Made by a program: the position numbers and the translations under genes
Shown: in pieces, positions 1 through 64,000 of the stretch
Layout: each line of letters opens with the position of its first letter
Numbering within the stretch: the first letter of the stretch is position 1
Assembly: GCA_038203745.1 (NCBI GenBank)
Contig: JBBRDR010000001.1
Location: forward strand, 12,357-76,356
DNA: 64,000 nucleotides
DNA from: Burkholderiales bacterium
GTDB taxonomy: Bacteria > Pseudomonadota > Gammaproteobacteria > Burkholderiales > Rhodocyclaceae
Direction of reading: 5' to 3'
The notes under the pieces: model-generated
Told to the model about the DNA's origin: nothing
Database searches by the model: none
What the model saw: the letters and a program-made list of their open reading frames with translations, nothing else

Positions 1-137
1 CATCGCGCTTCATCAACGAGATGGGCAAAGAAGACATGCGCTTTTCTGGCGGGAAGGAAGCTAGCGCGCCGGACAAGGCCGGCGGCGCTGCGAGACTGGC
101 GGCCATGAAGGCCATGCTGGGCAGTAAGACCTCCTGA
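1..137 (+). CDS. rep: 3' end (partial) of Rep/UvrD-family DNA helicase
   Basis: Frame 3 reads SRFINEMGKEDMRFSGG...LAAMKAMLGSKTS* (TGA 135-137). (P)SRFIxE resembles SF1 helicase motif VI followed by a Rep-like C-terminal tail. Only 44 codons are visible. Confidence 0.6.
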   Translation, partial: SRFINEMGKEDMRFSGGKEASAPDKAGGAARLAAMKAMLGSKTS

Positions 138-143
138 GCTTGT

Positions 144-464
144 TTAGTAGGTGTTGGGTGCTTTGGCATCCTGCATCCAGAACACAATCAGAACAACAAT
201 GCCGATCAGCGGAATCAGGGCGATCAGCTGCCACCAGCCCGAACGGTTGGTGTCGTGCAGGCGGCGCGCGCCGACGGCGAGGCTAGGCAGTAACAGGCCC
301 AGCGTAATAATTCCCGAGACAGCCGGACCCAAGCCGACAACGCCAATGACCATCTGGATGAGAAAGGAAAACAGGAAAAACCACCAAAACTCCGGACGGG
401 CGGCACGGCCGTTGAAGTCCGCATATTTCTTAAAGCAAACGCTAATCGATTCGCCAAAGTTCAT
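144..464 (-). CDS. DUF805 (YhaH/YhaI-like) inner membrane protein
   Basis: KKYADFNGRAARPEFWWF...RRLHDTNRSGWW signature. Start moved to ATG 464, preceded by GAGGGAGA RBS. Confidence 0.9.
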   Translation of the reverse strand: MNFGESISVCFKKYADFNGRAARPEFWWFFLFSFLIQMVIGVVGLGPAVSGIITLGLLLPSLAVGARRLHDTNRSGWWQLIALIPLIGIVVLIVFWMQDAKAPNTY

Positions 465-556
465 TTGCAATTTCTCCCTCGGTAAGTGGAATAAACATGC
501 AAGCACCGGGTACTGGACTGGTGCATACGGAACCATTTTGTTCACCCGGACGACGC

Positions 557-582
557 CGTCACAAAGCGTTACTCGGCGTTAC
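557..582. promoter_or_regulatory. Triple direct repeat CGT(C/T)AC at 10-bp period; candidate OmpR/PhoB-family binding site
   Basis: CGTCAC 557-562, CGTTAC 567-572 and CGTTAC 577-582 lie in the divergent promoter region. Confidence 0.4.
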
Positions 583-699
583 CCAATTGATGACATCGCA
601 ATTGAAGCACCTCGCGTTAATGTATGCAAGGCCGGAACAAAACGCTCAGTTCATCGAACCGTCCGAGTTGTTAACCCATATTAATATTAGGAGAAAAAC

Positions 700-1008
700 A
701 TGCTTAAGAACATCATCGTACTGGCCATCGCCGCTGCTTTCGGCACCGCTGCTTTCGCACAGGCGCCTGCCGCTACCCCGGCCAAGCCGGTTGAGGTAAC
801 AACCCCGGCGGTCAAGCCGGAAATGAAGGCTGAAGCCAAACCGGCAGCTAAAGCCGAGAAGAAGGCCAAGAGCAAGGCCGCCAAGAAGACCGCCGCAACA
901 CCGGCAGCCACAGCGCCAGCCGCTGCAGCACCCGCGGCCATGCCGGAAGTGAAAGTCGAAGCCGTTCCGGCTGCGACTCCTGCCGCTGCACCGGCAATGA
1001 AGAAGTAA
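700..1008 (+). CDS. Secreted/periplasmic Ala-Lys-Pro-rich low-complexity protein
   Basis: AGGAGA RBS, Sec signal peptide (MLKNIIVLAIAAAFGTAAFA), low-complexity mature part and a downstream terminator. Confidence 0.8.
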   Translation: MLKNIIVLAIAAAFGTAAFAQAPAATPAKPVEVTTPAVKPEMKAEAKPAAKAEKKAKSKAAKKTAATPAATAPAAAAPAAMPEVKVEAVPAATPAAAPAMKK

Positions 1009-1055
1009 TCAGTAGTCAAGGTAGCGGCGATCCCGGCAAAACGGTACGCGCTATG

Positions 1056-1088
1056 AAAAAAGGGAGGCCAATTGCGGCCTCCCTTTTT
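1056..1088. terminator. Bidirectional intrinsic terminator
   Basis: AAAAAA-GGGAGGCC-aattgc-GGCCTCCC-TTTTT between convergent genes. Confidence 0.9.
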
Positions 1089-1111
1089 GCGTTATGCGCT
1101 GAAGCGCATCG

Positions 1112-1555
1112 TTATTTTGACTTGCCGGAAAGATACTCTACGGCACTCTTGAGTTCGGCGTCGGTCAGGTCAGTTGCGCCTCCCCTGGGCGGCATGGCGC
1201 CTTTGCCGTTGGTTGCTGTTTTGAGTAACGCCGCGCTGCCGGTGGCAATGCGCGATGCCCATGCCGCTTTGTCGCCGGTTTTCGGCGCACCGGCAACACC
1301 TGTTTCATGACACGCTTTGCAGACGACGTTGTAAATGGCTTCGCCGTTGCGCGGCTTGCCATCGGATTTGACAATGGCCTTTTGCATTTCAACACGGGCA
1401 ACGGGCTGGATGCGCAACTCGGCTTCATCACTGCCCCCAGCAGACGGACTCCCTTTGCCCATCATTGACAGGGGCCAGATAAGAATGGTGAGAATAATTG
1501 CGATACCAATCGTGATGAACATGATCATCTGAGAAGAGTACTGTTTGCTTGCCAT
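1112..1555 (-). CDS. Membrane-anchored cytochrome c5 family protein
   Basis: N-terminal TM helix, CKACH heme motif and GAMPPRGG axial Met motif. Confidence 0.9.
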   Translation of the reverse strand: MASKQYSSQMIMFITIGIAIILTILIWPLSMMGKGSPSAGGSDEAELRIQPVARVEMQKAIVKSDGKPRNGEAIYNVVCKACHETGVAGAPKTGDKAAWASRIATGSAALLKTATNGKGAMPPRGGATDLTDAELKSAVEYLSGKSK

Positions 1556-1634
1556 GTTTGATCTCCGGTTATCAGCAGGTTAAATCGAATTCAGGTGGTG
1601 AGGTGTTTGAATGTTGGATGGGTTTTGAACAAGC

Positions 1635-2228
1635 TCAATCGACATTTTGTAGTGTCTCGATCTGACGGTAGCGGGCGCCGTGAAATACCAGTGGTTCATC
1701 GGTCTCGCCTTGGGCGAAGCGTTCGACGTGCCCGACAAAAATAAGGTGGTCACCGCCCGGGTACTGGGCTTCATGCGAGCACTCGAACCAGGCGCAGCAG
1801 CCTTCAATCAGGGGTGTTCCACCCAGCCCCTTTTGCACAGGCAGGTCCGCAAAACGGTTGATGGTGCGTGAAGCAAAACGGTCAGAGAGTGCCTGTTGGT
1901 CAACCGCGAGGACGTTGATTGCATAGTGGTGAGCACTGCGGAAGGCCTCAAGGAGCGGAGAATTCAATGACAAACTCCAGAGAATGAGCGGCGGTTCGAT
2001 GGAAACAGAATTGAATGAACTGATCGTGACCCCGATTGGTTCATTCTTTGGCGACATCGCCGTAACGATGGTCACGCCGGTTGCAAAGCGCCCCAGCGTG
2101 TTGCGGAAGTCCCGGCAGCAAAAGCCCTTGGCCGCGAGCGTGTATCCTGTGTCGCAGCTCTGGCAGGGCAGATTGTCAATAGCCGCAGGTGTTTCAGGGC
2201 AGTTCGCAGTGGTGGTCGGCCGGGTCAT
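1635..2228 (-). CDS. Flavin reductase family protein (HpaC/RutF-like)
   Basis: FRNTLGRFATGVTIVT, SFNSVSIEPPLILWS and GGDHLIFVG motifs. Confidence 0.9.
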   Translation of the reverse strand: MTRPTTTANCPETPAAIDNLPCQSCDTGYTLAAKGFCCRDFRNTLGRFATGVTIVTAMSPKNEPIGVTISSFNSVSIEPPLILWSLSLNSPLLEAFRSAHHYAINVLAVDQQALSDRFASRTINRFADLPVQKGLGGTPLIEGCCAWFECSHEAQYPGGDHLIFVGHVERFAQGETDEPLVFHGARYRQIETLQNVD

Positions 2229-2437
2229 GGTGAGTTTCAGAAGGGTTAAAGTGGCATGCTAAGATCGGCACTGTTCAAAGAAGTTCAGGAGTTTCATGAT
2301 GCCGATTACTGACATCGGGCCGCTCCAACACTGCAAGCCACCCCGAAGAAACAAAGGCTTCGCCTGCCTGATTATCGCCGTACAGCGTTTGGGTGTCGAG
2401 AAGCACGCAATTGCGACCGCACGCGCAAGGTTCTCAC

Positions 2438-3505
2438 ATGCCTGAACGGAAGAAAAGTTCGGGAAGAAGATTTGCCACCCGATTGATCAACTGGCAGCGA
2501 CGGCATGGCCGGCATGATCTGCCCTGGCAGAACACGCGGGAGCCTTATCATATCTGGCTTTCCGAGATCATGTTGCAGCAAACCCAAGTGCTGACAGTGG
2601 TCCCCTATTACAAGCGTTTCCTTGCGTGTTTTCCCACAATTGAAGACTTGGCAGGAGCCCCACTTGAGTCAGTTCTTGAACTCTGGGCCGGCCTGGGCTA
2701 TTACGCAAGAGCACGCAATCTGCACCGCTGTGCGCAAGCAATTGTTACCGGATTCAAGAGCCGGTTTCCTGAAAAAGTGCTGGATCTTGTCGAGTTGCCG
2801 GGTATTGGCCGGTCGACAGCGGCGGCAATCAGCGCCTTCGCTTTCGGAACCCGGTCAGCTATTCTCGATGGCAACGTTAAACGGGTTTTGGCGCGCTGTT
2901 TTGGCATCGAAGGATTTCCCGGCGCAGCGCAAACGGAAAAAGAGATGTGGGAGCTGGCTGAATCATTACTGCCGCGCAAAGGGATTGAAGCCTACACGCA
3001 AGGGCTGATGGATCTGGGTTCGACGGTATGTACGCGGCGTCAGCCATTTTGCCTCGCCTGCCCGATGCACAACATCTGCGTAGCACAGCAGCAAGGGCGG
3101 CAAGCCGAATTGCCCGTGGCCAGGCCGAAGAAAGTGATGCCTGAACGCGAAACAACCTTGTTGATTCTTACAAATGGCAAGCAGGTACTGCTTGAACGCA
3201 GGCCACCCGCGGGAATTTGGGGCGGCCTGTTGGTCTTGCCGGAGGGCGGGGTGGCCGAAGCAAGACAACTTACCCGGCGATATGGTTGCCGGTTGCTGAA
3301 AATGGACGCGTTGATGTCGCTCAGGCACAGCTTCAGCCATTTTCACCTGACGATCCATCCTCTGCTATGTACTGTTGAGGTGAGTGCCACTCTCGTGGGC
3401 GAATCCGGTTGGCAATGGCTGGAGTTTGGCGAAATTGATAGTGCTGCATTGCCGACCCCGATCAGGCGTTTGATCAAGGAAATGATTAAGACGTCGTATG
3501 ACTAG
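2438..3505 (+). CDS. mutY: A/G-specific adenine glycosylase
   Basis: WLSEIMLQQTQV, HhH LPGIGRSTA, LDGNVKRV, Fe-S loop C-x6-C-x2-C-x5-C and a NUDIX-like C-terminus. Start taken as ATG 2438. Confidence 0.96.
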   Translation: MPERKKSSGRRFATRLINWQRRHGRHDLPWQNTREPYHIWLSEIMLQQTQVLTVVPYYKRFLACFPTIEDLAGAPLESVLELWAGLGYYARARNLHRCAQAIVTGFKSRFPEKVLDLVELPGIGRSTAAAISAFAFGTRSAILDGNVKRVLARCFGIEGFPGAAQTEKEMWELAESLLPRKGIEAYTQGLMDLGSTVCTRRQPFCLACPMHNICVAQQQGRQAELPVARPKKVMPERETTLLILTNGKQVLLERRPPAGIWGGLLVLPEGGVAEARQLTRRYGCRLLKMDALMSLRHSFSHFHLTIHPLLCTVEVSATLVGESGWQWLEFGEIDSAALPTPIRRLIKEMIKTSYD

Positions 3506-3521
3506 TCGACTGCCTGTTGCT

Positions 3522-4295
3522 TTAGTGACTGCCCTTATCCGCGATGTTCTCTTTGCCTTGACTGGTTGTTTCGCTTGCGTGCTTTAGTCTCTCGCAGCTG
3601 TTGGAAAGATGCATTCGCATGCCGGCACTAGCCGCTTGCGGGTCTTTCCGGGAAATCGCATCGAGAATGTATTCGTGTTCCCGGTTGGTACGTAATAGAT
3701 AATTTTGGCCGGGTTCTGGCGAAAATTGTGACGTGTCCAGCCGGGTACGGGGAATCGTTGTTGTCCCTAGGTGACGGTAGAAGTCTTCAAAATACTTGTT
3801 GTCTGTGGCCAGTGCGATCTGTAGGTGGAACTGAAAGTCGGCATCCACAGAAGTTTCACCCCTCTTGACACCCTCGTCAAAGTCTTCAACAGCTCGCCGC
3901 ATGAGGCCGAGTTGTTCATCTGTGCGGCGCAGTGCGGCAAGGCCTGCAGCCTCGGTTTCCAAGCTGATGCGAAGTTCCAGCATGGCTAACACATCACGGA
4001 TTGTTAAGACTGTTGAAAGATCCAGCGCAGATGAAGTTTGGCTCGCCTGAGGCAGGACAAACGTACCAACACCATGCCGTGTTTCCACAAAACCGGCGGC
4101 CTGCAAACGCGACATCGCTTCGCGTACAACGGTTCGACTAACCCCTTGGGCTGCCATAACCTCGGGCTCTGTTGGTAATTTTTCTCCGGTTCTGTAAAGC
4201 CCGTTGCGAATTTTCTCCGAGAGGTCGTGCATAACCTCCTGGGCCAGGCTACGAGAACGTTTGCGCGGAAGTGTGGATGTGTTCGGTTCGTTCAT
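3522..4295 (-). CDS. GntR/FadR-family regulator of the adjacent aldarate cluster
   Basis: wHTH GEKLPTE...GVSRTVVREA...GVGTFV plus FCD domain (DFQFH, EHEYI); divergent from the gud genes. Start taken as ATG 4295. Confidence 0.9.
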   Translation of the reverse strand: MNEPNTSTLPRKRSRSLAQEVMHDLSEKIRNGLYRTGEKLPTEPEVMAAQGVSRTVVREAMSRLQAAGFVETRHGVGTFVLPQASQTSSALDLSTVLTIRDVLAMLELRISLETEAAGLAALRRTDEQLGLMRRAVEDFDEGVKRGETSVDADFQFHLQIALATDNKYFEDFYRHLGTTTIPRTRLDTSQFSPEPGQNYLLRTNREHEYILDAISRKDPQAASAGMRMHLSNSCERLKHASETTSQGKENIADKGSH

Positions 4296-4328
4296 GATGT
4301 GATTTTTACACCGGTGAGTGTTTGCCAC

Positions 4329-4356
4329 TTGCAAATCAATTGTAGATCATTATACT
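4329..4356 (+). promoter_or_regulatory. sigma70 promoter for the gud-gar operon
   Basis: TTGCAA (4329-4334), 16-nt spacer, TATACT (4351-4356). Confidence 0.65.
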
Positions 4357-4362
4357 GCGAAA

Positions 4363-4384
4363 TCAGACGTACGACGACGTATGA
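4363..4384. promoter_or_regulatory. Candidate operator for the FadR-type regulator
   Basis: Imperfect palindrome TCAGACGT-N6-ACGTATGA (7/8 arm match) just downstream of the -10, where a repressor would bind. Confidence 0.55.
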
Positions 4385-4449
4385 TGTTCTGGCGATAAAC
4401 GTTAGCGTGAAGCATAACCAGCGGCGATCAAAGATGATGCGAGGCATGA

Positions 4450-5865
4450 ATGTCTGAGCAAATAGCGGGGCGTGGCGTGAGCGATACACCCATCGTTACC
4501 GGGATGCGTGTTATTCCCGTTGCGGGTCAGGACAGCATGCTGCTTAACCTGTGCGGCGCTCACGGCCCTTTTTTTACACGCAACATCGTGATCATCAACG
4601 ACAACGCCGGGCGCGCTGGCGTTGGCGAAGTACCCGGCGGCGAAGGTATCCGCCAGACTCTGGAGCGATCAATCCCGCTGGTGGTTGGCAAGCCATTGGG
4701 CCTGTACAACGGTATTCTGAACAGCGTCCGCCAGAGGCTCACGGGTGGGGGCAAGGCGGCTCATCAATCCACGGTCCATCAGGTGACTTCAGCCGCTGAG
4801 GCGGCCGTGCTCAAGCAGCCGCACGAGATCAACCTGCGCATGGACAACGTCATCACCGGCATTGAAGCGGCATTGCTCGATCTCCTCGGCCAGTTCCTGA
4901 ATGTTCCCGTCGCCGCCTTGCTGGGCAATGGCCAGCAGCGCGACGCCGTACGCATGCTCGGCTACTTGTTTTATATCGGTGATCGCACGAAAACCGATCT
5001 GCCTTACCTTTCCGATACACACGCCCGAGGCGACTGGTATAGCTCGCGTCACGAAGTGGCGATGACTGCCGATTCAATCGTGCACCAGGCCGAAGCGGCG
5101 GCTGACTATTACGGTTTCAGCGACTTCAAGCTCAAGGGCGGTGTGATGAGCGGCGCCGACGAGATGGACGCCATCAGGGGGGTCAAGAAACGCTTTCCGG
5201 ACGCACGGGTCACGCTTGATCCAAATGGCGCCTGGTCGCTGAACGAGGCGATTGCTTTGTGCAAGGGTCAGGGCCACGTGATGGCTTATGCTGAAGACCC
5301 CTGTGGTCCGGAAGCGGGGTATTCCGGCCGTGAAATAATGGCCGAATTCAAGCGCGCCACCGGGATTCCGACGGCCACCAACATGGTTGCCACCGACTGG
5401 CGCCAACTGAACCACTCTCTCAAGCTTGATTCGGTCGACATTCCGCTCGCCGACCCGCATTTCTGGACCATGCAGGGCTCGGTGCGGGTGGCGCAGATGT
5501 GCGACGAATTTGGCCTGACCTGGGGCTCGCATTCGAACAATCACTTCGATATTTCCCTGGCGATGTTCACCCACGTCGCAGCGGCTGCGCCCGGCGAAAT
5601 AACGGCCATCGATACACACTGGATCTGGCAGGAGGGCCGGGAGCGCCTGACCAGGGAGCCGCTGCAGATCGTCAATGGTCAGGTGCAGGTTCCGCAAAAG
5701 CCGGGTCTTGGGATCGAGCCGGATATGGATCAGATACTCAAGGCCAACGAAGTCTACAAAAAGCTCGGCAGCGGTGCGCGGGACGACGGAATGGCCATGC
5801 AGTTCATCGTGCCGGGGTGGAAGTATGATCCGAAACAGCCGAGTTACGGGCGCAACAAAGCCTGA
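4450..5865 (+). CDS. Glucarate dehydratase-related protein (enolase superfamily) with extended cap loop
   Basis: FKLKGG, LDPNGAW, EDPCG, TATNM and GSHSNNH motifs; paralog of the next gene. Confidence 0.9.
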
Positions 5866-5901
5866 TCCGGAAATGATTTATAAAAATTTAGAGGGTTAAG
5901 C

Positions 5902-7248
5902 ATGAGTCAGCAGCAAAACGTAAGCGGTGCTCCAAGTGTTACTGAAATGCAAGTCATCCCGGTTGCGGGACAAGACAGTATGGAGCTTAACTTGAGCGGC
6001 GCCCACGGTACGTATTTCACACGCAACATCATTATCCTGACGGACAGCGCCGGCAATACCGGGCTCGGCGAAGTCCCGGGCGGCGAGAAGATCCGTCAGA
6101 CCATTGAGGATGCGCGTTCGTTGATCATCGGCAAAACCTTGGGCGAGTACAACAACATCCTCAACGCCATGCGCAAGACCTTTGCGGATCGCGACGCCGG
6201 AGGTCGGGGTTTGCAGACCTTCGATCTGCGCACCACCATCCATGCCCTGACCGCGGTTGAATCGGCCATGCTTGACCTGCTGGGGCAGTTCCTGAACGTG
6301 CCGGTCGCATCTTTACTGGGCGAAGGCATGCAGCGCGAAGCCGTCCAATTCCTCGGTTACCTCTTCTATATCGGTGATCGAAAGAAAACTACGCTCGGCT
6401 ATCGCAGTGAGCCGAATGCGGATAATGATTGGTTCCGTCTGCGCAACGAAGAAGCGCTTACGCCTGAATCCATCGTGCGTCTGGCCGAAGCGACTCAAGA
6501 GCGTTACGGCTTCACCGACTTCAAGCTCAAGGGCGGTGTGCTATCCGGCGAAGAAGAAATGGAATCGATTATTGCGTTGCACGAACGCTTCCCCAAGGCG
6601 CGCATCACTATCGATCCGAATGGCGCGTGGTTGCTTGAAGAATCAATCCATCTGTGTCGCGACAAGCACGGCGTGCTGGCCTATTGCGAAGACCCTTGTG
6701 GCGCAGAAAACGGCTTTTCCGGCCGCGAGGTTATGGCCGAATTCCGCCGCGCCACCGGCTTGCCGACGGCAACCAACATGGTCGCCACCGACTGGCGGCA
6801 GATGGCGCACTCGATTCAGTTGCAATCAGTCGACATCCCGCTGGCCGATCCTCATTTCTGGACCATGCAGGGTGCGGTACGCGTGGCTCAGTTGTGCGAG
6901 ATGTTCGGCCTGACCTGGGGTTCGCATTCCAACAACCATTTCGACATTTCCTTGGCTATGGTGACTCACGCCGCTGCCGCCGCGCCGGGCAAGGTCACCG
7001 CCATTGATACGCACTGGATCTGGCAGGAGGGCCAACGTCTGACCAGGGAACCATTGAAAATCGTGGGCGGCATGATTCATGTGCCGAAAAAACCGGGTCT
7101 CGGCATTGAGATCGATAGGGTGGAAGTCGAAAAAGCGCACCAGGCCTACAAGTCCATGGGGCTGGGCGCGCGCGATGATGCTGTCACCATGCAGTTCCTG
7201 ATTCCGGGGTGGACGTTCGACAACAAACGCCCGTGTCTGGTGCGTTAA
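5902..7248 (+). CDS. gudD: Glucarate dehydratase
   Basis: Canonical [17 protein letters not shown] loop plus KxK, D, E, N and H catalytic/metal motifs. Confidence 0.93.
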
Positions 7249-7260
7249 AAGGAAATTATC

Positions 7261-8049
7261 ATGACAAGTACTCAACCGTACTCCGCTTTCCCGAATCAGT
7301 TCCGTCGCGACCTTGTTGCAGGCAAGCAATTGATTGGTTGCTGGTGTTCTTTGGCCAGCCCGAATGCAACGGAGGTTCTTGGAGTGGCCGGGTTTGATTG
7401 GATATTGCTCGATGGCGAGCATGCGCCGAATGACGTACTGACATTCATACCGCAACTCATGGCGCTGAAAGATAGTTCAAGCGCTCCCATCGTTCGCCCG
7501 AAATGGAATGACACGGTCGAAATCAAGCGTTTGCTGGATATCGGCTTCTACAATTTCCTGATTCCGTTTGTTCAGTCGGCAGATGAAGCGCGTCGTGCTG
7601 TTGCCGCCACCCGCTATCCGCCGGCGGGAATCCGCGGTGTGTCGGTGTCTCACCGGAGTAACCGCTTTGGTACGGTGAAGGACTACCTGCAAGTCATCAA
7701 TGACAATATTGCCGTGATGGTTCAGATCGAAAACCGGACAGGTGTAGAGGCCATCGACGAAATTTGCGCAGTACCCGGTGTGGATGGCGTTTTCATTGGC
7801 CCATCTGATCTGGCTGCAGCCTATGGCTATCTGGGTGATCCTTCGCACCCCGACGTCCAGGCCGCAATGCAGACTGTGTTTGATCGAGCCAGGACGCATG
7901 GCAAACCTGTCGGAATTCTCGCGCCGGCCGAAATAGATGCTCGCCGGTACATCGAAATGGGTGCGAGTTTTGTGGCTGTTGGCAGCGATCTGGGTGTCTT
8001 CCGTAGTGCGACACAGGCGTTGCGCGACAAGTATGCGTCGGTAGATTAA
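7261..8049 (+). CDS. garL: 2-dehydro-3-deoxyglucarate aldolase
   Basis: [31 protein letters not shown] and [16 protein letters not shown] closely follow E. coli GarL. Confidence 0.93.
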
Positions 8050-8098
8050 ACACGATTAATCACGCCGGGTAAAAGCGGCATAGTGCTAGGGGTTATAA

Positions 8099-8989
8099 AT
8101 GAGCAAAGTTGGTTTCGTAGGGCTGGGTATCATGGGTACACCAATGGCCGAGCACCTGATCAAGGGCGGGCATGACGTTTCCCTCTATAGCATTCCCCGT
8201 GTTCCCCAGGCGTTGATTGACGCTGGTGGTAAAGCCAGTGCCTCAGGCAAGGCGGTTGCCCAGATCGCCGACATCATTATTGTCATGGTGCCGGACACCC
8301 CTGATGTTGCTGCCGCCCTGTTTGGTGAAAACGGAATCGTCGAGGGGCTTGGCCAAGGCAAGATCGTCGTCGACATGAGTTCAATCTCACCGATCGAGAC
8401 CAAGGAATTCGCACTGAAGATCAATGCTCTTGGTTGTGAATATCTCGATGCCCCGGTCTCCGGCGGCGAAGTGGGCGCCAAAAATGCCACCCTCTCGATC
8501 ATGGTAGGCGGCAAGGAAGACACCTTCAATACCGTCAAGCCTCTATTCGAGTTGATGGGCAAGAACATTACCCTGGTTGGTGGCAATGGTGACGGCCAGA
8601 CCACCAAGGTTGCCAATCAGATCATCGTTGCGTTGACCATCGAGGCTGTTGGTGAAGCCTTGCTCTTTGCGTCCAAGGCCGGCGCTGACCCGGCTAAAGT
8701 TCGTCAAGCCCTGATGGGTGGATTTGCCTCTTCAAAAATTCTTGAAGTGCACGGTGAACGCATGATCAAGCGCACTTTCAATCCGGGTTTCCGCATCGAA
8801 CTGCACCAGAAGGATCTGAATCTGGCGCTGAGTGCAGCACGTAAACTGGGCGTGGCTTTACCCAATACCGCTACATGTCAGGAACTGTTTAACACCTGTG
8901 CGGCACACGATGGAAGCGCATGGGACCATTCCGGCATGGTCAAAGCGCTGGAACTGATGGCGAATTTTGAGATCGGTCAGACGACTTGA
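8099..8989 (+). CDS. glxR: 2-hydroxy-3-oxopropionate (tartronate semialdehyde) reductase
   Basis: GFVGLGIMGTPMA Rossmann motif, DAPVSGGEVGA and KVANQIIVAL. N-terminus is more GlxR-like than GarR-like. Confidence 0.88.
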   Translation: MSKVGFVGLGIMGTPMAEHLIKGGHDVSLYSIPRVPQALIDAGGKASASGKAVAQIADIIIVMVPDTPDVAAALFGENGIVEGLGQGKIVVDMSSISPIETKEFALKINALGCEYLDAPVSGGEVGAKNATLSIMVGGKEDTFNTVKPLFELMGKNITLVGGNGDGQTTKVANQIIVALTIEAVGEALLFASKAGADPAKVRQALMGGFASSKILEVHGERMIKRTFNPGFRIELHQKDLNLALSAARKLGVALPNTATCQELFNTCAAHDGSAWDHSGMVKALELMANFEIGQTT

Positions 8990-9087
8990 ATTAAGCGGGG
9001 TCGTCGCATTAATGAAGGTGAAATGAGGCAGAAAGAAGGCAGTAATGCTTTTGCGTTCCAGTTTTCTAATCCAAGGAGGTATTAATC

Positions 9088-10059
9088 ATGAAAAAAGCGA
9101 TTGGTTTTACTCTGATGGCAGTTGCGTTATCAATATCCAATGGTGCCAATGCACAGAGTGATGTGAAATGGCCGACCAAACCGATACAGGTTATCGTGCC
9201 GGCCGGCGCCGGTGGCGACACGGATTTCAATGCCCGCCAGATGGCGCGCTATTTTGAGAAGATCACCGGCAAGCCGATGGTGGTGACCAACGTCAATGGC
9301 GGCGGTGGCACGATCGCCATGTCGCAAGTTCAGGATGCAACGCCGGACGGCAATACGATGCTCTTTGCCCACACCGGGATGATGATCGTCAACGAAGTGT
9401 CCGGGTTGATTAACTACAAGTTCGATGCGAAGCTGGATATTTCCTGTATCCCGGCAGTCGACAAAGGTATCGTCTTCATCGCCAGCAAGAAGTCCGGTTT
9501 CAAGACCCTGCCGGAGTTGGTGAGCAAGGCCAAGGCGCAACCCGGTACGGTGATCTATGGCACCGAGCTGGGTGGCTATTCGCACCTGCAGGGGCTGATT
9601 TTTGCGAAACAGGCCGGCGTCCAGCTGAAAATCGTTGATGTCGGTTCAGCATCTGACAAGATCACTTCGCTACTCGGCGGGCGCATCGACCTGGCCTCGA
9701 TCTCGTTCGGCCCGGTCAAGGACTACGCGTCGACTGGTGACATGATCATGCTCGCCCAATACAGCAAAGAACCTAATCCGCTGCTGGGCGATATCAAGAC
9801 CTTCAACGAGCAAGGCATCAAATTCGACATGGAGAAGCCCTACATCATCGCCTTCCCGAAAGGTACCGATCCAGCGATCATCAAGAAGATGGCAGACGTG
9901 ATGCAGCAAATCACCAAGGATCCGGCCTACGCCAAGGCGCTGCAGGACGGGTTCAAGCAGCCGGTCTCGTTCTATCACACCAAGGAAGCCATCGCGGAAT
10001 TGAACAAGGTGCGGGATGATTTCATGCAGTACAAGGATCTCCTGCAACAGAAAAAGTAA
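9088..10059 (+). CDS. tctC: Tripartite tricarboxylate transporter substrate-binding protein
   Basis: Signal peptide, WPTKPIQVIVPAGAGGDTD, NVNGGGG and PDGNTML; AGGAGG RBS. Confidence 0.9.
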   Translation: MKKAIGFTLMAVALSISNGANAQSDVKWPTKPIQVIVPAGAGGDTDFNARQMARYFEKITGKPMVVTNVNGGGGTIAMSQVQDATPDGNTMLFAHTGMMIVNEVSGLINYKFDAKLDISCIPAVDKGIVFIASKKSGFKTLPELVSKAKAQPGTVIYGTELGGYSHLQGLIFAKQAGVQLKIVDVGSASDKITSLLGGRIDLASISFGPVKDYASTGDMIMLAQYSKEPNPLLGDIKTFNEQGIKFDMEKPYIIAFPKGTDPAIIKKMADVMQQITKDPAYAKALQDGFKQPVSFYHTKEAIAELNKVRDDFMQYKDLLQQKK

Positions 10060-10082
10060 TCCAGGTTCTCACGTTGTACCGG

Positions 10083-10108
10083 GAGAGGCGCGTTGCCGCG
10101 CGCTTCTC
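10083..10108 (+). other. Intercistronic stem-loop between tctC and tctB
   Basis: GAGAGGCGCG-ttgccg-CGCGCTTCTC, a 10-bp stem with one G-U and no U-tract; typical of a stabiliser after a binding-protein gene. Confidence 0.5.
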
Positions 10109-10140
10109 TGCGCTTTCAACATTTCTTGCAAGGATTCACC

Positions 10141-10605
10141 ATGAGTGACATTAAAAAGCGCGAGTTCGCCGTTGGCGTCTTTTTTCTTGCCATCGGTCTC
10201 GGCTACCTCTATTTGACAAGCAACCTCCCGCGCAAGCAGTCCATCGACGCGGCCTTCGTTCCTTATATCCTGGCAATCATCATGTGCGTTCTGGGTGTGC
10301 TGCAGCTGCGGGCGGCCAACAAAATCGTTGTTAGCGAAACATCAAGCGCTGCAGAGAAGGAAGACTATCGCACGGTCCTGAAAACGCTGGGTCTGATCCT
10401 AACGTACGCGGCTTTTCTCGAGCCGGTCGGCTTTCCGATAATGACCGTTTTGTATCTTTTCACCCAGTTCATAGTGTTAACGCCGACTGACAAGAAAGTA
10501 AATTATCTGATGTACGGCATCATCGCGGTCATCACGTCTGCGTCCGTCTATCTGACATTCCGTTACGCATTTGACATGATCCTGCCAGTCGGGCTAATGA
10601 ACTGA
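10141..10605 (+). CDS. tctB: Tripartite tricarboxylate transporter small subunit
   Basis: About four TM segments, AAFVPYILA and FLEPVGF motifs, located between tctC and tctA. Start taken as ATG 10141. Confidence 0.85.
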   Translation: MSDIKKREFAVGVFFLAIGLGYLYLTSNLPRKQSIDAAFVPYILAIIMCVLGVLQLRAANKIVVSETSSAAEKEDYRTVLKTLGLILTYAAFLEPVGFPIMTVLYLFTQFIVLTPTDKKVNYLMYGIIAVITSASVYLTFRYAFDMILPVGLMN

Positions 10606-10618
10606 AAGGCGCCACACT

Positions 10619-12124
10619 ATGCTATCTTTGTTCCAGCAAGGTCTTGAAATCGTATTCACGGTTCAGATTCTCGGTCTGCTTTTTTTCGGGACGGTTGTCG
10701 GCATCATTTTCGGTGCGATTCCCGGTCTGACAGCAACCATGGCGGTGGCCCTGTTTCTTCCAATTACATACTCTCTTGGCGCCAGCGCAGGCATCTCTCT
10801 TTTGATCGGGCTTTACATTGGCGGCGTCTCCGGCGGTCTGATTTCGGCAGTCCTGCTGAAAATCCCGGGTACGCCAGCCTCCGTTGCCACCGTTTTCGAC
10901 GGCGGGCCCATGATGGAAAAAGGCGAAGGGGCCAAGGCGCTCGGGGTTGGAATCGCCTACTCGTTTATCGGCACGCTGCTGAGTATCTTTGCGCTGATGT
11001 TCATTGCACCGACTCTGGCAAAAATTGCCTTAAGTTTTGGTCCGCATGAATATTTTTCGATTGCGATATTCTCGCTGACGTTGATCATTACCTTGGCGAC
11101 CGGTTCGATGATCAAGGGCATATTTTCGGGCGCGCTCGGTTTCATGTTTTCAACTGTGGGGATTGCGCCGGTAGACGCAATCACGCGTTTTACCTTCAGC
11201 CTGACCGCACTGAATGGCGGTTTCGATATTTTGACCGTATTGATCGGGCTCTTTGCCATTTCCGAGATCATCAAGGTCGCTGAAAGTGTCAAAACCGAGA
11301 AAAACGAAACCGTCAATTCGGTGACCATGAAAGGATTCGGCTTCTCCCTGAAGGAATTCTTCGGGCAGGGTTGGAATTGTATTCGTTCTGCACTAATCGG
11401 GACGGGTATTGGTATTCTTCCCGGCATCGGTTCCGGCACCTCGAATATCGTGTCCTACATGGTCGCCAAGAAGCGCTCAAAACATCCTGAAAAATTCGGC
11501 ACAGGAATCATTGACGGGATCGTTGCCTCGGAAACAGCCAGTTGTGCAGCGGTCGGCGGCGCCATGATACCGCTGCTGACTTTGGGTATTCCCGGCGACA
11601 CGGTGACGGCGATGTTGCTGGGCGGATTCATGATTCACGGTATTCAGCCGGGGCCACTGCTGTTTGTTACGCAAGGCCCGCTCGTTTACTCAATTTTCAT
11701 AGCCATGCTTGTTTCTTCTCTGATGATGCTGGTCTGCGAATTGTACGGAGTCCGTTTCTTCATCAAACTGTTGGCCGTTCCCAAATATATCCTGCTGCCG
11801 ATTATTCTGGTTCTTTGTTTCGTCGGTGCTTTCGGTCTGGGGAATCGCATCTTCGACGTTGGCACCATCGTGTTTTTCGGGGTGCTCGGTTATGGTTTCG
11901 TGAAATGCGGCATTCCACAAACGCCGTTCATTATCGGCCTCATTTTGGGCCCAATGGCGGAAACCAATTTGCGTCGCGGGCTGATGTTGAGCGATGGCAA
12001 CTTCATGGGGTTCCTGACTGAACCGATTTCAGCGACGTTGCTCGCACTGGCGGCGGTTTCGGTTGCCTTGCACATTTACCAAGATTATCGCTCCAAGCGT
12101 TTGGCAGCGAAGACAAGGTTGTAG
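10619..12124 (+). CDS. tctA: Tripartite tricarboxylate transporter large subunit
   Basis: GAIPGLTATM, LKIPGTPAS, LLTLGIPGD and GIQPGPLLF signatures. Confidence 0.93.
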   Translation: MLSLFQQGLEIVFTVQILGLLFFGTVVGIIFGAIPGLTATMAVALFLPITYSLGASAGISLLIGLYIGGVSGGLISAVLLKIPGTPASVATVFDGGPMMEKGEGAKALGVGIAYSFIGTLLSIFALMFIAPTLAKIALSFGPHEYFSIAIFSLTLIITLATGSMIKGIFSGALGFMFSTVGIAPVDAITRFTFSLTALNGGFDILTVLIGLFAISEIIKVAESVKTEKNETVNSVTMKGFGFSLKEFFGQGWNCIRSALIGTGIGILPGIGSGTSNIVSYMVAKKRSKHPEKFGTGIIDGIVASETASCAAVGGAMIPLLTLGIPGDTVTAMLLGGFMIHGIQPGPLLFVTQGPLVYSIFIAMLVSSLMMLVCELYGVRFFIKLLAVPKYILLPIILVLCFVGAFGLGNRIFDVGTIVFFGVLGYGFVKCGIPQTPFIIGLILGPMAETNLRRGLMLSDGNFMGFLTEPISATLLALAAVSVALHIYQDYRSKRLAAKTRL

Positions 12125-12130
12125 CAACCA

Positions 12131-12166
12131 AGGGCAAAGATCAGGGCTTTCGCTGAACTTTGCCCT
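12131..12166 (+). terminator. Long stem-loop after tctA (possible terminator or processing site)
   Basis: AGGGCAAAG-a-TCAG-ggctttcg-CTGA-a-CTTTGCCCT followed only by ATTT. Confidence 0.45.
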
Positions 12167-12185
12167 ATTTACAGGAAGTGCCGCA

Positions 12186-13019
12186 ATGAAGCATGTCCAC
12201 CTGCCTTCGGGATATCAGGTTCCTGCGTTGGGAATGGGTACCTGGATGATTGGCGATGATCGCTCTACCCGTGCCGAAGAAATCGCTACGCTGCGACACG
12301 GCATCGATCTGGGCATGACGCTTATAGACACGGCCGAAATGTACGGTGAAGGCGAGTCAGAACAGCTGGTTGGGGAAGCGATTCGCGGACAGCGCGACCG
12401 TGTTTTCCTGGTCAGCAAGTTTTATCCTCAAAATGCCACACTGCGCGGGACGCAACGGGCCTGCGAGGCCAGCCTGAAACGATTGGGAGTGGACTGCCTC
12501 GATCTCTACCTCTTGCATTGGCGAGGTAGTGTCCCACTGCAAGAAACCGTCGAAGCGATGGCGTGCTTACAGGCACAGGGAAAAATCCGCCATTGGGGCG
12601 TGAGCAACTTCAGCACGGCAGACATGCAGGAGCTGTGTGACCAGCCCAACGGGCATCAGGTGGCGGCAAATCAGGTGCTTTATAACCTGTCCCGTCGCGG
12701 TATCGAATGGGATTTGCAGCCCTGGTGCGTGGAACGCCGGATTCCGGTCATGGCCTACTCACCCGTCGAGCAGTCGCGCCTGCTGCGACATCCCGGGCTG
12801 CGCGCCCTGGCTCGCCAGCTCGGCATGATGCCGTCGCAACTGGCGCTCGCCTGGCTGATCCGGCACGATCAGTTGATTGCCATACCCAAGACGTCGACAC
12901 GAAAGCATCTCGAGGAAAACTTCAGGGCGCTGCAGTGCGTTCTAGATGCGTCTAGTCTGGCCGAACTCGACCGGATGTTCCCGCCGCCTCGGCGAGCTAC
13001 ACCGCTCGAAATGCTATAA
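12186..13019 (+). CDS. Aldo/keto reductase (YeaE-like)
   Basis: LGMGTW, IDTAEMYG, VSKF, LDLYLLHW, WGVSNF, NQVLYNL and AIPK. Start taken as ATG 12186. Confidence 0.92.
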   Translation: MKHVHLPSGYQVPALGMGTWMIGDDRSTRAEEIATLRHGIDLGMTLIDTAEMYGEGESEQLVGEAIRGQRDRVFLVSKFYPQNATLRGTQRACEASLKRLGVDCLDLYLLHWRGSVPLQETVEAMACLQAQGKIRHWGVSNFSTADMQELCDQPNGHQVAANQVLYNLSRRGIEWDLQPWCVERRIPVMAYSPVEQSRLLRHPGLRALARQLGMMPSQLALAWLIRHDQLIAIPKTSTRKHLEENFRALQCVLDASSLAELDRMFPPPRRATPLEML

Positions 13020-13043
13020 ACGACCGACAAGGAAAGTCGAGCC

Positions 13044-14606
13044 ATGACCCAGCAGAACATCAATTTACCCGGCAAGCCTCTGACCATCAAAGTCCACGAA
13101 ACCGACAATGTGGCCATCGTCGTAAATCTCGGTGGTCTGCCGGCAGGAACAGTGTTCGATGACGGGCTCACCTTGCGCGAACATATTCCGCAGAGTCACA
13201 AGGTGGCGCTGGTTGACTTGGCACAGGATGCGTCAATCGTGCGCTACGGCGAGGTTATCGGTTACGCAGTCAAGCCCATTGCCCGGGGTGCGTGGATCGA
13301 AGAATCACTAGTGCGCCTGCCCGAGGCGCCAGCGCTGGAAACGCTGCAACTCGCCACCAGGGTGCCGCCAACCCTGCCGCCACTGGATGGTTATACCTTC
13401 GAAGGCTACCGTAACGCCGATGGGTCGGTCGGCACCAAGAACCTGCTGGCCATCACCACCAGCGTGCAGTGCGTCGCCGGCATCGTCGATTACGTAGTCA
13501 AGCGTATCAAGGCCGAACTGCTACCCAAGTACCCCAACGTCGACGGCGTGATCGGCCTCAATCACCTCTACGGTTGTGGCGTGGCGATCAATGCGCCGGC
13601 GGCTATCGTACCCATTCGCACCATTCACAATCTGGCACTCAACCCGAATTTTGGCAACGAAGTGATGGTGGTCAGCCTCGGTTGCGAAAAGCTGACGCCC
13701 GAGCGTCTGCTCAACGAAGGCGGAATCCCGATCAAGGTCGTCAGCGACCAGGTCATTTGCTTGCAGGATGAAAAGTTCACCGGTTTTATTTCTATGGTCG
13801 ACGCCATCATGAAGCAGGCTGAGAAACACCTGCATAGGCTGAACCAGCGCCAGCGCGAGACCTGCCCGGCGGCCGATCTGGTCGTTGGTGTGCAGTGCGG
13901 TGGGAGTGACGCGTTCTCCGGCGTTACAGCCAATCCGGCGGTCGGTTATGCCTCCGATCTTCTGGTCCGGGCCGGCGCGACGGTGATGTTTTCGGAAGTG
14001 ACCGAAGTACGCGATGCAATCCACCTGCTCACTCCGCGCGCTGCTACCGAAGAAGTCGCTCGGGCGCTGCTGCGCGAGATGGCCTGGTACGATAATTATC
14101 TCGCTCTGGGTCAGACAGACCGTGCCGCAAACCCGTCACCGGGCAACAAGAAGGGCGGCTTGGCCAACGTCGTAGAAAAAGCCTTGGGTTCAATTGCCAA
14201 ATCAGGCAAGAGCGCTATTGCCGGCGTGTTGTCACCCGGCGAAAAAGTGAATCAAAAAGGACTAATTTTCGCGGCAACGCCGGCCAGCGACTTTGTCTGC
14301 GGCACGCAGCAACTGGCGTCTGGTATGACCATCCAGGTGTTCACTACGGGCCGCGGAACACCCTACGGCCTGGAAGCGGCCCCGGTGATCAAGGTGGCGA
14401 CCCGTTCGGATCTGGCGGCGCGCTGGCATGATTTGATGGAAGTCAATGCCGGCACCATTGCCACAGGTGAAGCCACCATTGAGGAGGTTGGCATGGAAAT
14501 TTTCCTGCTAATTCTGGATGTGGCCAGCGGCCGCAAAAAAACCTGGGCCGATCAGTGGGGTTTGTTTAACGCTTTGGCTGTCTTCAATCCAGCGCCGGTA
14601 ACTTGA
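13044..14606 (+). CDS. garD: Galactarate dehydratase
   Basis: SAF domain (DNVAI, HKVAL), [33 protein letters not shown] and C-terminal FNPAPVT. Confidence 0.94.
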
Positions 14607-14642
14607 TCGGTCGATCTGTACTTGTGGGCACCCGTTCTTGAT

Positions 14643-16370
14643 TTAGGCGTTGGTCTTCTCGCTGGGGCTTCGAACACCCCCGATGGGCACAACTTCTATT
14701 CCATATTTCCGTGCTACCTGATGGTAGAGTTCGCGCGCCGATATGACTTTGGCGTTACGCCCGTCCTTGGCCTGAGCCAATTGCAAGTAGCGTACAGCAT
14801 TCTGCCCCATTTCTTCGTTCCAGCCGTTGCGATCCAGCATGGTGAAAATGGCTTTGCTGGCATTAACCAGAAACTGGAGGTTGGGAACCCGCTCTGCCGC
14901 TTCGATCAGCATCTGCACCGAGCCCTCGATATCGCCACTGCGAGCCGCCAGGACGCCCCGGTTGTTAAGTTCAACAATTTCCCTGCCCACTTTGGCGAGT
15001 AATGCCTGGCCGGCTTCTTCCTTGCCGGTTTTGAGAAAGACCCCCTGGATCTGGGCGATCATGCTGCGGTTTTCGTGGTTCTCGGCCGCTACTTTGCTTA
15101 AAATCTCCTGCGCCATGGCTTCGTCGCCACTGGCCAGGCAGGCATGCGCAAGATCAACGGCAATTTTCTGTGAAAACTCTTTTTGCCCGCCTTCCTTGCG
15201 TAGGGTGTCGTGCAAGATAAGCGCCTTCTCGAGGTCGTGCCTGGCTTTGGCCGGTTCGCCTTCTTTGTCAGCGCACAAGCTGTCCATGATCAGCGCGGCA
15301 AGTTCCCCCTGCTTGCTGCCACGCCAGTCCCGGCGAAGCTCTTGGGTGATCTTCTTGGCGCCTTCGGTGTGCCCCTGGTCAAGCATGACACGCGTCAGAT
15401 TGGTGTAGTCGTCAATAACCTTGAGTGACGATCCGCGATGGCGTTCGAGTACTTTGCCATACGCCTTCTCCGCAGCACCAAGATCGTTGTTACGTATAGC
15501 CACATCACCGACCATGCGCTGACGCAGTGAATTATTGGGTGAAATCACGGCCGCTTGTTGCAGCACATTCTGCGCGTCCTCCAGTTTGCCCATTTCTTCA
15601 CGTACGCTGGCCAGAAAATCATACGCAGCCAGATACTCCGGAAAATCTTCGATAAGCGAGGAGCTCAGCAATTCTGCTTTATCGAGCTCATCCAGGCCAC
15701 GCAGTGCAATCGCCAGGCCCATGCGCGCCCACGGTACCATGGCGTTGTCCATCACCTGTTGGTAAACCACTTTGGCTTCTTCGTGGCGACCGAGCACATT
15801 GAGAATTTCTCCTTTAAAGCGAAGTGTGTCGTAGAGAAACAGATCTTCCTTCCCGATCAGACCCTCACACGTGGCGAGGGCATCAACAAACGCACCGTTA
15901 TCCAGGTGCTCGAAAACCTCCGCAAAAAAGCGCTTTTTATAGATCGCCTTGGCTAAACGAACTTGGAGTTGGTCGGCCGTGAAAGGCTTGATCAGGTAAT
16001 CGTCGGGTGCCAGCTCAGCGACTGAGATTACGTTGTGATAAGCGCGCTCGGCGGTGATCACCATGTATACCGTGGACAGCGAGATCAGATGTTGCTGACG
16101 CAGTTCTTCAAGCAATTGCTGACCATCACGACCGTCTTCAAGGTGGTAGTCAGCAAGAATAATATCGAACGTGTGAGCTCTGACCTGGCGCAAAACCTCG
16201 GCCGAACTACCGGCACTATGCACGGCGCTGACCCCGAGAGTCGAAAGAATAATGCGTAGCGAGTTGCGCGCCGTGGTGTGCCGGTCAACAAGCAAGACGC
16301 GCATGCGCGCCAATTCCTTACTCAGTGTGTGTAATAGTTCGACGGCGATTCTCGGGTCGGAAGTAGCCAT
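14643..16370 (-). CDS. Orphan response regulator: REC domain plus TPR repeats
   Basis: IILADY phosphoacceptor, VITAE and YLIKPFT, followed by a helical TPR-like region. Start taken as ATG 16370. Confidence 0.85.
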   Translation of the reverse strand: MATSDPRIAVELLHTLSKELARMRVLLVDRHTTARNSLRIILSTLGVSAVHSAGSSAEVLRQVRAHTFDIILADYHLEDGRDGQQLLEELRQQHLISLSTVYMVITAERAYHNVISVAELAPDDYLIKPFTADQLQVRLAKAIYKKRFFAEVFEHLDNGAFVDALATCEGLIGKEDLFLYDTLRFKGEILNVLGRHEEAKVVYQQVMDNAMVPWARMGLAIALRGLDELDKAELLSSSLIEDFPEYLAAYDFLASVREEMGKLEDAQNVLQQAAVISPNNSLRQRMVGDVAIRNNDLGAAEKAYGKVLERHRGSSLKVIDDYTNLTRVMLDQGHTEGAKKITQELRRDWRGSKQGELAALIMDSLCADKEGEPAKARHDLEKALILHDTLRKEGGQKEFSQKIAVDLAHACLASGDEAMAQEILSKVAAENHENRSMIAQIQGVFLKTGKEEAGQALLAKVGREIVELNNRGVLAARSGDIEGSVQMLIEAAERVPNLQFLVNASKAIFTMLDRNGWNEEMGQNAVRYLQLAQAKDGRNAKVISARELYHQVARKYGIEVVPIGGVRSPSEKTNA

Positions 16371-16658
16371 GTGATTAACCTTACGCGACTGTGTGCCTGT
16401 GAGCAAGCGGGACAGGCAGAGTGTATGCGTATCTTCGCTGGCGTGTAAGTCATGGTAGCCCTTGATCAGGGGCTTGTACGGCCGACCGGCTGGACTTACC
16501 GGGTGTGCTGTTGCCGCATATGGCAGCGAGTTCGCCGTCGTTTGGGCACAATCTCTTTGCTCGACTTTCCGTGGGCAATGCGCTAGATTTCACGTTGCGT
16601 ACGTAATGCAATCTGGGTCAAGCACTATTCCTGAAAAATCAAACAAAAGGGGTTTGTC

Positions 16659-17690
16659 ATGCAGCATATTGTTCGGCTTGTCACTTCCGCCATTACCCTC
16701 AGTATCGCAGCCATCGGAGCTCAGGCTGCCGATACGGGGCAGGTCAATATTATCTGTTCGGTGCAGGCCGAATGGTGCAACATGATTGGTACGGTCTATG
16801 CGCGTACCACCGGGACCAAGATCAACGTCAGCCTGAAAGGGTCGGGTGAAGCGCTGGCGCAACTGATCGCCGAAAAAGCCAACCCCAAGACCGATATCTG
16901 GTTCGGCGGTACAGGTGACCCCCATCTGCAAGCCGCGGAAATGGGGCTTACCCTCGAATACAAATCGCCCAATCTTGCGCAATTGCATCCTTGGGCGCAA
17001 CAGCAAGCGCAGCAGGCGAATTTCAAGACAGTCGGTATCTACTCCGGCCCGCTCGGTTTCGGCTACAACCCCGAGTTGCTGGCCAAAAAGAAACTCCCGG
17101 TTCCAAAGTCCTGGGCTGACCTGCTCAAGCCAGAGTACAAGGGTGACATCCAGGTGGCCAATCCTGCATCAAGCGGCACGGCCTACACCATGGTTGCCAC
17201 GCTCGTGCAGTTGATGGGCGAGGATAAGGCCTTCGAATATCTCAAGGGCCTGCACCGGAATGTCAGCCAATACACTCGCTCGGGCACCGGGCCGATCAAG
17301 GCCGTTGCGCGCGGAGAAACGGCGGTGTCGATCAGTTTCGTGCACGACGCGCCCGGCGAAAAAATGGCCGGATTCCCGGTTGAGACTGTCACCCCATCCG
17401 AAGGTACCGGTGCTGAAATCGGTTCCATGAGCATCATCAAAGGCGCGCGCAACCTTGAAGCGGCGAAGAAGTTCTACGAATGGGCGCTGACACCAGCGGC
17501 ACAGGAAATGGCCGCCGCCGCCAAGCAGTTTCAGCTCCCGTCCAACAAGAGCGCCAAAAACGATCCACGTATCCCGAACTTCAAAGCGATCAAGTTCATC
17601 AACTACGACTATGCCAAATATGGCGCCAGTGCGGAACGCAGCCGCTTGATCGCCAAGTGGGAAAAGGACGTGAACTCACTGCCGCGATAA
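16659..17690 (+). CDS. afuA: ABC transporter substrate-binding protein, AfuA-like (sugar-phosphate type)
   Basis: Signal peptide and WFGGTGDPH, NPASSGTAY, YTRSG, SFVHD and AEIG motifs. Lacks the YY iron ligands of FbpA. Confidence 0.7.
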   Translation: MQHIVRLVTSAITLSIAAIGAQAADTGQVNIICSVQAEWCNMIGTVYARTTGTKINVSLKGSGEALAQLIAEKANPKTDIWFGGTGDPHLQAAEMGLTLEYKSPNLAQLHPWAQQQAQQANFKTVGIYSGPLGFGYNPELLAKKKLPVPKSWADLLKPEYKGDIQVANPASSGTAYTMVATLVQLMGEDKAFEYLKGLHRNVSQYTRSGTGPIKAVARGETAVSISFVHDAPGEKMAGFPVETVTPSEGTGAEIGSMSIIKGARNLEAAKKFYEWALTPAAQEMAAAAKQFQLPSNKSAKNDPRIPNFKAIKFINYDYAKYGASAERSRLIAKWEKDVNSLPR

Positions 17691-17699
17691 GACGCTGCT

Positions 17700-19910
17700 G
17701 TGAACAAGAACCCGAACAAAGCCGTCCGGTTCTGGCTCGTGACGGGAGCCTTGGCGTACCTCATTATTCCTTGGTACGCCATTCAGGATACTGCATGGTA
17801 TAGCGTACTGCTACAGATCCTAGGTGGTGCCGAGACCGCCAACGGCGTTGTGCAGGCGTTTGTCAACGGCCGAATTTGGCTCTTGTGCGGAGTGCTTGGG
17901 CTCGGGATCGCTGCTATCGGCTTGGCGGTTCCGCCGGGACGGCCGCAAAGCATATGGTTTTTGACCGGTGGACTTGGCGGTTTTGCAGGCTTACTTGGCT
18001 GTGGTTTTCTGATCGGGGCGACCGGATGGTCGTTCGACACTTTCAATGCGGTGTTTGGCGAACTGGCAGTCAACCAGTTTGGCATGGGCATCGGTGGTTT
18101 TATCGCCCTGATGTCATTGTTGATGATTTCTGCGTTCGGACTGGCGCGGCTGGGCTACTTCAAAGGCGATCTGTTTGTCGCCTCCGCCGTTATCGGATGC
18201 TCTACCTTGCTGGCCATGTTCATCGCATTTCCGGTGGTCAAGGCGTTGTACAGCGCCTTTCTGGATCCCGAAGGACACTTTGCCCTGCTGGCCATATTCA
18301 GACGCATCGGTGATGAACGCATCTGGGGGTTAGGTTGTCTGGCTGACGGGGTGCGTTGCGGCGTCGCCTGGAACACGCTGTTTTTGGCCCTGTGCGTTGC
18401 TCTCGGAACAACGGTGCTTGGCACCATGATGGCACTGCTTGCAGAGCGCGCCGCCGGGCCGCGCGTCCAGACACCGTTGCGCGTTGTCGCTTTGCTGCCG
18501 ATCATCACGCCCCCGTTTGTCGTCGGTCTTGGCCTGATTCTTCTCTTTGGGCGTGCCGGTATCGTTAACCAGTTTCTTGAATACGCCTTCGATATTGAGC
18601 CCACGCGATGGTTCTATGGTGTGCTTGGCGTGTGGATCGCGCAAATGTTTGCTTTCACGCCGATTGCTTTCATGATCATGCGCGGCGTGGTGCAAGGCCT
18701 CGCCCCAAGCATGGAAGAAGCGGCCCAAACCCTGCGTGCAGACCGTAAGCAAACCTTTTTTACCATAACTCTGCCGTTGCTCAAGCCGGGTTTGGCCAAC
18801 GCTTTCCTGGTGGGCTTTATTGAGAGCATTGCTGACTTTGGCAATCCGATTGTCGTCGGGGGCCAGTTTTCGGTTCTTTCAACCGATATCTTTTTTGCCA
18901 TAGTTGGCGCCCAGTACGATCAGGGGCGAGCGGCCTCGCTGGCATGGATACTGACATTGTTTGCTTTGGGCGTTTTTGCGCTGCAGCATGCCCTCCTTGG
19001 CAAGCAGCAGTACACCACGGTCAGTGGCAAGGGTGATTCGGGTATCGCCATGCCGCTCCCGGATGCAGTGCGTCGCACCCTGAACGCCGTGGTCTACCCA
19101 TGGCTGGCCTTCACCATGGTTGTTTACCTTTTTGCTTTCATTGGTGGGTTTGTCCAGACTTGGGGACGCGACTACACATTCACGCTGGTGCACTTCAAGA
19201 CCGCGTTCGGGCTGGAATGGGGTCAGTTCGGTTTGGTCTGGGCCGGAACCGCCTGGAACTCGCTGTTTACGACACTGAAACTGGCCGGCATTTCGGCGCC
19301 GATAACTGCGGTCGTTGGCCTGTTGATCGCCTATCTGCTGGCGCGCACGGATTTCAAGGGACGCGGCATGTTTGAGTTTGTCGCTTTACTGGCGTTTGCC
19401 ATTCCGGGTACGGTGTTGGGGGTGAGCTACATTCTGGCTTTCAACGTTCCACCTGTGGAATTGACCGGAACCGGGCTCATCATTATCTTGTGCTTCATGT
19501 TCCGTAACCTCCCGGTCGGCGTCCAGGCGGGAACGGCCGCTTTCAAGCAACTGGACAAGTCGCTTGATGAAGCCTCACTGATGTTGCGCGCCTCGACGGC
19601 TCAGACTCTGTTCAATGTAGTCTTGCCATTGCTCAAGCCGGCACTGATTGCCGCCCTGATCTACAGCTTTGCACGCGCCATGACCACCGTCAGTGCCGTC
19701 ATTTTCCTGGTCACGGCTGAGAACGAATTGGCGACCACCTACATCATCGGCCGTGTGGGTAACGGGGATTACGGCGTTGCGCTGGCGTACTGCACCGTTC
19801 TCATCATCCTGATGTCGCTGATCATCGCGATGATCCAGTACCTCGTGGGTGAGCGTAAACTCGGGCGGAGAAAAACGGGCGCGGCACCCACCGTCCTTGC
19901 TGTCAATTGA
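17700..19910 (+). CDS. afuB: ABC transporter permease with duplicated EAA domains (AfuB/FbpB family)
   Basis: MEEAAQTLRA and LDEASLMLRA EAA loops; 736 aa, hydrophobic. Confidence 0.8.
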   Translation: MNKNPNKAVRFWLVTGALAYLIIPWYAIQDTAWYSVLLQILGGAETANGVVQAFVNGRIWLLCGVLGLGIAAIGLAVPPGRPQSIWFLTGGLGGFAGLLGCGFLIGATGWSFDTFNAVFGELAVNQFGMGIGGFIALMSLLMISAFGLARLGYFKGDLFVASAVIGCSTLLAMFIAFPVVKALYSAFLDPEGHFALLAIFRRIGDERIWGLGCLADGVRCGVAWNTLFLALCVALGTTVLGTMMALLAERAAGPRVQTPLRVVALLPIITPPFVVGLGLILLFGRAGIVNQFLEYAFDIEPTRWFYGVLGVWIAQMFAFTPIAFMIMRGVVQGLAPSMEEAAQTLRADRKQTFFTITLPLLKPGLANAFLVGFIESIADFGNPIVVGGQFSVLSTDIFFAIVGAQYDQGRAASLAWILTLFALGVFALQHALLGKQQYTTVSGKGDSGIAMPLPDAVRRTLNAVVYPWLAFTMVVYLFAFIGGFVQTWGRDYTFTLVHFKTAFGLEWGQFGLVWAGTAWNSLFTTLKLAGISAPITAVVGLLIAYLLARTDFKGRGMFEFVALLAFAIPGTVLGVSYILAFNVPPVELTGTGLIIILCFMFRNLPVGVQAGTAAFKQLDKSLDEASLMLRASTAQTLFNVVLPLLKPALIAALIYSFARAMTTVSAVIFLVTAENELATTYIIGRVGNGDYGVALAYCTVLIILMSLIIAMIQYLVGERKLGRRKTGAAPTVLAVN

Positions 19911-19951
19911 ATTTGGGCATTCGGTCTGTGGTCTGCAAAGGAAACCATTGA

Positions 19952-20998
19952 ATGAGCTACGGCGTTGAATTCAGGAACATCACCAAGCGTTACGGTGCGG
20001 ATCCCAGTGGTCCGTTGGCCGTCAAGGGCATCAGCTTTGGCGTCGAAAAAGGGACGTTGACCACTATTCTCGGTCCTTCGGGATGTGGCAAGACTACGGT
20101 GTTGCGAATGATCGCCGGGCTGGAGTCGCCAACCAGCGGTCAGATCCTCATGGAAGGCAAGGACGTGACCACGCTTGGTCCGGCGGAGCGCAACGTGAGC
20201 ATGATGTTCCAGAGCTATGCCTTGTTTCCGCACATGAATGTTGTGGAAAACGTCGGATACGGTTTGAAGATGTCAGGCGTTCCCAAAGCGGAGGTGCGTA
20301 GCCGTGCCGTTGACGCCCTGAAAAACGTGGGCCTGGTCGGCTACAACGAACGCATGCCCAGCGAACTTTCGGGCGGGCAGCAACAGCGTGTGGCATTGGC
20401 GCGTGCGTTGGTGCTGGAGCCCGGCGTACTGCTGTTTGATGAGCCGCTGAGCAATCTGGATGCGCGTTTGCGCAGGGAAATGCGCGAAGAAATACGCGCA
20501 TTACAACAGCGGCTTAGCCTCACCGTTGCCTACGTGACTCACGATCAGAGTGAGGCGCTGGCTGTCAGTGACCTGATTATCGTAATGAACGACGGGCTCA
20601 TCGCCCAGAGCGGTCCGCCACAGGAAATGTATGAGCGCCCTGATAGCGAATTTGTTGCCGGTTTCATGGGCGAGGCGATGCTTTTCCCCGGTGAGTCAAA
20701 ATCTGACGGGCGTGTACAGATGGGACCCTTGATTATCACGCCAAAACAGCCGGTAGTCGCGGGTGCCGTCAAGGTGGCTGTGCGTCCTGAAGCCTGGCAG
20801 ATTGATCGCAACGGTGACGGTGTGACCGGAAAGCTGATCAAGTCGTCCTACCTGGGCAGTTACTTTGAGTACACTTTCGATACGGTGCTGGGTAACATTT
20901 TTGTGGTGTCGCCTGATCTGACCGATGTGCTGCCGCTCGGAACCCAGGTCGGGCTCTCTCTGGCCAATCATGGGGTGTCTGTTGTCAAGCTTGCGTAA
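19952..20998 (+). CDS. afuC: ABC transporter ATP-binding protein (AfuC/FbpC family)
   Basis: GPSGCGKT, LSGGQQQ, LLFDEP and YVTHDQ motifs plus a TOBE tail. Confidence 0.85.
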   Translation: MSYGVEFRNITKRYGADPSGPLAVKGISFGVEKGTLTTILGPSGCGKTTVLRMIAGLESPTSGQILMEGKDVTTLGPAERNVSMMFQSYALFPHMNVVENVGYGLKMSGVPKAEVRSRAVDALKNVGLVGYNERMPSELSGGQQQRVALARALVLEPGVLLFDEPLSNLDARLRREMREEIRALQQRLSLTVAYVTHDQSEALAVSDLIIVMNDGLIAQSGPPQEMYERPDSEFVAGFMGEAMLFPGESKSDGRVQMGPLIITPKQPVVAGAVKVAVRPEAWQIDRNGDGVTGKLIKSSYLGSYFEYTFDTVLGNIFVVSPDLTDVLPLGTQVGLSLANHGVSVVKLA

Positions 20999-21074
20999 TC
21001 GGGTTTAAGGAGACCTTCCGGACTCCTCTGTGCTGATGAGCAAAGGCGCCTTTCGTTCGCTGAATTCTTTCTGA

Positions 21075-21917
21075 GTGCAAAATAATATGTACGGGTTGAT
21101 CGATCTGCACAATCACACAACCCGTTGCTGTCACGCAACCGGAACGATGGGGGCGTATGTCGAACGTGCGCAAGCTCTGGGCTTGCGTGATTTTGGCTTT
21201 TCCGATCACAGCCACTGGATGCTGCGCGGGACAGGGAAACGTTACGCGATGCTGGCCGACGAATTGGATGATTACGTTGCCGACGTTCAGCAGTTGCAGT
21301 CAAGGTTCAACAGAGCGGGCGAGAATCCCTTCAATATCAGGCTGGGGATGGAGATGGACTTCATTCCGAGTCGCCTCGCTCTGGCGCGGGAGGTTCAGCG
21401 CCGTTATCCGTGGGATTACATCATCGGGTCGGTGCATAACATCGGGTTTGAGAAACTGCAGGAACCCGAAATGTACAGTCTGTGGAAGGCCGAAGATGTC
21501 TGTGAGTTGTACTTCCATCAGCTTGGACAAATGGTGAGCGAACGCTATTGCGACATAATTGGGCATATTGATTTGCCTAAAAAAATGGGTAGCCGCCCAG
21601 CGTGCGGTTTGCTGCGATATATTGAGCCACTGATTCCCGATTTGCGTGTAAGTGGAATCGCCGTAGAAATCAATACTTCCGGGCTGGATAGTCCGGCACA
21701 CGAGTTCATGCCAGGCTGGGATGTGATCAAAGCGCTGGCAGAGGCGGGTGTGTCCTTGACCCTGGGTTCGGACTCGCATTCGCCTTACCAGGTAGGCAGA
21801 CACTTTGCCGAAGCCTTGGCCGGATTGAGGCAACTCGGGGTGCGTGAATTAGTTAGCTTTGAATGCCGGCAGAGAATTGCTGTTCCGCTGGATGAGATTT
21901 TGTCCGTATCCGAGTGA
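21075..21917 (+). CDS. PHP-family phosphatase (histidinol-phosphatase HisJ/HisK-like)
   Basis: DLHNHT, SDHSH, GMEMD, IGSVH, GHIDLPK, EINTSG and GSDSH motifs. Start may be ATG 21087. Confidence 0.88.
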   Translation: MQNNMYGLIDLHNHTTRCCHATGTMGAYVERAQALGLRDFGFSDHSHWMLRGTGKRYAMLADELDDYVADVQQLQSRFNRAGENPFNIRLGMEMDFIPSRLALAREVQRRYPWDYIIGSVHNIGFEKLQEPEMYSLWKAEDVCELYFHQLGQMVSERYCDIIGHIDLPKKMGSRPACGLLRYIEPLIPDLRVSGIAVEINTSGLDSPAHEFMPGWDVIKALAEAGVSLTLGSDSHSPYQVGRHFAEALAGLRQLGVRELVSFECRQRIAVPLDEILSVSE

Positions 21918-22126
21918 GTCCCGGTGAACATATGGCAAGGCACCCAGCCGGGACGCGGGTTGGGGGAAAGTTGTATTGGATACTTCGGTAAGTCTCCTAT
22001 TGCTGGAGTGATTGTATTTACTATGATCAGACTGTCGGGCTTTACAATTCATAAACCTGTTATCTTTCAGCGAACTGGCGTAAAATCCGCATCCCCTCAG
22101 CCATTCCGCAAGACGAAGATTTCCCT

Positions 22127-24034
22127 ATGCAGTTTCCTGATCGTTTCGATGTGATCGTGGTCGGTGGTGGCCATGCCGGCACCGAGGCAGCGTTGGCCGC
22201 CGCTCGCATGGGCGCCAAGACGCTGCTGCTTACCCACAGCCTCGACACGCTCGGGGCGATGAGTTGCAACCCGTCGATTGGCGGCATCGGAAAGGGGCAT
22301 CTGGTGAGGGAAGTCGATGCGCTCGACGGCGCCATGGCTTCAGCCACCGACGAAGCCGGTATCCAGTTTCGCATCCTCAATTCGTCCAAGGGGCCGGCAG
22401 TACGTGCGACGCGCGCGCAGGCTGACCGTGTGTTGTACCGGCAGGCGATACGTCATCGCTTGGAGAATCAGCCCAACCTTACCTTGTTTGCTCAGGCCTG
22501 CGACGACCTGATCATCGAAGGCGAGCGCGTAACCGGCGTGGTGACACAGCTCGGTGTGCGTTTTGCGGCACTCAGCGTAGTTCTGACCGCGGGTACTTTT
22601 CTCAACGGCAAAATTCACGTCGGACTATCGAACACCACCGGCGGGCGCATGGGCGATATGCCATCGGTGTCACTGGCGGCACGGTTGCGTGAATTGCAGC
22701 TCCCGGCCGGCCGGCTTAAGACCGGCACACCGCCGCGCCTTGACGGGAAAACCATCGACTTTTCGGTGATGGAGGTGCAGCATTCCGATAATCCTCTGCC
22801 GGTTTTCTCCTTCCTTGGCTCGGCAAGCCAGCACCCGAGTCAGATGCCGTGTTGGGTGACCAGTACCAACGAGCGTACGCACGACATCATCCGTGCCAAC
22901 CTGGATCGTTCGCCAATGTACACTGGCGTGATCGAGGGCGTCGGGCCGCGCTACTGTCCCTCGATCGAAGACAAAATTCACCGTTTCGCATCTAAGAATA
23001 GTCACAATATCTTCCTTGAGCCGGAAGGTCTGACGACGCACGAAATCTACCCAAACGGGATCTCAACAAGCCTGCCTTTCGACGTGCAGCTTGCGCTGGT
23101 GCGCTCGATGAAGGGGCTGGAGAACTGCCACATCCTGCGTCCCGGCTATGCCATTGAATACGACTATTTCGATCCGACCGGCCTCAAGGCCTCGCTCGAA
23201 ACCAAGGCGATCAACGGCCTGTTTTTCGCCGGGCAAATTAACGGCACCACGGGTTACGAGGAAGCCGCCGCGCAGGGTCTGCTGGCGGGTGCCAATGCGG
23301 CCTTGCAGGTGCAGGCCAAACCGGCGTGGGCGCCGCGGCGCGATGAAGCCTATCTGGGCGTATTGGTCGACGACCTGATAACACGGGGCGTGTCAGAGCC
23401 CTACCGGATGTTTACCAGCCGTGCCGAATTCCGCCTTTCCTTGCGTGAAGATAATGCCGACATGCGCTTGACCGAGCATGGGCGTCGCCTAGGTCTGGTT
23501 GGAGAGGTTCGCTGGGCGGCCTTTTGTACCAAGCGTGAAGCGATTGCCCGCGAGCAGGCGCGTCTGCGTTCAACCTGGGTACATCCCTCCAAATTGGCGG
23601 TTGAAGAGGCTACGCGTGTACTGGGCAAGCCGATCGAACGTGAATACACACTCTACGATCTCCTGCGCCGTCCGGATGTGAGTTATTCCAGCCTGATGTC
23701 GCTGAACGTGGGTGACGTACCACTGGATGCCGGTCTGTCCGACCCGCTGGTCGTCGAGCAGGTGGAGATTCAGGCCAAGTATCAGGGCTACATCGACCGC
23801 CAGGTCGATGACGTGGCCAAAAGTCTGGGCAATGAGGAAACGCAATTGCCGGAGGATATGGATTTCAGCGGCATCGGCGGTTTGTCGAACGAGATTCAGC
23901 AAAAACTGACCCGGCACAAACCGCAAACCATTGGCCAGGCGTCGCGTATCCAGGGTATGACGCCGGCGGCGATTTCCATTCTGTTGGTCCATCTCAAGCG
24001 CGGCACACTGGATGCCGCACGAAAGATCGCATGA
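22127..24034 (+). CDS. mnmG: tRNA uridine-5-carboxymethylaminomethyl modification enzyme (GidA)
   Basis: [34 protein letters not shown] and [16 protein letters not shown]. Confidence 0.98.
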
Positions 24035-24678
24035 CACAAGCGGCGCAGCTTGAGGAAGGTTTGGCGACGCTGGGCATCGATTTGCCGGATGTCTCACAGC
24101 AAAAACTGATCGATTACGCCGCCCTGCTGTACAAATGGAACAAAACCTACAGTCTGACAGCGTTGCGCGAAGAAGAGAAAGCGGTCAGTCATCACCTGCT
24201 CGATTCGCTGTCGGTGTTGCCCTTCGTGCCCTCAGGGCGCTTGTTGGATGTCGGCAGCGGCGGGGGTATGCCCGGGATTCCGCTGGCGATCGCTCGCCCG
24301 GATTTGCGCGTAACCTTGCTGGATAGTAATTCCAAGAAGACGGCTTTTCTCCAGCAGGCGGCAATAGAGTTGGGTTTGCTCAATATTTCCGTTCACTGCG
24401 GGCGGGTCGAACAGTATCATCCGACGGTTGGCTTTTCAGCGATTGTCTCGCGTGCGTTTTCAAGTCTGGCGGATTTCGTGGGTTTGTCAAAGCACTTGCT
24501 GACCAAAGAGGGGCGCTGGTTGGCCATGAAGGGTGTGTGGCCCCATGACGAAATTGCGTGCTTGCCCGCCGGGGTGCAGCTTGAAGCCGTGCATCGCCTG
24601 CAGGTGCCGGGCGTTGAGGGTGAGCGTCATCTGATTGTTTTGTCCGACAAGAGCGAAAAAAGCAACAGGGAGAGTTGA
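24031..24678 (+). CDS. rsmG: 16S rRNA m7G527 methyltransferase (GidB)
   Basis: [17 protein letters not shown] and SRAF motifs; follows mnmG. Confidence 0.96.
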
Positions 24679-24679
24679 G

Positions 24680-25480
24680 TTGGCAAAAATACTGGCAATA
24701 ACCAACCAGAAGGGCGGGGTGGGCAAAACGACGACAGCCGTCAATTTGTCGGCTTGCCTGGCTGATCTGGGGCAGCGTGTGCTGATGATCGATCTCGATC
24801 CCCAAGGCAATGGCACTACCGGTTGCGGGGTGGTCAAACGTGAAGCGCTGCCCACCGTCTACCAGATACTGATCGGCCGCTCAACGCTGGCCGAGGCGCG
24901 TATCCGGACAGCCTTTGGCTTTGACGTCCTGCCGGCAAATCGCGAACTGGCCGGAGCCGAAGTTGACCTCATCGAAATGGGCGGACGTGAGTACCGACTT
25001 CGCGACGCACTCGCGCCAGTACTGGGTGATTACGATTTCGTTCTGATGGATTGCCCGCCGGCGCTGAATATGCTGACGGTCAACGGACTGGTCGCAGCCG
25101 ATGCTGTAATGATTCCGATGCAGTGCGAGTATTACGCGCTGGAAGGTCTGACCGATCTGGTGGCAACGCTTAAGAAAGTGCGCGCCAACCTGAATTCAAA
25201 GCTTGAAATCGAAGGCCTGCTGCGCACCCTGTACGATCCACGCTCAACCCTCACTCAGCAGGTGTCGGCCGAACTGGTTGGTCATTTTGGCAGCAAGGTC
25301 TACCGCACCATTATTCCACGCAATGTGCGGCTGGCTGAAGCGCCGTCCTACGGCAAACCGGTTACAGCCTTCGACCGCCAATCCAAAGGCGCGCAGGCCT
25401 ATATGTCGCTGGCGCAGGAAATACTGGATCGCCGTGATGGGGTGGTTCGTGAGGTACAGAAACAAGGAGCAGAGGCATGA
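24680..25480 (+). CDS. parA: Chromosome partitioning ATPase
   Basis: NQKGGVGKTT, DLDPQGN, DCPP and PRNVRLAEAPSYG. TTG start at 24680. Confidence 0.95.
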   Translation: MAKILAITNQKGGVGKTTTAVNLSACLADLGQRVLMIDLDPQGNGTTGCGVVKREALPTVYQILIGRSTLAEARIRTAFGFDVLPANRELAGAEVDLIEMGGREYRLRDALAPVLGDYDFVLMDCPPALNMLTVNGLVAADAVMIPMQCEYYALEGLTDLVATLKKVRANLNSKLEIEGLLRTLYDPRSTLTQQVSAELVGHFGSKVYRTIIPRNVRLAEAPSYGKPVTAFDRQSKGAQAYMSLAQEILDRRDGVVREVQKQGAEA

Positions 25481-26325
25481 AACTCAAAGGACTTGGTCGC
25501 GGGCTCGACGCCCTGTTGGCCGGTAATGAATCGCAGAGTAGGGAGCAACAACGTTCCCTGCCCGTAGGCCATCTGCAGCCGGGCAAGTATCAGCCGCGTA
25601 CGCATATGGACAGCGCCTCGCTTGAGGAGCTGGCGGCCTCGATACGAAAACAGGGCTTGATGCAGCCAATCCTTGTCCGCCCGTTGGGCAACGGGATTGG
25701 CGACGACCGCTACGAAATCATCGCCGGTGAGCGCCGCTGGCGTGCTGCGCAGATGGCCGGGTTGACCGATGTGCCGACCCTGATCCGCGAAATCCCGGAC
25801 GAATCGGCGTTGGCCATGGCGCTGATCGAGAATATCCAGCGTGAAAACCTCAATCCGCTGGAAGAGGCGCAAGGCCTGCAACGCTTGATCGATGAATTCT
25901 CCATGACGCATCAGGAAGCAGCGGATGCGGTAGGCCGTTCGCGCCCGGCCGCGTCAAATTTGCTGCGCCTGTTGCAACTGGTGGCACCAGTACAGGAATT
26001 GCTGATGCGCGGCGAGATTGACATGGGGCATGCGAGGGCGCTGCTGCCTTTAACAGGAGCACTGCAGATCCAGCTAGCGCAGCGCGTGGTGCAGAAAGGT
26101 TTGTCGGTGCGCGATGCCGAAAGGTTGGTGCAACATGCCCTGAAGCCGCCTAAAGAGCTTGTGGACAAGGCGCCGGACCGTGATGTGCTGCGTCTGCAGG
26201 ACGAGCTTTCCGATTTTCTTGGGGCACAAGTTGAAATACGCTCCAACAAAAAGGGTGCTGGAAAAATACAGATCGAATTTGGTGACCTTGATCAACTGGA
26301 GGGTATTTTGCAGCGCATGCGCTAG
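25477..26325 (+). CDS. parB: Chromosome partitioning protein
   Basis: [24 protein letters not shown] and ENIQRENL. Confidence 0.96.
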
Positions 26326-26425
26326 TAATTTTGCGGTGCGGCCGCACGAAAGACTTGAATTCCTTTGCCAGACGGGCTGCCCTGAATCGGGATGAGGTGT
26401 TACAATGCGCGACCGCATGAGGATA

Positions 26426-26454
26426 TTGACGGCGCTTTTTAAAGGTCTTATAGT
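26426..26454 (+). promoter_or_regulatory. sigma70 promoter of the atp operon
   Basis: TTGACG, 17-nt spacer, TATAGT. Confidence 0.75.
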
Positions 26455-26500
26455 AGACTAAACGACTTGCAACAAATTGTCATTTTTTTGCATTGTACTA

Positions 26501-26860
26501 ATGTTTAGAGCTATCCTTCTGCAGGTAGGGGCAACACTAATAACAGCGTTAGCGGCTGGAATGTACGCAGGAACGCGCGGGGCGGTGTCGGCAGCATTGG
26601 GTGGTGCAGTCTGTGTGCTGCCTAATCTTCTGTTTGCCTGGCGTCTGAAGTTTGTGGCGAATCGGCCTGGGGTTTCATTTCCTGTCAATTTCTTGCTTGG
26701 CGAACTCGTCAAGCTTGCCGCGACAATCGGTTTGCTGATTATTGTTGCTCGTGAGTATGCCGATCTGCACTGGCCTTCGCTGCTGATTGGTTTGGCGCTT
26801 GCCTTGCAAGCAATGTTTTTTGCTTTCTGGAAAAGAACTGATCATGTCAACAGGTCATGA
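26501..26860 (+). CDS. atpI: ATP synthase protein I
   Basis: Four TM segments, SAALGG...LPNLLFA and GELVKL; first gene of the atp operon. Start taken as ATG 26501. Confidence 0.85.
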   Translation: MFRAILLQVGATLITALAAGMYAGTRGAVSAALGGAVCVLPNLLFAWRLKFVANRPGVSFPVNFLLGELVKLAATIGLLIIVAREYADLHWPSLLIGLALALQAMFFAFWKRTDHVNRS

Positions 26861-27713
26861 AGCGGCTGCAAACGCCCCAAGCGCGGGCGAATATATACTT
26901 CACCACCTAGGCAACCTGAATTCTGCAGGGCACCCTCAGTCCACGATAATCGATTTTTCGATCCTCAACTACGACAGCGCATTTTTCGCAATATTCCTCG
27001 GGTTTCTCGGGCTTTTTCTCATGTGGTTGGTGGCGCGCAAGACCACTTCAGGTGTTCCTGGGCGGGCCCAGGCTGCACTCGAGATACTTATTGAGATGAT
27101 TGCCTCGCAGACCAAAGGTATTGTCAATAACGAACACTCGCGCAAGTTCGTCGCGCCGTTGGCGCTGAACGTTTTTGTCTGGATTTTCATGATGAACGCA
27201 ATGGACTTTTTGCCGGTCGATCTGTTGCCGACCCTGTGGCAAAAGGTTTCTGGCAATCCGCACGCCTATCTGCGCGTGGTTCCGACAGCCGATCTCAACG
27301 CGACGCTGGGCTTGTCGATCGGTGTGCTGCTCGTCTGTTTCTATTACAACATCAAGATCAAGGGCCTCGGCGGTTGGATTCACGAACTGTTTGCCGCCCC
27401 GTTTGGCAATCATCCCTTACTCTACCTGCCGAATTTCCTGATGCAGTGTATCGAGTTCATGGCCAAGACGGTTTCACACGGCATGCGGCTATGGGGAAAT
27501 ATGTACGCAGGTGAATTGCTCTTTCTGTTGATTGCACTGATGGGCATGGCGGCACCAACACTATCGCTTGGTGGCGGAGCTGCATTGTGGGCCGGGCACG
27601 TTTTTACCGGTACGCTGTGGGCACTGTTCCATATTTTCATCGTTATCTTGCAGGCGTTCATCTTCATGATGCTGACTCTGGTCTATATTGGACAGGCACA
27701 TGAAGGGCATTGA
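26844..27713 (+). CDS. atpB: ATP synthase F0 subunit a
   Basis: MNAMDFLP, SHGMRLWGNMYAGEL and LQAFIFMMLT. Start taken as ATG 26844. Confidence 0.97.
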   Translation: MSTGHEAAANAPSAGEYILHHLGNLNSAGHPQSTIIDFSILNYDSAFFAIFLGFLGLFLMWLVARKTTSGVPGRAQAALEILIEMIASQTKGIVNNEHSRKFVAPLALNVFVWIFMMNAMDFLPVDLLPTLWQKVSGNPHAYLRVVPTADLNATLGLSIGVLLVCFYYNIKIKGLGGWIHELFAAPFGNHPLLYLPNFLMQCIEFMAKTVSHGMRLWGNMYAGELLFLLIALMGMAAPTLSLGGGAALWAGHVFTGTLWALFHIFIVILQAFIFMMLTLVYIGQAHEGH

Positions 27714-27766
27714 TCGGAGATAGCAGTGCGCGGCTTTTTTGGAATCGATTTTTTTTGGTAATTTAA

Positions 27767-28024
<258 letters not shown>

Positions 28025-28071
28025 ACTTTTCTTGACAGACATTTCGTCCATTCCATGGGAAGGGCTCTAAC

Positions 28072-28542
28072 GTGTATCTGAACGCTACGCTGTTTGCACA
28101 GATCGCTGTGTTTTTCATACTCGCGTTATTTACGATGAAGTTCGTGTGGCCTCCAGTCATGAAGGCCCTTGATGAACGTGCATCAAAGATCGCGGAAGGC
28201 CTTGCAGCTGCTGAACGCGGGCGGCAGAGCCTCAATCTCGCTGCCAAGCACTCGGCTGAAACTGTACGTGAAGGCAAGGACACGGTCGCCAAGATTGTTG
28301 CTCAGGCAGAAAAGCGCGGGCAGCAGATTATCGAAGATGCCAAGGTGCAGGCCAGGATCGAAGCTGACAAGGTGATTACTGGTGCCAAGGCGGAAATCGA
28401 GCAGGAAGCCGCGCGCGTCAAGGAGTCTTTGCGCGAACGTGTGGCCGAATTGGCCGTCGCCGGGGCTGAAAAAATTCTGTGCCGCGAAATTGATGCCAAG
28501 GTGCATGCTGACATGCTGGCTGCGATCAAACAGGACCTGTAA
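28072..28542 (+). CDS. atpF: ATP synthase F0 subunit b
   Basis: NATLFAQ...KFVWPP and the charged coiled coil. Confidence 0.96.
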
Positions 28543-28547
28543 AGCTC

Positions 28548-29084
28548 ATGGCTGAATCTATCACCATCGCTCGTCCCTATGCTCAGGCAGTTTTCCGTCT
28601 GGCGCGTGAAGGCAAGACGCTGGCGGTCTGGTCTGATCGGCTGCAGCGGCTTGCACTCGTTGCTCAAGATGCCGAAATGTCCAAGGTCGTTGGTAATCCG
28701 AAGTTTTCCGCCGGGCAGGTCGCGGATCTGTTTGTTTCTCTGACCGGTGAAACCGGGAGCAAGGAGCTGGCCTCATTTGTGGGCATCCTGGCCGAGAACG
28801 GACGGCTCGACGTCCTGACGCAAATACAGGAAATCTACGAGCAGTTGAAGAGTGCAGACGAAGGAGTCGAGGACGCTGTAGTTACCAGCGCCTACCCTCT
28901 CGATGCTGCACAACTGAAAAATCTGATGAGCCAACTTGAGGCGCATTTCGGTAGCAAACTCCAACCTCATGTCGAGGTGGATCCAGCACTGATTGGCGGA
29001 ATCAAAGTGGCGGTTGGTGACCAGGTGCTCGATGCTTCCGTTCGCGGCAAGCTTGATGCAATGGCCGCGGCGCTTAAGAACTAG
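28548..29084 (+). CDS. atpH: ATP synthase F1 delta subunit
   Basis: TIARPYAQA and DPALIGGIKV...DASVRGKL. Confidence 0.96.
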   Translation: MAESITIARPYAQAVFRLAREGKTLAVWSDRLQRLALVAQDAEMSKVVGNPKFSAGQVADLFVSLTGETGSKELASFVGILAENGRLDVLTQIQEIYEQLKSADEGVEDAVVTSAYPLDAAQLKNLMSQLEAHFGSKLQPHVEVDPALIGGIKVAVGDQVLDASVRGKLDAMAAALKN

Positions 29085-29093
29085 GAGAAATAC

Positions 29094-30632
29094 ATGCAAT
29101 TGAATCCTTCCGAGATCAGTGAGCTGATCAAGAACAAGATTCAGAATCTGGATGTGGGCGCCGAAACCCGGACTCAGGGTACTGTCGTCTCGGTAACCGA
29201 TGGTATCTGCCGCATACATGGCCTAGCCAATGCGATGCAGGGCGAAATGCTCGAATTCCCAGGCGGAACTTTCGGAATGGCGCTGAATCTTGAGCGTGAC
29301 TCGGTCGGTGCGGTGGTGCTCGGAGAGTACGAACAGATTACCGAAGGCGATACGGTCAAGACAACCGGCCGCATCCTTGAAGTTCCCGTGGGCCCAGAGT
29401 TGCTCGGTCGTGTGGTTAATTCGCTCGGCCAGCCGATTGACGGCAAAGGGCCGATAAACGCCAAGCTGACTGACAAAATTGAAAAGGTTGCGCCCGGCGT
29501 GATCTGGCGCAAGTCGGTTTCGCAACCGGTACAAACCGGTTTGAAGTCAATCGATGCGATGGTACCGATCGGTCGAGGCCAGCGCGAGTTGATCATTGGT
29601 GACCGTCAGACCGGCAAGACAGCGGTAGCGGTTGATACCATCATCAACCAGAAGGGCAAGGATCTGATTTGTATTTACGTGGCGATCGGTCAGAAAGCAT
29701 CGACCGTCGTCAACGTGGTACGCAAGCTCGAAGAGCATGGGGCGATGCATTACACCATCGTCGTTGCCGCGACGGCGGCCGAGTCGGCCGCTCTCCAGTA
29801 CATTGCGCCGTACTCCGGCTGCACCATGGGCGAATATTTCCGTGATCGCGGACAAGATGCGCTGATCATTTATGATGACTTGACCAAGCAGGCTTGGGCG
29901 TATCGTCAGGTTTCACTGCTTTTGCGTCGTCCGCCTGGGCGTGAAGCTTACCCCGGCGACGTTTTCTATCTGCACTCACGTTTGCTTGAGCGTGCGGCTC
30001 GTGTTTCTGAGGAGTGGGTTGAAAAATTCACCAACGGCGAAGTCAAGGGTAAAACCGGTTCGCTGACAGCTCTGCCGATCATTGAGACACAGGCTGGCGA
30101 CGTATCGGCTTTCGTGCCGACCAACGTCATCTCGATTACTGACGGCCAGATCTTCCTTGACACCGACCTCTTCAACGCTGGCGTGCGTCCCGCTATTGAC
30201 GCCGGTATCTCGGTGTCACGAGTGGGTGGTGCAGCGCAGACCAAAGTCATCAAGAAGCTTGGCGGTGGCGTACGCTTGTCGCTTGCCCAGTATCGCGAAT
30301 TGGCGGCCTTTGCACAGTTCGCTTCTGACCTTGACGATGCAACGCGCAAGCAGCTTGATCGTGGCCGCATGGTCACTGAACTGATGAAGCAGCAGCAGTA
30401 TTCACCGATGTCCATTTCCGAAATGGCCATCACCCTGCATGCAGTGAACAAAGGTTTGTTTGACGATGTTGAAGTGAAAAAAGCACTGGATGTCGAGAGG
30501 CAGATGCAGGTTTACGTCAAACAGAAACACGCCGATCTCATCAGCAAAGTCGAGAAGAGCAAAGAACTTGATGCTGACGCTGAGCAAGAGCTCACCAAAG
30601 CGATCGAGGAGTTCAAGGCCACGCTGGCCTGA
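29094..30632 (+). CDS. atpA: ATP synthase F1 alpha subunit
   Basis: GDRQTGKT and [22 protein letters not shown]. Confidence 0.98.
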
Positions 30633-30650
30633 TCGATCAAGGAGATTGCC

Positions 30651-31517
30651 ATGGCGAGCGGCAAGGAAGTACGTAACAAGATCAAAAGCGTAGAAAGTAC
30701 GCGCAAGATCACTAAGGCTATGGAGATGGTGGCCGCATCGAAAATGCGCAAGGCGCAGGATCGTATGCGTGCAGCCCGTCCCTACGGCGAAAAAATCAGG
30801 CGTGTGGCCGGTAACCTGTCACATGCGCTGACCGACTACAGTCACCCTTTTCTCGTCGTGCGTGAGGAGGTGAAGTCGGTCGGCTTGATTGCCATCACAT
30901 CGGACAAAGGGCTGTGCGGCGGCTTGAACACCAATATTCTGCGTCTGGCCTTGAGCAAGATGAAAGAATGGGATGCCGAGGGGAAAAAGCTGCAAGTCAC
31001 GGCCGTCGGCAACAAAGGCTTTAGCTTCATGATGCGTACCGGTGCCAACATGGTGTCGCACGTTGTCGGGCTGGGCGATACGCCGCATCTCGAAAAATTG
31101 ATCGGGCCGGCCAAAGTTCAGCTGGACGCCTATATCAACGGCGAGATTGACGTTCTGTACATTGCTTATACCCGCTTCGTGAACACCATGAAGCAGGAGC
31201 CCGTGATCGAACAACTGTTACCGCTCTCCGGCGATCTGGTGGGAAGCCAAAGTAAGAAACGTTGGGATTACATCTACGAGCCTGATGCCAAAGCGGTGAT
31301 CGACGATTTGCTGTTGCGCTACGTCGAGGCCATGCTGTATCAGACCGTGGCTGAGAACATGGCGTCCGAGCAGAGCGCACGTATGGTGGCCATGAAATCT
31401 GCATCGGATAATGCCAAGAATGTGATTGGCGAGCTCAAGCTGGTTTATAACAAAGCTCGTCAGGCCGCAATCACCCAGGAACTTTCAGAAATTGTCAGCG
31501 GCGCTGCTGCTGTCTGA
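30651..31517 (+). CDS. atpG: ATP synthase F1 gamma subunit
   Basis: [13 protein letters not shown] and [12 protein letters not shown]. Confidence 0.98.
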
Positions 31518-32954
<1,437 letters not shown>

Positions 32955-32981
32955 GCCTTTACGCTCAATCGGAAAGAAACC

Positions 32982-33404
32982 ATGCCACTCAGAGTTCATG
33001 TAGACGTTGTCAGTGCTGAAGAATTGATTTTCTCCGGTGAGACCGACTTCGCGGTATTTCCTGGCGAGGCCGGCGAGTTGGGCATCTACCCGCGCCACAC
33101 GCCATTGCTGACGCGTATCAAGCCCGGCACTGTGCGTTTGAAAATACCTGATCGTGATGAATATGAGCTGGTCTATGTCTCCGGCGGGATACTTGAAGTC
33201 CAGCCGACGCTGATTACCCTGCTGGCTGACACGGCGATTCGCGCGCACGATCTGGATGAAGCCAAAGCCATCGAATCCAAGCAGCGTGCCGAAGAAGCGC
33301 TGAAGAATCGAGCCGCGGATGTCAGCTATGCCTCGGCAGAGGCCGAACTGGCCATTGCCATCGCGCAGTTGCAGACGATCAAGAAAGGTCGCAAACACCA
33401 TTGA
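32982..33404 (+). CDS. atpC: ATP synthase F1 epsilon subunit
   Basis: [19 protein letters not shown] and [10 protein letters not shown]. Confidence 0.97.
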
Positions 33405-33428
33405 TCGGCTAGTCCGCAATCATGACAG

Positions 33429-33455
33429 AAGGCAGGCGTCAGCCTGCCTTTTTTT
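33429..33455 (+). terminator. Intrinsic terminator of the atp operon
   Basis: AAGGCAGGC-gtca-GCCTGCCTT followed by a T run (33449-33455). Confidence 0.9.
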
Positions 33456-33497
33456 CTGCCGGACTGCTCGCTCGATTATTGCTCACGCAGGAATGCA

Positions 33498-34376
33498 ATG
33501 GAACTTGTATTTCGCATCATTGGAATTGTTACTCCGGTACTGATCATTTCAGTCATCGGTTACGCTTACGGACGTCTCCGTCGGCCGGACATGACGTGGA
33601 TTAACCGTCTGTGCACCGACTTGTTATTCCCCATGCTGATTTTCACAGCCATGGTTTCCAGAGATTTCCACATTTTGGAGTATCTGCCACTAATCGGTGG
33701 TGGCCTGATTGTGATGTTTGGTTCCGGGCTCATAGCCTGGGGAGCGGCAAAAATTCTGGGTTATAACCCGCATGCCTTTATTCCCCCCATGATGTTCACT
33801 AATGTGGCGAATATGGGATTGCCGCTCACCTTGTTTGCATTCGGCGAATCGATGGTGCCTGCTGCCGTCGCCTTGTTCATGACTTTCAGCCTGTTTCAAT
33901 TTACGTTGGGAATACGGATTTGTGATCCCAAAGGCAGTATCAGCGGGATTCTCAAAGGGCCAATGCTGTGGGCCATGATCATTGGCGTGCTGGGTAGCCT
34001 GGTCGGCCTGTCATTACCCCAATGGTTGGCGACAAGCACCAAGATGCTGGGTGACACGGCCATTCCGCTGGGTTTGTTTACGCTAGGGGTGGGCTTTGCG
34101 AGTTTCAAGGTAGAGCGCTGGAATATCGGTATTGTTGGAGCCTTGCTCTGCCCGATATCGGGTTTGCTTATCGCTTGGCCCTTGGTCAAAATTATGCCGC
34201 TGACCGAGCCAATGAAACAACTCTTGCTGCTCTATGCGGCCTTGCCGCCAGCCGTAATGACCTATATCTTTGCAGAGCAGTACAAGCAGGATCCGGGACT
34301 GGTCTCAGCAATCGTGGTTGCCGGGAACATTGCTTCTTTGGCTTTTATTCCGTTCGCTCTGTATCTGGCTTTTTAA
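33498..34376 (+). CDS. AEC (auxin efflux carrier) family membrane transporter
   Basis: About ten TM segments with FTNVANMGLPL, LGDTAIPLGLFTLG and AALPPAV motifs. Confidence 0.88.
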   Translation: MELVFRIIGIVTPVLIISVIGYAYGRLRRPDMTWINRLCTDLLFPMLIFTAMVSRDFHILEYLPLIGGGLIVMFGSGLIAWGAAKILGYNPHAFIPPMMFTNVANMGLPLTLFAFGESMVPAAVALFMTFSLFQFTLGIRICDPKGSISGILKGPMLWAMIIGVLGSLVGLSLPQWLATSTKMLGDTAIPLGLFTLGVGFASFKVERWNIGIVGALLCPISGLLIAWPLVKIMPLTEPMKQLLLLYAALPPAVMTYIFAEQYKQDPGLVSAIVVAGNIASLAFIPFALYLAF

Positions 34377-34401
34377 GCCCCCCGGAATTATTGTTTGATA
34401 T

Positions 34402-34606
34402 GAAAACCGTACATTGCGGCGCACTGGTATTCCGGAAAGCTTGTTCAAGCTAAGAAACGAACTGTGTCTCAGATCGACCCATTGGAGACAGTCGAGGAGA
34501 GTGGAAGCAGACCTTGGCCTGGAACCCTCAAAAATAGAAAGCTGCCATTCGTTATGCCTTGGTGCTGTTCTCGTCTGGAAGGCGGCTATGCAGCGTTTTC
34601 GCCATT
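34402..34606 (-). repeat. Left degenerate modular repeat unit (five AAYG-type cores)
   Basis: Minus-strand cores start at 34606 (AATGGCG..CGCTGCATAGCCG), 34549 (AATGGCAGCTTT), 34515 (AAGGTCTGCTT), 34492 (ACTGTCTCCAATGGGTCGATCTGAGAC) and 34415 (AATGTACGGTTTT). Confidence 0.6.
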
Positions 34607-34691
34607 GGCATCTCGTGGGCATGAGATCTGAGCGGAGTGTTATCGTGTAGACTGGAACATTCCGACGGAATTCAGCATCAGGGGGAAAGAA

Positions 34692-36410
34692 TTGGACAAG
34701 ATAACAAAATCTCTGCTGGACACATTTGCAGGCCAATTTGAGCTGGAGAAGCTTGACGAACACGTGCAATTCGAACACTTCGCAAACTACGCAATCATCT
34801 CCAAACTCAATAGGTCAACATTCGACCTTGATGACATTCACGTTGGCAGCGGTGGCGACTGTGCAATCGACGGGATTTGTCTCGTCGTAAATGGAAAGAT
34901 TATTACTGACGCGGATGAACTGCGTGAAATTGTTGAGGGGCCTCAACATCTCGATGCTGACGTTATCTTTATCCAGGCAAAAACCACTTCATCATTTAGT
35001 GGGTCAGATATTGGATCGTTCATTCATGGAGTAAAGGACTTTCTTTCCGATACGCCAAAACTTGTTCAGAACCGCAAGATAAAAGAGGCAAGGTTTCTGT
35101 GGGACGCCGTAATATCAATGTCGTCCTACATGGTGGAGCGCCGCCCTCACTGCAAGCTGTTCTATGTCTGCACGGGAAAATGGATTAGTGACCAAAACCT
35201 ACAGGCGATCATTGACAGCGGGAAGAAGGAGATCGAATCTACTGGTTTATTCGATGATGTAGTCGTATCGCCCAACGGGGCGAACGAGATTCAGAAGCTA
35301 TATCACGAGACCAAGAACAAGCTTTCGACCACAATAACGTTCGTAAGCAGAATAACCCTTCCGGATATTGAAGGGGTCAAAGAGGCATACTTGGGGATTG
35401 TGCCTTTCCAAGAGTTCATCAAGTTAATACAAGATGAAAACCAAACAATTCACAGCATATTCGATGACAACGTTAGGGATTTCCAAGGGGAAAACTTTGT
35501 CAACAGAAAAATAAAGGAAACGCTGCTTCAACGAAAGTTTGACCTCTTTTGCTTACTAAATAATGGTGTAACAGTAGTTGCTTCGTCACTGACCCCAGCC
35601 GGAAACCGTTTCACCTTGCGAGACTATCAGGTTGTCAATGGTTGCCAGACTAGCAATGTTCTACACGAATGTCAGGGTATCGACGGGGTCGAGGCTGTTA
35701 ACGTACCTCTCAGAATCATTGTCACGGAAAGTGACGATATCAAGACAGAGATTACGCTCGCCACAAATAGCCAGACAGAGGTTAGGACGGAACAACTTGA
35801 GGCGCTCAGCGTGTTTCAGAAGCGCCTTGAACTTTATTATGCTGCTGAAAAAAACTCTATCACTCTCTTCTACGAACGACGCTCCCAACAGTACAACGCT
35901 CTCCCAAGTATAAAGCGGACACAGATTATTACGATTCCGATCCAGATCAAGTCGTTTGCGTCGACGTTCTTGCAGTCTCCGCATTTAGTATCTGGTTACT
36001 ACGGCACGATCGTAAATCGTTTTAAAGGACAGATATTTGCCGACGATCACAAGTTCTTACCCTATTACGTCAGCGCCCTTTGCTACTTCAGAATTGAGCA
36101 GTTTTTTAGAAGCGGCGAATTATCGTCTGACTTTAAGAAAGCACGCTTTCATTTAATGATGGTTGTGAAATTGCTTGCGATGCGCGGTGTGGAGTTACAG
36201 CTCAATAGCAATAAAATTGAACAGTTTTGCGAGAGTTTCAAGAAGACTCTTCTTGACGAAAAAGAGGCTCTTGCCCTGTATCTGCAAGCGAGCCAACTCT
36301 ATGAAAAGTCAGGGCTCGACATGACTAAGAGGCAATACAAGTCCGAATCAGAAACTGAAATGCTTGTGAATGCGGTGATGATGTTCCTAAAGAGCGAGGT
36401 GAATCCTTAA
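34692..36410 (+). CDS. AIPR family (abortive infection phage resistance) protein
   Basis: IFDDNVRDFQG, LNNGVTVV, VVNGCQTS and ATNSQ core; N-terminal GDCAIDG...IQAK nuclease-like motif; TTG start with purine-rich RBS. Confidence 0.88.
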   Translation: MDKITKSLLDTFAGQFELEKLDEHVQFEHFANYAIISKLNRSTFDLDDIHVGSGGDCAIDGICLVVNGKIITDADELREIVEGPQHLDADVIFIQAKTTSSFSGSDIGSFIHGVKDFLSDTPKLVQNRKIKEARFLWDAVISMSSYMVERRPHCKLFYVCTGKWISDQNLQAIIDSGKKEIESTGLFDDVVVSPNGANEIQKLYHETKNKLSTTITFVSRITLPDIEGVKEAYLGIVPFQEFIKLIQDENQTIHSIFDDNVRDFQGENFVNRKIKETLLQRKFDLFCLLNNGVTVVASSLTPAGNRFTLRDYQVVNGCQTSNVLHECQGIDGVEAVNVPLRIIVTESDDIKTEITLATNSQTEVRTEQLEALSVFQKRLELYYAAEKNSITLFYERRSQQYNALPSIKRTQIITIPIQIKSFASTFLQSPHLVSGYYGTIVNRFKGQIFADDHKFLPYYVSALCYFRIEQFFRSGELSSDFKKARFHLMMVVKLLAMRGVELQLNSNKIEQFCESFKKTLLDEKEALALYLQASQLYEKSGLDMTKRQYKSESETEMLVNAVMMFLKSEVNP

Positions 36411-36479
36411 GAGGGCGCCAACGCCGATCACATAGCCCAACCCAAGCCGCAAGACTAACCTTTCATTTCAGATTTCGTG

Positions 36480-36505
36480 ACCGTCAGCTTTGCTTGATCT
36501 CTGTC
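36480..36505 (+). repeat. Weak internal copy of the terminal repeat module between the two islet genes
   Basis: ACCGTCAGCTTTGCTTGATCTCTGTC versus AGCGGCAGCTGATGGCCGATCTCGGAC (39774-39800), about 18/27 by eye. Confidence 0.3.
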
Positions 36506-36534
36506 TGACCTCCCAAAACCACCTACTGTAGGTT

Positions 36535-39330
36535 GTGCGCGTGACCGTCGAAACTGAACCCGCTCCGGTCCTTGACCCAAAGCAACTGACCCGTATCGAG
36601 TCAGTTCATCGTGGGTTCATGTACCAGCATTTGTACGCAACGGGCTGCCTCCTCACAGCTTATGGGCACGTACTGTCTGTTCGCGTTGAAAGAGACGAAG
36701 ACATCGAGGTCGTTGTGGAAGGGGCGGTCAACTATATCCAGGTCAAAACGCGATCTAGTCCCCTTGCCTATGGCGACATAGAAGGAGCGCTGGAACGCTT
36801 CAAAACCCTCGGCGATGCCCATCGCGCCGGGCAACGCACCGGCGAGGCGCGGTTTGTCTTCGTCTCCAACGCAACTCCGTCGGACGCCCTGCTCCAGAAG
36901 CTCAACTCTGTGCCGCTGCCGCCCGATGTTTCGCTTGTTTGGCCGCAAGGTATTCTCGGACCGGCTGTCGATGGCCTCCCGGCGGCATGGCCAGACATAC
37001 CTGCTGCGGTTGCCTGGTGCACGAAAGCCGCAGAAAAGCTGCCCCTCAGATTCATTGCCTCGGAATCGCTAGTCTGGAAAATCGCCGCGCATGCCACCCT
37101 CGCGGCTAGTGGGACAGCCCCTTACCAGGACCACAGTTTTCAGGTCAGCGAACTGCCGACCCTCTTCGAGCAAATTCTTATCCAACTGCAGGAGTTCCCG
37201 GAACCACTGCAGCACTATCGCCCGCTGCAAGACGAACCTCCGCTTGAATCCAATGCGCATTTGAGGATTGTCTCCGGATTCTCAGGGGCGGGAAAAACTT
37301 CATGGGCTGCGCAATCGGCAGCGCACGCGGCTAATAGCTGCGTCTATTACGATGCGGCCGACACGCCACCCGCCGCACTGGCGTCGGCACTCGTCCGCGA
37401 AAGCGCAGCGCAGTTGCGATCGGCAACGTTGCCGTTAGAGCGCGTCCTTGCGCACGGCGCCACGGGACTTCAGTCGCTGCGCGCACTCGACGAAGCTTTG
37501 AGTGGTTGGGCACGGCCGCCAATTCTGGTGATCGATAATGCCCACAACCTGCCCGCGGCGGAGCTGCACCAAATCAGCAACGCGACAAAGCATATCCGGC
37601 TGGTACTTCTAAGTCATCCTGCTGCGATGATCGCAGAGCTGGAAGCTCTTACCGGGGCAAGCCGTGAGGAACTTAAGGGCTGGTCCGTGGAAGATGTCGC
37701 TGCGGAAACGACTGCGCTTGGTTGCCGCGGCCCACTTGCAGTAATGGACCGACTTCGCGCGCTGACGAGCGGTTATCCCCTGTTTGTCCAGGGTGCAGCG
37801 CATCTGGCGGCCCTTGAATACGCGGGTGATCTGGACACGTTTTGTTCGTCGCTTGAACACGGCACCCACGGGACCGCAACACCGCAGGAAACAATTTTGG
37901 CTCGGGTCTTCGATGCCCTTGAGCAGCCGGTGCGTCAAGCCGCAGGCCTGCTCAGTCTCGCGGATTTTTCTCTCAACCGCATTGAAGCTGCACAATTGCT
38001 GCTCGATTGCATGGGCCTTGAGGAGGCGTCAGCGTCCGGAATACTGCGCCAATTGCGGACGCGTGGCCTGCTGCAATTTTCGATGGGGGGGCGCGTTCGA
38101 CTCCATGATGCGCTACACATATTGGGTATGTCATATTTGCAGTCTCAAGGAACCGAACCCGCTAGGAAAGGGATGGAGTCCCTCCGCAGAATCGTTTTCA
38201 AATCACTTACCGAAGAACGAGATGTATCCAGATTAGGGGCGTTCGCACGCTTGCTCGTCTCATTAAATGACCTCGAACCACTCATCGAATTGATCGGTGA
38301 GGAGCTTTTTCACGAGCTAGGGGTAATCCCGGAAGTGATTGCTGCCCTGGAGCGCGCTCTCGCCGCGGGCCAATTGACTCCGGAACAACAATTCTGGGCG
38401 CATGACGGGCTTATCTTCGCAGCAATGAAGCATGGGGGTGGCCAGGCGGCATCGGAAAAAGCCAAACAATCGCTTGAGGCAATGGAAAGGTTGCGCGCCG
38501 AAGGTGCGCTGACGACCCGCCACGAGGCTTCGCTGTGGATGAAACGTATGCTCTACGAGGCGGAGCATCGCAACGCGGAAGGCGTGATGAATGCCCTTGG
38601 GAAAGTCCAGGCGGTCATACCGAAGGACAGAGCACATCTTCGAATCGCCAATTACAACGCGGCTCACGCGCTGTTCAAGCTGGGTAAGCACGAGCATGCG
38701 GAATCGATCGCGCAGGAGCTTGTCCCGGAATACTACGAGTTGCTTGGAATTGACCCGTCAGACGTTCTGGGTGTGACACAAAGCAAGCTTGCAGAGAAGC
38801 TCCGCGAACAAGATGCCGATAGTCAGGACATCAAGCACCTAGCCGATACGCTTGAATTGCTTGCTATGGCGCAGCGGGAGCAAGGGAATCGAAAATCTCT
38901 AGCGCGCGTTCACGCAATGCGATTCTATGAACTTGCTATGGCAGTGGATTCCGTGGTTCGAACCGGCCTTGATTTAGTCGATGACTTCGTCTGGATTAAC
39001 GACTTTGCCGGGGCGCGCCAAGTGATGGAAGATCATGTTCTCCCATATGTGCGGAATTACAAGCTGACCTCGAAATTGCTCGATGCACGCAGTCTGTATG
39101 CCATCGTTTTAGGTTATTCCGGGCACTTCGACGAGGCGGAACGGGAAATGCAACGTATTGCTCCGATAATCAGCGATGCCCCGCAAGAAATGCAAGAGCA
39201 ATTTGCGAGACAGAATGCTCTGATTGCCGAGATGCGCGTCAATGGAGTGCCGCGGCAGCGGCAGTTGCCGGGAGGAAAGCCCGCGTGCGTCTGCTCCAGC
39301 AAGAAAGGCCGGGAAGGTGGGACGCAATGA
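36535..39330 (+). CDS. Cap4/Mrr-like nuclease - STAND NTPase - TPR protein (Avs/NLR-like)
   Basis: HRGFMYQ..DEDI..YIQVKT (PD-(D/E)xK type), Walker A GFSGAGKTS, Walker B ILVIDNAH, GYPL, winged-helix RLHDAL and a helical repeat C-terminus. Confidence 0.8.
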   Translation: MRVTVETEPAPVLDPKQLTRIESVHRGFMYQHLYATGCLLTAYGHVLSVRVERDEDIEVVVEGAVNYIQVKTRSSPLAYGDIEGALERFKTLGDAHRAGQRTGEARFVFVSNATPSDALLQKLNSVPLPPDVSLVWPQGILGPAVDGLPAAWPDIPAAVAWCTKAAEKLPLRFIASESLVWKIAAHATLAASGTAPYQDHSFQVSELPTLFEQILIQLQEFPEPLQHYRPLQDEPPLESNAHLRIVSGFSGAGKTSWAAQSAAHAANSCVYYDAADTPPAALASALVRESAAQLRSATLPLERVLAHGATGLQSLRALDEALSGWARPPILVIDNAHNLPAAELHQISNATKHIRLVLLSHPAAMIAELEALTGASREELKGWSVEDVAAETTALGCRGPLAVMDRLRALTSGYPLFVQGAAHLAALEYAGDLDTFCSSLEHGTHGTATPQETILARVFDALEQPVRQAAGLLSLADFSLNRIEAAQLLLDCMGLEEASASGILRQLRTRGLLQFSMGGRVRLHDALHILGMSYLQSQGTEPARKGMESLRRIVFKSLTEERDVSRLGAFARLLVSLNDLEPLIELIGEELFHELGVIPEVIAALERALAAGQLTPEQQFWAHDGLIFAAMKHGGGQAASEKAKQSLEAMERLRAEGALTTRHEASLWMKRMLYEAEHRNAEGVMNALGKVQAVIPKDRAHLRIANYNAAHALFKLGKHEHAESIAQELVPEYYELLGIDPSDVLGVTQSKLAEKLREQDADSQDIKHLADTLELLAMAQREQGNRKSLARVHAMRFYELAMAVDSVVRTGLDLVDDFVWINDFAGARQVMEDHVLPYVRNYKLTSKLLDARSLYAIVLGYSGHFDEAEREMQRIAPIISDAPQEMQEQFARQNALIAEMRVNGVPRQRQLPGGKPACVCSSKKGREGGTQ

Positions 39331-39385
39331 CCCGTGACCCTGTGGCTCAGGTCGAAAGTTCAAGAAGTACCACGGCGCGAATTGA
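39314..39385 (+). pseudogene. Decayed SEC-C metal-binding tail of the STAND gene
   Basis: The +1 frame reads KVGRNDP*PCGSGRKFKKYHGAN*, against the SEC-C consensus [21 protein letters not shown]. Confidence 0.85.
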
Positions 39386-39513
39386 GTCCGCGTGGCTTTT
39401 CTCTTTCAGCGCATCGATCGCGTCAGATAGCTCGGCGATACCATATCGATTTCATGGAGAGGTACGGCTTATTCGGAAGCTCCAAGTAGTCGTTTGAGGC
39501 GATTCTCGCGCCT

Positions 39514-39908
39514 AAAGTCGCTTATCTGCACTTTGCGGCCGTTGATATATCAGTGCTTCAACTACCGGATTGGCCGACGGGCTGTCGGTGAGTAATCGGT
39601 TTGTATGACTGCTCGACAGCAAGCCGTCGTTCAGGGCCGGGCAAATCCATGCCAGCCAATGACAGCAGTCGCTGCGTAGCCGAAGTTAAACCAAAACAAA
39701 TCGGCGGCGCCGATTGAATGACCGTTATGGAGAACGACCGCACGTTGAGCGGCCGGTTTGGAGAAGAAACCCGAGCGGCAGCTGATGGCCGATCTCGGAC
39801 AAATCGTATCACTAAAATCCTAAAGACGATGACATTGTGCGTCGCACAATGCGCATCAATTGGGGATTACGGATAGGGGTTTCCCGGTGATCAACTGCAG
39901 CTTTCGAA
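39514..39908 (+). repeat. Right degenerate modular repeat array
   Basis: Plus-strand cores at 39560, 39604, 39658, 39717, 39733, 39748, 39774, 39848 and 39893 (AACTGCAGCTTTCG, abutting the ubiJ stop); one minus-strand copy at 39543-39514. Confidence 0.6.
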
Positions 39909-39909
39909 C

Positions 39910-40479
39910 TCAGCCTTTGAGAAGTGCTATCCGGCTTTCCAGTTGCGTCAGCGTTGCCTGCAGGCATTCGACGTCAGCGCAAAAAGAAGACACATCGCGA
40001 CGGCGGGCAATGGTCGGATTTTCTTCAGTGAAATATTCAGCCAGATTCAGCGCCAGATTGCTGGCCTGTTGTATTTGCCATGTAGCCAGCTGCTTGCCGC
40101 CCTCAACTAGGCGCCGTGCAGCGATGTCGCCAACCAGAATGGAAAGGTCGCTTTCAGCATCCCAGCGTAGATTGTGGAAAATAAAGCCCAGAGTCTCCGC
40201 CAGTTCAGCCGAGCCGCTAATGTGTGCGGAGGCCATGAGCGAAGTGCGATCAGTCAGCGCGCGCAGGGGTGCATCGGCAGGCAGGGTGATGCAAACAGCA
40301 GCAACAGCATTTTTGTCGCCGGGTATGAAAAGCCCGTCGCGGGTGATCTCCAGCGGCAGATTCAGCGCGCCGACTACAAGGCGCGCTGTTTGTCCGGCAA
40401 AAGGTTTGAGACGGTCGCGCGGCCAGACTTCAGACGTCAGAAGATGATTGACGAATCCCAGTGTCGCATCGACCAGCAT
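39910..40479 (-). CDS. ubiJ: Ubiquinone biosynthesis accessory factor (SCP2 domain)
   Basis: NHLL...RLKPFAG, ISGSAELA...LRWDAESDLS..GDIAA and EYFTEE; downstream of ubiE. Confidence 0.88.
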   Translation of the reverse strand: MLVDATLGFVNHLLTSEVWPRDRLKPFAGQTARLVVGALNLPLEITRDGLFIPGDKNAVAAVCITLPADAPLRALTDRTSLMASAHISGSAELAETLGFIFHNLRWDAESDLSILVGDIAARRLVEGGKQLATWQIQQASNLALNLAEYFTEENPTIARRRDVSSFCADVECLQATLTQLESRIALLKG

Positions 40480-40485
40480 CAGTAA

Positions 40486-41343
40486 TCAACCCAGTTGCTG
40501 GATTCCGGCGATAACCCAACCCTTGTTGCCTTCGGCCGGTTTGCTCAGATTCCAGACTTCATTAAACGGAACCGCTGCCGCGCCGGTCTCCTCGCGAATC
40601 ATGCCGCTAAAGTTTACGCTGGCGATATGGCGGTTGGCTTCGGTCGTGATTTCGAGAAGTTCGGCGTTGAGCGTGACGACATCCGTTTGCTGAGGCGCTG
40701 TGCCACGTTCATCCATTTGCATTTTGATTTCAGCAAACAGTTCCGGACTGGTAAATTCGCGAATATCGGCAAGATCCATGGCGTCATTAGCGGCTTGCAA
40801 GCGAACGAAATTGAGCTTGGCGACGCGCAGGAAAGCTGTGGTATCGAAGCCTGCGGGCATTTGTTGCGCAAAAGGTTCCGCAGGAGCGGCAGAACCAAAC
40901 TGGGCGTTCTGAACCGGCTGACCCATGGCTGGATTGCCGGCGCCTGCGTACTGCATCGGATCGTTGGCTTGTCCGGCCGGCGTTTTGCGGCCGAACAATA
41001 ACTTGAAAACAAAAACGGCTGCGAAGGCCAGCAGGGCAATCATCAGAATGTTGGCCATGCCCTCACCCATACCAAAATGCGAAAGAAGCGCAGCAATGCC
41101 AAGGCCGGCAGCAAGACCGGCAATCGGCCCCATCCAGTTACGTTTGGGGGTTGCCGCCGCGGCACCCGCAGGCGCGGTTGGTGTGGCGGGAGCCGCTTGT
41201 TGCGTAGGGGCAGGTCTCGGAGAAACGGCCTGGCGTTGCATGCCAAAAGATTTTCCGCCGCCAAAGCGTGCTGCCTCAGCTTCACCTACGCTCAAGCCAA
41301 GTGCCAAGATTGCAACAAAAACAGACATCAGAATTTTGTTCAT
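40486..41343 (-). CDS. Tim44 domain-containing protein
   Basis: ARFGGGKSFG after a signal peptide, GLAAGLG...LLSHFG, and a Tim44 core (F..LQAAND...WVIAGIQQ). Confidence 0.9.
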   Translation of the reverse strand: MNKILMSVFVAILALGLSVGEAEAARFGGGKSFGMQRQAVSPRPAPTQQAAPATPTAPAGAAAATPKRNWMGPIAGLAAGLGIAALLSHFGMGEGMANILMIALLAFAAVFVFKLLFGRKTPAGQANDPMQYAGAGNPAMGQPVQNAQFGSAAPAEPFAQQMPAGFDTTAFLRVAKLNFVRLQAANDAMDLADIREFTSPELFAEIKMQMDERGTAPQQTDVVTLNAELLEITTEANRHIASVNFSGMIREETGAAAVPFNEVWNLSKPAEGNKGWVIAGIQQLG

Positions 41344-41354
41344 TGGTGATTCCT

Positions 41355-42089
41355 TCAGAATTTAAAACCACGGTGTAATGCAACAACCCCAAGCGTCAGG
41401 TTGAAGTATTCGACTTTCTCCAGACCGGCTTGTTCCATCAATATTTTTAATGCGTCCTGATCCGGATGGACGCGTATTGATTCGGCAAGATAACGATAGC
41501 TGGCTTCATCTTTGGTGATGAACTCGCCAATGCGCGGGATGATCTTGAACGAGTAAAAATCATAAACAGGCGCCAGCGGCTTCCACACTTGTGAGAACTC
41601 CAGAACCAGAACGCACCCGCCGGGACGCAGCACGCGCTTCATCTCGGCAAGAGCGGCATCCTTGTGGGTCATGTTGCGCAGACCGAAGGCGACGGTAACA
41701 CAATCAAAATAATCATCAGGGAAGGGCAGTCTCTCGGCGTCACACTGGGCGACCGGGATCATGAACCCCTTGTCACAGAGTCTGTCCCGGCCATTGGTCA
41801 GCATGGCGTTGTTGATGTCAGTCAGCCAGACCTGCCCGCTCTTGCCGACCTTGCGCGCAAATGCCAGCGAGAGATCGCCCGTGCCGCCGGCAACATCAAG
41901 CACCCGCGAACCTTCGCGAACGCCGCTGCGGGCAATGGTAAATGCCTTCCAAAGCCGGTGCATGCCGCCGGACATGAGGTCATTCATCAGGTCGTAGCGT
42001 TGGGCAACCGAAGTGAAGACCTCGGCTACGCGGCGTGCTTTTTCAGCCTCGGCAACCTGTTCAAATCCGAAATGTGTTTTGTCATTCAT
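41355..42089 (-). CDS. ubiE: Ubiquinone/menaquinone C-methyltransferase
   Basis: [31 protein letters not shown] and YRYLAESI. Confidence 0.97.
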
Positions 42090-42122
42090 GCGGCGTACTA
42101 AATGGGGTCAGTCGATGAAAAT

Positions 42123-42551
42123 TCAATGCTTGGTACCGCAGGACGACGATGGTTTGCGCGCCGGAGGTGGGCATTCAGCCGGGTCTCGGCTGCCACCTTC
42201 AGCGACGAGTTTTTCGAGGTAGGCTTGCCATAACTCATCGTGATGGATACAAAGGGTGTGCAGAACATCCCAGGAGTAGAGGCCACTATCGTGCCCGTCA
42301 GAAAAAACCGGCTTGATGGCGTAGTTGCCAACCGGCTCAATACTGAGAATATTAATGTCACGCTTGCCAACTTGCAGAACTTCCTGCCCGACACCGTGAC
42401 CGCGCGCTTCGGCAGAAGGTGTAAAAACACGCAGGAACTCGAAAGTCAGTTCAAATCTGTCACCGTTATCGAAGGCAAGTTCAAGAATACGTGATTTCTG
42501 GTGTAGCTTGATTTCGGTGGGAACGGGAGTGTTGGGGGAGAGACCAGCCAT
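42123..42551 (-). CDS. DUF971 / gamma-butyrobetaine hydroxylase-like N-terminal domain protein
   Basis: EFLRVFTPSAEARGHG, VGNYAIKPVFSDGHDSGLYSW. Confidence 0.9.
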   Translation of the reverse strand: MAGLSPNTPVPTEIKLHQKSRILELAFDNGDRFELTFEFLRVFTPSAEARGHGVGQEVLQVGKRDINILSIEPVGNYAIKPVFSDGHDSGLYSWDVLHTLCIHHDELWQAYLEKLVAEGGSRDPAECPPPARKPSSSCGTKH

Positions 42552-42660
42552 GACTGCTTTCGTGGATAAGCGAACGCGCTATGATAGCGCAAAGTGGGTT
42601 AGGCGACCGTATCGTGCCCAGGCTATAGGGAGGGTGAATAATGAACTTCCCGAACGCCTT

Positions 42661-42678
42661 TTGTCATCAATCTGTAAT
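42661..42678 (+). promoter_or_regulatory. Pho box (phoBR autoregulation)
   Basis: TTGTCAT-caat-CTGTAAT matches the CTGTCAT-N4-CTGT(C/A)A(C/T) consensus; it lies 48 nt upstream of phoB. Confidence 0.8.
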
Positions 42679-42726
42679 CCTTTGTTCATAAACTGGGAGC
42701 AATAAATTACCGAGAACACCATTTAC

Positions 42727-43419
42727 ATGCCTGCCACCATCCTTGTTGTTGAAGATGAGCCATCGATTCAGGAGCTGATTGCGGCCAGCATGCAACATGC
42801 CGGACACAAGGTGATGCGAGCAGATACCGCCGAAGATGCCGTGCGTCTGGTGAATGAAATGCTGCCTGACATCGTGCTGCTCGACTGGATGTTGCCCGGC
42901 ATGAGCGGCATTCAATATGCCCGTCGATTACGCAGCGAGGAACGTACGCGCGATTTGCCCATTATCATGCTCACGGCGCGCAGTGAAGAGCACGACAAGG
43001 TGGCCGGTTTGGAGGCAGGCGCCGACGATTACCTGACCAAACCGTTCTCTCCGCGTGAATTGCAGGCTCGCATCAAGGCAGTACTGCGCCGCCGCGCCCC
43101 GCAAATGACCGAGGACAGCGTCGATGTTGACGGCCTGCGCGTTGATCCGGTCACCCATCGGGTTTCCGGTAACGGACAGGCACTCGATCTGGGCCCGACA
43201 GAGTTTCGTCTGCTGCACTTTTTCATGACGCACGCCGAGCGCGTGTACAGTCGTACCCAGTTGCTCGATCAGGTGTGGGGTGATCACATCTTTGTCGAGG
43301 AGCGGACGGTGGATGTTCATATTCGCCGCTTGCGCGCAGCGCTCGAGTTGACCGGGCACGACCGCCTGATCCAGACGGTGCGAGGCAGCGGTTACCGTTT
43401 TTCGGCCCAGCCAGAATGA
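42727..43419 (+). CDS. phoB: Phosphate regulon response regulator
   Basis: VVEDE, LLDWMLPG, and ERTVDVHIRRLR...IQTVRGSGYRF. Confidence 0.97.
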   Translation: MPATILVVEDEPSIQELIAASMQHAGHKVMRADTAEDAVRLVNEMLPDIVLLDWMLPGMSGIQYARRLRSEERTRDLPIIMLTARSEEHDKVAGLEAGADDYLTKPFSPRELQARIKAVLRRRAPQMTEDSVDVDGLRVDPVTHRVSGNGQALDLGPTEFRLLHFFMTHAERVYSRTQLLDQVWGDHIFVEERTVDVHIRRLRAALELTGHDRLIQTVRGSGYRFSAQPE

Positions 43420-43453
43420 CAAGCGCTGGTCGCACGGCGGGCGGCGTGATTTC

Positions 43454-44755
43454 GTGAGTGAGGTCTGGAGTCGTACGCTTTGGCTGTTGTTCGCCATGGT
43501 GTGCCTGATATTCGGGCCGGTCGCCATTGCTTTTGACCTTAAATGGGGCCTGCTCGCGGTTATCGTTTGTCTGTTGTTCATGCTGGGCTGGCACCTGATA
43601 CATCTCCGGCAGTTGATGGGTTGGCTGGAAGGCCCTCTGAACAATGCGTTACCCAGAGGTCGAGGTGTCTGGGAAATTGCATTCGCCGGACTGCATCGCC
43701 GGGTACGTATTCGCCTTGGGCAACAGCAGGCACTTTCTGAAACGCTCAACAGTTTCATGGGGGCGTTTCAGGCCTTGCCGGATGGCGTCATCGCCTTCGA
43801 TCGACACCGCCGCATAGACTGGATTAACGAGCGGGCAGAAACCCATTTCGCGCTGTCTGCGCTGGTTGATCGCGGGCAGGCGCTGACCAACCTGATCCGT
43901 CATCCCGATTTCGTTTCCTATCTTGATAGCAAGAACTACGAAGAGCCATTGATCTTTCGCGGCGGGCGCGTCGAAGACCTGACCCTGATGCTGCAGATCA
44001 TCCCCTATGGCAAAGATCAGAATCTGATGGTTTCGCGCGATATCAGCCAGATCGAACGCATGGAAACCATGCGTCGCGACTTTATTGCCAATGTGTCACA
44101 CGAACTGAAAACGCCGCTGACCGTGGTCGCCGGGTTTTCGGAAATGCTTGTCGACGATGGTGCGACGTATGGTGATGCCGAAGCCAAGCATTACCTGACG
44201 CTCATCTGCGAACAGACTGTGCGTATGCAGCGCCTGATCGAGGATTTGCTAACCCTGTCAGCGCTGGAGTCGGGCAGTCCGGCATCGAGCGAAGAGCGTG
44301 TGGAACTCGAACCGATGCTGCGCAGTATCGTGTCCGATGCCAAGGCTTTGTCGGCGGGGAGGCACGAGATCACCTTGACGATCGACGCGCCATCGGTGCT
44401 TGGGGGGTGTGCCAACGAACTGCGCAGCGCTTTCAGCAATCTGGCGGGGAATGCCGTACGTTATACGCCCCCGGGTGGCCGCATCGACCTGAGTTGGCGT
44501 GTGCATGAGGGCGGCGGTGAGTTTGTCGTCGCCGATACCGGCATTGGCATACCCGCTCAACACTTGCCTCGCCTGACCGAGCGTTTTTACCGGATAGATC
44601 GCAGTCGTTCGCGAGAAACAGGCGGCACCGGTCTGGGGCTGGCCATCGTCAAGCACGTACTGACACGTCATCATGCCACGCTGGACATTGAAAGCGAGCC
44701 GGATGTCGGCAGTCGCTTCATCGCCCGCTTTCCGCCGAACTGTCTGCTTAACTGA
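43454..44755 (+). CDS. phoR: Phosphate regulon sensor histidine kinase
   Basis: PAS domain, RRDFIANVSHELKTPLT and RSRETGGTGLGLAIVKH. Confidence 0.96.
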   Translation: MSEVWSRTLWLLFAMVCLIFGPVAIAFDLKWGLLAVIVCLLFMLGWHLIHLRQLMGWLEGPLNNALPRGRGVWEIAFAGLHRRVRIRLGQQQALSETLNSFMGAFQALPDGVIAFDRHRRIDWINERAETHFALSALVDRGQALTNLIRHPDFVSYLDSKNYEEPLIFRGGRVEDLTLMLQIIPYGKDQNLMVSRDISQIERMETMRRDFIANVSHELKTPLTVVAGFSEMLVDDGATYGDAEAKHYLTLICEQTVRMQRLIEDLLTLSALESGSPASSEERVELEPMLRSIVSDAKALSAGRHEITLTIDAPSVLGGCANELRSAFSNLAGNAVRYTPPGGRIDLSWRVHEGGGEFVVADTGIGIPAQHLPRLTERFYRIDRSRSRETGGTGLGLAIVKHVLTRHHATLDIESEPDVGSRFIARFPPNCLLN

Positions 44756-44767
44756 CCTTGGCGTTTG

Positions 44768-46138
44768 TCACTGCAGCATGAAGGTTTCGAATTCGAGGCG
44801 TGACAACTTGCGGTCAAGTATGGCAAGTGCAGTGCCAAGAGTGATCAGAACGGCCAGCGTAAAGCCGTAGCCGTAGAACGCCGCACCCTTCCAGAGCGTC
44901 AATCCGGTGAGTACGATATTGAGTGTCAGAAACTCCGCACACAGATACAGAATGATACGGCGCTGGTCGAGATAGAAAAAGACATTGAGCACGGAAAGCA
45001 GAACCACCTGCAGGCTGGCACCAATGACCTGAATGTAAAGCAGAGGCAGATAAAGCTCCGAGATGTCGAGTGCCTCAAGCAGCGTGGGGCCGGCAACAAA
45101 GGTGACCAGAACAGCCAGTGTCTGGATTTTTCCGATTTCGGCCAAGCCTTGCCGGATCGAATAAACCATTTCGTCGCGCATGGCCTCGATGTATTCCAGC
45201 GACCCACCGCTGCGCACGGCGTTGTAGAACTTGTCGTAATACTCGACGAAATCGGTCTCGATACGAACCATGAACACGGCCATGCCCGGAATGATCGAGA
45301 GATAGGCGAGAAAGACCGGCAGGTCGTAGATGATCGAGGCGCGAAGCGCGCCAATAATGGGTTCTGAGGTATCAGGGAAAAACCAGAACATGAATTTGTC
45401 CGCCCAAATACCAAGGTTATATAGGGTGCCGATGCCAAGCAGGCTTGGATAAAGGGTCTCGGAACGGAAGAAGTCGAATGCGATAAGCGTTTTAGGCCGG
45501 AAATCAAATGCGGTAAGTATCCACATGCCGGCGAGCAGGACGCAGTGGCCAAAAACAAAGCCGGCCATCAGACCTTCAAGGCCGTAGGGGCGCAGCAGCA
45601 GAGCCAGAGCAACGGTGATTGAGTACCCCAGCGCGAATAACGCGACAATGGCTTGATAGCGTTTCATTCCGGACAGAAAAATCGTGACGACCCAGATAGC
45701 GCACATCAGGACAAAACCCGCCAGCATCAGTATCCGGTAGAGCACACTTTGCCCTGGCAAGAGAATAAAAATTCCCAGTGTGCCCAGAATGGAGGCGCTG
45801 ATAACAACGACCATCAGCAATCCGCTCAGGTTGGGCATGACCAGATCGTCGTTTTTTTCAAACAGGCGATCCGAGACAAAACGGGTGAAGGCCAGTTGGA
45901 CGCCGCCGGTATAAATCAGACTGCTGGCGATCAGATAAGTTACCGAGGTTTGAAACTGAGTGACTAGAAACGAGGGCGTGACGATCGAGTGGCTAAGCAA
46001 GCCGATAATCAGAATGCCGACAATCGACAGTACCCAGGGGCCCGAGCCGATAATGCCGGCAAAGGTATAGGCCTGCAGCAGGCCAACCAGCGTGTCTTTA
46101 CGCAGCAGCTTTCTGAGTTCAAAACCGATGCCGGCCAT
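44768..46138 (-). CDS. pelG: Pel exopolysaccharide export protein
   Basis: MAGIGFELRKLL, SGPWVLSI and ETDFVEYYDKFY. Confidence 0.95.
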   Translation of the reverse strand: MAGIGFELRKLLRKDTLVGLLQAYTFAGIIGSGPWVLSIVGILIIGLLSHSIVTPSFLVTQFQTSVTYLIASSLIYTGGVQLAFTRFVSDRLFEKNDDLVMPNLSGLLMVVVISASILGTLGIFILLPGQSVLYRILMLAGFVLMCAIWVVTIFLSGMKRYQAIVALFALGYSITVALALLLRPYGLEGLMAGFVFGHCVLLAGMWILTAFDFRPKTLIAFDFFRSETLYPSLLGIGTLYNLGIWADKFMFWFFPDTSEPIIGALRASIIYDLPVFLAYLSIIPGMAVFMVRIETDFVEYYDKFYNAVRSGGSLEYIEAMRDEMVYSIRQGLAEIGKIQTLAVLVTFVAGPTLLEALDISELYLPLLYIQVIGASLQVVLLSVLNVFFYLDQRRIILYLCAEFLTLNIVLTGLTLWKGAAFYGYGFTLAVLITLGTALAILDRKLSRLEFETFMLQ

Positions 46139-47670
46139 CAGCTATCCTTCGCCGCCAGCGCGGTTTCATAAACGCGTCTGTAATGGCCGAACATCAGGTC
46201 GTCGGTGTAATAACGTTCGACACGGGCGATGCCGGCCCGGCTGGCAGAGTGCCAGGCGATCGGGTCGGTCAGTAGGCCGATTGCAGCATCAGCCAGCGCC
46301 TGGGGATCGGCGATGTTAACCACGGCGCCGGAATGGCCAAATGCCTGATCTTCCTCATCCAGCCCCTCGATGAGTTGGCGGCAGGATCCGACGTCGGTTG
46401 ATACCGTCGGTACACCGGCCGCATAGCCTTCAAGAATGACCAGCGGCAGGGCCTCACTGATTGAAGACAGGATGGTCAGGCCGATTTTTGGCATCAAATC
46501 TTCGACCTTCTGGAAGCCGAGAAATTTCACGCGATCAGCAACGCCAAGGCTTTCGGCCAGGTTTCGACAGTCGTTGGCATAGGCTAAATCCTCATCCTCC
46601 GGGCCGGCAATCCAGCCTTTGGCTTCGGGTAACTGGTTAAGCACGCGACGCATGGCACGGATGAAGGTCTTGACATCCTTGATCGGTACCACACGTCCGA
46701 TCAGGCAAAGTACCGGCGGCGGGTTTTCGGGGCGCAGCTTTCGCAGCGGGGCGAAACGCTGGAGGCTAATGCCGTTCGGAATGTTGAAGGTGCGTTCACT
46801 GGCGGCCCCGTCGGCGACCTGACGCAAACGATTATTTTCATACAGCGCAATGATCGGATCAGCGGCGTCATAGCAGAAGCGACCCATCCATTCGAAAAAA
46901 GAAATCCACGTCTGGCGGAAATACGAGAGTTCGGTCGGGTCGCGCTGAAAAATATTCCGGTTGTCGCGGATCCACTCGCTTTTGAACAGGTCAATCTTGC
47001 GTTCTTTGGTGTAGATACCGTGTTCGGAAAGAATCAGCGGACGCTTATGGGTCTGCTGGAGCAAGGCGCCCAGAAAGCCTGCGTAGCCTGTCGATACGCT
47101 GTGATAGGCACGTGCCGGAATCAATTCGTGGGCGATTTTGGCCAGTTGCCAGAGTGGCGCATGCATGATGCGTACGGTCCAGAAATAGTCGACGAAAGAC
47201 GGGTCCGTACAGTATTTCCGGTAACGCTCGCAAAGCAAATCCCAGGACTGCGTGCCGTACAGAAAGCTTTCCGCCGGTAACTTTCCGCCTGGCATTATTT
47301 CCTTGCACATGTTGTGCAAGGCAGCTTTGCCGGCCGGGTCAGCGCAATCCCGTTTGAACATGTCGTGCGCTTTGGCTAGATCACCGCTGACGCCAGCCTC
47401 CAATGTCCGTTCGTCAGGTTTGGGAAGCGTCTGGGTGTGGTCAAAATCGTAAAGATAGTGAGCTTCAAGATGTACAACGTTGTCCGGCAGGTCGTATTTT
47501 TGCGCACCGTAATCTTCGCGCCGGCTGCCGAGGAACACGATGGCAAATCGCAGTTCCGGGAAAGCGCGGATGATTTGGTTGACCCAGCTCGAAACACCGC
47601 CACTGACGTAGGGGAAGGTACCTTCAAGCAGAAGGGCAATGTCAGCCTCTTTGGCTCTCGGGAAATTCAT
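46138..47670 (-). CDS. pelF: Pel glycosyltransferase (GT4)
   Basis: LLLEGTFPYVSGGVSSWV, SEHGIYTKER, GRVVPIKD and SISEALPL. Confidence 0.96.
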   Translation of the reverse strand: MNFPRAKEADIALLLEGTFPYVSGGVSSWVNQIIRAFPELRFAIVFLGSRREDYGAQKYDLPDNVVHLEAHYLYDFDHTQTLPKPDERTLEAGVSGDLAKAHDMFKRDCADPAGKAALHNMCKEIMPGGKLPAESFLYGTQSWDLLCERYRKYCTDPSFVDYFWTVRIMHAPLWQLAKIAHELIPARAYHSVSTGYAGFLGALLQQTHKRPLILSEHGIYTKERKIDLFKSEWIRDNRNIFQRDPTELSYFRQTWISFFEWMGRFCYDAADPIIALYENNRLRQVADGAASERTFNIPNGISLQRFAPLRKLRPENPPPVLCLIGRVVPIKDVKTFIRAMRRVLNQLPEAKGWIAGPEDEDLAYANDCRNLAESLGVADRVKFLGFQKVEDLMPKIGLTILSSISEALPLVILEGYAAGVPTVSTDVGSCRQLIEGLDEEDQAFGHSGAVVNIADPQALADAAIGLLTDPIAWHSASRAGIARVERYYTDDLMFGHYRRVYETALAAKDS

Positions 47671-48674
47671 GCTTCATTCCAGTACCGGATAACCGGTTGC
47701 AAGCGTGGCAGAGATTGCCAGTCGCCAAGTTCATGCATTAGCCGATGTACAGTGCGGAAGTCACCGAGATCAAAGGCGACTTCAGCTAGATAAGGCAAGA
47801 TGCGGGTTTTCGGCAGGCCAAGTGCCAGAGCCTGATTGTAGGCGGCATGAGCCAGGTGTGTTTCGCCGAGAGGCTGCAGGAGGCGACCCAAACGGAGATG
47901 CAGCCCAGCGTCATCGGGTGAGCCGGCGAGAGAAATTCGGGTGAAATGCAGAGACTGTTGCAGCGCGTGCAAACGTAAATCACCCAGAACAAGCTCCTGA
48001 TAGACGAGCTCCCAGTAAAGATCGGCCAGTCGCCGTGCCGTTTCTGCCTGCTCAGGGCTTCCCTCTGACGCTTGTGAAAAATTCTGCGCTTCGGTGTGAA
48101 TGGCGTTGTTGATGTGCTTTTCCTTATTGTCGAGTATGCCGTAGGCCAGCAAACGGATATCTTCCGAGGAGTCGCTCAGTACGTCACGCAGGAGCGGCGA
48201 GGCAACGCGCCCGGAAACATTCTGCAGGGCAATCAATGCACGCAACCGTGTGGCGACCGGTGCTTTGGTGTTGGACAGGAAAGAACGCATGCCGGCCTGA
48301 CGAAAGCCAACACCGGGGCGTTGGTGAACATCAATTTCCGGAAGTTCAATGGCCTCAAAGGCATCGGCGCGATGAATTTGCGGCAACGCATGCAGGAGGA
48401 ATATGCCACCGATGATGATCAGGATGCCAATGACAGGAATGGCATAACTGGTGCCGAAGATGAGTATTAGAACCGGCAGGCGGGGCTTGGCAAGATGTTT
48501 TGGAAGCAAGTTGATCGCGATTGCCGAAACCAGCACGCTGGTTATGCTGTGGGCGAGCAGGAAAAGCAGCAACGCCCCGTCGTCGTTGCTGCCGAGGAGG
48601 GCGCTTACCCAAGATGGCGCCTCAAGCATCAGCGCGAAGATCCCGAGCTGCAGGTGAAGCATGTGAGAGATCAA
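47667..48674 (-). CDS. pelE: Pel biosynthesis protein E
   Basis: N-terminal TMs, EDIRLLAYGILD and LYWELVYQEL. Start may be a few codons downstream. Confidence 0.88.
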   Translation of the reverse strand: MISHMLHLQLGIFALMLEAPSWVSALLGSNDDGALLLFLLAHSITSVLVSAIAINLLPKHLAKPRLPVLILIFGTSYAIPVIGILIIIGGIFLLHALPQIHRADAFEAIELPEIDVHQRPGVGFRQAGMRSFLSNTKAPVATRLRALIALQNVSGRVASPLLRDVLSDSSEDIRLLAYGILDNKEKHINNAIHTEAQNFSQASEGSPEQAETARRLADLYWELVYQELVLGDLRLHALQQSLHFTRISLAGSPDDAGLHLRLGRLLQPLGETHLAHAAYNQALALGLPKTRILPYLAEVAFDLGDFRTVHRLMHELGDWQSLPRLQPVIRYWNEA

Positions 48675-50007
48675 GAAGGCGCTTGATCAGTGCAATCGGT
48701 TCCTCTTCGTCCAACTGTGCAATGTGAGGGAATATACCGGCTTCAGACAGCGTCTGTTCGCTCTGCCGGTTCACCCAGTCCTCGATTCGGGTGACATAGC
48801 CCTCGGCAGCCGCATTTCCGGCAAGTGGCATCAGGGTGACGAGAACCTTGTGCTGAGCAAATTCGATCAGCCAGCTGACGTCCAACATGCGACGTTGAAG
48901 TCGAATTTGCAGCGCCATATCCTCAAAATGAGCGCTTGATTTGAATTCGAGCGCAACAATCACGCTGCAAACCAGCGACTCTTGACGAACGCGCCACAGG
49001 CGCTGAAGTTCGGCGGCAAAGTCAGCAGGGCAGTCGGGCAGGGCGGCACGAATCGGTGCGGCAAGCTGCTGTGTGATGAGTCCATCTGTGTAATAACCGA
49101 GCAGCAGATTGAGTGTCTGCAGCATCTCATTGTGCAAGGCAAAAAAAGGAACGTGCTCGACCAGCAGCAGCCCAAGTTGTTCTCCGGTAGAGGTGGTGAG
49201 CGGTGCGGCAATGATGTAGCGGCTTGGGTTCTCACCGGCCGGGAGTTCATGGGCGACATGTGACAAGTGTCCCGTTTCAAGGGCTCGCCGGATCAGCGGA
49301 TCATCTGGATTAAACGAAACAGGATCGCTGCTTGCACCAAGCGCTGCGGTGGGTACTGCGTCGATCACACCGGAACTCATTTTATGCAGAGTGGCGCTCT
49401 CCAACTGACAGAACTGCGAGAGCAGGCGCAACAGGCCGTCGGCGCCGGGTAGAGAAGTTTCTGTTACGCTGTGCGTGGCATCGTGTGCCTTGATAAGCTC
49501 CTGCAAGGTGGCCAGTGCATCGCGCATGGCCATTGGCCGGCCGATCAGGTCCTGTTCAAGCCGGTCATGCGAAAGCCGGAGCAAATAATACTGGTGGGTC
49601 AGGTATTCCAAACGCTGGTCAAGATAAAGCTGCATGCCTTCGGCGCGCCGTGCGCGTGACAGCCAGAGACTGGATGATTCGCCGCACAGCATGATGAGAA
49701 TCAGCCCGCCCAGATAGTTCAGCTTCGGAAATGATCCTGTCAGCCAGCCGGAATAACTGAAGGCCACCCAGGCCAATAACAGGACGGCAGAAGCAAGCAG
49801 CCCGGGAAAAGGGCCGTAGCGGAGCGCCAAAATGGTCGGAGCAAGCCACAACCAGGGGAACGCAGATTGTGTCCACAGCGGATCCAGAGGATTGATCCAG
49901 ATGCCGAGCGCAATGCCAAGCAGCGGCAGCATGACGGCCTCGGCCAGAACTGCCAGTGGGTTCGAGTATGGCCGCAGTAACTGCTTCAATGAAGAGTATT
50001 GCACCAC
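48622..50007 (-). CDS. pelD: Pel c-di-GMP receptor (GAF plus degenerate GGDEF)
   Basis: N-terminal TMs (LALRYG), LRLSHDRLEQ and RxxD I-site (RMLD). Confidence 0.92.
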   Translation of the reverse strand: MVQYSSLKQLLRPYSNPLAVLAEAVMLPLLGIALGIWINPLDPLWTQSAFPWLWLAPTILALRYGPFPGLLASAVLLLAWVAFSYSGWLTGSFPKLNYLGGLILIMLCGESSSLWLSRARRAEGMQLYLDQRLEYLTHQYYLLRLSHDRLEQDLIGRPMAMRDALATLQELIKAHDATHSVTETSLPGADGLLRLLSQFCQLESATLHKMSSGVIDAVPTAALGASSDPVSFNPDDPLIRRALETGHLSHVAHELPAGENPSRYIIAAPLTTSTGEQLGLLLVEHVPFFALHNEMLQTLNLLLGYYTDGLITQQLAAPIRAALPDCPADFAAELQRLWRVRQESLVCSVIVALEFKSSAHFEDMALQIRLQRRMLDVSWLIEFAQHKVLVTLMPLAGNAAAEGYVTRIEDWVNRQSEQTLSEAGIFPHIAQLDEEEPIALIKRLLDLSHASPAARDLRADA

Positions 50008-50012
50008 GCGCG

Positions 50013-50549
50013 TTAATCCTGACTGGCGGAAAGTCCTGAGCTAAGCAGGCTGCGCATCAGTTGCTGCGCAACAGCCGACAGTGCGTCACGGCTCCAGCCA
50101 CTCTTGCCGCCAACGCCATTCCAAAGGGTCTCGCCGCTGTCTACATCGATAATCGAGAGCGCTATCCCCACTGCTGGCTCACCGTCCACGCCGACCTTGT
50201 AGCGCCATTCGTCGACACTGCCGGAGAGTGCATAGCGTGCGCCCAGTTCGCGCGCCCAGAGGAGGCCGGCATCCAGTTGCTTGCGATCACCCGGTTCGAA
50301 CAGCGCATCCTGTTGCAAGGTCGCCGGGTAACGGCGCAGCTTGCTGATACCGAGGCTGCGCATTAGGCCTTCGGCAATGGATTCGGCGCGACTTCCGGCG
50401 AGCGGTGTTTCGGTGTTGTTGGCAAACGGCAGCACCACCCACTGAGCTTTGCTGCTCACCGTCGGAGCTTCGCTGCGGTCAAGGGTTGAGCAGGCCGCAA
50501 GCAACGTGAGCGTCAGTGCCAAAATGAGTCGTGTGAGGAGTGTAGTCAT
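50013..50549 (-). CDS. pelC: Pel outer-membrane lipoprotein
   Basis: Lipobox LAAC, PFANNTETP and EWRYKVGVDGEPAVG. Start taken as ATG 50549. Confidence 0.93.
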   Translation of the reverse strand: MTTLLTRLILALTLTLLAACSTLDRSEAPTVSSKAQWVVLPFANNTETPLAGSRAESIAEGLMRSLGISKLRRYPATLQQDALFEPGDRKQLDAGLLWARELGARYALSGSVDEWRYKVGVDGEPAVGIALSIIDVDSGETLWNGVGGKSGWSRDALSAVAQQLMRSLLSSGLSASQD

Positions 50550-50568
50550 GTGTTTCTCCAAGGCTGAA

Positions 50569-53500
50569 TCAGTAGTGTAAACGATAGGTGAAGCCGATGA
50601 CGCGAACCGTGCCATCCGAAGTGGAACCTGCTTTGTCATAGTGAATGCCGAAGTTGAGGTGGTCGCCACCGAAAACGCTGCCAGCGATTCCAGCGCTTAC
50701 GTCATAACCCGGGCCGCTTGAAGTGTTCCAGGTTCGGGCAACGCTGGCATAAGGACGCCACGCTCTGGTGTATTCGCGTTCGAAACGGGTGTTGGTCGAC
50801 AAGCGGACGCCGTAGTAACGGAAATCGTTCGGTACGAAGAAGTCGGAAGCAATATCGTCGATTGTCTCGGCGTCGCTGGGAACCAGCGATCGGCGGGTGC
50901 CCGGCGGAAATGCAAGCATTTGTGTGTTTTGGAGATTGGCCATGGGAACCTGACTGAAATTATGTGTCGACCAGAATACACTTCCTTCCAGATCGCGCGG
51001 CTCGATACGAAAAGCGTGTGCGGCTTCAACCTGCCAGGACTGACCGCTCCCGAGTTTCTTTCCATCTTCCTGAGCGTTGAAGCGATCCCAGCTGCGAGTG
51101 AGCGCAAGCTGGTCGCGGGCCGTTGGGCGGTAGCGCAGTGCCAGTGCGGCGGCATCCTTCATGCCGGCCACTCGCAATGTGGTGGACTCAGTCGAAGGGA
51201 GTTGGCTGCCGAGCATTAGATTAAACGACATCCGTTCGTTGATGCGCTGCTCATGTTGGAGCATGAGCGGGTGGTAGGCGTCGTAGCTGTTACGCTCCTC
51301 GGCGACTAGCGTTGTTTCCCCGTCGGGGTGGCGCCAGTTGGCGCGCAGGCCAGCGACACTTTCATCCGGTGTGTAGCCGATCACCTTGGTGTCGTCGTTA
51401 TTACGGTCAATACTTCCCAGCGTCAGATCGAGCGACAGGCGAGGTGAAATGGCGAGATGCCACAGCGCTGACTTGTTGCGTTCTTTAACGCTGCCGATAT
51501 CACCTCCGGTCAGCCCGACACCGATATGATCGGAATGCGCCAAAAGCGCTTCGGTCAGTTGGAGATGCAGGGGGTCATCAAACGGCTGCAGGGTTTGTGT
51601 ATCAAAGGCATCGCTCTGCGCCAGCCGCACATCATCAACCAAGCGTGCGGCGTTGATGCGGTCGTAGCGGGGCAGCCGTTCTCCATAGCGATCAAGCAGT
51701 TGGCCAGCAGCTTCCCGGTCGTTTTCAGCCAGTGCCAGGGAGATTTCGGCCCACAACGGACGTGCCGCCGTTTGCGCATATTGCTGCCACAACCAGCCGC
51801 GCTCGGCCTGATACTGACCGGCATCCTGCAACCAGCCAAGCGCCACGTCCTTGCTCGCCGAGGAAAGTTTTTTATCGGCATCGCGATCAAGGCGCAGCAA
51901 TTCACGCAGCACACTGAGACCTGGGTCGCCCTGACGCTGCGCAATGACCAGACGCGCCCGCGCCGCCCGTCGCAAGTCGCGCGTTTCTGAGGCATCCAGC
52001 CCGGACAGCCAGTCTTTGCGTCCGCTTCGCTGGCGCTCCTGGGCAAGCAGGTGCTGGCGCAGCTGCCAGGCCCGATCAACGTCCTGATTTTGCTCGAGGG
52101 CATCAGCGTAGTTCATCAGCCATAGAAAATCATTGCGGTGTTCAGCCAGATGAGGGGTGTAATAGCGGCGCAGAGCGATGTCAGGCAGGGAGAGCGCCAG
52201 GTACGCCGAGCCTAGGGCGTCATGCAGGGCAGGATTCTCACGCCATCCCCCTTCCCAGGCGGCCAGTGCGCGTCGCAAGCCGACAGGATCACCAATGTCG
52301 ATCAGCAGCCAGAGCAGTGCCAACTGCGTATCCGGCGCACCGGTTGCCAGTTGCACGGCCGCTTCGAGGTCACGCCGGGCCAGCTCAAGTTTGCCGGTGT
52401 TCAAATAATACTGCGCCGACAGAATAAGAAAGTCGGGGTGTTGGCGCATGAGTCGCCTCTGCTTGGCGTCAAGCGAGGCAAACAGCACGCCCATTTCCAG
52501 CCAACGTTCGCGGGTGGCGTACAGGCCGAGCGCCTGGGTCAAGTGTTTCGTTTGATGAAAGTTCGACCAGGCCTTGGCCGCAACATGAGCGGCTTCCAAC
52601 GGGTAATCCAACTGCAGCAACTCGAAAAGCGCGTCAAAGTCATGCACTTCAGCTTCCGGCTGTCCAACGAAGCGCCGGTAAGCGTTAATGGCGGTACTGT
52701 CCTTTTGCACGAACTGGGCGATCTCGGCCGTGAGACGCCAGAAAGGAATGTCATTGCCGCTTGCTGTGGCGCCTGCTTGTTCAAGCAAAGCTAGCCCTTC
52801 GTCGCCTTGCCCACGCAAAAGTAACAGTGTGGCTACACGAACGGCCCGGGTTGTCGTCAGACCGTCATCCGCAATAAGCTGCCGCCAGTAGCGCAGGGCC
52901 AGATCTTCGTCAGCGGCGCGTTCGGCCAGCTGAGCCATGTACTCGAGGGCCCATGGCTGATGGGTCTGGGCATACGTTTTTTCGAGAACGCGCAAGGCAC
53001 CTGCCGGGTCGCCAAGGCGTTCGTAGATGGCGACCAACTCGCGCAACAATGACTCCTTGCCCGGCTGGCGTGACAACTCGTATTGGATTGCAGCCTGCAA
53101 CGCGGTATCGTCAAAGAGGCCGGGCGCCAGACGAAGAACGGCTTGCCAGGCGTCGTCGCGTCCCCCGGCACGCGCCAGATAGAGCCAGTTTTCGAGCCCT
53201 TGCTGGGGGCGGCCTGTCCATTCCGAGACCTTGGCCAGACGTTCTCTCCAAACCAGATTGTCGGGTGCCTGACGTACGGCCGAGGCAGCGACCTTCCACG
53301 CATCTTCAAGCTTGCGGTTGTCCAGAAAAGCTTCAAAACCGAGCGTGTAGATCTTGTCGTCGAAAGGCAGTTGCGGGCCTTTGCCGAGGTTTCGGTCCGG
53401 CTCATCGCCGGCCAGTGCGACGCGCCGGATGGTGACGTCGAAACCATCCGCGACGCGTTGTTCACGCTGCCATTGCTCAAGCATCGACAGCCGGAGCAGA

Positions 53501-54360
53501 CGGCGGGCATATTTGTCGGCCAGATCCGGGCGGCGCGCGGCACGGGCAAACTGCACGAGCAGGACCAGTACCTCCATATCATCACTTAGCGCCGGCGTTT
53601 TCTGAAATGCCACTTCGGCGAGTTTGAGTGCTTCGGGAATTCGATTGCCGGATTCGAGGGTGCGCATTGCCTCAATAAAGAATCGACGCTGCGCCGCAAT
53701 AGATTTTCCCCGTTCGCTGGCGATCAGATAGAACTCTGCAGCGGCCAGGTATTCACCGTTTTCCAGTGCTGCGCGCGCGCCTTCGGAAAACCAGTTTTCA
53801 TCTCGATTGGGGTATTCAGACGCTAACCGGTGGAAGAGTTTCAGGCCGAGTTGCGTGTCGCCGAGGGCCAGCGACTTGCGGGCGATTTCAACCAACATGC
53901 TCTCTTCCCAGCGGAGGTCAGCCAGTCTGAACAGTTCGTTGCGCAGGTACTCGCGAAGCGTCTCGCGCTGCGGTGCATCGGGCGGGAGAAGCAGGTAGCG
54001 GTGCTCCTCGCTTAGCCACAGCAACCAGGTCGCTTCAAGATACAGGCTGTCGACATTCGAGGCCAGAGCCGGTGCGATGGTTTGCGTAACCTGCGAAAAC
54101 TGCCCGGCCAGAATCTGGTTGCGAGCCAGCATCAGGCGCAGGCGCGGGTTCTTGGGGTCAGTGCGCAGCAGATTGACGAGATAAGCGTTGGTAATTTCTC
54201 CAGGCGGGGCTTGATAAAGGCGATTGACCAGTGTCTGGTGCGGGTAGATACCGACGAGCACCGCCAAAGTCATCGAGCCAAGCAGGATGATCGACCAGGG
54301 CGGTGCCAGGCGAGGCCGCTCAGCGGGGGCGGCAGCGAGTATCGATCGTTGCAGTAGCAT
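50569..54360 (-). CDS. pelB: Pel TPR/beta-barrel export protein
   Basis: N-terminal TM, a long TPR region (WLMNYADALEQ) and a C-terminal barrel ending in Y. Start uncertain (54360 or up to 54459). Confidence 0.9.
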   Translation of the reverse strand: MLLQRSILAAAPAERPRLAPPWSIILLGSMTLAVLVGIYPHQTLVNRLYQAPPGEITNAYLVNLLRTDPKNPRLRLMLARNQILAGQFSQVTQTIAPALASNVDSLYLEATWLLWLSEEHRYLLLPPDAPQRETLREYLRNELFRLADLRWEESMLVEIARKSLALGDTQLGLKLFHRLASEYPNRDENWFSEGARAALENGEYLAAAEFYLIASERGKSIAAQRRFFIEAMRTLESGNRIPEALKLAEVAFQKTPALSDDMEVLVLLVQFARAARRPDLADKYARRLLRLSMLEQWQREQRVADGFDVTIRRVALAGDEPDRNLGKGPQLPFDDKIYTLGFEAFLDNRKLEDAWKVAASAVRQAPDNLVWRERLAKVSEWTGRPQQGLENWLYLARAGGRDDAWQAVLRLAPGLFDDTALQAAIQYELSRQPGKESLLRELVAIYERLGDPAGALRVLEKTYAQTHQPWALEYMAQLAERAADEDLALRYWRQLIADDGLTTTRAVRVATLLLLRGQGDEGLALLEQAGATASGNDIPFWRLTAEIAQFVQKDSTAINAYRRFVGQPEAEVHDFDALFELLQLDYPLEAAHVAAKAWSNFHQTKHLTQALGLYATRERWLEMGVLFASLDAKQRRLMRQHPDFLILSAQYYLNTGKLELARRDLEAAVQLATGAPDTQLALLWLLIDIGDPVGLRRALAAWEGGWRENPALHDALGSAYLALSLPDIALRRYYTPHLAEHRNDFLWLMNYADALEQNQDVDRAWQLRQHLLAQERQRSGRKDWLSGLDASETRDLRRAARARLVIAQRQGDPGLSVLRELLRLDRDADKKLSSASKDVALGWLQDAGQYQAERGWLWQQYAQTAARPLWAEISLALAENDREAAGQLLDRYGERLPRYDRINAARLVDDVRLAQSDAFDTQTLQPFDDPLHLQLTEALLAHSDHIGVGLTGGDIGSVKERNKSALWHLAISPRLSLDLTLGSIDRNNDDTKVIGYTPDESVAGLRANWRHPDGETTLVAEERNSYDAYHPLMLQHEQRINERMSFNLMLGSQLPSTESTTLRVAGMKDAAALALRYRPTARDQLALTRSWDRFNAQEDGKKLGSGQSWQVEAAHAFRIEPRDLEGSVFWSTHNFSQVPMANLQNTQMLAFPPGTRRSLVPSDAETIDDIASDFFVPNDFRYYGVRLSTNTRFEREYTRAWRPYASVARTWNTSSGPGYDVSAGIAGSVFGGDHLNFGIHYDKAGSTSDGTVRVIGFTYRLHY

Positions 54361-57082
54361 GGGGGAGCCGGAAGGTCTGGGAGTTTTCGCGGATTCGGTG
54401 CGCTGTGATGGGCTTGCCGTTGGCACTGACAGTGCAGTTTCCGGCATCTGAAAGAGCAAACTCGATGGCCTGGTAAGCCTTGAGAGTGAAGTGGATATTG
54501 CCGTCGCGGGTGGACCACTCGGTCAGTCGTGCGTTGGCTTCACGCAAATAGGGATATGGCGCGGGATGGGGAGCGAAGCGCAGGAAAACATCCGGACCGG
54601 AGAGATGAATATAATTTCCTTCAGCGGCTTTGGTATGACCAGCAACGCCCGACGAGGTTTCGATATCCGGCAGCCCAAGATCCGCTGGCGCATGCAGGGT
54701 GCGCAGTTCGCCCTCGCCACGTATTCGCCAGCCCTGCCCTTCACGCGCCAGGACGATGCTATTGAAGTCCTTGGCCTTCCGGATGAATTCGGAGGCGTGG
54801 ATGATGTTGGGGTGTTGCGCCAGCGACCAGTCGTACACCTTGTAAAGTGCGTTTAATGAGGCTCTCTTGGTTGCCGAATACGTGTGATAGTAGATGTCGA
54901 TGGGCTTCAGGCGTCTAGGCGTTTCAGTCATCTCAAAAGTTTCGATGACGCGCTCAAAGCCGTAGAAGGGCCCGGTCCATAGGTTGGTATAGACATTCTC
55001 GTTCATCATCGGGGCATACGTCTGAAAGACGCCGCCTTTGGTCAGACCCAGCGCTGAAACTGCGGTCAGGGTTGGAAATGCCTTGGAGATGATGGTGTTG
55101 CCGCCGTTCATGTTGAGTAGCCCGTCGGCCTCGGCAATCTTCATGGCCGTTGCCTGCGGTTCAGCGTCGCCAGTCCAGAGCATGATCGAGACCGGTTTGC
55201 CAGGTGGTGCCAGTCGAGTGCGGATATAGTCAATTGACCCCGTGATTTCACGGGCAAGGTCAAATTTATAGCCCGGAATGTCCAGATGGTAACTTTCATC
55301 CTCGAGTTTGCCGCCGGGTTTCTTTTCTGCCAAATCCCATCTGAAGGGGTGGGAGAAGCTGTGACTGGCAATTTCGACATAAGGCAGGGCGAAGGTTCGC
55401 CGCGCAAGCGACTCCATTTCTGCCGACAGTTTCGGGTACAGGCCGTACGGTGCAACTTCGCCCTCGATTACTGACATCGTGGTGGGCAGGCGATATTTTT
55501 CAATCACGTCATTCAGCAAAACTTTACCGGCAAGAGGCGATCCCGGCATTTCAGCCAGCGAAGGGTAGCCGTCGCCGTCGATGTGAATGAACATCAGACG
55601 CCGACCGTTCTCGGTGGTGGTGTCGGGAACGGGCAGCGCCGGTAGCGCCAGCGCCTGTTGCAGGAAGGCAAAGGGATCGATAATCCAGCGGAATTGCTCG
55701 GTGCCAGGTATCTGGATGACGGCGAAGGGGTCAAGTACATACCCGCCCCAACGCGTTATCGCGGCTGCGTCATACGAAACGCCCTTGGCGTCGGTAACCT
55801 GTAGCAAGGAACGGCCATGATCCTTTGCCAGGTGAAGGGGCACCAGCGCGCGCCGGTCTGCCCGCGGCTGGGCTTCCAGTCCAATAAGCGCAGGATCGTA
55901 TGCGCCAACACTCAATTTGCCCGTTGCCGTGCCAGTGTCAGCAACTAACCCGAGGTGGCGGGCCGTACCGGCATCGAGTGGAAAACCAAACTGGCCGAAA
56001 ACGGCCACACGTAACCCGCTGTCGATCTGTCGGCGCAGCCAGTTCGAGAAGGGCTTGCCGCGATTTATATTGCCGCCGGTCCAAAGCACGATGCCGGCAT
56101 AGCGGCCGGCCAGATTGCCGGTTGGGAGCGGTTGGTTGATGTCATAAAAATCGGCCGCATAGCCCAGGTAGTTTGCGGGCATGGTTGCGAATCGCACCAA
56201 AGGGGTTTCGCCAAGCGTCTCGTCGTTTTGAATGCTGTATAGCATCAACAACCGGCGCGGCACCACTTCGCGCTGGCCGATCCCCAGCGTCGCGAGGTCG
56301 CTGTCGGTCACCCATGGAACGATGCCCAGTGCCGAGATACGCTCGGCCGTGGCGCGGGTCAGGGCACGGTCTTGTGGCGGAACGTAGTCAATGGCAAGTA
56401 CAGGGAGACCGTAGAGGTCGCGTACCTTGGTCAATTCGTTTAGTAACCATTCGCGCTCTTCAGCACCGATTTCGACATAGCGCTTTTTCCCGGCATTCCA
56501 GCCGCGAAAAAGCGATTCGGCAGCGACCATCTGCACTTTGTCTTTGACCTTTGGTACAACGTCAAATCCCCGGTTCAGAATCAGCTGAATGCCGGGAAAG
56601 CGCAGGTGTAGTTTCTCAATAATCGCAACAAGACCGGCCTGCTGGGCATTCTCATCAAATTTCTTGGCCAGGCGATAGGAGTCAAGGGTGTCGAGAAAAA
56701 ATCCGCGATACCCTTTGTCCCAAAGTGGCGCAACAATTTTGTCGGTGACAAAGTCCGCCCATTCAGGGCGGGACAGGTCAAGCACCACCGAACCCCAGTC
56801 AGGATTCTCGGTGAGAATAGTGGCGGGCGGAATAGTCTTGAACCAAGCCCGAGTCGGTTGAGCCTCGCCGATGCCGACGTAGGCATAAAGTTCACTGTAC
56901 GTCTTGCGATAGGCTTGAGGATCGTAGTTGTGATCTGGATCGACGACGACGATGTCGAAGGCTTTCAATTCATCCAGCGGAGCATTGTCGGCGTAGAAAA
57001 AAGCCACAGCCGGTACTGCAGGCGTTGCTGTGGCGGGCGCCAGCCAGAATAAAAGGAGAAGGGCGATAAGCCAGTTTTTCAT
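54320..57082 (-). CDS. pelA: Pel hydrolase/deacetylase
   Basis: Signal peptide, glycoside hydrolase region (AYVGIGE, GFFLDTLDSY) and deacetylase region (HIDGDG, SHSFSHP, YYHTYS). Start taken as ATG 57082. Confidence 0.94.
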   Translation of the reverse strand: MKNWLIALLLLFWLAPATATPAVPAVAFFYADNAPLDELKAFDIVVVDPDHNYDPQAYRKTYSELYAYVGIGEAQPTRAWFKTIPPATILTENPDWGSVVLDLSRPEWADFVTDKIVAPLWDKGYRGFFLDTLDSYRLAKKFDENAQQAGLVAIIEKLHLRFPGIQLILNRGFDVVPKVKDKVQMVAAESLFRGWNAGKKRYVEIGAEEREWLLNELTKVRDLYGLPVLAIDYVPPQDRALTRATAERISALGIVPWVTDSDLATLGIGQREVVPRRLLMLYSIQNDETLGETPLVRFATMPANYLGYAADFYDINQPLPTGNLAGRYAGIVLWTGGNINRGKPFSNWLRRQIDSGLRVAVFGQFGFPLDAGTARHLGLVADTGTATGKLSVGAYDPALIGLEAQPRADRRALVPLHLAKDHGRSLLQVTDAKGVSYDAAAITRWGGYVLDPFAVIQIPGTEQFRWIIDPFAFLQQALALPALPVPDTTTENGRRLMFIHIDGDGYPSLAEMPGSPLAGKVLLNDVIEKYRLPTTMSVIEGEVAPYGLYPKLSAEMESLARRTFALPYVEIASHSFSHPFRWDLAEKKPGGKLEDESYHLDIPGYKFDLAREITGSIDYIRTRLAPPGKPVSIMLWTGDAEPQATAMKIAEADGLLNMNGGNTIISKAFPTLTAVSALGLTKGGVFQTYAPMMNENVYTNLWTGPFYGFERVIETFEMTETPRRLKPIDIYYHTYSATKRASLNALYKVYDWSLAQHPNIIHASEFIRKAKDFNSIVLAREGQGWRIRGEGELRTLHAPADLGLPDIETSSGVAGHTKAAEGNYIHLSGPDVFLRFAPHPAPYPYLREANARLTEWSTRDGNIHFTLKAYQAIEFALSDAGNCTVSANGKPITAHRIRENSQTFRLPHATATIDTRCRPR

Positions 57083-57284
57083 AAGTGGCCAGATCGTGAA
57101 AGCATTGCGTTGCGCGACGGAACGATCAAGGCAGACAGACGGCTTGTCAAAAAAACAATGCATTGTGTCCATAGTGACTGAATACTAACGCAAGATGTGA
57201 GCTGGCACTGTGAACAAATTCACGCCAGACCATATCCGGCCAAGCCATTTGAGGCATGTGGCCTGTTCGACAGAATGCCCGGGT

Positions 57285-58886
57285 TCAGCAGACGACGAAA
57301 CTGACCCGTTCGTAATCAGGCCCATCGTCGAGGACATGCAGAAGCCGGACTTGCCAGACACCGTCTGTAAATAGCTCAATAACCCGCCCGGGCCGGAACC
57401 AGCCCTGTGGCAGTATCAACGATTGTTCGGCTTGCACGGCTGGGACGGCCGGCAGCAGGAAGGCACGCTGATACTTTCCGTCTTCAAAGCCCGAGTGATC
57501 GAGTGCGCGGGCGGCGGTGGCGACCGGTATGCCCGGCAGCGTCTTGATGCCGGCTATCAGCCCGCCGCCCTGTTCCTGCATCAGCCACGAAGATTGCGCC
57601 AGCATGAAACGATCGCCATCATGCGGGCAAATGGCCAGCAACTGGTTGTGCGCCATCTTCTTGCCAGAAATGCTGCGCATCAGGCGGAAGCCATTGACTG
57701 ACTGGTTGACTACCTCCCAGTTGTCGACGGTGTAATCAAGTTGCTCCTGGCGAACTTGCAAAACCTGCCGGGGGTCGGCCTGGTGGCGGAAAACGAACAG
57801 GCTTTCAAATTCCCGGCGGGAGTAGGCGCGAACATTTTCCGGTTGTTCAAACTCCCTGCCGGAAATGAAAAAATGCATTTCGTCAAAGCCGGTGCACAGC
57901 CGGGTGATGCCAGACGTTGCATGGCGACGGAAATTTCTCAGCGCACGCGCCAGCGACCAAGGCCGGGATAGGTGTTCAAGCAGGCGGTTGCATTGACCTG
58001 CTGAGCAGTCCTCGCCCAGAGCAAGTTCGGCTGGCGATATTTTCAGCTTCAACTGCTGGCGAATCTGGCTGATTTGCATGGCCAGTCGCGAGGTATCCAG
58101 GCAACGCAAATTTTCAGTTTGCAGGCATTCGGCGACAGGGCGCAGGGCGGTGTCCTGCATCAGGTCAACAACTTGCAGCGGCAGCGTTTCTCCCGGGATA
58201 GCCGGGTACAGGCTGACCAGTGGTGACCAGTAGGTGGCCCAACGCCTGACCAGAAATTGATCACGAAGCGAAAGGCTGTAGCAGCCGGCAATCTCACACA
58301 AGAGGAAGCTGATGTAAGTGGCTGCGCAGTGTGTATTCCGCCCCAAAGAGTCAAGCGCATCAGGAATGTTTAAGGTGGCCACGCCCCACTCTTCGGCGCT
58401 GCCGTAGTAGCCATGCAGGTCAAGCAACAACCCCCACGGCAATGCGCGCCGTGCGCGCTGGTGTTCAATCGTGGCCATGCCGGTGTGGTGAATGCAGCGC
58501 TGCAGAATCGTCGCTACACGCTGGGCATGGGCAGGGTGGTCTTCATTAATCAAATCATGCTGGGCACAGTGCGCATAGGCCTTGGCCGTTTTCAACCAGA
58601 GCGTGACGACCTTCTGAAAAACAGCCTCTTCAATGTCGCTGAGCGGGAGTGCTTTGTTCAGGTAACGCTTGGCAAGTTCTTCGGCAATAAAGGCGGTCGC
58701 CACACGGGCGTGTTCAAGCAGCCGGAAATAAGTTTCTCCGTCAGGCGGCGCAGCCAGCAGGCTGTCAAGCAAGCGGTTGAGATCGACTTCTGCCTGCTGC
58801 GGGTTGACCAGAGGAATGCGCGCAATGATCTCGCAGCCGGTTTGCAGATCAGGAATCGCAAAAGTCATGGGCGACGAGGCGTTCAT
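57285..58886 (-). CDS. FimW-like helical protein with C-terminal PilZ-like domain
   Basis: RNFRR (RxxxR) and NQSVNG (N-x-S-x-x-G) PilZ-type motifs; 533 aa. Confidence 0.6.
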   Translation of the reverse strand: MNASSPMTFAIPDLQTGCEIIARIPLVNPQQAEVDLNRLLDSLLAAPPDGETYFRLLEHARVATAFIAEELAKRYLNKALPLSDIEEAVFQKVVTLWLKTAKAYAHCAQHDLINEDHPAHAQRVATILQRCIHHTGMATIEHQRARRALPWGLLLDLHGYYGSAEEWGVATLNIPDALDSLGRNTHCAATYISFLLCEIAGCYSLSLRDQFLVRRWATYWSPLVSLYPAIPGETLPLQVVDLMQDTALRPVAECLQTENLRCLDTSRLAMQISQIRQQLKLKISPAELALGEDCSAGQCNRLLEHLSRPWSLARALRNFRRHATSGITRLCTGFDEMHFFISGREFEQPENVRAYSRREFESLFVFRHQADPRQVLQVRQEQLDYTVDNWEVVNQSVNGFRLMRSISGKKMAHNQLLAICPHDGDRFMLAQSSWLMQEQGGGLIAGIKTLPGIPVATAARALDHSGFEDGKYQRAFLLPAVPAVQAEQSLILPQGWFRPGRVIELFTDGVWQVRLLHVLDDGPDYERVSFVVC

Positions 58887-59108
58887 GTGTGTACCGGCGT
58901 GACGGTCGGTAGCAGTTCGCTACCGCTTGAGATGCAGAACTCACAATTGTCAGAGTGCTCGGCCATTGTTGTAAACCCGGAAAAAATGCTGCGTAGCAGG
59001 ATGTCAATACGTCCATCCTCATCCAAAGTAACCTCAATGTGGCCTGTTTACAAGGAACTATGTCACAGATTCACCAAATAAAAGGGTGCTGAGGTGGACA
59101 AGGGCTGC

Positions 59109-62100
59109 TTACAGCAGAACCCGCTCAATGCCGCCCGCGTTGGCGTTATTCAGGTAGTTTTCCATCCAGTTTTCACCGAGCAGGTTTCTGGCCATTTCCA
59201 CTACGACGTAATCTGCTTGAGTGCCCGCATCATCGTTATAGCGCGACAGGCCTTGCAGGCAGGAGGGGCAGGACGTCAAGAGCTTCACCTTGCCGTTGAA
59301 ACCATCGGCCCGGAGTTTGTCGGCGCCCTTTTCAATTTCTTCCTGCTTGCGGAAGCGTACCTGAGTCGATATGTCCGGGCGCGTCACAGCCAGCGTACCG
59401 GATTCACCGCAGCAGCGATCCGAAAGCTCAACCGGTTGGCCCATCAGCGCGTTGGTGACTTTGATTCCAGACATCGTCTTCATCGGCGCGTGACAAGGCT
59501 CGTGGTACATGTAGCGGGTGCCGCTGACCCCGTCGAGTTTGACGCCTTTCTCAAATAGGTACTCGTGAATATCAAGCAGGCGACAACCCGGGAATATCTT
59601 GTCGAACTGATACTTCAACAGTTGATCCATACAGGTGCCGCAGGAAACGATCACCGTGTTGATGTCGAGATAGTTCAGCGTATTGGCGACGCGATGAAAG
59701 AGGACGCGGTTGTCGGTGGTGATCTTCTGCCCCTGAGCGGATTCGCCAGCCGCGATTTGCGGGTAGCCGCAGCAGAGGTAGCCGGGTGGCAAGACTGTTT
59801 GTGCGCCAATTTCGTAAAGCATGGCCTGTGTGGCCAGACCAACCTGCGAAAACAGGCGTTCGGAGCCGCAGCCAGGAAAATAAAAAACGGCATCACCATC
59901 GTAATTTGCGGCACTGACCTTACGCGGGTCGCGGATGACGGGGACGATCTTTTCGTCTTCGATATCGAGCAGGGCGCGCGAAGTCCGTTTGGGCAGTCCA
60001 CCAGGCATCGGCTTGTTGATGAAGTGGATTATTTGCGAGCGTAGCGTCGGCGGCCCTAGTGTGGCCGGCGGTTGTTTGACCTGCTGCTGAATCAGGCCAA
60101 AGGACTTGGCCAGCTTGTGTGCCATGCGCTGCCCGGCATAACTCCAGTCGATCATGAACTTGCGTACCAGGCGGATCGTCGCCGGATCCTTCATGGTCAG
60201 AAAGGCCATCGCCGCGGCCTTGGCCGGAACAAATTTCTTCTTGCCCTGCTCGCGCAGAAAGTTGCGCATGCGAATCGAAACGTCACCGAAATCGATATCA
60301 ACCGGGCACGGACTGGCGCATTTATGACATATGGTGCAGTGATCTGCGACATCGTTGAACTCGTCGAAGTGCATCAGCGAAATGCCGCGCCGCGTCTGTT
60401 CTTCGTAGAGAAAGGCCTCGATCAGCAGCGAGGTGGCGAGAATCTTGTTGCGCGGCGAGTAGAGCAGGTTGGCGCGTGGTACATGAGTCGAGCAGACCGG
60501 CTTGCATTTGCCGCAGCGCAGACAGTCCTTGATCATCGTCGAGATGTCGCCGATTTCGGACTGCTCCATGATCAGCGATTCCGTGCCGAGCAGTGAAAAC
60601 GATGGCGTGTAGGCTTTGGCCAGATCACCCCCGGCAAGCAGTTTGCCTTTGTTGAAATGCCCTTGCGGATCGATTCTTTGCTTGTAGGTGCGGAAGGGAG
60701 CAATCTCAGTCTCGGTGAGGAATTCCAGCTTGGTAATCCCGATGCCGTGTTCGCCGGAAATGACGCCATCGAGCGAACGCGCCAAGGCCATGATGCGCGC
60801 TACCGCCACGTTGGCCGTTTGCAGCATCGCGTAGTTGTCTGAGTTGACCGGAATGTTGGTGTGCACGTTGCCGTCACCTGCGTGCATGTGCAAAGCCACA
60901 AAAACCCGGCCACGGAGCGTTTCTTTTTGAATTTCCTCAATCCGTTCGAGAACGGGACGGAAAACGCTGCCGTCGAAAATAGCTTCGAGCTGTGGCCTCA
61001 ACTCGGACTTCCATGACACACGCACCGAGTAGTCCTGCAGCCGGTGGAATAGCACCGGGTCGGCCGCTTTGTTGGTGAGTGTGCCGGCCTTGATGTTAAA
61101 CAGGCTGAACTGACCTTCGGCCTGCGTCAAAGGCAGGTCGAGATGGTCCAGCAGCCACTGCCAGCGTGTGCGAACACTATCAACAGCCTCGAGAGCTGCC
61201 TGCCGCTGGTCACCAATCAACAGTGCATTATCAAGATTGGCATCGCCACGATAAAGAGGTAGCTCGCCCTGCAGAAACTCAGCCAGGTTGTCGCACAGCG
61301 TCAGTTTGTTCTGTGTCGACAGTTCGATATTGATGCGCTCGATGCCATCGCAGTAGTCGCCCATGCGCGGTAGCGGAATGACTACGTCTTCATTGAGCTT
61401 GAAGGCGTTGGTGTGACGGGAAATAGCGGCGGTGCGTGATCGATCGAGCCAGAACTTGCGACGCGTGTCAGCATCAACAGCGATGAAACCCTCGGCCGAA
61501 CGCAGGTTGCACAGGCGAACAACATCCGAAGCGGCCGCCATGACCGCATTTTCGTCGTGCCCGACAATGTCACCGATGAGTACCATCTTCGGCCGGCCGC
61601 TGGTGCTTTGTCGTCCCTTGGCCTTGGTCGCATAGCCCACTGCACGCACATACCGTTCGTCCATATGCTCCAGACCGGCCAGTAAAACATTGGACTGATG
61701 ACCGGCGCCACCCGCTTTGAAGTAATCGGTGATCTCGACAATGGCCGGTACAGCTTCACGCACCTGACCGAAAAACTCCAGGCAGACGGTGCGCGTGTGC
61801 GGTGGCATCTTGTGTAGAATCCAGCGGGCGGCAACGATCAGACCGTCAGTGCCTTCTTTCTGGATGCCGGGCAGGCCGGAAAGAAACTTGTCGGTGACAT
61901 CCTTGCCCAGCCCGGCCTTGCGAAATGTGTGACCGGGGATTTCAAGCAGTTCGGGGTCGCCAAAAGCGGTCGTACCGTCCTTACGAAAACGCCGGATCTC
62001 AAAGCGTGCAACCGCCTGTTCATGGATCTTGCCGAAGTTGTGGTTGAGGCGCGTCACTTCCATGATATGGCCGTCTGGATCGACCATTTTCCACCACGCC

Positions 62101-62984
62101 AGATTGTCGAGCGCGGTTCCCCACAGCACCGCTTTTTTGCCGCCGGCGTTCATGGCGATGTTGCCGCCGATGCATGAAGCGCTGGCGGAGGTTGGATCGA
62201 CCGCAAAAACGCGGCCAGCGGTACTGGCGGCTTCGGATACGCGTTCGGTGACAACGCCTGCACCTGTGCGAATGGTGGCGTAGGGCTGGTTGCAGCCGGG
62301 TAACACTCTCTCCTCAACCGGGCCGATGTCGATCAGCTTTTCAGTATTGATGACGACCGAGAGTGGCGTCAGCGGGACGGCGCTGCCGGTGTAGCCGGTG
62401 CCGCCGCCGCGCGGGATGATGGTCAATCCCAATTCGATGCAACAGCGCACCAACGGCGCCATCTCTTCTTCGTTATCCGGATAAAGAACAACAAAGGGGT
62501 ATTCGACACGCCAGTCTGTGGCGTCAGTGACGTGCGATACCCGTGCCAGGCCGTCAAAAGCAATGTTGTCACGCCGGGTGTGCCGGATTAGCGTTTTCAA
62601 CACCCGCTTGCGCAAGGCGGCGGTGTCCGTGAAATGGCGCTCAAACGCATTGACCGCCGTTTGCGCCGCGTCATACAGGCTGAGAACCTTGTCGTTGCCT
62701 TGCCGGCGCTTATCGATCTCGTTCAGGCGGTGGCGCAGTGCCTGAACCAGCGCTTCGCGCCGCTGCCGGTTGGCCAGAAGGTCATCTTCCAGATAGGGAT
62801 TGCGCTGAACGACCCAGATGTCACCCAGAACCTCATAGAGCATTCGTGCCGAACGTCCGGTCACGCGCTGGCTGCGCAGCTCGTCGAGAATAGCCCAGTT
62901 CTCTGCACCGAGCAGGCGAATAACAATTTCTCGGTCGGAGAAGGAAGTGTAGTTGTACGGGATTTCGCGCAGACGGGCGCTCAT
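59109..62984 (-). CDS. Large FAD-binding/Fe-S oxidoreductase (DUF3683, FAD-oxidase, 4Fe-4S, CCG domains)
   Basis: [57 protein letters not shown] and CCG motifs. Confidence 0.9.
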
Positions 62985-63228
62985 GGCATTTCAGACCGGG
63001 CTAAAGCCTGAATTCTATCAGTACGGCAGTCCCTTAGGCCAAAGTTGGCAGGCCGTGCCGTGCCGTTCTGCCTGTTTGTCATTCATTATGGGTAATATCC
63101 GGCACATAACCCGCCTGTCACTTTCTGCAAAGCGATGCCCAAAGTATTCAATACCGACGTGGCAATGGAGTGTCCGGGGTCTGCGATACTGCTAGAATCG
63201 TCGCTTTCCAAGCAGACACCGAGTGGCC

Positions 63229-64000
63229 ATGCACCCCGATTACCTCGAAAAGATTCTCAACGCGCAGGTCTACGATGTTGCCGTAGAAACGCCGCTTGAT
63301 TACGCACCCAACCTGTCGGCGCGCATCGGTAACACCATCCTGTTCAAGCGCGAGGACATGCAGCCGGTGTTTTCCTTCAAATTGCGCGGGGCATATAACA
63401 AGATTGCCCAGCTTTCAGCCGAGCGTTTGAAGCGCGGCGTAATCTGCGCGTCGGCCGGCAACCATGCGCAAGGTGTGGCGCTTTCGGCGGCCAGGATCGG
63501 TTGCCGGGCGGTGATCGTCATGCCGACGACAACGCCGACCATTAAGATACAGGCCGTCAAGGCGCGCGGCGGCGAAGTTGTGCTGGTGGGTGATTCCTAC
63601 GACGAAGCCTATGCACATGCACTGGAGCTGGAAAAAGCCGAAAAACTGACTTTCGTCCATCCCTTTGACGACCCGGAGGTGATTGCCGGGCAAGGTACGA
63701 TTGGCATGGAAATTCTGCGCCAGCATCCAAAACCGATTCATGCGGTGTTCTGCTGTGTCGGCGGCGGCGGGCTGATTTCCGGCGTAGCGGCCTACATCAA
63801 GCGTTTGCGTCCGGAGACCAAAATCATCGGTGTCGAGGCGGTCGATGCCGACGCCATGACGCAATCGCTCAAGGCCGGCAAGCGCATTCGCCTGAAACAG
63901 GTCGGCTTGTTTGCCGACGGTGCGGCGGTGAAATATGTCGGAGAGGAAACCTTTCGTCTGTGCCAGCAATACGTTGATGAGATGGTACTGGTTGATACCG
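63229..64000 (+). CDS. ilvA: Biosynthetic threonine ammonia-lyase (5' partial, runs off window)
   Basis: [18 protein letters not shown]...[26 protein letters not shown] and [14 protein letters not shown]. Absent from the ORF track because no stop lies in the window. Confidence 0.96.

Follow-up and report, generated by a model that had tools for sequence, protein, structure and literature searches.

attC sites are imperfect palindromes (R''-L''/L'-R') that are recognised as folded single strands; successive sites share one orientation within an array beside intI/attI, the cassettes of which all point the same way and mostly lack promoters. The ends of Tn7-like and Mu-like elements are arrays of about 100-150 nt made of several transposase-binding sub-repeats, with left and right ends differing in the number and spacing of sub-sites, and the elements insert at 'safe' spots downstream of conserved genes or tRNA genes. 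REP units are palindromes of 20-40 nt paired within about 100 nt, and a RAYT gene lies between inverted REPs. MICs consist of passenger genes without a transposase between IS- or Tn3-derived ends (MIC231 of Bacillus cereus; Xanthomonas, PMC4337579; reviewed in PMC6199540, PMC6542083); the same genomes contain the recognisable autonomous IS or Tn elements whose short terminal inverted repeats make up these ends, and target duplications are found (PMC4337579, PMC6199540, PMC6542083). In Acinetobacter plasmids, pdif modules abut one another and are bounded by inversely oriented 28-bp XerC-spacer-XerD sites; they carry defence, toxin-antitoxin and resistance genes, and their enzymes are encoded elsewhere (PMC6449649, PMC13141974, PMC10132070).

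We analysed an islet of two genes, bracketed by two modular repeat units in opposite orientation, in a 64,000-nucleotide stretch of DNA from a Burkholderiales bacterium (the window). Like MICs, it has two inverted ends, few passenger genes, no transposase inside and variable cargo, and any mobilisation would necessarily occur in trans; unlike MIC ends, the ends here are 150-220 nt long, modular and of two types, and neither an autonomous parent nor a duplication was found, as detailed below. The sub-repeat arrays, the differing left and right ends and the insertion spots recall Tn7-like and Mu-like elements, but neither TGT/ACA termini nor a 5-bp duplication was seen, and direct dimers and tandem arrays of units exist. 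A Tn7/Tn5053-type partner was rejected, as TniQ is missing from the window's own genome and from most repeat-rich genomes, is present in repeat-free ones and is unrelated to the distribution of the repeats. With pdif modules the repeat family shares discrete accessory modules bounded by inversely oriented sites (13 outward versus 1 inward); however, a pdif site is 28 bp of XerC arm, 6-bp spacer and XerD arm, whereas the units here are multi-box, 150-220 nt long, chromosomal and arranged in isolated pairs. By inspection, the likeness of the left distal box to E. coli dif is confined to the GTGCGC..AATGTA part, and the distal boxes showed no XerD-type arm; the genome's own dif site was sought in the draft assembly and not located.

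The lineage-specific, interspersed, extragenic distribution, the several unit types, the mosaics and tandem arrays, the short terminal hairpins and the position in variable spacers between conserved genes are all features of the group formed by REP/BIME, REPIN-RAYT, NIME, Correia and 'minimal mobile elements'. Unlike REPs, the units measure about 150 nt, are not palindromic save for the short terminal hairpin, and enclose whole genes as pairs. Unlike in REPIN-RAYT systems, no unit was detected (E < 0.1) within about 2.5 kb of any of the 12 Y1_Tnp loci, which come from nine genomes, and a RAYT/REPtron arrangement was rejected. The likeness to attC concerns the proposed role, i.e., sites at the borders of captured gene cassettes; the pairs here are inverted and isolated, and the genes they enclose, which may be on either strand, have an upstream region of their own. 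The earlier note on this DNA had drawn this parallel in proposing recombination or cassette-capture sites, and the modular multi-subsite build, the inverted pairing and the variable cargo agree with that proposal, but no attC-like fold was found. A Y2 HUH transposase of the IS91/ISCR kind is encoded in the genome, but the units are not its oriIS/terIS ends.

The islet lies between an AEC-family membrane transporter gene (33498..34376, + strand; Pfam Mem_trans), which is conserved in the related genomes G007 and G016, and a genus-wide conserved SCP2/UbiJ-like gene (39910..40479, - strand; weak Pfam SCP2 match), which in relatives is adjacent either to atpC or to the transporter gene. Both core genes read towards the islet. 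In G016, the same two genes are only 55 bp apart and in G007 a different gene occupies the site; the segment from about 34406 to about 39850 is an insertion in a variable spot between convergent core genes. At this position, units were found in no genome other than the window's own. The likeness to G007 downstream of the transporter gene ends at about 34405, some 10 nt outside the left distal box, and the left distal extension (34406..34445, - strand) is the outer edge of the inserted DNA. The first cargo gene (34692..36410, + strand) encodes an AbiU/AIPR abortive-infection protein of 572 aa (Pfam AIPR, 1e-42; PADLOC AbiU, 4e-132) and is low in G+C (0.43-0.47). The second (36535..39330, + strand; G+C 0.55-0.61) encodes a nuclease-like STAND ATPase of 931 aa, which has an AAA_22/AAA_16 domain and, at its N-terminus, a region resembling LmuA/HamA (DUF1837). 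abiU is 93% identical at the nucleotide level to a copy in a Sulfuritalea MAG, over 34935-36451 only, and eight AbiU loci in other taxa are free of repeat units, which rules out that the repeats are part of an abiU cassette. The repeats do not accompany abiU in other taxa; they belong to the host lineage.

On profile evidence, the two flanks of the islet are diverged, oppositely oriented members of a genus-specific, interspersed and modular repeat family. A unit spans about 150 nt, reaching up to about 220 nt where a distal box is present, and consists of three or four degenerate direct sub-repeats, of the forms (A/C)AATG(A/G)C.GCTTT, CAACGGC.GCTTT and AGCGTC.GCTGATGGCCGA, followed by a short G+C-rich hairpin. 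Two types, I and II, are told apart by fixed indels between the sub-repeats and separate cleanly on type profiles. The left unit (34446..34607, - strand) is of type II, with 111 bits on the type-II and 20 bits on the type-I profile and an E-value of 3.5e-18 with the family model R1. Its box 1 (AATGGC..CGCTGCATAGCCG) adjoins the cargo and its GGGTCGATCTGAGAC box is distal; the distal extension adds the GTGCGCCGC box (34416-34424). The right unit (39654..39820, + strand) is of type I (116 bits on the type-I profile; R1, E 1.9e-23) and is 69-73% identical to copies in G009:C19 and G049:C567. Here, too, box 1 (AATGAC..CGCTGCGTAGCCG) adjoins the cargo, with a TTTGGAGAAGAAA block inside and a GCTGATGGCCGATCTCGGAC box distally. 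The right distal box (39829..39850) is a palindrome, CATTGTGCG-T-CGCACAATG, that includes GTGCGTCGC; its single-stranded DNA fold has a z-score of -2.56, and on the - strand it scores as a terminator-like hairpin (39852-39832).

All motifs quoted by the earlier note were found at their coordinates, and alignments of the family identify them as its conserved boxes. This holds for the pair CGCTGCATAGCCG (34595-34583, - strand) and CGCTGCGTAGCCG (39670-39682), which agree in 12 of 13 positions as claimed, for ATGGGTCGATCTGAGAC and ATGGCCGATCTCGGAC in the left and right flank, and for GTGCGCCGC (34424-34416) and GTGCGTCGC (39837-39845); the fifth motif, GTGCG.CGC, is a distal box common to a subset of copies. 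The view that the linkers between the motifs are unrelated was partly wrong, as they hold additional conserved boxes, GAATG.C.GCTTT and CAACGGC.GCTTT among them. The right unit is preceded by a degenerate copy of a 'body' module (39519..39657, + strand) of about 70-130 nt, which precedes type-I units in some relatives as well; a profile of the G009 and G049 copies matches 39600-39688 (nhmmer, E 1.6e-5), and BLAST recovers pieces of it. A coding function of this module was rejected, since each of the six frames is interrupted by stops or frameshifts in several copies, and no open frame accounts for the codon-position pattern.

As had been noted, the window holds no further copy, and the others sit on other contigs. 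A scan of the genome and its relatives with R1 revealed many more, in 26 of the 54 genomes of the genus, which are relatives, so that counts across them are not fully independent. G009 alone has at least 50 copies, and the window's own genome has seven, about five of them outside the window (three on C111, one each on C185 and C42, and a weak one on C148). Tandem arrays and direct I->II dimers also occur. Units spread singly with sharp edges, as seen in G009, where copies on C48 and C191 are 96% identical over exactly 130 nt and have unrelated flanks. Contig ends of the draft assemblies hold many units, as expected of repeats.

We counted neighbouring units 0.5-15 kb apart by orientation. Thirteen pairs were oriented (-,+), one (+,-) and seven had both units on the same strand, an excess of (-,+) pairs with p 4e-4 against the expected 25% and p 0.002 for (-,+) versus (+,-). 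All 10 clear outward pairs were heterotypic, combining a type-I with a type-II unit, where chance predicts 0.475 per pair. At ten or more sites, spread over six species, different accessory genes are enclosed by one left-type and one right-type copy. These segments measure 2 to 10 kb; the cargo of one pair is unrelated to that of the next and may be on either strand. The window's pair encloses AbiU and the STAND ATPase. Another encloses a complete Druantia III system (DruH3 and DruE3), a 10-kb operon with the units 85 and 112 nt from the genes, and a third a GGDEF-PAS gene next to a tRNA gene; further cargo comprises a chemoreceptor, an FG-GAP/SBP protein, a multihaem cytochrome c, an autotransporter and a PK-like protein. 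The expectation that copies would flank variable cargo including defence systems was thus borne out by the inverted pairs around AbiU and STAND and around Druantia III. No transposase was found inside the I/II pairs, save for one IS91-like insertion.

The most likely explanation, to which we assign a probability of about 0.5, is that in this lineage one type-I and one type-II unit, both facing outward, mark the two ends of inserted accessory-gene segments and serve as non-identical termini, left and right, of a cassette that is transposon-like but non-autonomous. The sub-repeats would be bound by an enzyme whose gene lies elsewhere, and units could spread alone as well. The paired copies suggest a movable gene cassette of a new kind, with these copies as its ends, and the earlier proposal of cassette ends served in trans is partly supported because paired heterotypic units bracket unrelated cargo. 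Several observations count against such ends. No target-site duplication was seen at the window's ends or at other pairs (10 pairs, the exact termini of which are undefined), closely related genomes yielded no pair of filled and empty sites whose breakpoints coincide with the unit termini, no autonomous element was found in which units of types I and II enclose a transposase, and none of the candidate enzymes examined (Y1/RAYT, IS91-like, TniQ) has ends of its own that match the units. Direct dimers and tandem arrays, which transposon ends seldom form and which are characteristic of REP/BIME- or NIME-like mosaic repeats, also count against it, as do the weak likeness between the window's left and right units and the movement of abiU between lineages without units.

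As a tentative extension, which we hold possible, the units may define a previously undescribed chromosomal cassette system in which accessory genes, including complete anti-phage systems such as AbiU with STAND and Druantia III, are carried between type-I and type-II multi-subsite ends and moved in trans. The enzyme might be an unrecognised recombinase, or else the terminal hairpins might be acted on by the IS91-family HUH transposase, and the same ends would persist as solo and dimeric relics. With its two end types, fixed outward geometry, diverse cargo and few candidate enzymes, the family offers a testable handle on how small defence islets and other accessory genes reach 'hot spots' that have no integrase or transposase nearby. 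If the ends are functional, they represent a new vehicle for the exchange of defence systems in an environmental betaproteobacterial-like genus, and their sequence would be a signature by which metagenomes could be searched for such cassettes. If they are passive, the strict I/II pairing still needs explaining, and the units are a useful marker of island borders in these genomes.

The alternative that survives best, although we consider it rather unlikely, is that the units are passive intergenic repeats of mosaic make-up, comparable to REP/BIME of enterobacteria or the NIME/Correia elements of Neisseria. They would spread and duplicate alone, gather in non-essential spacers, above all at borders of horizontally acquired DNA and downstream of convergent genes, and possibly act as terminators, insulators or mRNA stabilisers; the cargo would have arrived otherwise, e.g., by homologous replacement through conserved flanking genes, and would not have moved at the units. 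The solo copies with sharp 130-nt edges, the tandem arrays and the I->II dimers fit this. So does the insertion site, which behaves as a general hot spot: G007, G016 and the genomes with the atpC-ubiJ arrangement differ in content there, none with units, and another lineage has abiU without them. A terminator scan found two hairpins, both in the right flank and facing transcription from the UbiJ-like gene, and the distal side of units shows a weak bias towards the 3' end of genes (18 versus 11, with crude ORF calls); the left flank, however, has no terminator-like site. A promoter scan of both flanks yielded nothing. A structured RNA was ruled out, as Rfam gave no relevant match at E <= 1 for window positions 33000-41500 and the G009:C19 array, the single-stranded DNA folds of both units were no better than those of shuffled sequences (z -1.35 and +1.18), and consensus folds of the neighbouring 'body' module on both strands had weak energy and almost no covariation. 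The same folds speak against the passive reading. Above all, passive repeats leave unexplained the I/II make-up of 10 of 10 outward pairs, the 13 (-,+) against 1 (+,-) orientations whatever the strand of the enclosed genes, and the placement of units close to both sides of the Druantia operon.

A specific version of the cassette-end explanation, which we regard as improbable, is that movement of the cassettes depends on the rolling-circle (HUH Y2) transposase of the IS91 family that these genomes encode, with the units or their distal GGCCG..TATGTA..TACATA..CGGCC-type hairpins standing in for its origin and termination signals. The presence of two non-identical ends would then be explained. 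Of the 14 genomes with at least three units, 10 have Y2_Tnp, as against 2 of the remaining 40 (Fisher 2e-6), and the window's own genome carries two intact copies (C82 and C34). Ends of IS91-like elements lie beside a type-II unit in G013:C15, where the element abuts the unit's distal hairpin, and in G036:C213; the G009:C172 transposase is found downstream of a type-II unit, and the only unit match on its far side is weak and untyped. Several IS91-like copies are flanked at both ends by hairpins like the distal ones of the units, but these may be merely the preferred target of the IS. The conserved ends of the elements (TTGTACTAAACCGCTGACGCGG.. and ..CTAAAAACCCTCTGC) are wholly unlike the units, which were therefore ruled out as oriIS/terIS, only the flanking hairpins being alike. 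Moreover, a unit lies within 1.5 kb at just 3 of 10 top-class loci, in inconstant geometry, and the gene is missing from four repeat-rich genomes. Because repeat-rich genomes are larger and related, the co-occurrence may reflect general mobile-element load. The co-occurrence with a recombinase or HUH transposase that the earlier note proposed to look for holds at the level of genomes for IS91-family Y2. No recombinase serving the sites could be tied to the units: Y1/RAYT-like genes are never flanked by them, and TniQ is uncorrelated.

Direct comparison of one flank with the other barely beats chance, at p of about 0.007 to 0.04. Their global alignment score of 5.5 has p 0.002 against mononucleotide shuffles, but is matched by 1.8-3.1% of arbitrary real 203-nt windows of the stretch. 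A statistic of collinear blocks on a single diagonal band reached 25 for the pair, compared with 15.1 +/- 3.3 for dinucleotide shuffles (p 0.007), with p 0.037 against random genome segments of the same length and p 0.015 against intergenic-like pairs. Local alignment and BLAST were likewise unable to decide, in single-sequence searches, including nhmmer, neither flank recovered the other, and the pair is not among the 25 longest inverted repeats. We nevertheless regard the observation as confirmed, because family profiles decide where pairwise tests could not. A profile of 11 copies, all from other genomes and including no sequence of the window's own genome, matches 39655-39798 on the + strand (E 4.6e-20) and 34474-34610 on the - strand (E 4.2e-12), its two best matches in the 3.26-Mb genome. 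Hence, a chance likeness of two unrelated intergenic regions, for which the marginal pairwise statistics and the failed single-sequence searches would speak, is refuted by these profile matches and is very improbable. The two flanks of about 200 bases are true inverted copies of one repeat family; scores above shuffle level, further copies and variable cargo were found on all three points on which the earlier note had made its proposal depend. Even a profile built from relatives of the right flank alone reaches the left flank on the minus strand, with a genome-wide E of 0.0016.

The islet (34377-39909) is flanked by two conserved genes that read towards it, an AEC-family transporter gene on the left (33498-34376, +) and an SCP2/UbiJ-like gene on the right (39910-40479, -). 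It contains two genes in all: the AbiU/AIPR abortive-infection gene abiU (34692-36410; Pfam AIPR 1e-42, PADLOC AbiU 4e-132), with a G+C content of 0.43-0.47, and a gene for a 931-aa ATPase (36535-39330; G+C 0.55-0.61), whose LmuA/HamA (DUF1837)-like N-terminus is followed by AAA_22/AAA_16 domains. Comparison with genomes of the same genus shows the islet to be an insertion at a variable spot. The two core genes are spaced by 55 bp in G016, and the closest relative, G007 (80-87% nucleotide identity), carries a different 144-aa gene at this site. The left-hand match to G007 extends about 30 nt downstream of the transporter gene's stop codon, to near 34405, and the right-hand one begins only at the UbiJ-like stop codon. 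The transporter gene is missing in G013, G009, G034, and G004, where the UbiJ-like gene abuts atpC, and seems to have been inserted earlier into what was an ancestral atpC/UbiJ-like spacer.

An earlier note had described the islet as bracketed by two inverted modular repeat units, and every motif it quoted is present at its position. When 34402-34606, reverse-complemented, was aligned globally with 39658-39860, the score was 5.5 (p 0.002 against mononucleotide shuffles), a value also reached by 1.8-3.1% of arbitrary real windows at arbitrary register. A purpose-built block statistic, which adds up short ungapped blocks from a band of five neighbouring diagonals at every register and in either orientation, reached 25 for the flanks, with three collinear inverted blocks (12/15, 12/13, and 7/7), against 15.1 ± 3.3 for dinucleotide-shuffled sequences (p 0.007); p was 0.037 against random genome segments of the same length and 0.015 against pairs of intergenic-like regions. 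BLAST and single-sequence nhmmer did not link the flanks to each other. The pairwise likeness is weak and by itself would leave the case open.

Short BLAST matches of the flanks in relatives, all of them in intergenic DNA, pointed first to a tandem array by the G009 tmRNA gene. Two sets of copies followed, and their alignments (A7 and A8) show a common modular plan. Box 1 (..AATGAC.GC...CGCTGC..AGCCG), box 2 (GAATG.C.GCTTT), box 3 (CAACGGC.GCTTT), and box 4 (..CGTC.GCT.ATGGCCGA, then a short G+C hairpin) are degenerate direct repeats of each other. The decisive test of family membership was non-circular: a profile of 11 copies, all from other genomes, matched 39655-39798 (+) at E 4.6e-20 and 34474-34610 (-) at E 4.2e-12, its two best matches across the whole 3.26 Mb genome. 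Even a profile limited to eight copies recruited via the right flank picked up the left one, in minus orientation (E 0.0016). On the strength of these profiles, it is near certain that the two flanks are members of a single repeat family, which confirms and strengthens the observation of paired, inverted units. Motif positions one to four of the earlier note are the family boxes, and its fifth, GTGCG.CGC, is a distal box about 55 nt beyond box 4, found in a subset of copies that includes both window flanks. Since the left distal box sits just 10 nt or so inward of where the match to G007 breaks off, the unit extends to the boundary of the inserted segment. Neither window 33000-41500 nor the G009 array had a relevant Rfam match, and coding sequence was rejected as the identity of the repeat, from all six frames of its 'body' module.

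The building of a model and a scan of the genome and its relatives, also suggested earlier, yielded further copies: of the genus's 54 genomes, 26 had matches to the sequence-only model R1 (E ≤ 0.001), with at least 50 copies in G009, 14 in G049, 13 in G036, and 11 in G013, numbers that come from related drafts, one per species, and are thus not independent and affected by under-assembly of repeats. Many copies lie at contig ends. R1 detected seven copies in the own genome, namely the two flanks, two on contig C111, and one each on C185, C42, and C148; other profiles added a third, partial copy on C111. In G009, one pair of copies shows 96% identity across exactly 130 nt, with unrelated flanks, indicating that units spread alone too. 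Eight AbiU loci of other taxa contain zero units, and a Sulfuritalea sp. MAG (JALNZB010000047.1, 128-1644) matches the window at 93% nucleotide identity, but only across 34935-36451, from codon 82 of abiU to 41 nt past its stop codon; the ATPase gene is absent from this common stretch. The repeats are a property of the host lineage, not of abiU. The abiU match with a MAG labelled as another genus suggests recent transfer or a recombination breakpoint within the gene.

The units fall into two types. Type I carries the TTTGGAGAAAAA block, where type II is shorter by 9 nt; type II also has an extra TTTT earlier. Type profiles separate the copies cleanly (e.g., 111 vs 20 bits), and in the window the left unit is type II and the right unit type I. 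Neighbouring units 0.5-15 kb apart were arranged outward (-,+) in 13 cases, inward (+,-) in one, and on the same strand in seven (p 4e-4 for the outward excess against a 25% expectation; p 0.002 for outward vs inward). All 10 clear outward pairs are heterotypic, in either order; chance expectation is 0.475 per pair, or ~6e-4 for ten. Direct dimers always abut as I then II. Unit orientation showed only a weak bias relative to neighbouring genes in a crude test, so the direction of the genes does not by itself account for the geometry. We regard the pair geometry as near certain. On contig C19 of G009, two tandem copies (2881-3261 and 3557-3600; period 227 nt) of a longer variant, a type-I unit plus a ~70-nt 'body', lie ~300 nt from the tmRNA 3' end and beside a DUF2971 gene, typical surroundings of island integration.

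The genes enclosed by outward pairs are unrelated between pairs and lie on either strand. In the window, the cargo is AbiU plus the STAND-like ATPase. In G054 (locus L149, contig C79:1200-12009), it is a complete Druantia III system (L149 genes 719-6943 (-) and 6976-10449 (-); DruE3 bit score 2265, DruH3 E 1e-119), tightly bracketed by a type-I unit at L149 545-630 (-) and a type-II unit at L149 10563-10709 (+), with gaps of 85 and 112 nt between units and operon. A second cassette in the own genome, on C111 (features at 967-1044, 1422-1593, 1625-4342, and 4437-4601), has type-I (-) and type-II (+) units around a gene for a 905-aa SBP-PAS-GGDEF-hemerythrin protein, just downstream of a tRNA-gene-like stretch of 77 nt that is 78-98% identical at many loci of relatives; similarity to G007 is lost directly after it. 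Further cargo comprises a chemoreceptor, an FG-GAP/solute-binding protein, a multihaem cytochrome c, a pyruvate-kinase-like protein, and, in G036 (contig C240, 1441-2901, -), a 486-aa autotransporter with a eukaryote-type ubiquitin domain (Pfam ubiquitin 3e-30) and an autotransporter beta-domain.

Two different, inverted ends, each a sub-site array with type-specific spacing, thus surround arbitrary genes without a transposase. Mobile insertion cassettes and non-autonomous transposons are built in this way, and the two types recall the distinct left and right ends of Tn7-/Mu-like elements. We prefer this reading, giving it as a whole a probability of about 0.5; that the units are sites of mobilisation is a more tentative proposition. 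The earlier interpretation as cassette sites is partly supported: the units are multi-subsite sites bordering variable, partly defence-related cargo, with recombination and an enzyme acting on them being putative. Several results weaken the cassette reading. No target duplication is visible at the pairs inspected, where exact unit termini are undefined, and no exact filled/empty site pair was found among the genomes compared. None of the candidate enzymes examined could be tied to the units. Tandem arrays and direct dimers count against cassette ends, being more typical of REP/BIME- or NIME-like mosaics. The main rival reading, which we hold to be less likely, takes the units for passive mosaic repeats that accumulate where islands begin and end and serve there as terminators or insulators, as the two terminator-like hairpins of the right flank facing the UbiJ-like gene might suggest; it leaves the strict I/II pairing unexplained. 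In kind, the units are interspersed repeats or mobile-cassette ends, with an unusual heterotypic geometry.

Three candidate partners of the putative cassette ends were examined. Although many genomes of the genus have Y1/RAYT-like genes, units are missing from the 12 loci of this kind inspected; TniQ is absent from the own genome and its distribution is unrelated to that of the repeat. An IS91-family Y2 transposase is encoded by 10 of 14 repeat-rich genomes vs 2 of 40 others (Fisher 2e-6), with two intact copies in the own genome. The IS91-like loci (L124-L131 and L136; in the own genome C82:6420-6980 (-) and C34:614-1108 (-)) comprise a ~290-330-aa ORF, then the transposase (~400-445 aa) and ~375 nt of conserved sequence past its stop codon. 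Three loci have such an element next to a unit or a short way downstream of one. As to the co-occurrence with an HUH transposase or recombinase raised earlier, the IS91 family shows it at genome level, and the other two candidates were rejected. The conserved IS91-like ends do not resemble the units, however, and their arrangement relative to units is not constant. A hairpin of the GGCCG..TATGTA..TACATA..CGGCC type is found next to both IS91 ends and at the distal end of several units. In several IS91-like copies, perfect hairpins of this kind flank both ends and may be target or part of the element; the shared hairpin could equally be an IS target and serves as a lead only.

An attC site was ruled out by single-strand folds of the two units no better than shuffles, near-absent covariation in the consensus folds of the neighbouring 'body' module, the inverted orientation, and the isolated pairs. 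The distal boxes, on inspection, show no XerD-type arm and are not recognisable as an Xer site; the own-genome dif, searched for comparison, was not found in the draft assembly.

Around the islet, the AEC transporter gene is present in the atpC/UbiJ-like spacer in G000, G007, G016, and probably G049. Positions 39317-39375, overlapping the end of the ATPase gene, have short DNA matches in the distant genomes G030 and G023. The Tim44-like gene at 40486-41343 has a paralogue with 75% nucleotide identity in the own genome (C13:34779-35669), and several relatives also carry two or three copies.

What the first reader, a model, noticed from the sequence alone, without database searches (positions are those of the whole stretch)
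36535..39330. Compact NLR-like protein: Cap4/Mrr-type nuclease, STAND ATPase, winged helix and TPR sensor in 931 aa
Seen: GFxYQ, (E)DI and QVK nuclease motifs; Walker A at about 37276-37302; Walker B IDNAH; GxP (GYPL); an MHD-like LHD; and a helical repeat C-terminal third. Established: characterised Avs3/Avs4 share the nuclease-STAND-TPR logic but exceed 1,500 aa and recognise terminase or portal. Inference: a shorter, probably uncharacterised Avs-like clade, ancestrally SEC-C-tailed, that may sense a different phage trigger.
Basis: partly seen in the sequence, partly recalled or inferred. Interest (0 to 1): 0.78.

Follow-up and report, generated by a model that had tools for sequence, protein, structure and literature searches.

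The report
Compact nuclease-armed bacterial NLR-like defence protein
This gene encodes a 931-residue bacterial NLR-like (antiviral STAND) protein with a DNA-cutting domain, an ATP switch and a short helical-repeat sensor; it belongs to a large, mobile, still unnamed family, sits in a small inserted defence islet, and has recently lost the family's zinc-finger tail.

Summary
The domain order is a Cap4/HamA/LmuA-type PD-(D/E)xK nuclease, a STAND NTPase with a winged helix, and a TPR-like sensor of about 365 aa. The best PDB fold match of the whole model is SeAvs3.

No Avs/AVAST model in PADLOC v2 matches it or four diverse relatives, and no NCBIfam or PDB sequence does either. It therefore belongs to a separate family, which I could not find named.

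- **Family size:** 402 representatives at 50% identity (E <= 1e-30), nearly all 880-975 aa, in Alpha-, Beta- and Gammaproteobacteria, on plasmids, and in 48 of 5,426 complete E. coli genomes.
- **Context:** neighbours vary (AbiU, Lamassu, Gabija, Wadjet, RADAR, type I R-M, ICEs, a Tn7-like element) and no partner gene is conserved, so it looks like a single-gene system.
- **In the window:** it lies with AbiU in a 5.5-kb insertion that same-genus relatives lack.
- **SEC-C tail:** 57% of the family has one. In the window it is destroyed by an 11-bp deletion plus two cysteine-codon hits, while the body stays under purifying selection.

Defence activity and trigger are untested. By sequence look-up, the scan had not noted this family on DNA of any other genome.

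The parts
36535..39330 (+). Whole gene: 931-aa Cap4-nuclease / STAND NTPase / TPR-like protein (P0001)
   Evidence: ORF list and translation. The family alignment has 56% mean column identity. dN/dS against the closest relative is 0.22.
36574..37194 (+). Cap4/HamA/LmuA-type PD-(D/E)xK nuclease domain (residues 14-220). Motifs: GFMYQH at 36613-36630, ERDEDIE at 36688-36708, QVK at 36739-36747.
   Evidence: PADLOC hits to LmuA (6e-7) and HamA (7e-6). Pfam Cap4_nuclease in 11 of 25 members. The Foldseek search with the domain model hits HamA 8zue, LmuA 9nxx/9ux7, Cap4 6wam/6vm5 and SeAvs3 8dgc, with TM about 0.5.
37255..37629 (+). STAND nucleotide-binding domain (residues 241-365). Walker A GFSGAGKT at 37276-37299; Walker B LVIDN at 37522-37539, with an invariant D334-N335.
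   Evidence: Pfam AAA_22 at 5e-9 and AAA_16; weak NCBIfam hit to the MalT NTPase; invariant columns.
37630..37878 (+). Helical domain (ARC1-like, residues 366-448) with the GxP motif GYP at 37771-37779
   Evidence: AF2 helices 364-443. G413, P415 and L416 are invariant.
37882..38145 (+). Winged-helix domain (residues 450-537) with the MHD-like LHD at 38101-38109
   Evidence: AF2 gives helix-helix-beta-hairpin-helix at 482-537. H524 and D525 are invariant.
38152..39243 (+). TPR-like alpha-helical repeat sensor (residues 540-903, 18 helices)
   Evidence: AF2 secondary structure. Weak TPR Pfam hits in the window protein and in relatives. Fold matches include the PH0952 TPR sensor, MalT and consensus TPR proteins.
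39244..39385 (+). Decayed linker and SEC-C tail. There is an 11-bp deletion after 39274, and the ORF now stops at 39328-39330. The SEC-C remnant lies in the next frame at 39314-39385, with TGC>TGA at 39335-39337 and TGC>TAC at 39368-39370.
   Evidence: Three-frame translations. DNA alignment to L001, which encodes P0004 (94% identical, intact SEC-C). In the tail 13 of 111 nt differ, against about 4.8% in the gene body.
34692..36410 (+). Neighbouring AbiU/AIPR abortive-infection gene; an independent system in the same islet
   Evidence: PADLOC AbiU at 6.8e-132 and Pfam AIPR at 1e-42. It is not a neighbour in any of 29 other loci of the family.
34377..39909 (.). 5.5-kb defence islet inserted between a membrane-transporter gene and ubiJ
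   Evidence: In same-genus genomes G007 and G016 the two flanking genes lie 585 bp and 22 bp apart. Homology to the window stops at 34374 and resumes at 39910. None of 40 related genomes has the STAND gene.

Best explanation
The gene encodes a stand-alone antiviral STAND (Avs-like, bacterial NLR-like) immune protein from a distinct, compact family that I could not find named.

Proposed mechanism, by analogy with SeAvs3, EcAvs4 and SeAvs7:
1. In the resting cell the monomer is ADP-bound and auto-inhibited.
2. The roughly 365-aa TPR-like sensor binds a phage-derived ligand, most likely a protein.
3. This frees the NTPase-WHD switch (Walker A K254, GxP, LHD) to exchange ADP for ATP and to oligomerise.
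4. Oligomerisation brings the N-terminal Cap4-type PD-(D/E)xK domains (D54/D56, Q69, K71) together into an active DNA endonuclease.
5. The nuclease degrades DNA and aborts the infection.

Shown here: the domain architecture, motif conservation, fold relationships, family size, mobility, defence-island association, the absence of a conserved partner gene, insertion of the islet, and decay of the SEC-C tail with the gene body intact.

Inferred: defence activity, ligand-induced oligomerisation, DNA cleavage, and the nature of the trigger.

The lost SEC-C zinc finger is probably accessory, because about 43% of the family, including the whole 898-aa Pseudomonas clade, lacks it.
For: **Architecture and motifs:**

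**Fold:** SeAvs3 is the top whole-chain match (E 7.7e-13), followed by PH0952, MalT, NRC2, CED-4, ZAR1-type resistosomes and EfAvs5. The nuclease domain matches HamA, LmuA, Cap4 and the SeAvs3 N-terminus.

**Family:** 1,197 representatives at E <= 1e-3 and 402 at E <= 1e-30, of uniform length.

**Defence and mobile-element neighbourhoods:**
- AbiU in the window.
- RES, AbiC and a relaxase.
- Lamassu inside an ICE.
- Type I R-M plus an integrase.
- Abi_C, Mrr and an SMC-like gene.
- JetC, LmuA-like, RdrA/B plus an Avs3a-like gene, GajA, GajB-like, MzaC, SoFic and LmuB.
- A Tn7-like transposon beside a Gabija-like pair in E. coli G3/10.
- An IncHI1B plasmid island.
- 54 plasmid records in all.

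**Single-gene system:** no neighbour family recurs in more than 4 of 30 loci, and those 4 carry the same element.

**Patchy presence:** 0 of 40 relatives have it, and it sits in an inserted islet.

**Selection:** dN/dS is 0.20-0.28 in each domain.

**Mechanistic precedent:** Lee et al. 2026 (PMC13581612 and its preprint) describe SeAvs7, which has the same Cap4-NTPase-TPR order, is auto-inhibited in the ADP-bound apo state, and forms a target- and ATP-driven tetramer that assembles the Cap4 nuclease.
Against: - No experiment exists for any member that I could find.
- The sensor is much smaller than those of characterised protein-sensing Avs3, Avs4 and Avs7, so the ligand could be something other than a large phage structural protein.
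- The Walker B second residue is an invariant Asn (D334-N335) rather than an acidic residue, and the usual sensor-1 Arg after strand 4 is not evident. The nucleotide cycle may therefore differ from textbook STANDs.
- The window copy has a broken C-terminal tail, so this particular allele could be impaired.
- The AF2 model is a monomer prediction, and the whole-chain TM-scores to Avs3 are low (0.17) because of the size difference.
Confidence: 0.8

Rival explanations
1. It is a member of an Avs family that has already been named and characterised (one of Avs7-24 or another cluster tested by Lee et al. 2026), so nothing about it is new.
For: The Lee et al. census drew on NCBI nr with Cap4-containing seeds, found 589 clades, and tested about 30 further sensor clusters with a preference for Enterobacteriaceae homologues. 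This family has E. coli and Klebsiella members.
Against: - No PADLOC v2 model (Avs1-5, PD-lambda-4 and the rest) matches the window protein or four diverse relatives.
- The family profile finds no Avs chain among PDB sequences.
- Neither version of the Lee et al. paper mentions SEC-C or zinc.
- Seven member accessions are absent from the held part of its supplement.
- Five member accessions are absent from every searchable paper.
- Against this, the supplement was truncated when stored, so the test is incomplete.
Confidence: 0.12
2. The window copy is a decaying pseudogene. Loss of the SEC-C tail inactivated it, and the rest has simply not yet accumulated lesions.
For: There are three independent lesions in the last roughly 110 nt, and divergence there is raised to 11.7% against 4.8% in the body. 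The gene is absent from all 40 sampled relatives.
Against: - The 2.7-kb body has no stop or frameshift, and dN/dS is 0.22, uniform over the three domains.
- 63 of 148 full-length family representatives naturally lack the tail, with at least 24 gains or losses on the tree, so tail-less proteins persist.
- All catalytic and switch residues are intact.
Confidence: 0.1
3. It is a guard-type or small-ligand sensor rather than a direct phage-protein receptor. On this view the short MalT/PH0952-like sensor binds a metabolite, a nucleic acid or a host factor that infection perturbs, possibly through SEC-C partners such as the ribosome or SecB.
For: After Avs3, the best fold matches with good coverage are PH0952 (TM 0.56 on the target) and MalT, which are compact STANDs; MalT is regulated by a small ligand. 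The sensor is only about 365 aa. The SEC-C domain is known to bind SecB and ribosomes (abstract of 10.1101/613315; PMC6620043). SeAvs7 uses host EF-Tu as a structural cofactor.
Against: Every Avs family whose trigger is known binds a phage protein directly. The tail is dispensable in many lineages. Nothing here speaks directly to ligand type.
Confidence: 0.15
4. It works as a two-gene system together with the upstream AbiU gene.
For: The two genes are on the same strand, 124 bp apart, and were inserted together in one islet.
Against: AbiU differs in GC content: the window 34001-36000 is 47% GC against about 55% elsewhere. None of 29 other loci of the family has an AbiU or any other conserved neighbour.
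Confidence: 0.03

Closest known systems
SeAvs3 (AVAST type 3; PDB 8DGC) and the Avs1-4 families of Gao et al. 2022
   Same: It shares the order N-terminal Cap4-type nuclease, STAND NTPase with WHD, and C-terminal TPR-like sensor, in a single gene found in defence islands. SeAvs3 is the best whole-model fold match (E 7.7e-13) and also matches the nuclease domain alone.
   Different: Identity is only 13%. No PADLOC Avs3a or other Avs HMM hit and no profile hit to the 8DGC sequence. The protein is 931 aa against about 2,000. The sensor is about 365 aa rather than more than 1,000, so it is too small to reproduce the Avs3 terminase-binding surface. The family carries a SEC-C zinc-finger tail that characterised Avs proteins are not reported to have.
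SeAvs7 (Lee et al. 2026, Nature, PMC13581612)
   Same: It has the same Cap4 nuclease, NTPase and TPR architecture. SeAvs7 provides the mechanistic template of ADP-bound auto-inhibition and target- plus ATP-driven tetramerisation of Cap4 domains. It also sets a precedent for a host translation factor (EF-Tu) as a cofactor.
   Different: No SeAvs7 chain appeared in my sequence or fold searches of the PDB, and I do not know whether it was in those copies, so similarity is untested. The reported monomeric SeAvs7-MCP-EF-Tu complex is about 250 kDa, which implies a much larger protein than 931 aa. The trigger of the present family is unknown.
PH0952 (PDB 6MFV) and MalT (PDB 8BOB): compact STAND NTPases with TPR/SUPR sensors
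   Same: The size and layout of the NTPase, WHD and short helical-repeat sensor are similar (TM 0.56 and 0.50 on the target). There are weak sequence hits to the MalT NTPase and to PH0952.
   Different: Those proteins have no nuclease effector. MalT is a transcription activator with a LuxR-type HTH. The present family has no DNA-binding output domain and lives in defence islands.
Cap4 (CBASS), HamA (Hachiman) and LmuA (Lamassu) nuclease effectors
   Same: They share the PD-(D/E)xK Cap4/DUF4297-type fold and the D...QxK motif.
   Different: In those systems the nuclease is controlled by a SAVED/CARF sensor, a helicase or an SMC-like partner. Here it is fused to a STAND switch.
SecA C-terminal metal-binding domain (SEC-C; also in YecA and YchJ)
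   Same: The family consensus [21 protein letters not shown] is near-identical to the SecA MBD peptides in the PDB (E 2e-5). It is likewise placed at the extreme C-terminus after a variable linker.
   Different: It is attached to an immune NTPase rather than a translocation ATPase. It is degenerate in the window. Similar tails occur on PADLOC's CBASS E2 and PDC-S12 models and in the lactococcal Rugutis defence protein.

Membership tests
STAND NTPase superfamily (NLR-like) | P-loop NBD with Walker A GxxxxGK[ST] and a Walker B aspartate | tested here: met
   GFSGAGKT at 248-255 and LVIDN at 330-335 are invariant in 25 sequences. Pfam AAA_22 and AAA_16 match.
STAND NTPase superfamily (NLR-like) | Helical domain with GxP, followed by a winged-helix domain carrying an MHD-type histidine | tested here: met
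   G413-x-P415 and H524-D525 are invariant. The AF2 topology agrees. Fold hits include Avs3, MalT, CED-4, Apaf-1/Dark and plant NLR NB-ARC modules.
STAND NTPase superfamily (NLR-like) | Second acidic residue of Walker B and a sensor-1 arginine | tested here: inconclusive
   Walker B is followed by an invariant Asn335. Strand 4 ends in (S/C)(H/Q)P rather than the TTR-type motif. The functional meaning is unknown.
Antiviral STAND (Avs) proteins in the broad sense | Tripartite architecture: N-terminal effector, STAND NTPase, C-terminal repeat sensor | tested here: met
Antiviral STAND (Avs) proteins in the broad sense | Enrichment next to known defence systems or on mobile elements | tested here: met
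   Seven of eight annotated contexts hold defence or mobile-element genes within 8 kb; the Ramlibacter locus shows none among the Pfam families on record. Nine of 11 further loci have a PADLOC hit in a sampled large ORF within 5 kb. The sampling chose the largest ORFs and is not a formal enrichment test.
Antiviral STAND (Avs) proteins in the broad sense | Demonstrated anti-phage protection and activation by a phage-encoded trigger | not testable with these tools
   This needs plaque assays and co-expression screens.
Avs1-Avs5 / AVAST types I-V and PD-lambda-4 (Avs8), as modelled in PADLOC v2 | A significant full-length match to the family HMM | tested here: not met
   No such hit at E <= 0.1 for the window protein, nor at E <= 0.01 for the E. 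coli, Pseudomonas, Ramlibacter and two metagenomic relatives.
Avs7, Avs10-24 (Lee et al. 2026) | Sequence or structure membership in the published sensor clusters | not tested
   Models and accession tables were not available. The held supplement is cut inside Table S1.
Cap4 nuclease (Pfam PF14130 / DUF4297-like PD-(D/E)xK) | The Cap4-type fold with acidic residues and a (Q/E)xK catalytic motif | tested here: met
   PF14130 matches 11 of 25 members, best 7e-7; the window protein itself falls below the E <= 0.1 listing limit. PADLOC LmuA/HamA hits. Fold hits to HamA, LmuA and Cap4 at E 9e-6 to 1e-3. D54, D56, E58, Q69 and K71 are conserved.
SEC-C motif (Pfam PF02810) | A C-terminal CxCxSGx(n)C[HC] zinc-binding motif | tested here: not met
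   The window protein lacks it. An out-of-frame remnant has the first Cys codon changed to TGA and the third to TAC. The motif is met in 14 of 25 aligned relatives and in 85 of 148 representatives.

The most novel reading that the evidence does not exclude
The SEC-C zinc finger that is ancestral to this lineage, and present in 57% of the family, may tether the immune sensor to the ribosome or to SecB. These are the known partners of the near-identical SecA metal-binding domain. If so, this compact NLR-like protein would survey nascent or newly made phage proteins, or use a host translation or secretion factor as a co-receptor, much as Avs7 uses EF-Tu. The repeated losses of the tail (at least 24 changes on the tree, including the recent one in this window) would then tune sensitivity or escape phage interference. 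The same tail on CBASS E2-type and PDC-S12 proteins would point to a general localisation module of bacterial immunity.
Probability: 0.12. Interest if true: 0.75.

Novelty: new member of a known kind. Interest (0 to 1): 0.45.

Why it matters
Antiviral STAND proteins are the bacterial counterparts of animal and plant NLRs, and each characterised family has revealed a new phage pattern that cells recognise. This family matters for four reasons:
- It is large, mobile, and present in E. coli, Klebsiella and Pseudomonas, including on plasmids and a Tn7-like element.
- It is half the size of the structurally solved nuclease-bearing Avs proteins, which makes it attractive for structural and engineering work.
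- It is not covered by PADLOC v2 or NCBIfam, so its members are currently annotated only as "ATP-binding protein" or "SEC-C domain-containing protein". Adding it would improve defence-system annotation.
- Its short sensor and SecA-like zinc-finger tail raise a concrete, testable question about what a minimal NLR-like receptor senses, and whether host translation or secretion factors take part.

Tried and rejected
- **Selenocysteine reading.** I considered the TGA at the first Cys of the SEC-C remnant as a selenocysteine codon. I rejected this because the codon lies in a different frame from the ORF after an 11-bp deletion, and a second Cys codon is also mutated.
- **Flanking repeats.** The repeat finder (seed 10) and blastn-short of the two flanks gave only matches of 9 nt or less, at chance level. 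There is no tRNA in 30-46 kb and no integrase in the islet, so the insertion mechanism is unknown.
- **Two-gene AbiU-STAND system.** Rejected; see the rival explanations.
- **Transcription regulator of the MalT type.** Rejected because there is no HTH domain, there is an N-terminal nuclease, and the context is defence-related.
- **Looking the family up in Lee et al. 2026.** Only Table S1 was partly held and the Nature version has no held supplements, so this was inconclusive.
- **Promoter and terminator scan of the islet.** It gave no more sites than shuffled sequence.
- **Phage records.** Only two unannotated metagenomic "Bacteriophage sp." contigs carry a relative, so there is no clear prophage association.
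Full report
**Observation.**
The window holds a single long ORF at 36535-39330 on the + strand, 931 aa with a GTG start.
- GFMYQH at residues 27-32
- ERDEDIE at 52-58
- IQVKTR at 68-73
- Walker A GFSGAGKT at 248-255 (nt 37276-37299)
- Walker B LVIDNAH at 330-337
- GYPL at 413-416
- LHD at 523-525

In an alignment of 25 homologues (36-93% identical to the window protein), Q69, K71, R73, the Walker A glycines with K254 and T255, D334-N335, G413, P415, L416 and H524-D525 are invariant. D54, D56 and E58 are at least 90% conserved. This is a real, constrained protein and not a chance pattern.

**Anatomy.**
- Pfam sees only AAA_22/AAA_16 and a weak TPR.
- PADLOC sees only N-terminal LmuA/HamA-type similarity.
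- NCBIfam sees only a weak MalT P-loop hit.
- An AlphaFold2 model built on the family alignment is confident (pLDDT 83, pTM 0.66).

The model resolves these domains:
- an alpha/beta domain, 14-220
- a conserved linker, 221-240
- a P-loop NBD, 241-365
- a helical domain, 366-448
- a winged helix, 450-537, with LHD just after the beta-hairpin
- 18 helices of TPR-like repeats, 540-903
- a disordered tail

Foldseek against the PDB ranks SeAvs3 bound to terminase (8dgc) first at E 7.7e-13. The compact STAND PH0952 (6mfv), MalT, tomato NRC2, CED-4, ZAR1-type resistosomes and EfAvs5 follow.

A separate model of residues 1-225 matches HamA (8zue), LmuA (9nxx, 9ux7), Cap4 (6wam, 6vm5, 6wan) and the SeAvs3 N-terminus, with TM about 0.5. 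Pfam Cap4_nuclease hits 11 of 25 family members. The effector is therefore a Cap4-type PD-(D/E)xK nuclease rather than Mrr.

**The SEC-C tail.**
Fourteen of the 25 aligned relatives end in a linker plus KVGRN(D/E)PCPCGSGxKFKKCHG, the SecA-type SEC-C zinc finger. The family profile matches SecA MBD peptides in the PDB at E 2e-5.

The window protein ends early. Translating the next frame gives SPRASAPARKAGKVGRNDP*PCGSGRKFKKYHGAN*. DNA alignment with the 94%-identical intact gene on L001 shows three lesions:
- an 11-bp deletion after window position 39274
- TGC>TGA at 39335-39337, the first Cys
- TGC>TAC at 39368-39370

In the tail 13 of 111 nt differ (11.7%), against about 4.8% over the body. 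The body itself has no lesion, and dN/dS is 0.22 (0.20-0.28 per domain).

On a tree of 148 full-length representatives built without the tail columns, 85 keep SEC-C. The trait needs at least 24 changes on that tree. The window's five nearest relatives all keep it.

**Family and distribution.**
- A word-based search found 46 clusters at 90% identity.
- An exhaustive profile search found 1,197 representatives at 50% identity with E <= 1e-3, and 402 with E <= 1e-30. Nearly all full-length ones are 880-975 aa.
- Named hosts include Ramlibacter, Variovorax, Polaromonas, Paraburkholderia, Massilia, Accumulibacter, Verminephrobacter, Pseudomonas, Sphingopyxis, Azospirillum, Magnetospirillum and Devosia, plus one Krumholzibacteriia MAG (full-length match) and one Thermoanaerobaculia MAG (partial match).
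- 54 plasmid records carry a relative: Klebsiella 20, Rhizobium 11, Pseudomonas megaplasmids 7, E. coli IncHI1B 2.
- 48 of 5,426 complete E. coli genomes carry a relative.

**Context.**
In the window the gene lies 124 bp downstream of an AbiU/AIPR gene (PADLOC 6.8e-132). Both sit in a 5.5-kb segment, 34377-39909, between a membrane-transporter gene that follows the atp operon and the convergent ubiJ-Tim44-ubiE cluster.

In same-genus genomes the two flanking genes are 585 bp (G007) or 22 bp (G016) apart, and homology to the window stops exactly at the two gene ends. None of 40 related genomes has the STAND gene.

Elsewhere the family sits beside:
- RES, AbiC and a relaxase
- Lamassu inside an ICE
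- a methyltransferase and a resolvase
- type I R-M plus an integrase and Mob
- Abi_C, Mrr and an SMC-like ATPase
- JetC, LmuA-like, RdrA/RdrB plus an Avs3a-like protein, MzaC, SoFic, GajA, GajB-like and LmuB
- a Gabija-like pair, as cargo of a Tn7-like transposon in E. coli G3/10

An all-against-all comparison of ORFs within 5 kb in 30 loci found no neighbour family shared by more than four loci, and those four carry the same Sphingomonadales element. The protein therefore acts alone, and AbiU is an independent neighbour.

**Mechanism.**
By architecture and by the solved Avs3 and Avs7 precedents, the most likely mechanism is as follows:
1. The monomer rests in an ADP-bound, auto-inhibited state.
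2. Its TPR-like sensor binds a phage product.
3. It exchanges nucleotide and oligomerises through the NTPase.
4. This assembles the Cap4 domains into an active DNA endonuclease, which aborts the infection.

None of these steps was tested here. Three features could make the details differ:
- the sensor is only about 365 aa
- Walker B is an invariant D-N
- many members carry a SecA-like zinc finger known to bind SecB and ribosomes

**Comparison and novelty.**
The protein works like an Avs, but it fails the membership test for Avs1-5 and PD-lambda-4 as modelled in PADLOC v2. It has no detectable sequence relationship to any solved Avs.

Lee et al. 2026 (Nature, PMC13581612) catalogued 589 STAND clades and named Avs7-24. 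Their text does not mention SEC-C or zinc. Member accessions do not appear in the held supplement fragment or in any searchable paper. The full tables were unavailable, however, so the family may be one of their unnamed, or even tested, clusters.

I therefore rate it as a new, unnamed and functionally uncharacterised member of a known kind. It is solidly real and useful for annotation, but only moderately surprising. The SEC-C tail is the one feature that could lead somewhere new.

Noticed in passing
window 34692-36410 (+): There is a full-length AbiU/AIPR abortive-infection gene (PADLOC 6.8e-132). Its GC content is lower (47% in 34001-36000 against about 55% around it), which suggests a separate origin from the STAND gene in the same islet.
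   Followed up: partly
The repeat finder and blastn-short of the two flanks gave only chance-level matches of 9 nt or less. There is no tRNA or integrase either, so how the islet was inserted is unexplained.
   Followed up: yes
E. coli homologue L048:8001-10799, P0022 and P0031 (C-terminal 20-40 residues): The SEC-C tails of family members also match the C-termini of the PADLOC models PDC-S12 and CBASS E2/E1-E2 (E 1e-6 to 1e-3). A lactococcal defence protein, Rugutis, carries a SEC-C motif as well (PMC11381338). SEC-C therefore looks like a recurrent appendage of defence proteins.
   Followed up: partly
L049 (E. coli G3/10 chromosome, NZ_CP060075.1 2514976-2535774): The E. coli family member WP_047400220.1 is cargo of a Tn7-like transposon (TnsABCDE). 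It lies next to an ATP-dependent nuclease and a UvrD-helicase pair that looks like Gabija.
   Followed up: no
L028:9615-13721 (-), Neisseriaceae MAG: A 1,368-aa protein matches only the sensor part of the PADLOC Avs3a model (positions 1109-2056). It lies beside RdrA/RdrB-like genes and a member of the present family, so three or more systems share one island.
   Followed up: no
window residues 330-337 and 354-362 of P0001 (nt 37522-37545 and 37594-37620): Walker B is followed by an invariant Asn (D334-N335) instead of a second acidic residue. Strand 4 ends in (S/C)(H/Q)P rather than a sensor-1 Arg motif. This may mean slow or absent ATP hydrolysis in the family.
   Followed up: no
window 39558-39812 (-) and 39386-39909: About 520 bp of islet DNA lie 3' of the STAND gene. 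They hold only an 84-aa ORF with no Pfam hit. A hairpin that looks like the ubiJ terminator is at 39852-39832 (-).
   Followed up: partly
window 39910-42089 (-): The ubiE, Tim44-like and ubiJ (SCP2) genes are not followed by ubiB, in the window or in two same-genus genomes. In all three, ubiJ converges on the transporter gene instead.
   Followed up: partly
Candidatus Accumulibacter regalis records (supplement passage): Family member EXI90534.1 is 20 accession numbers away from EXI90554.1, a STAND seed in Table S1 of Lee et al. This suggests that the two STAND genes lie in the same genomic neighbourhood.
   Followed up: no
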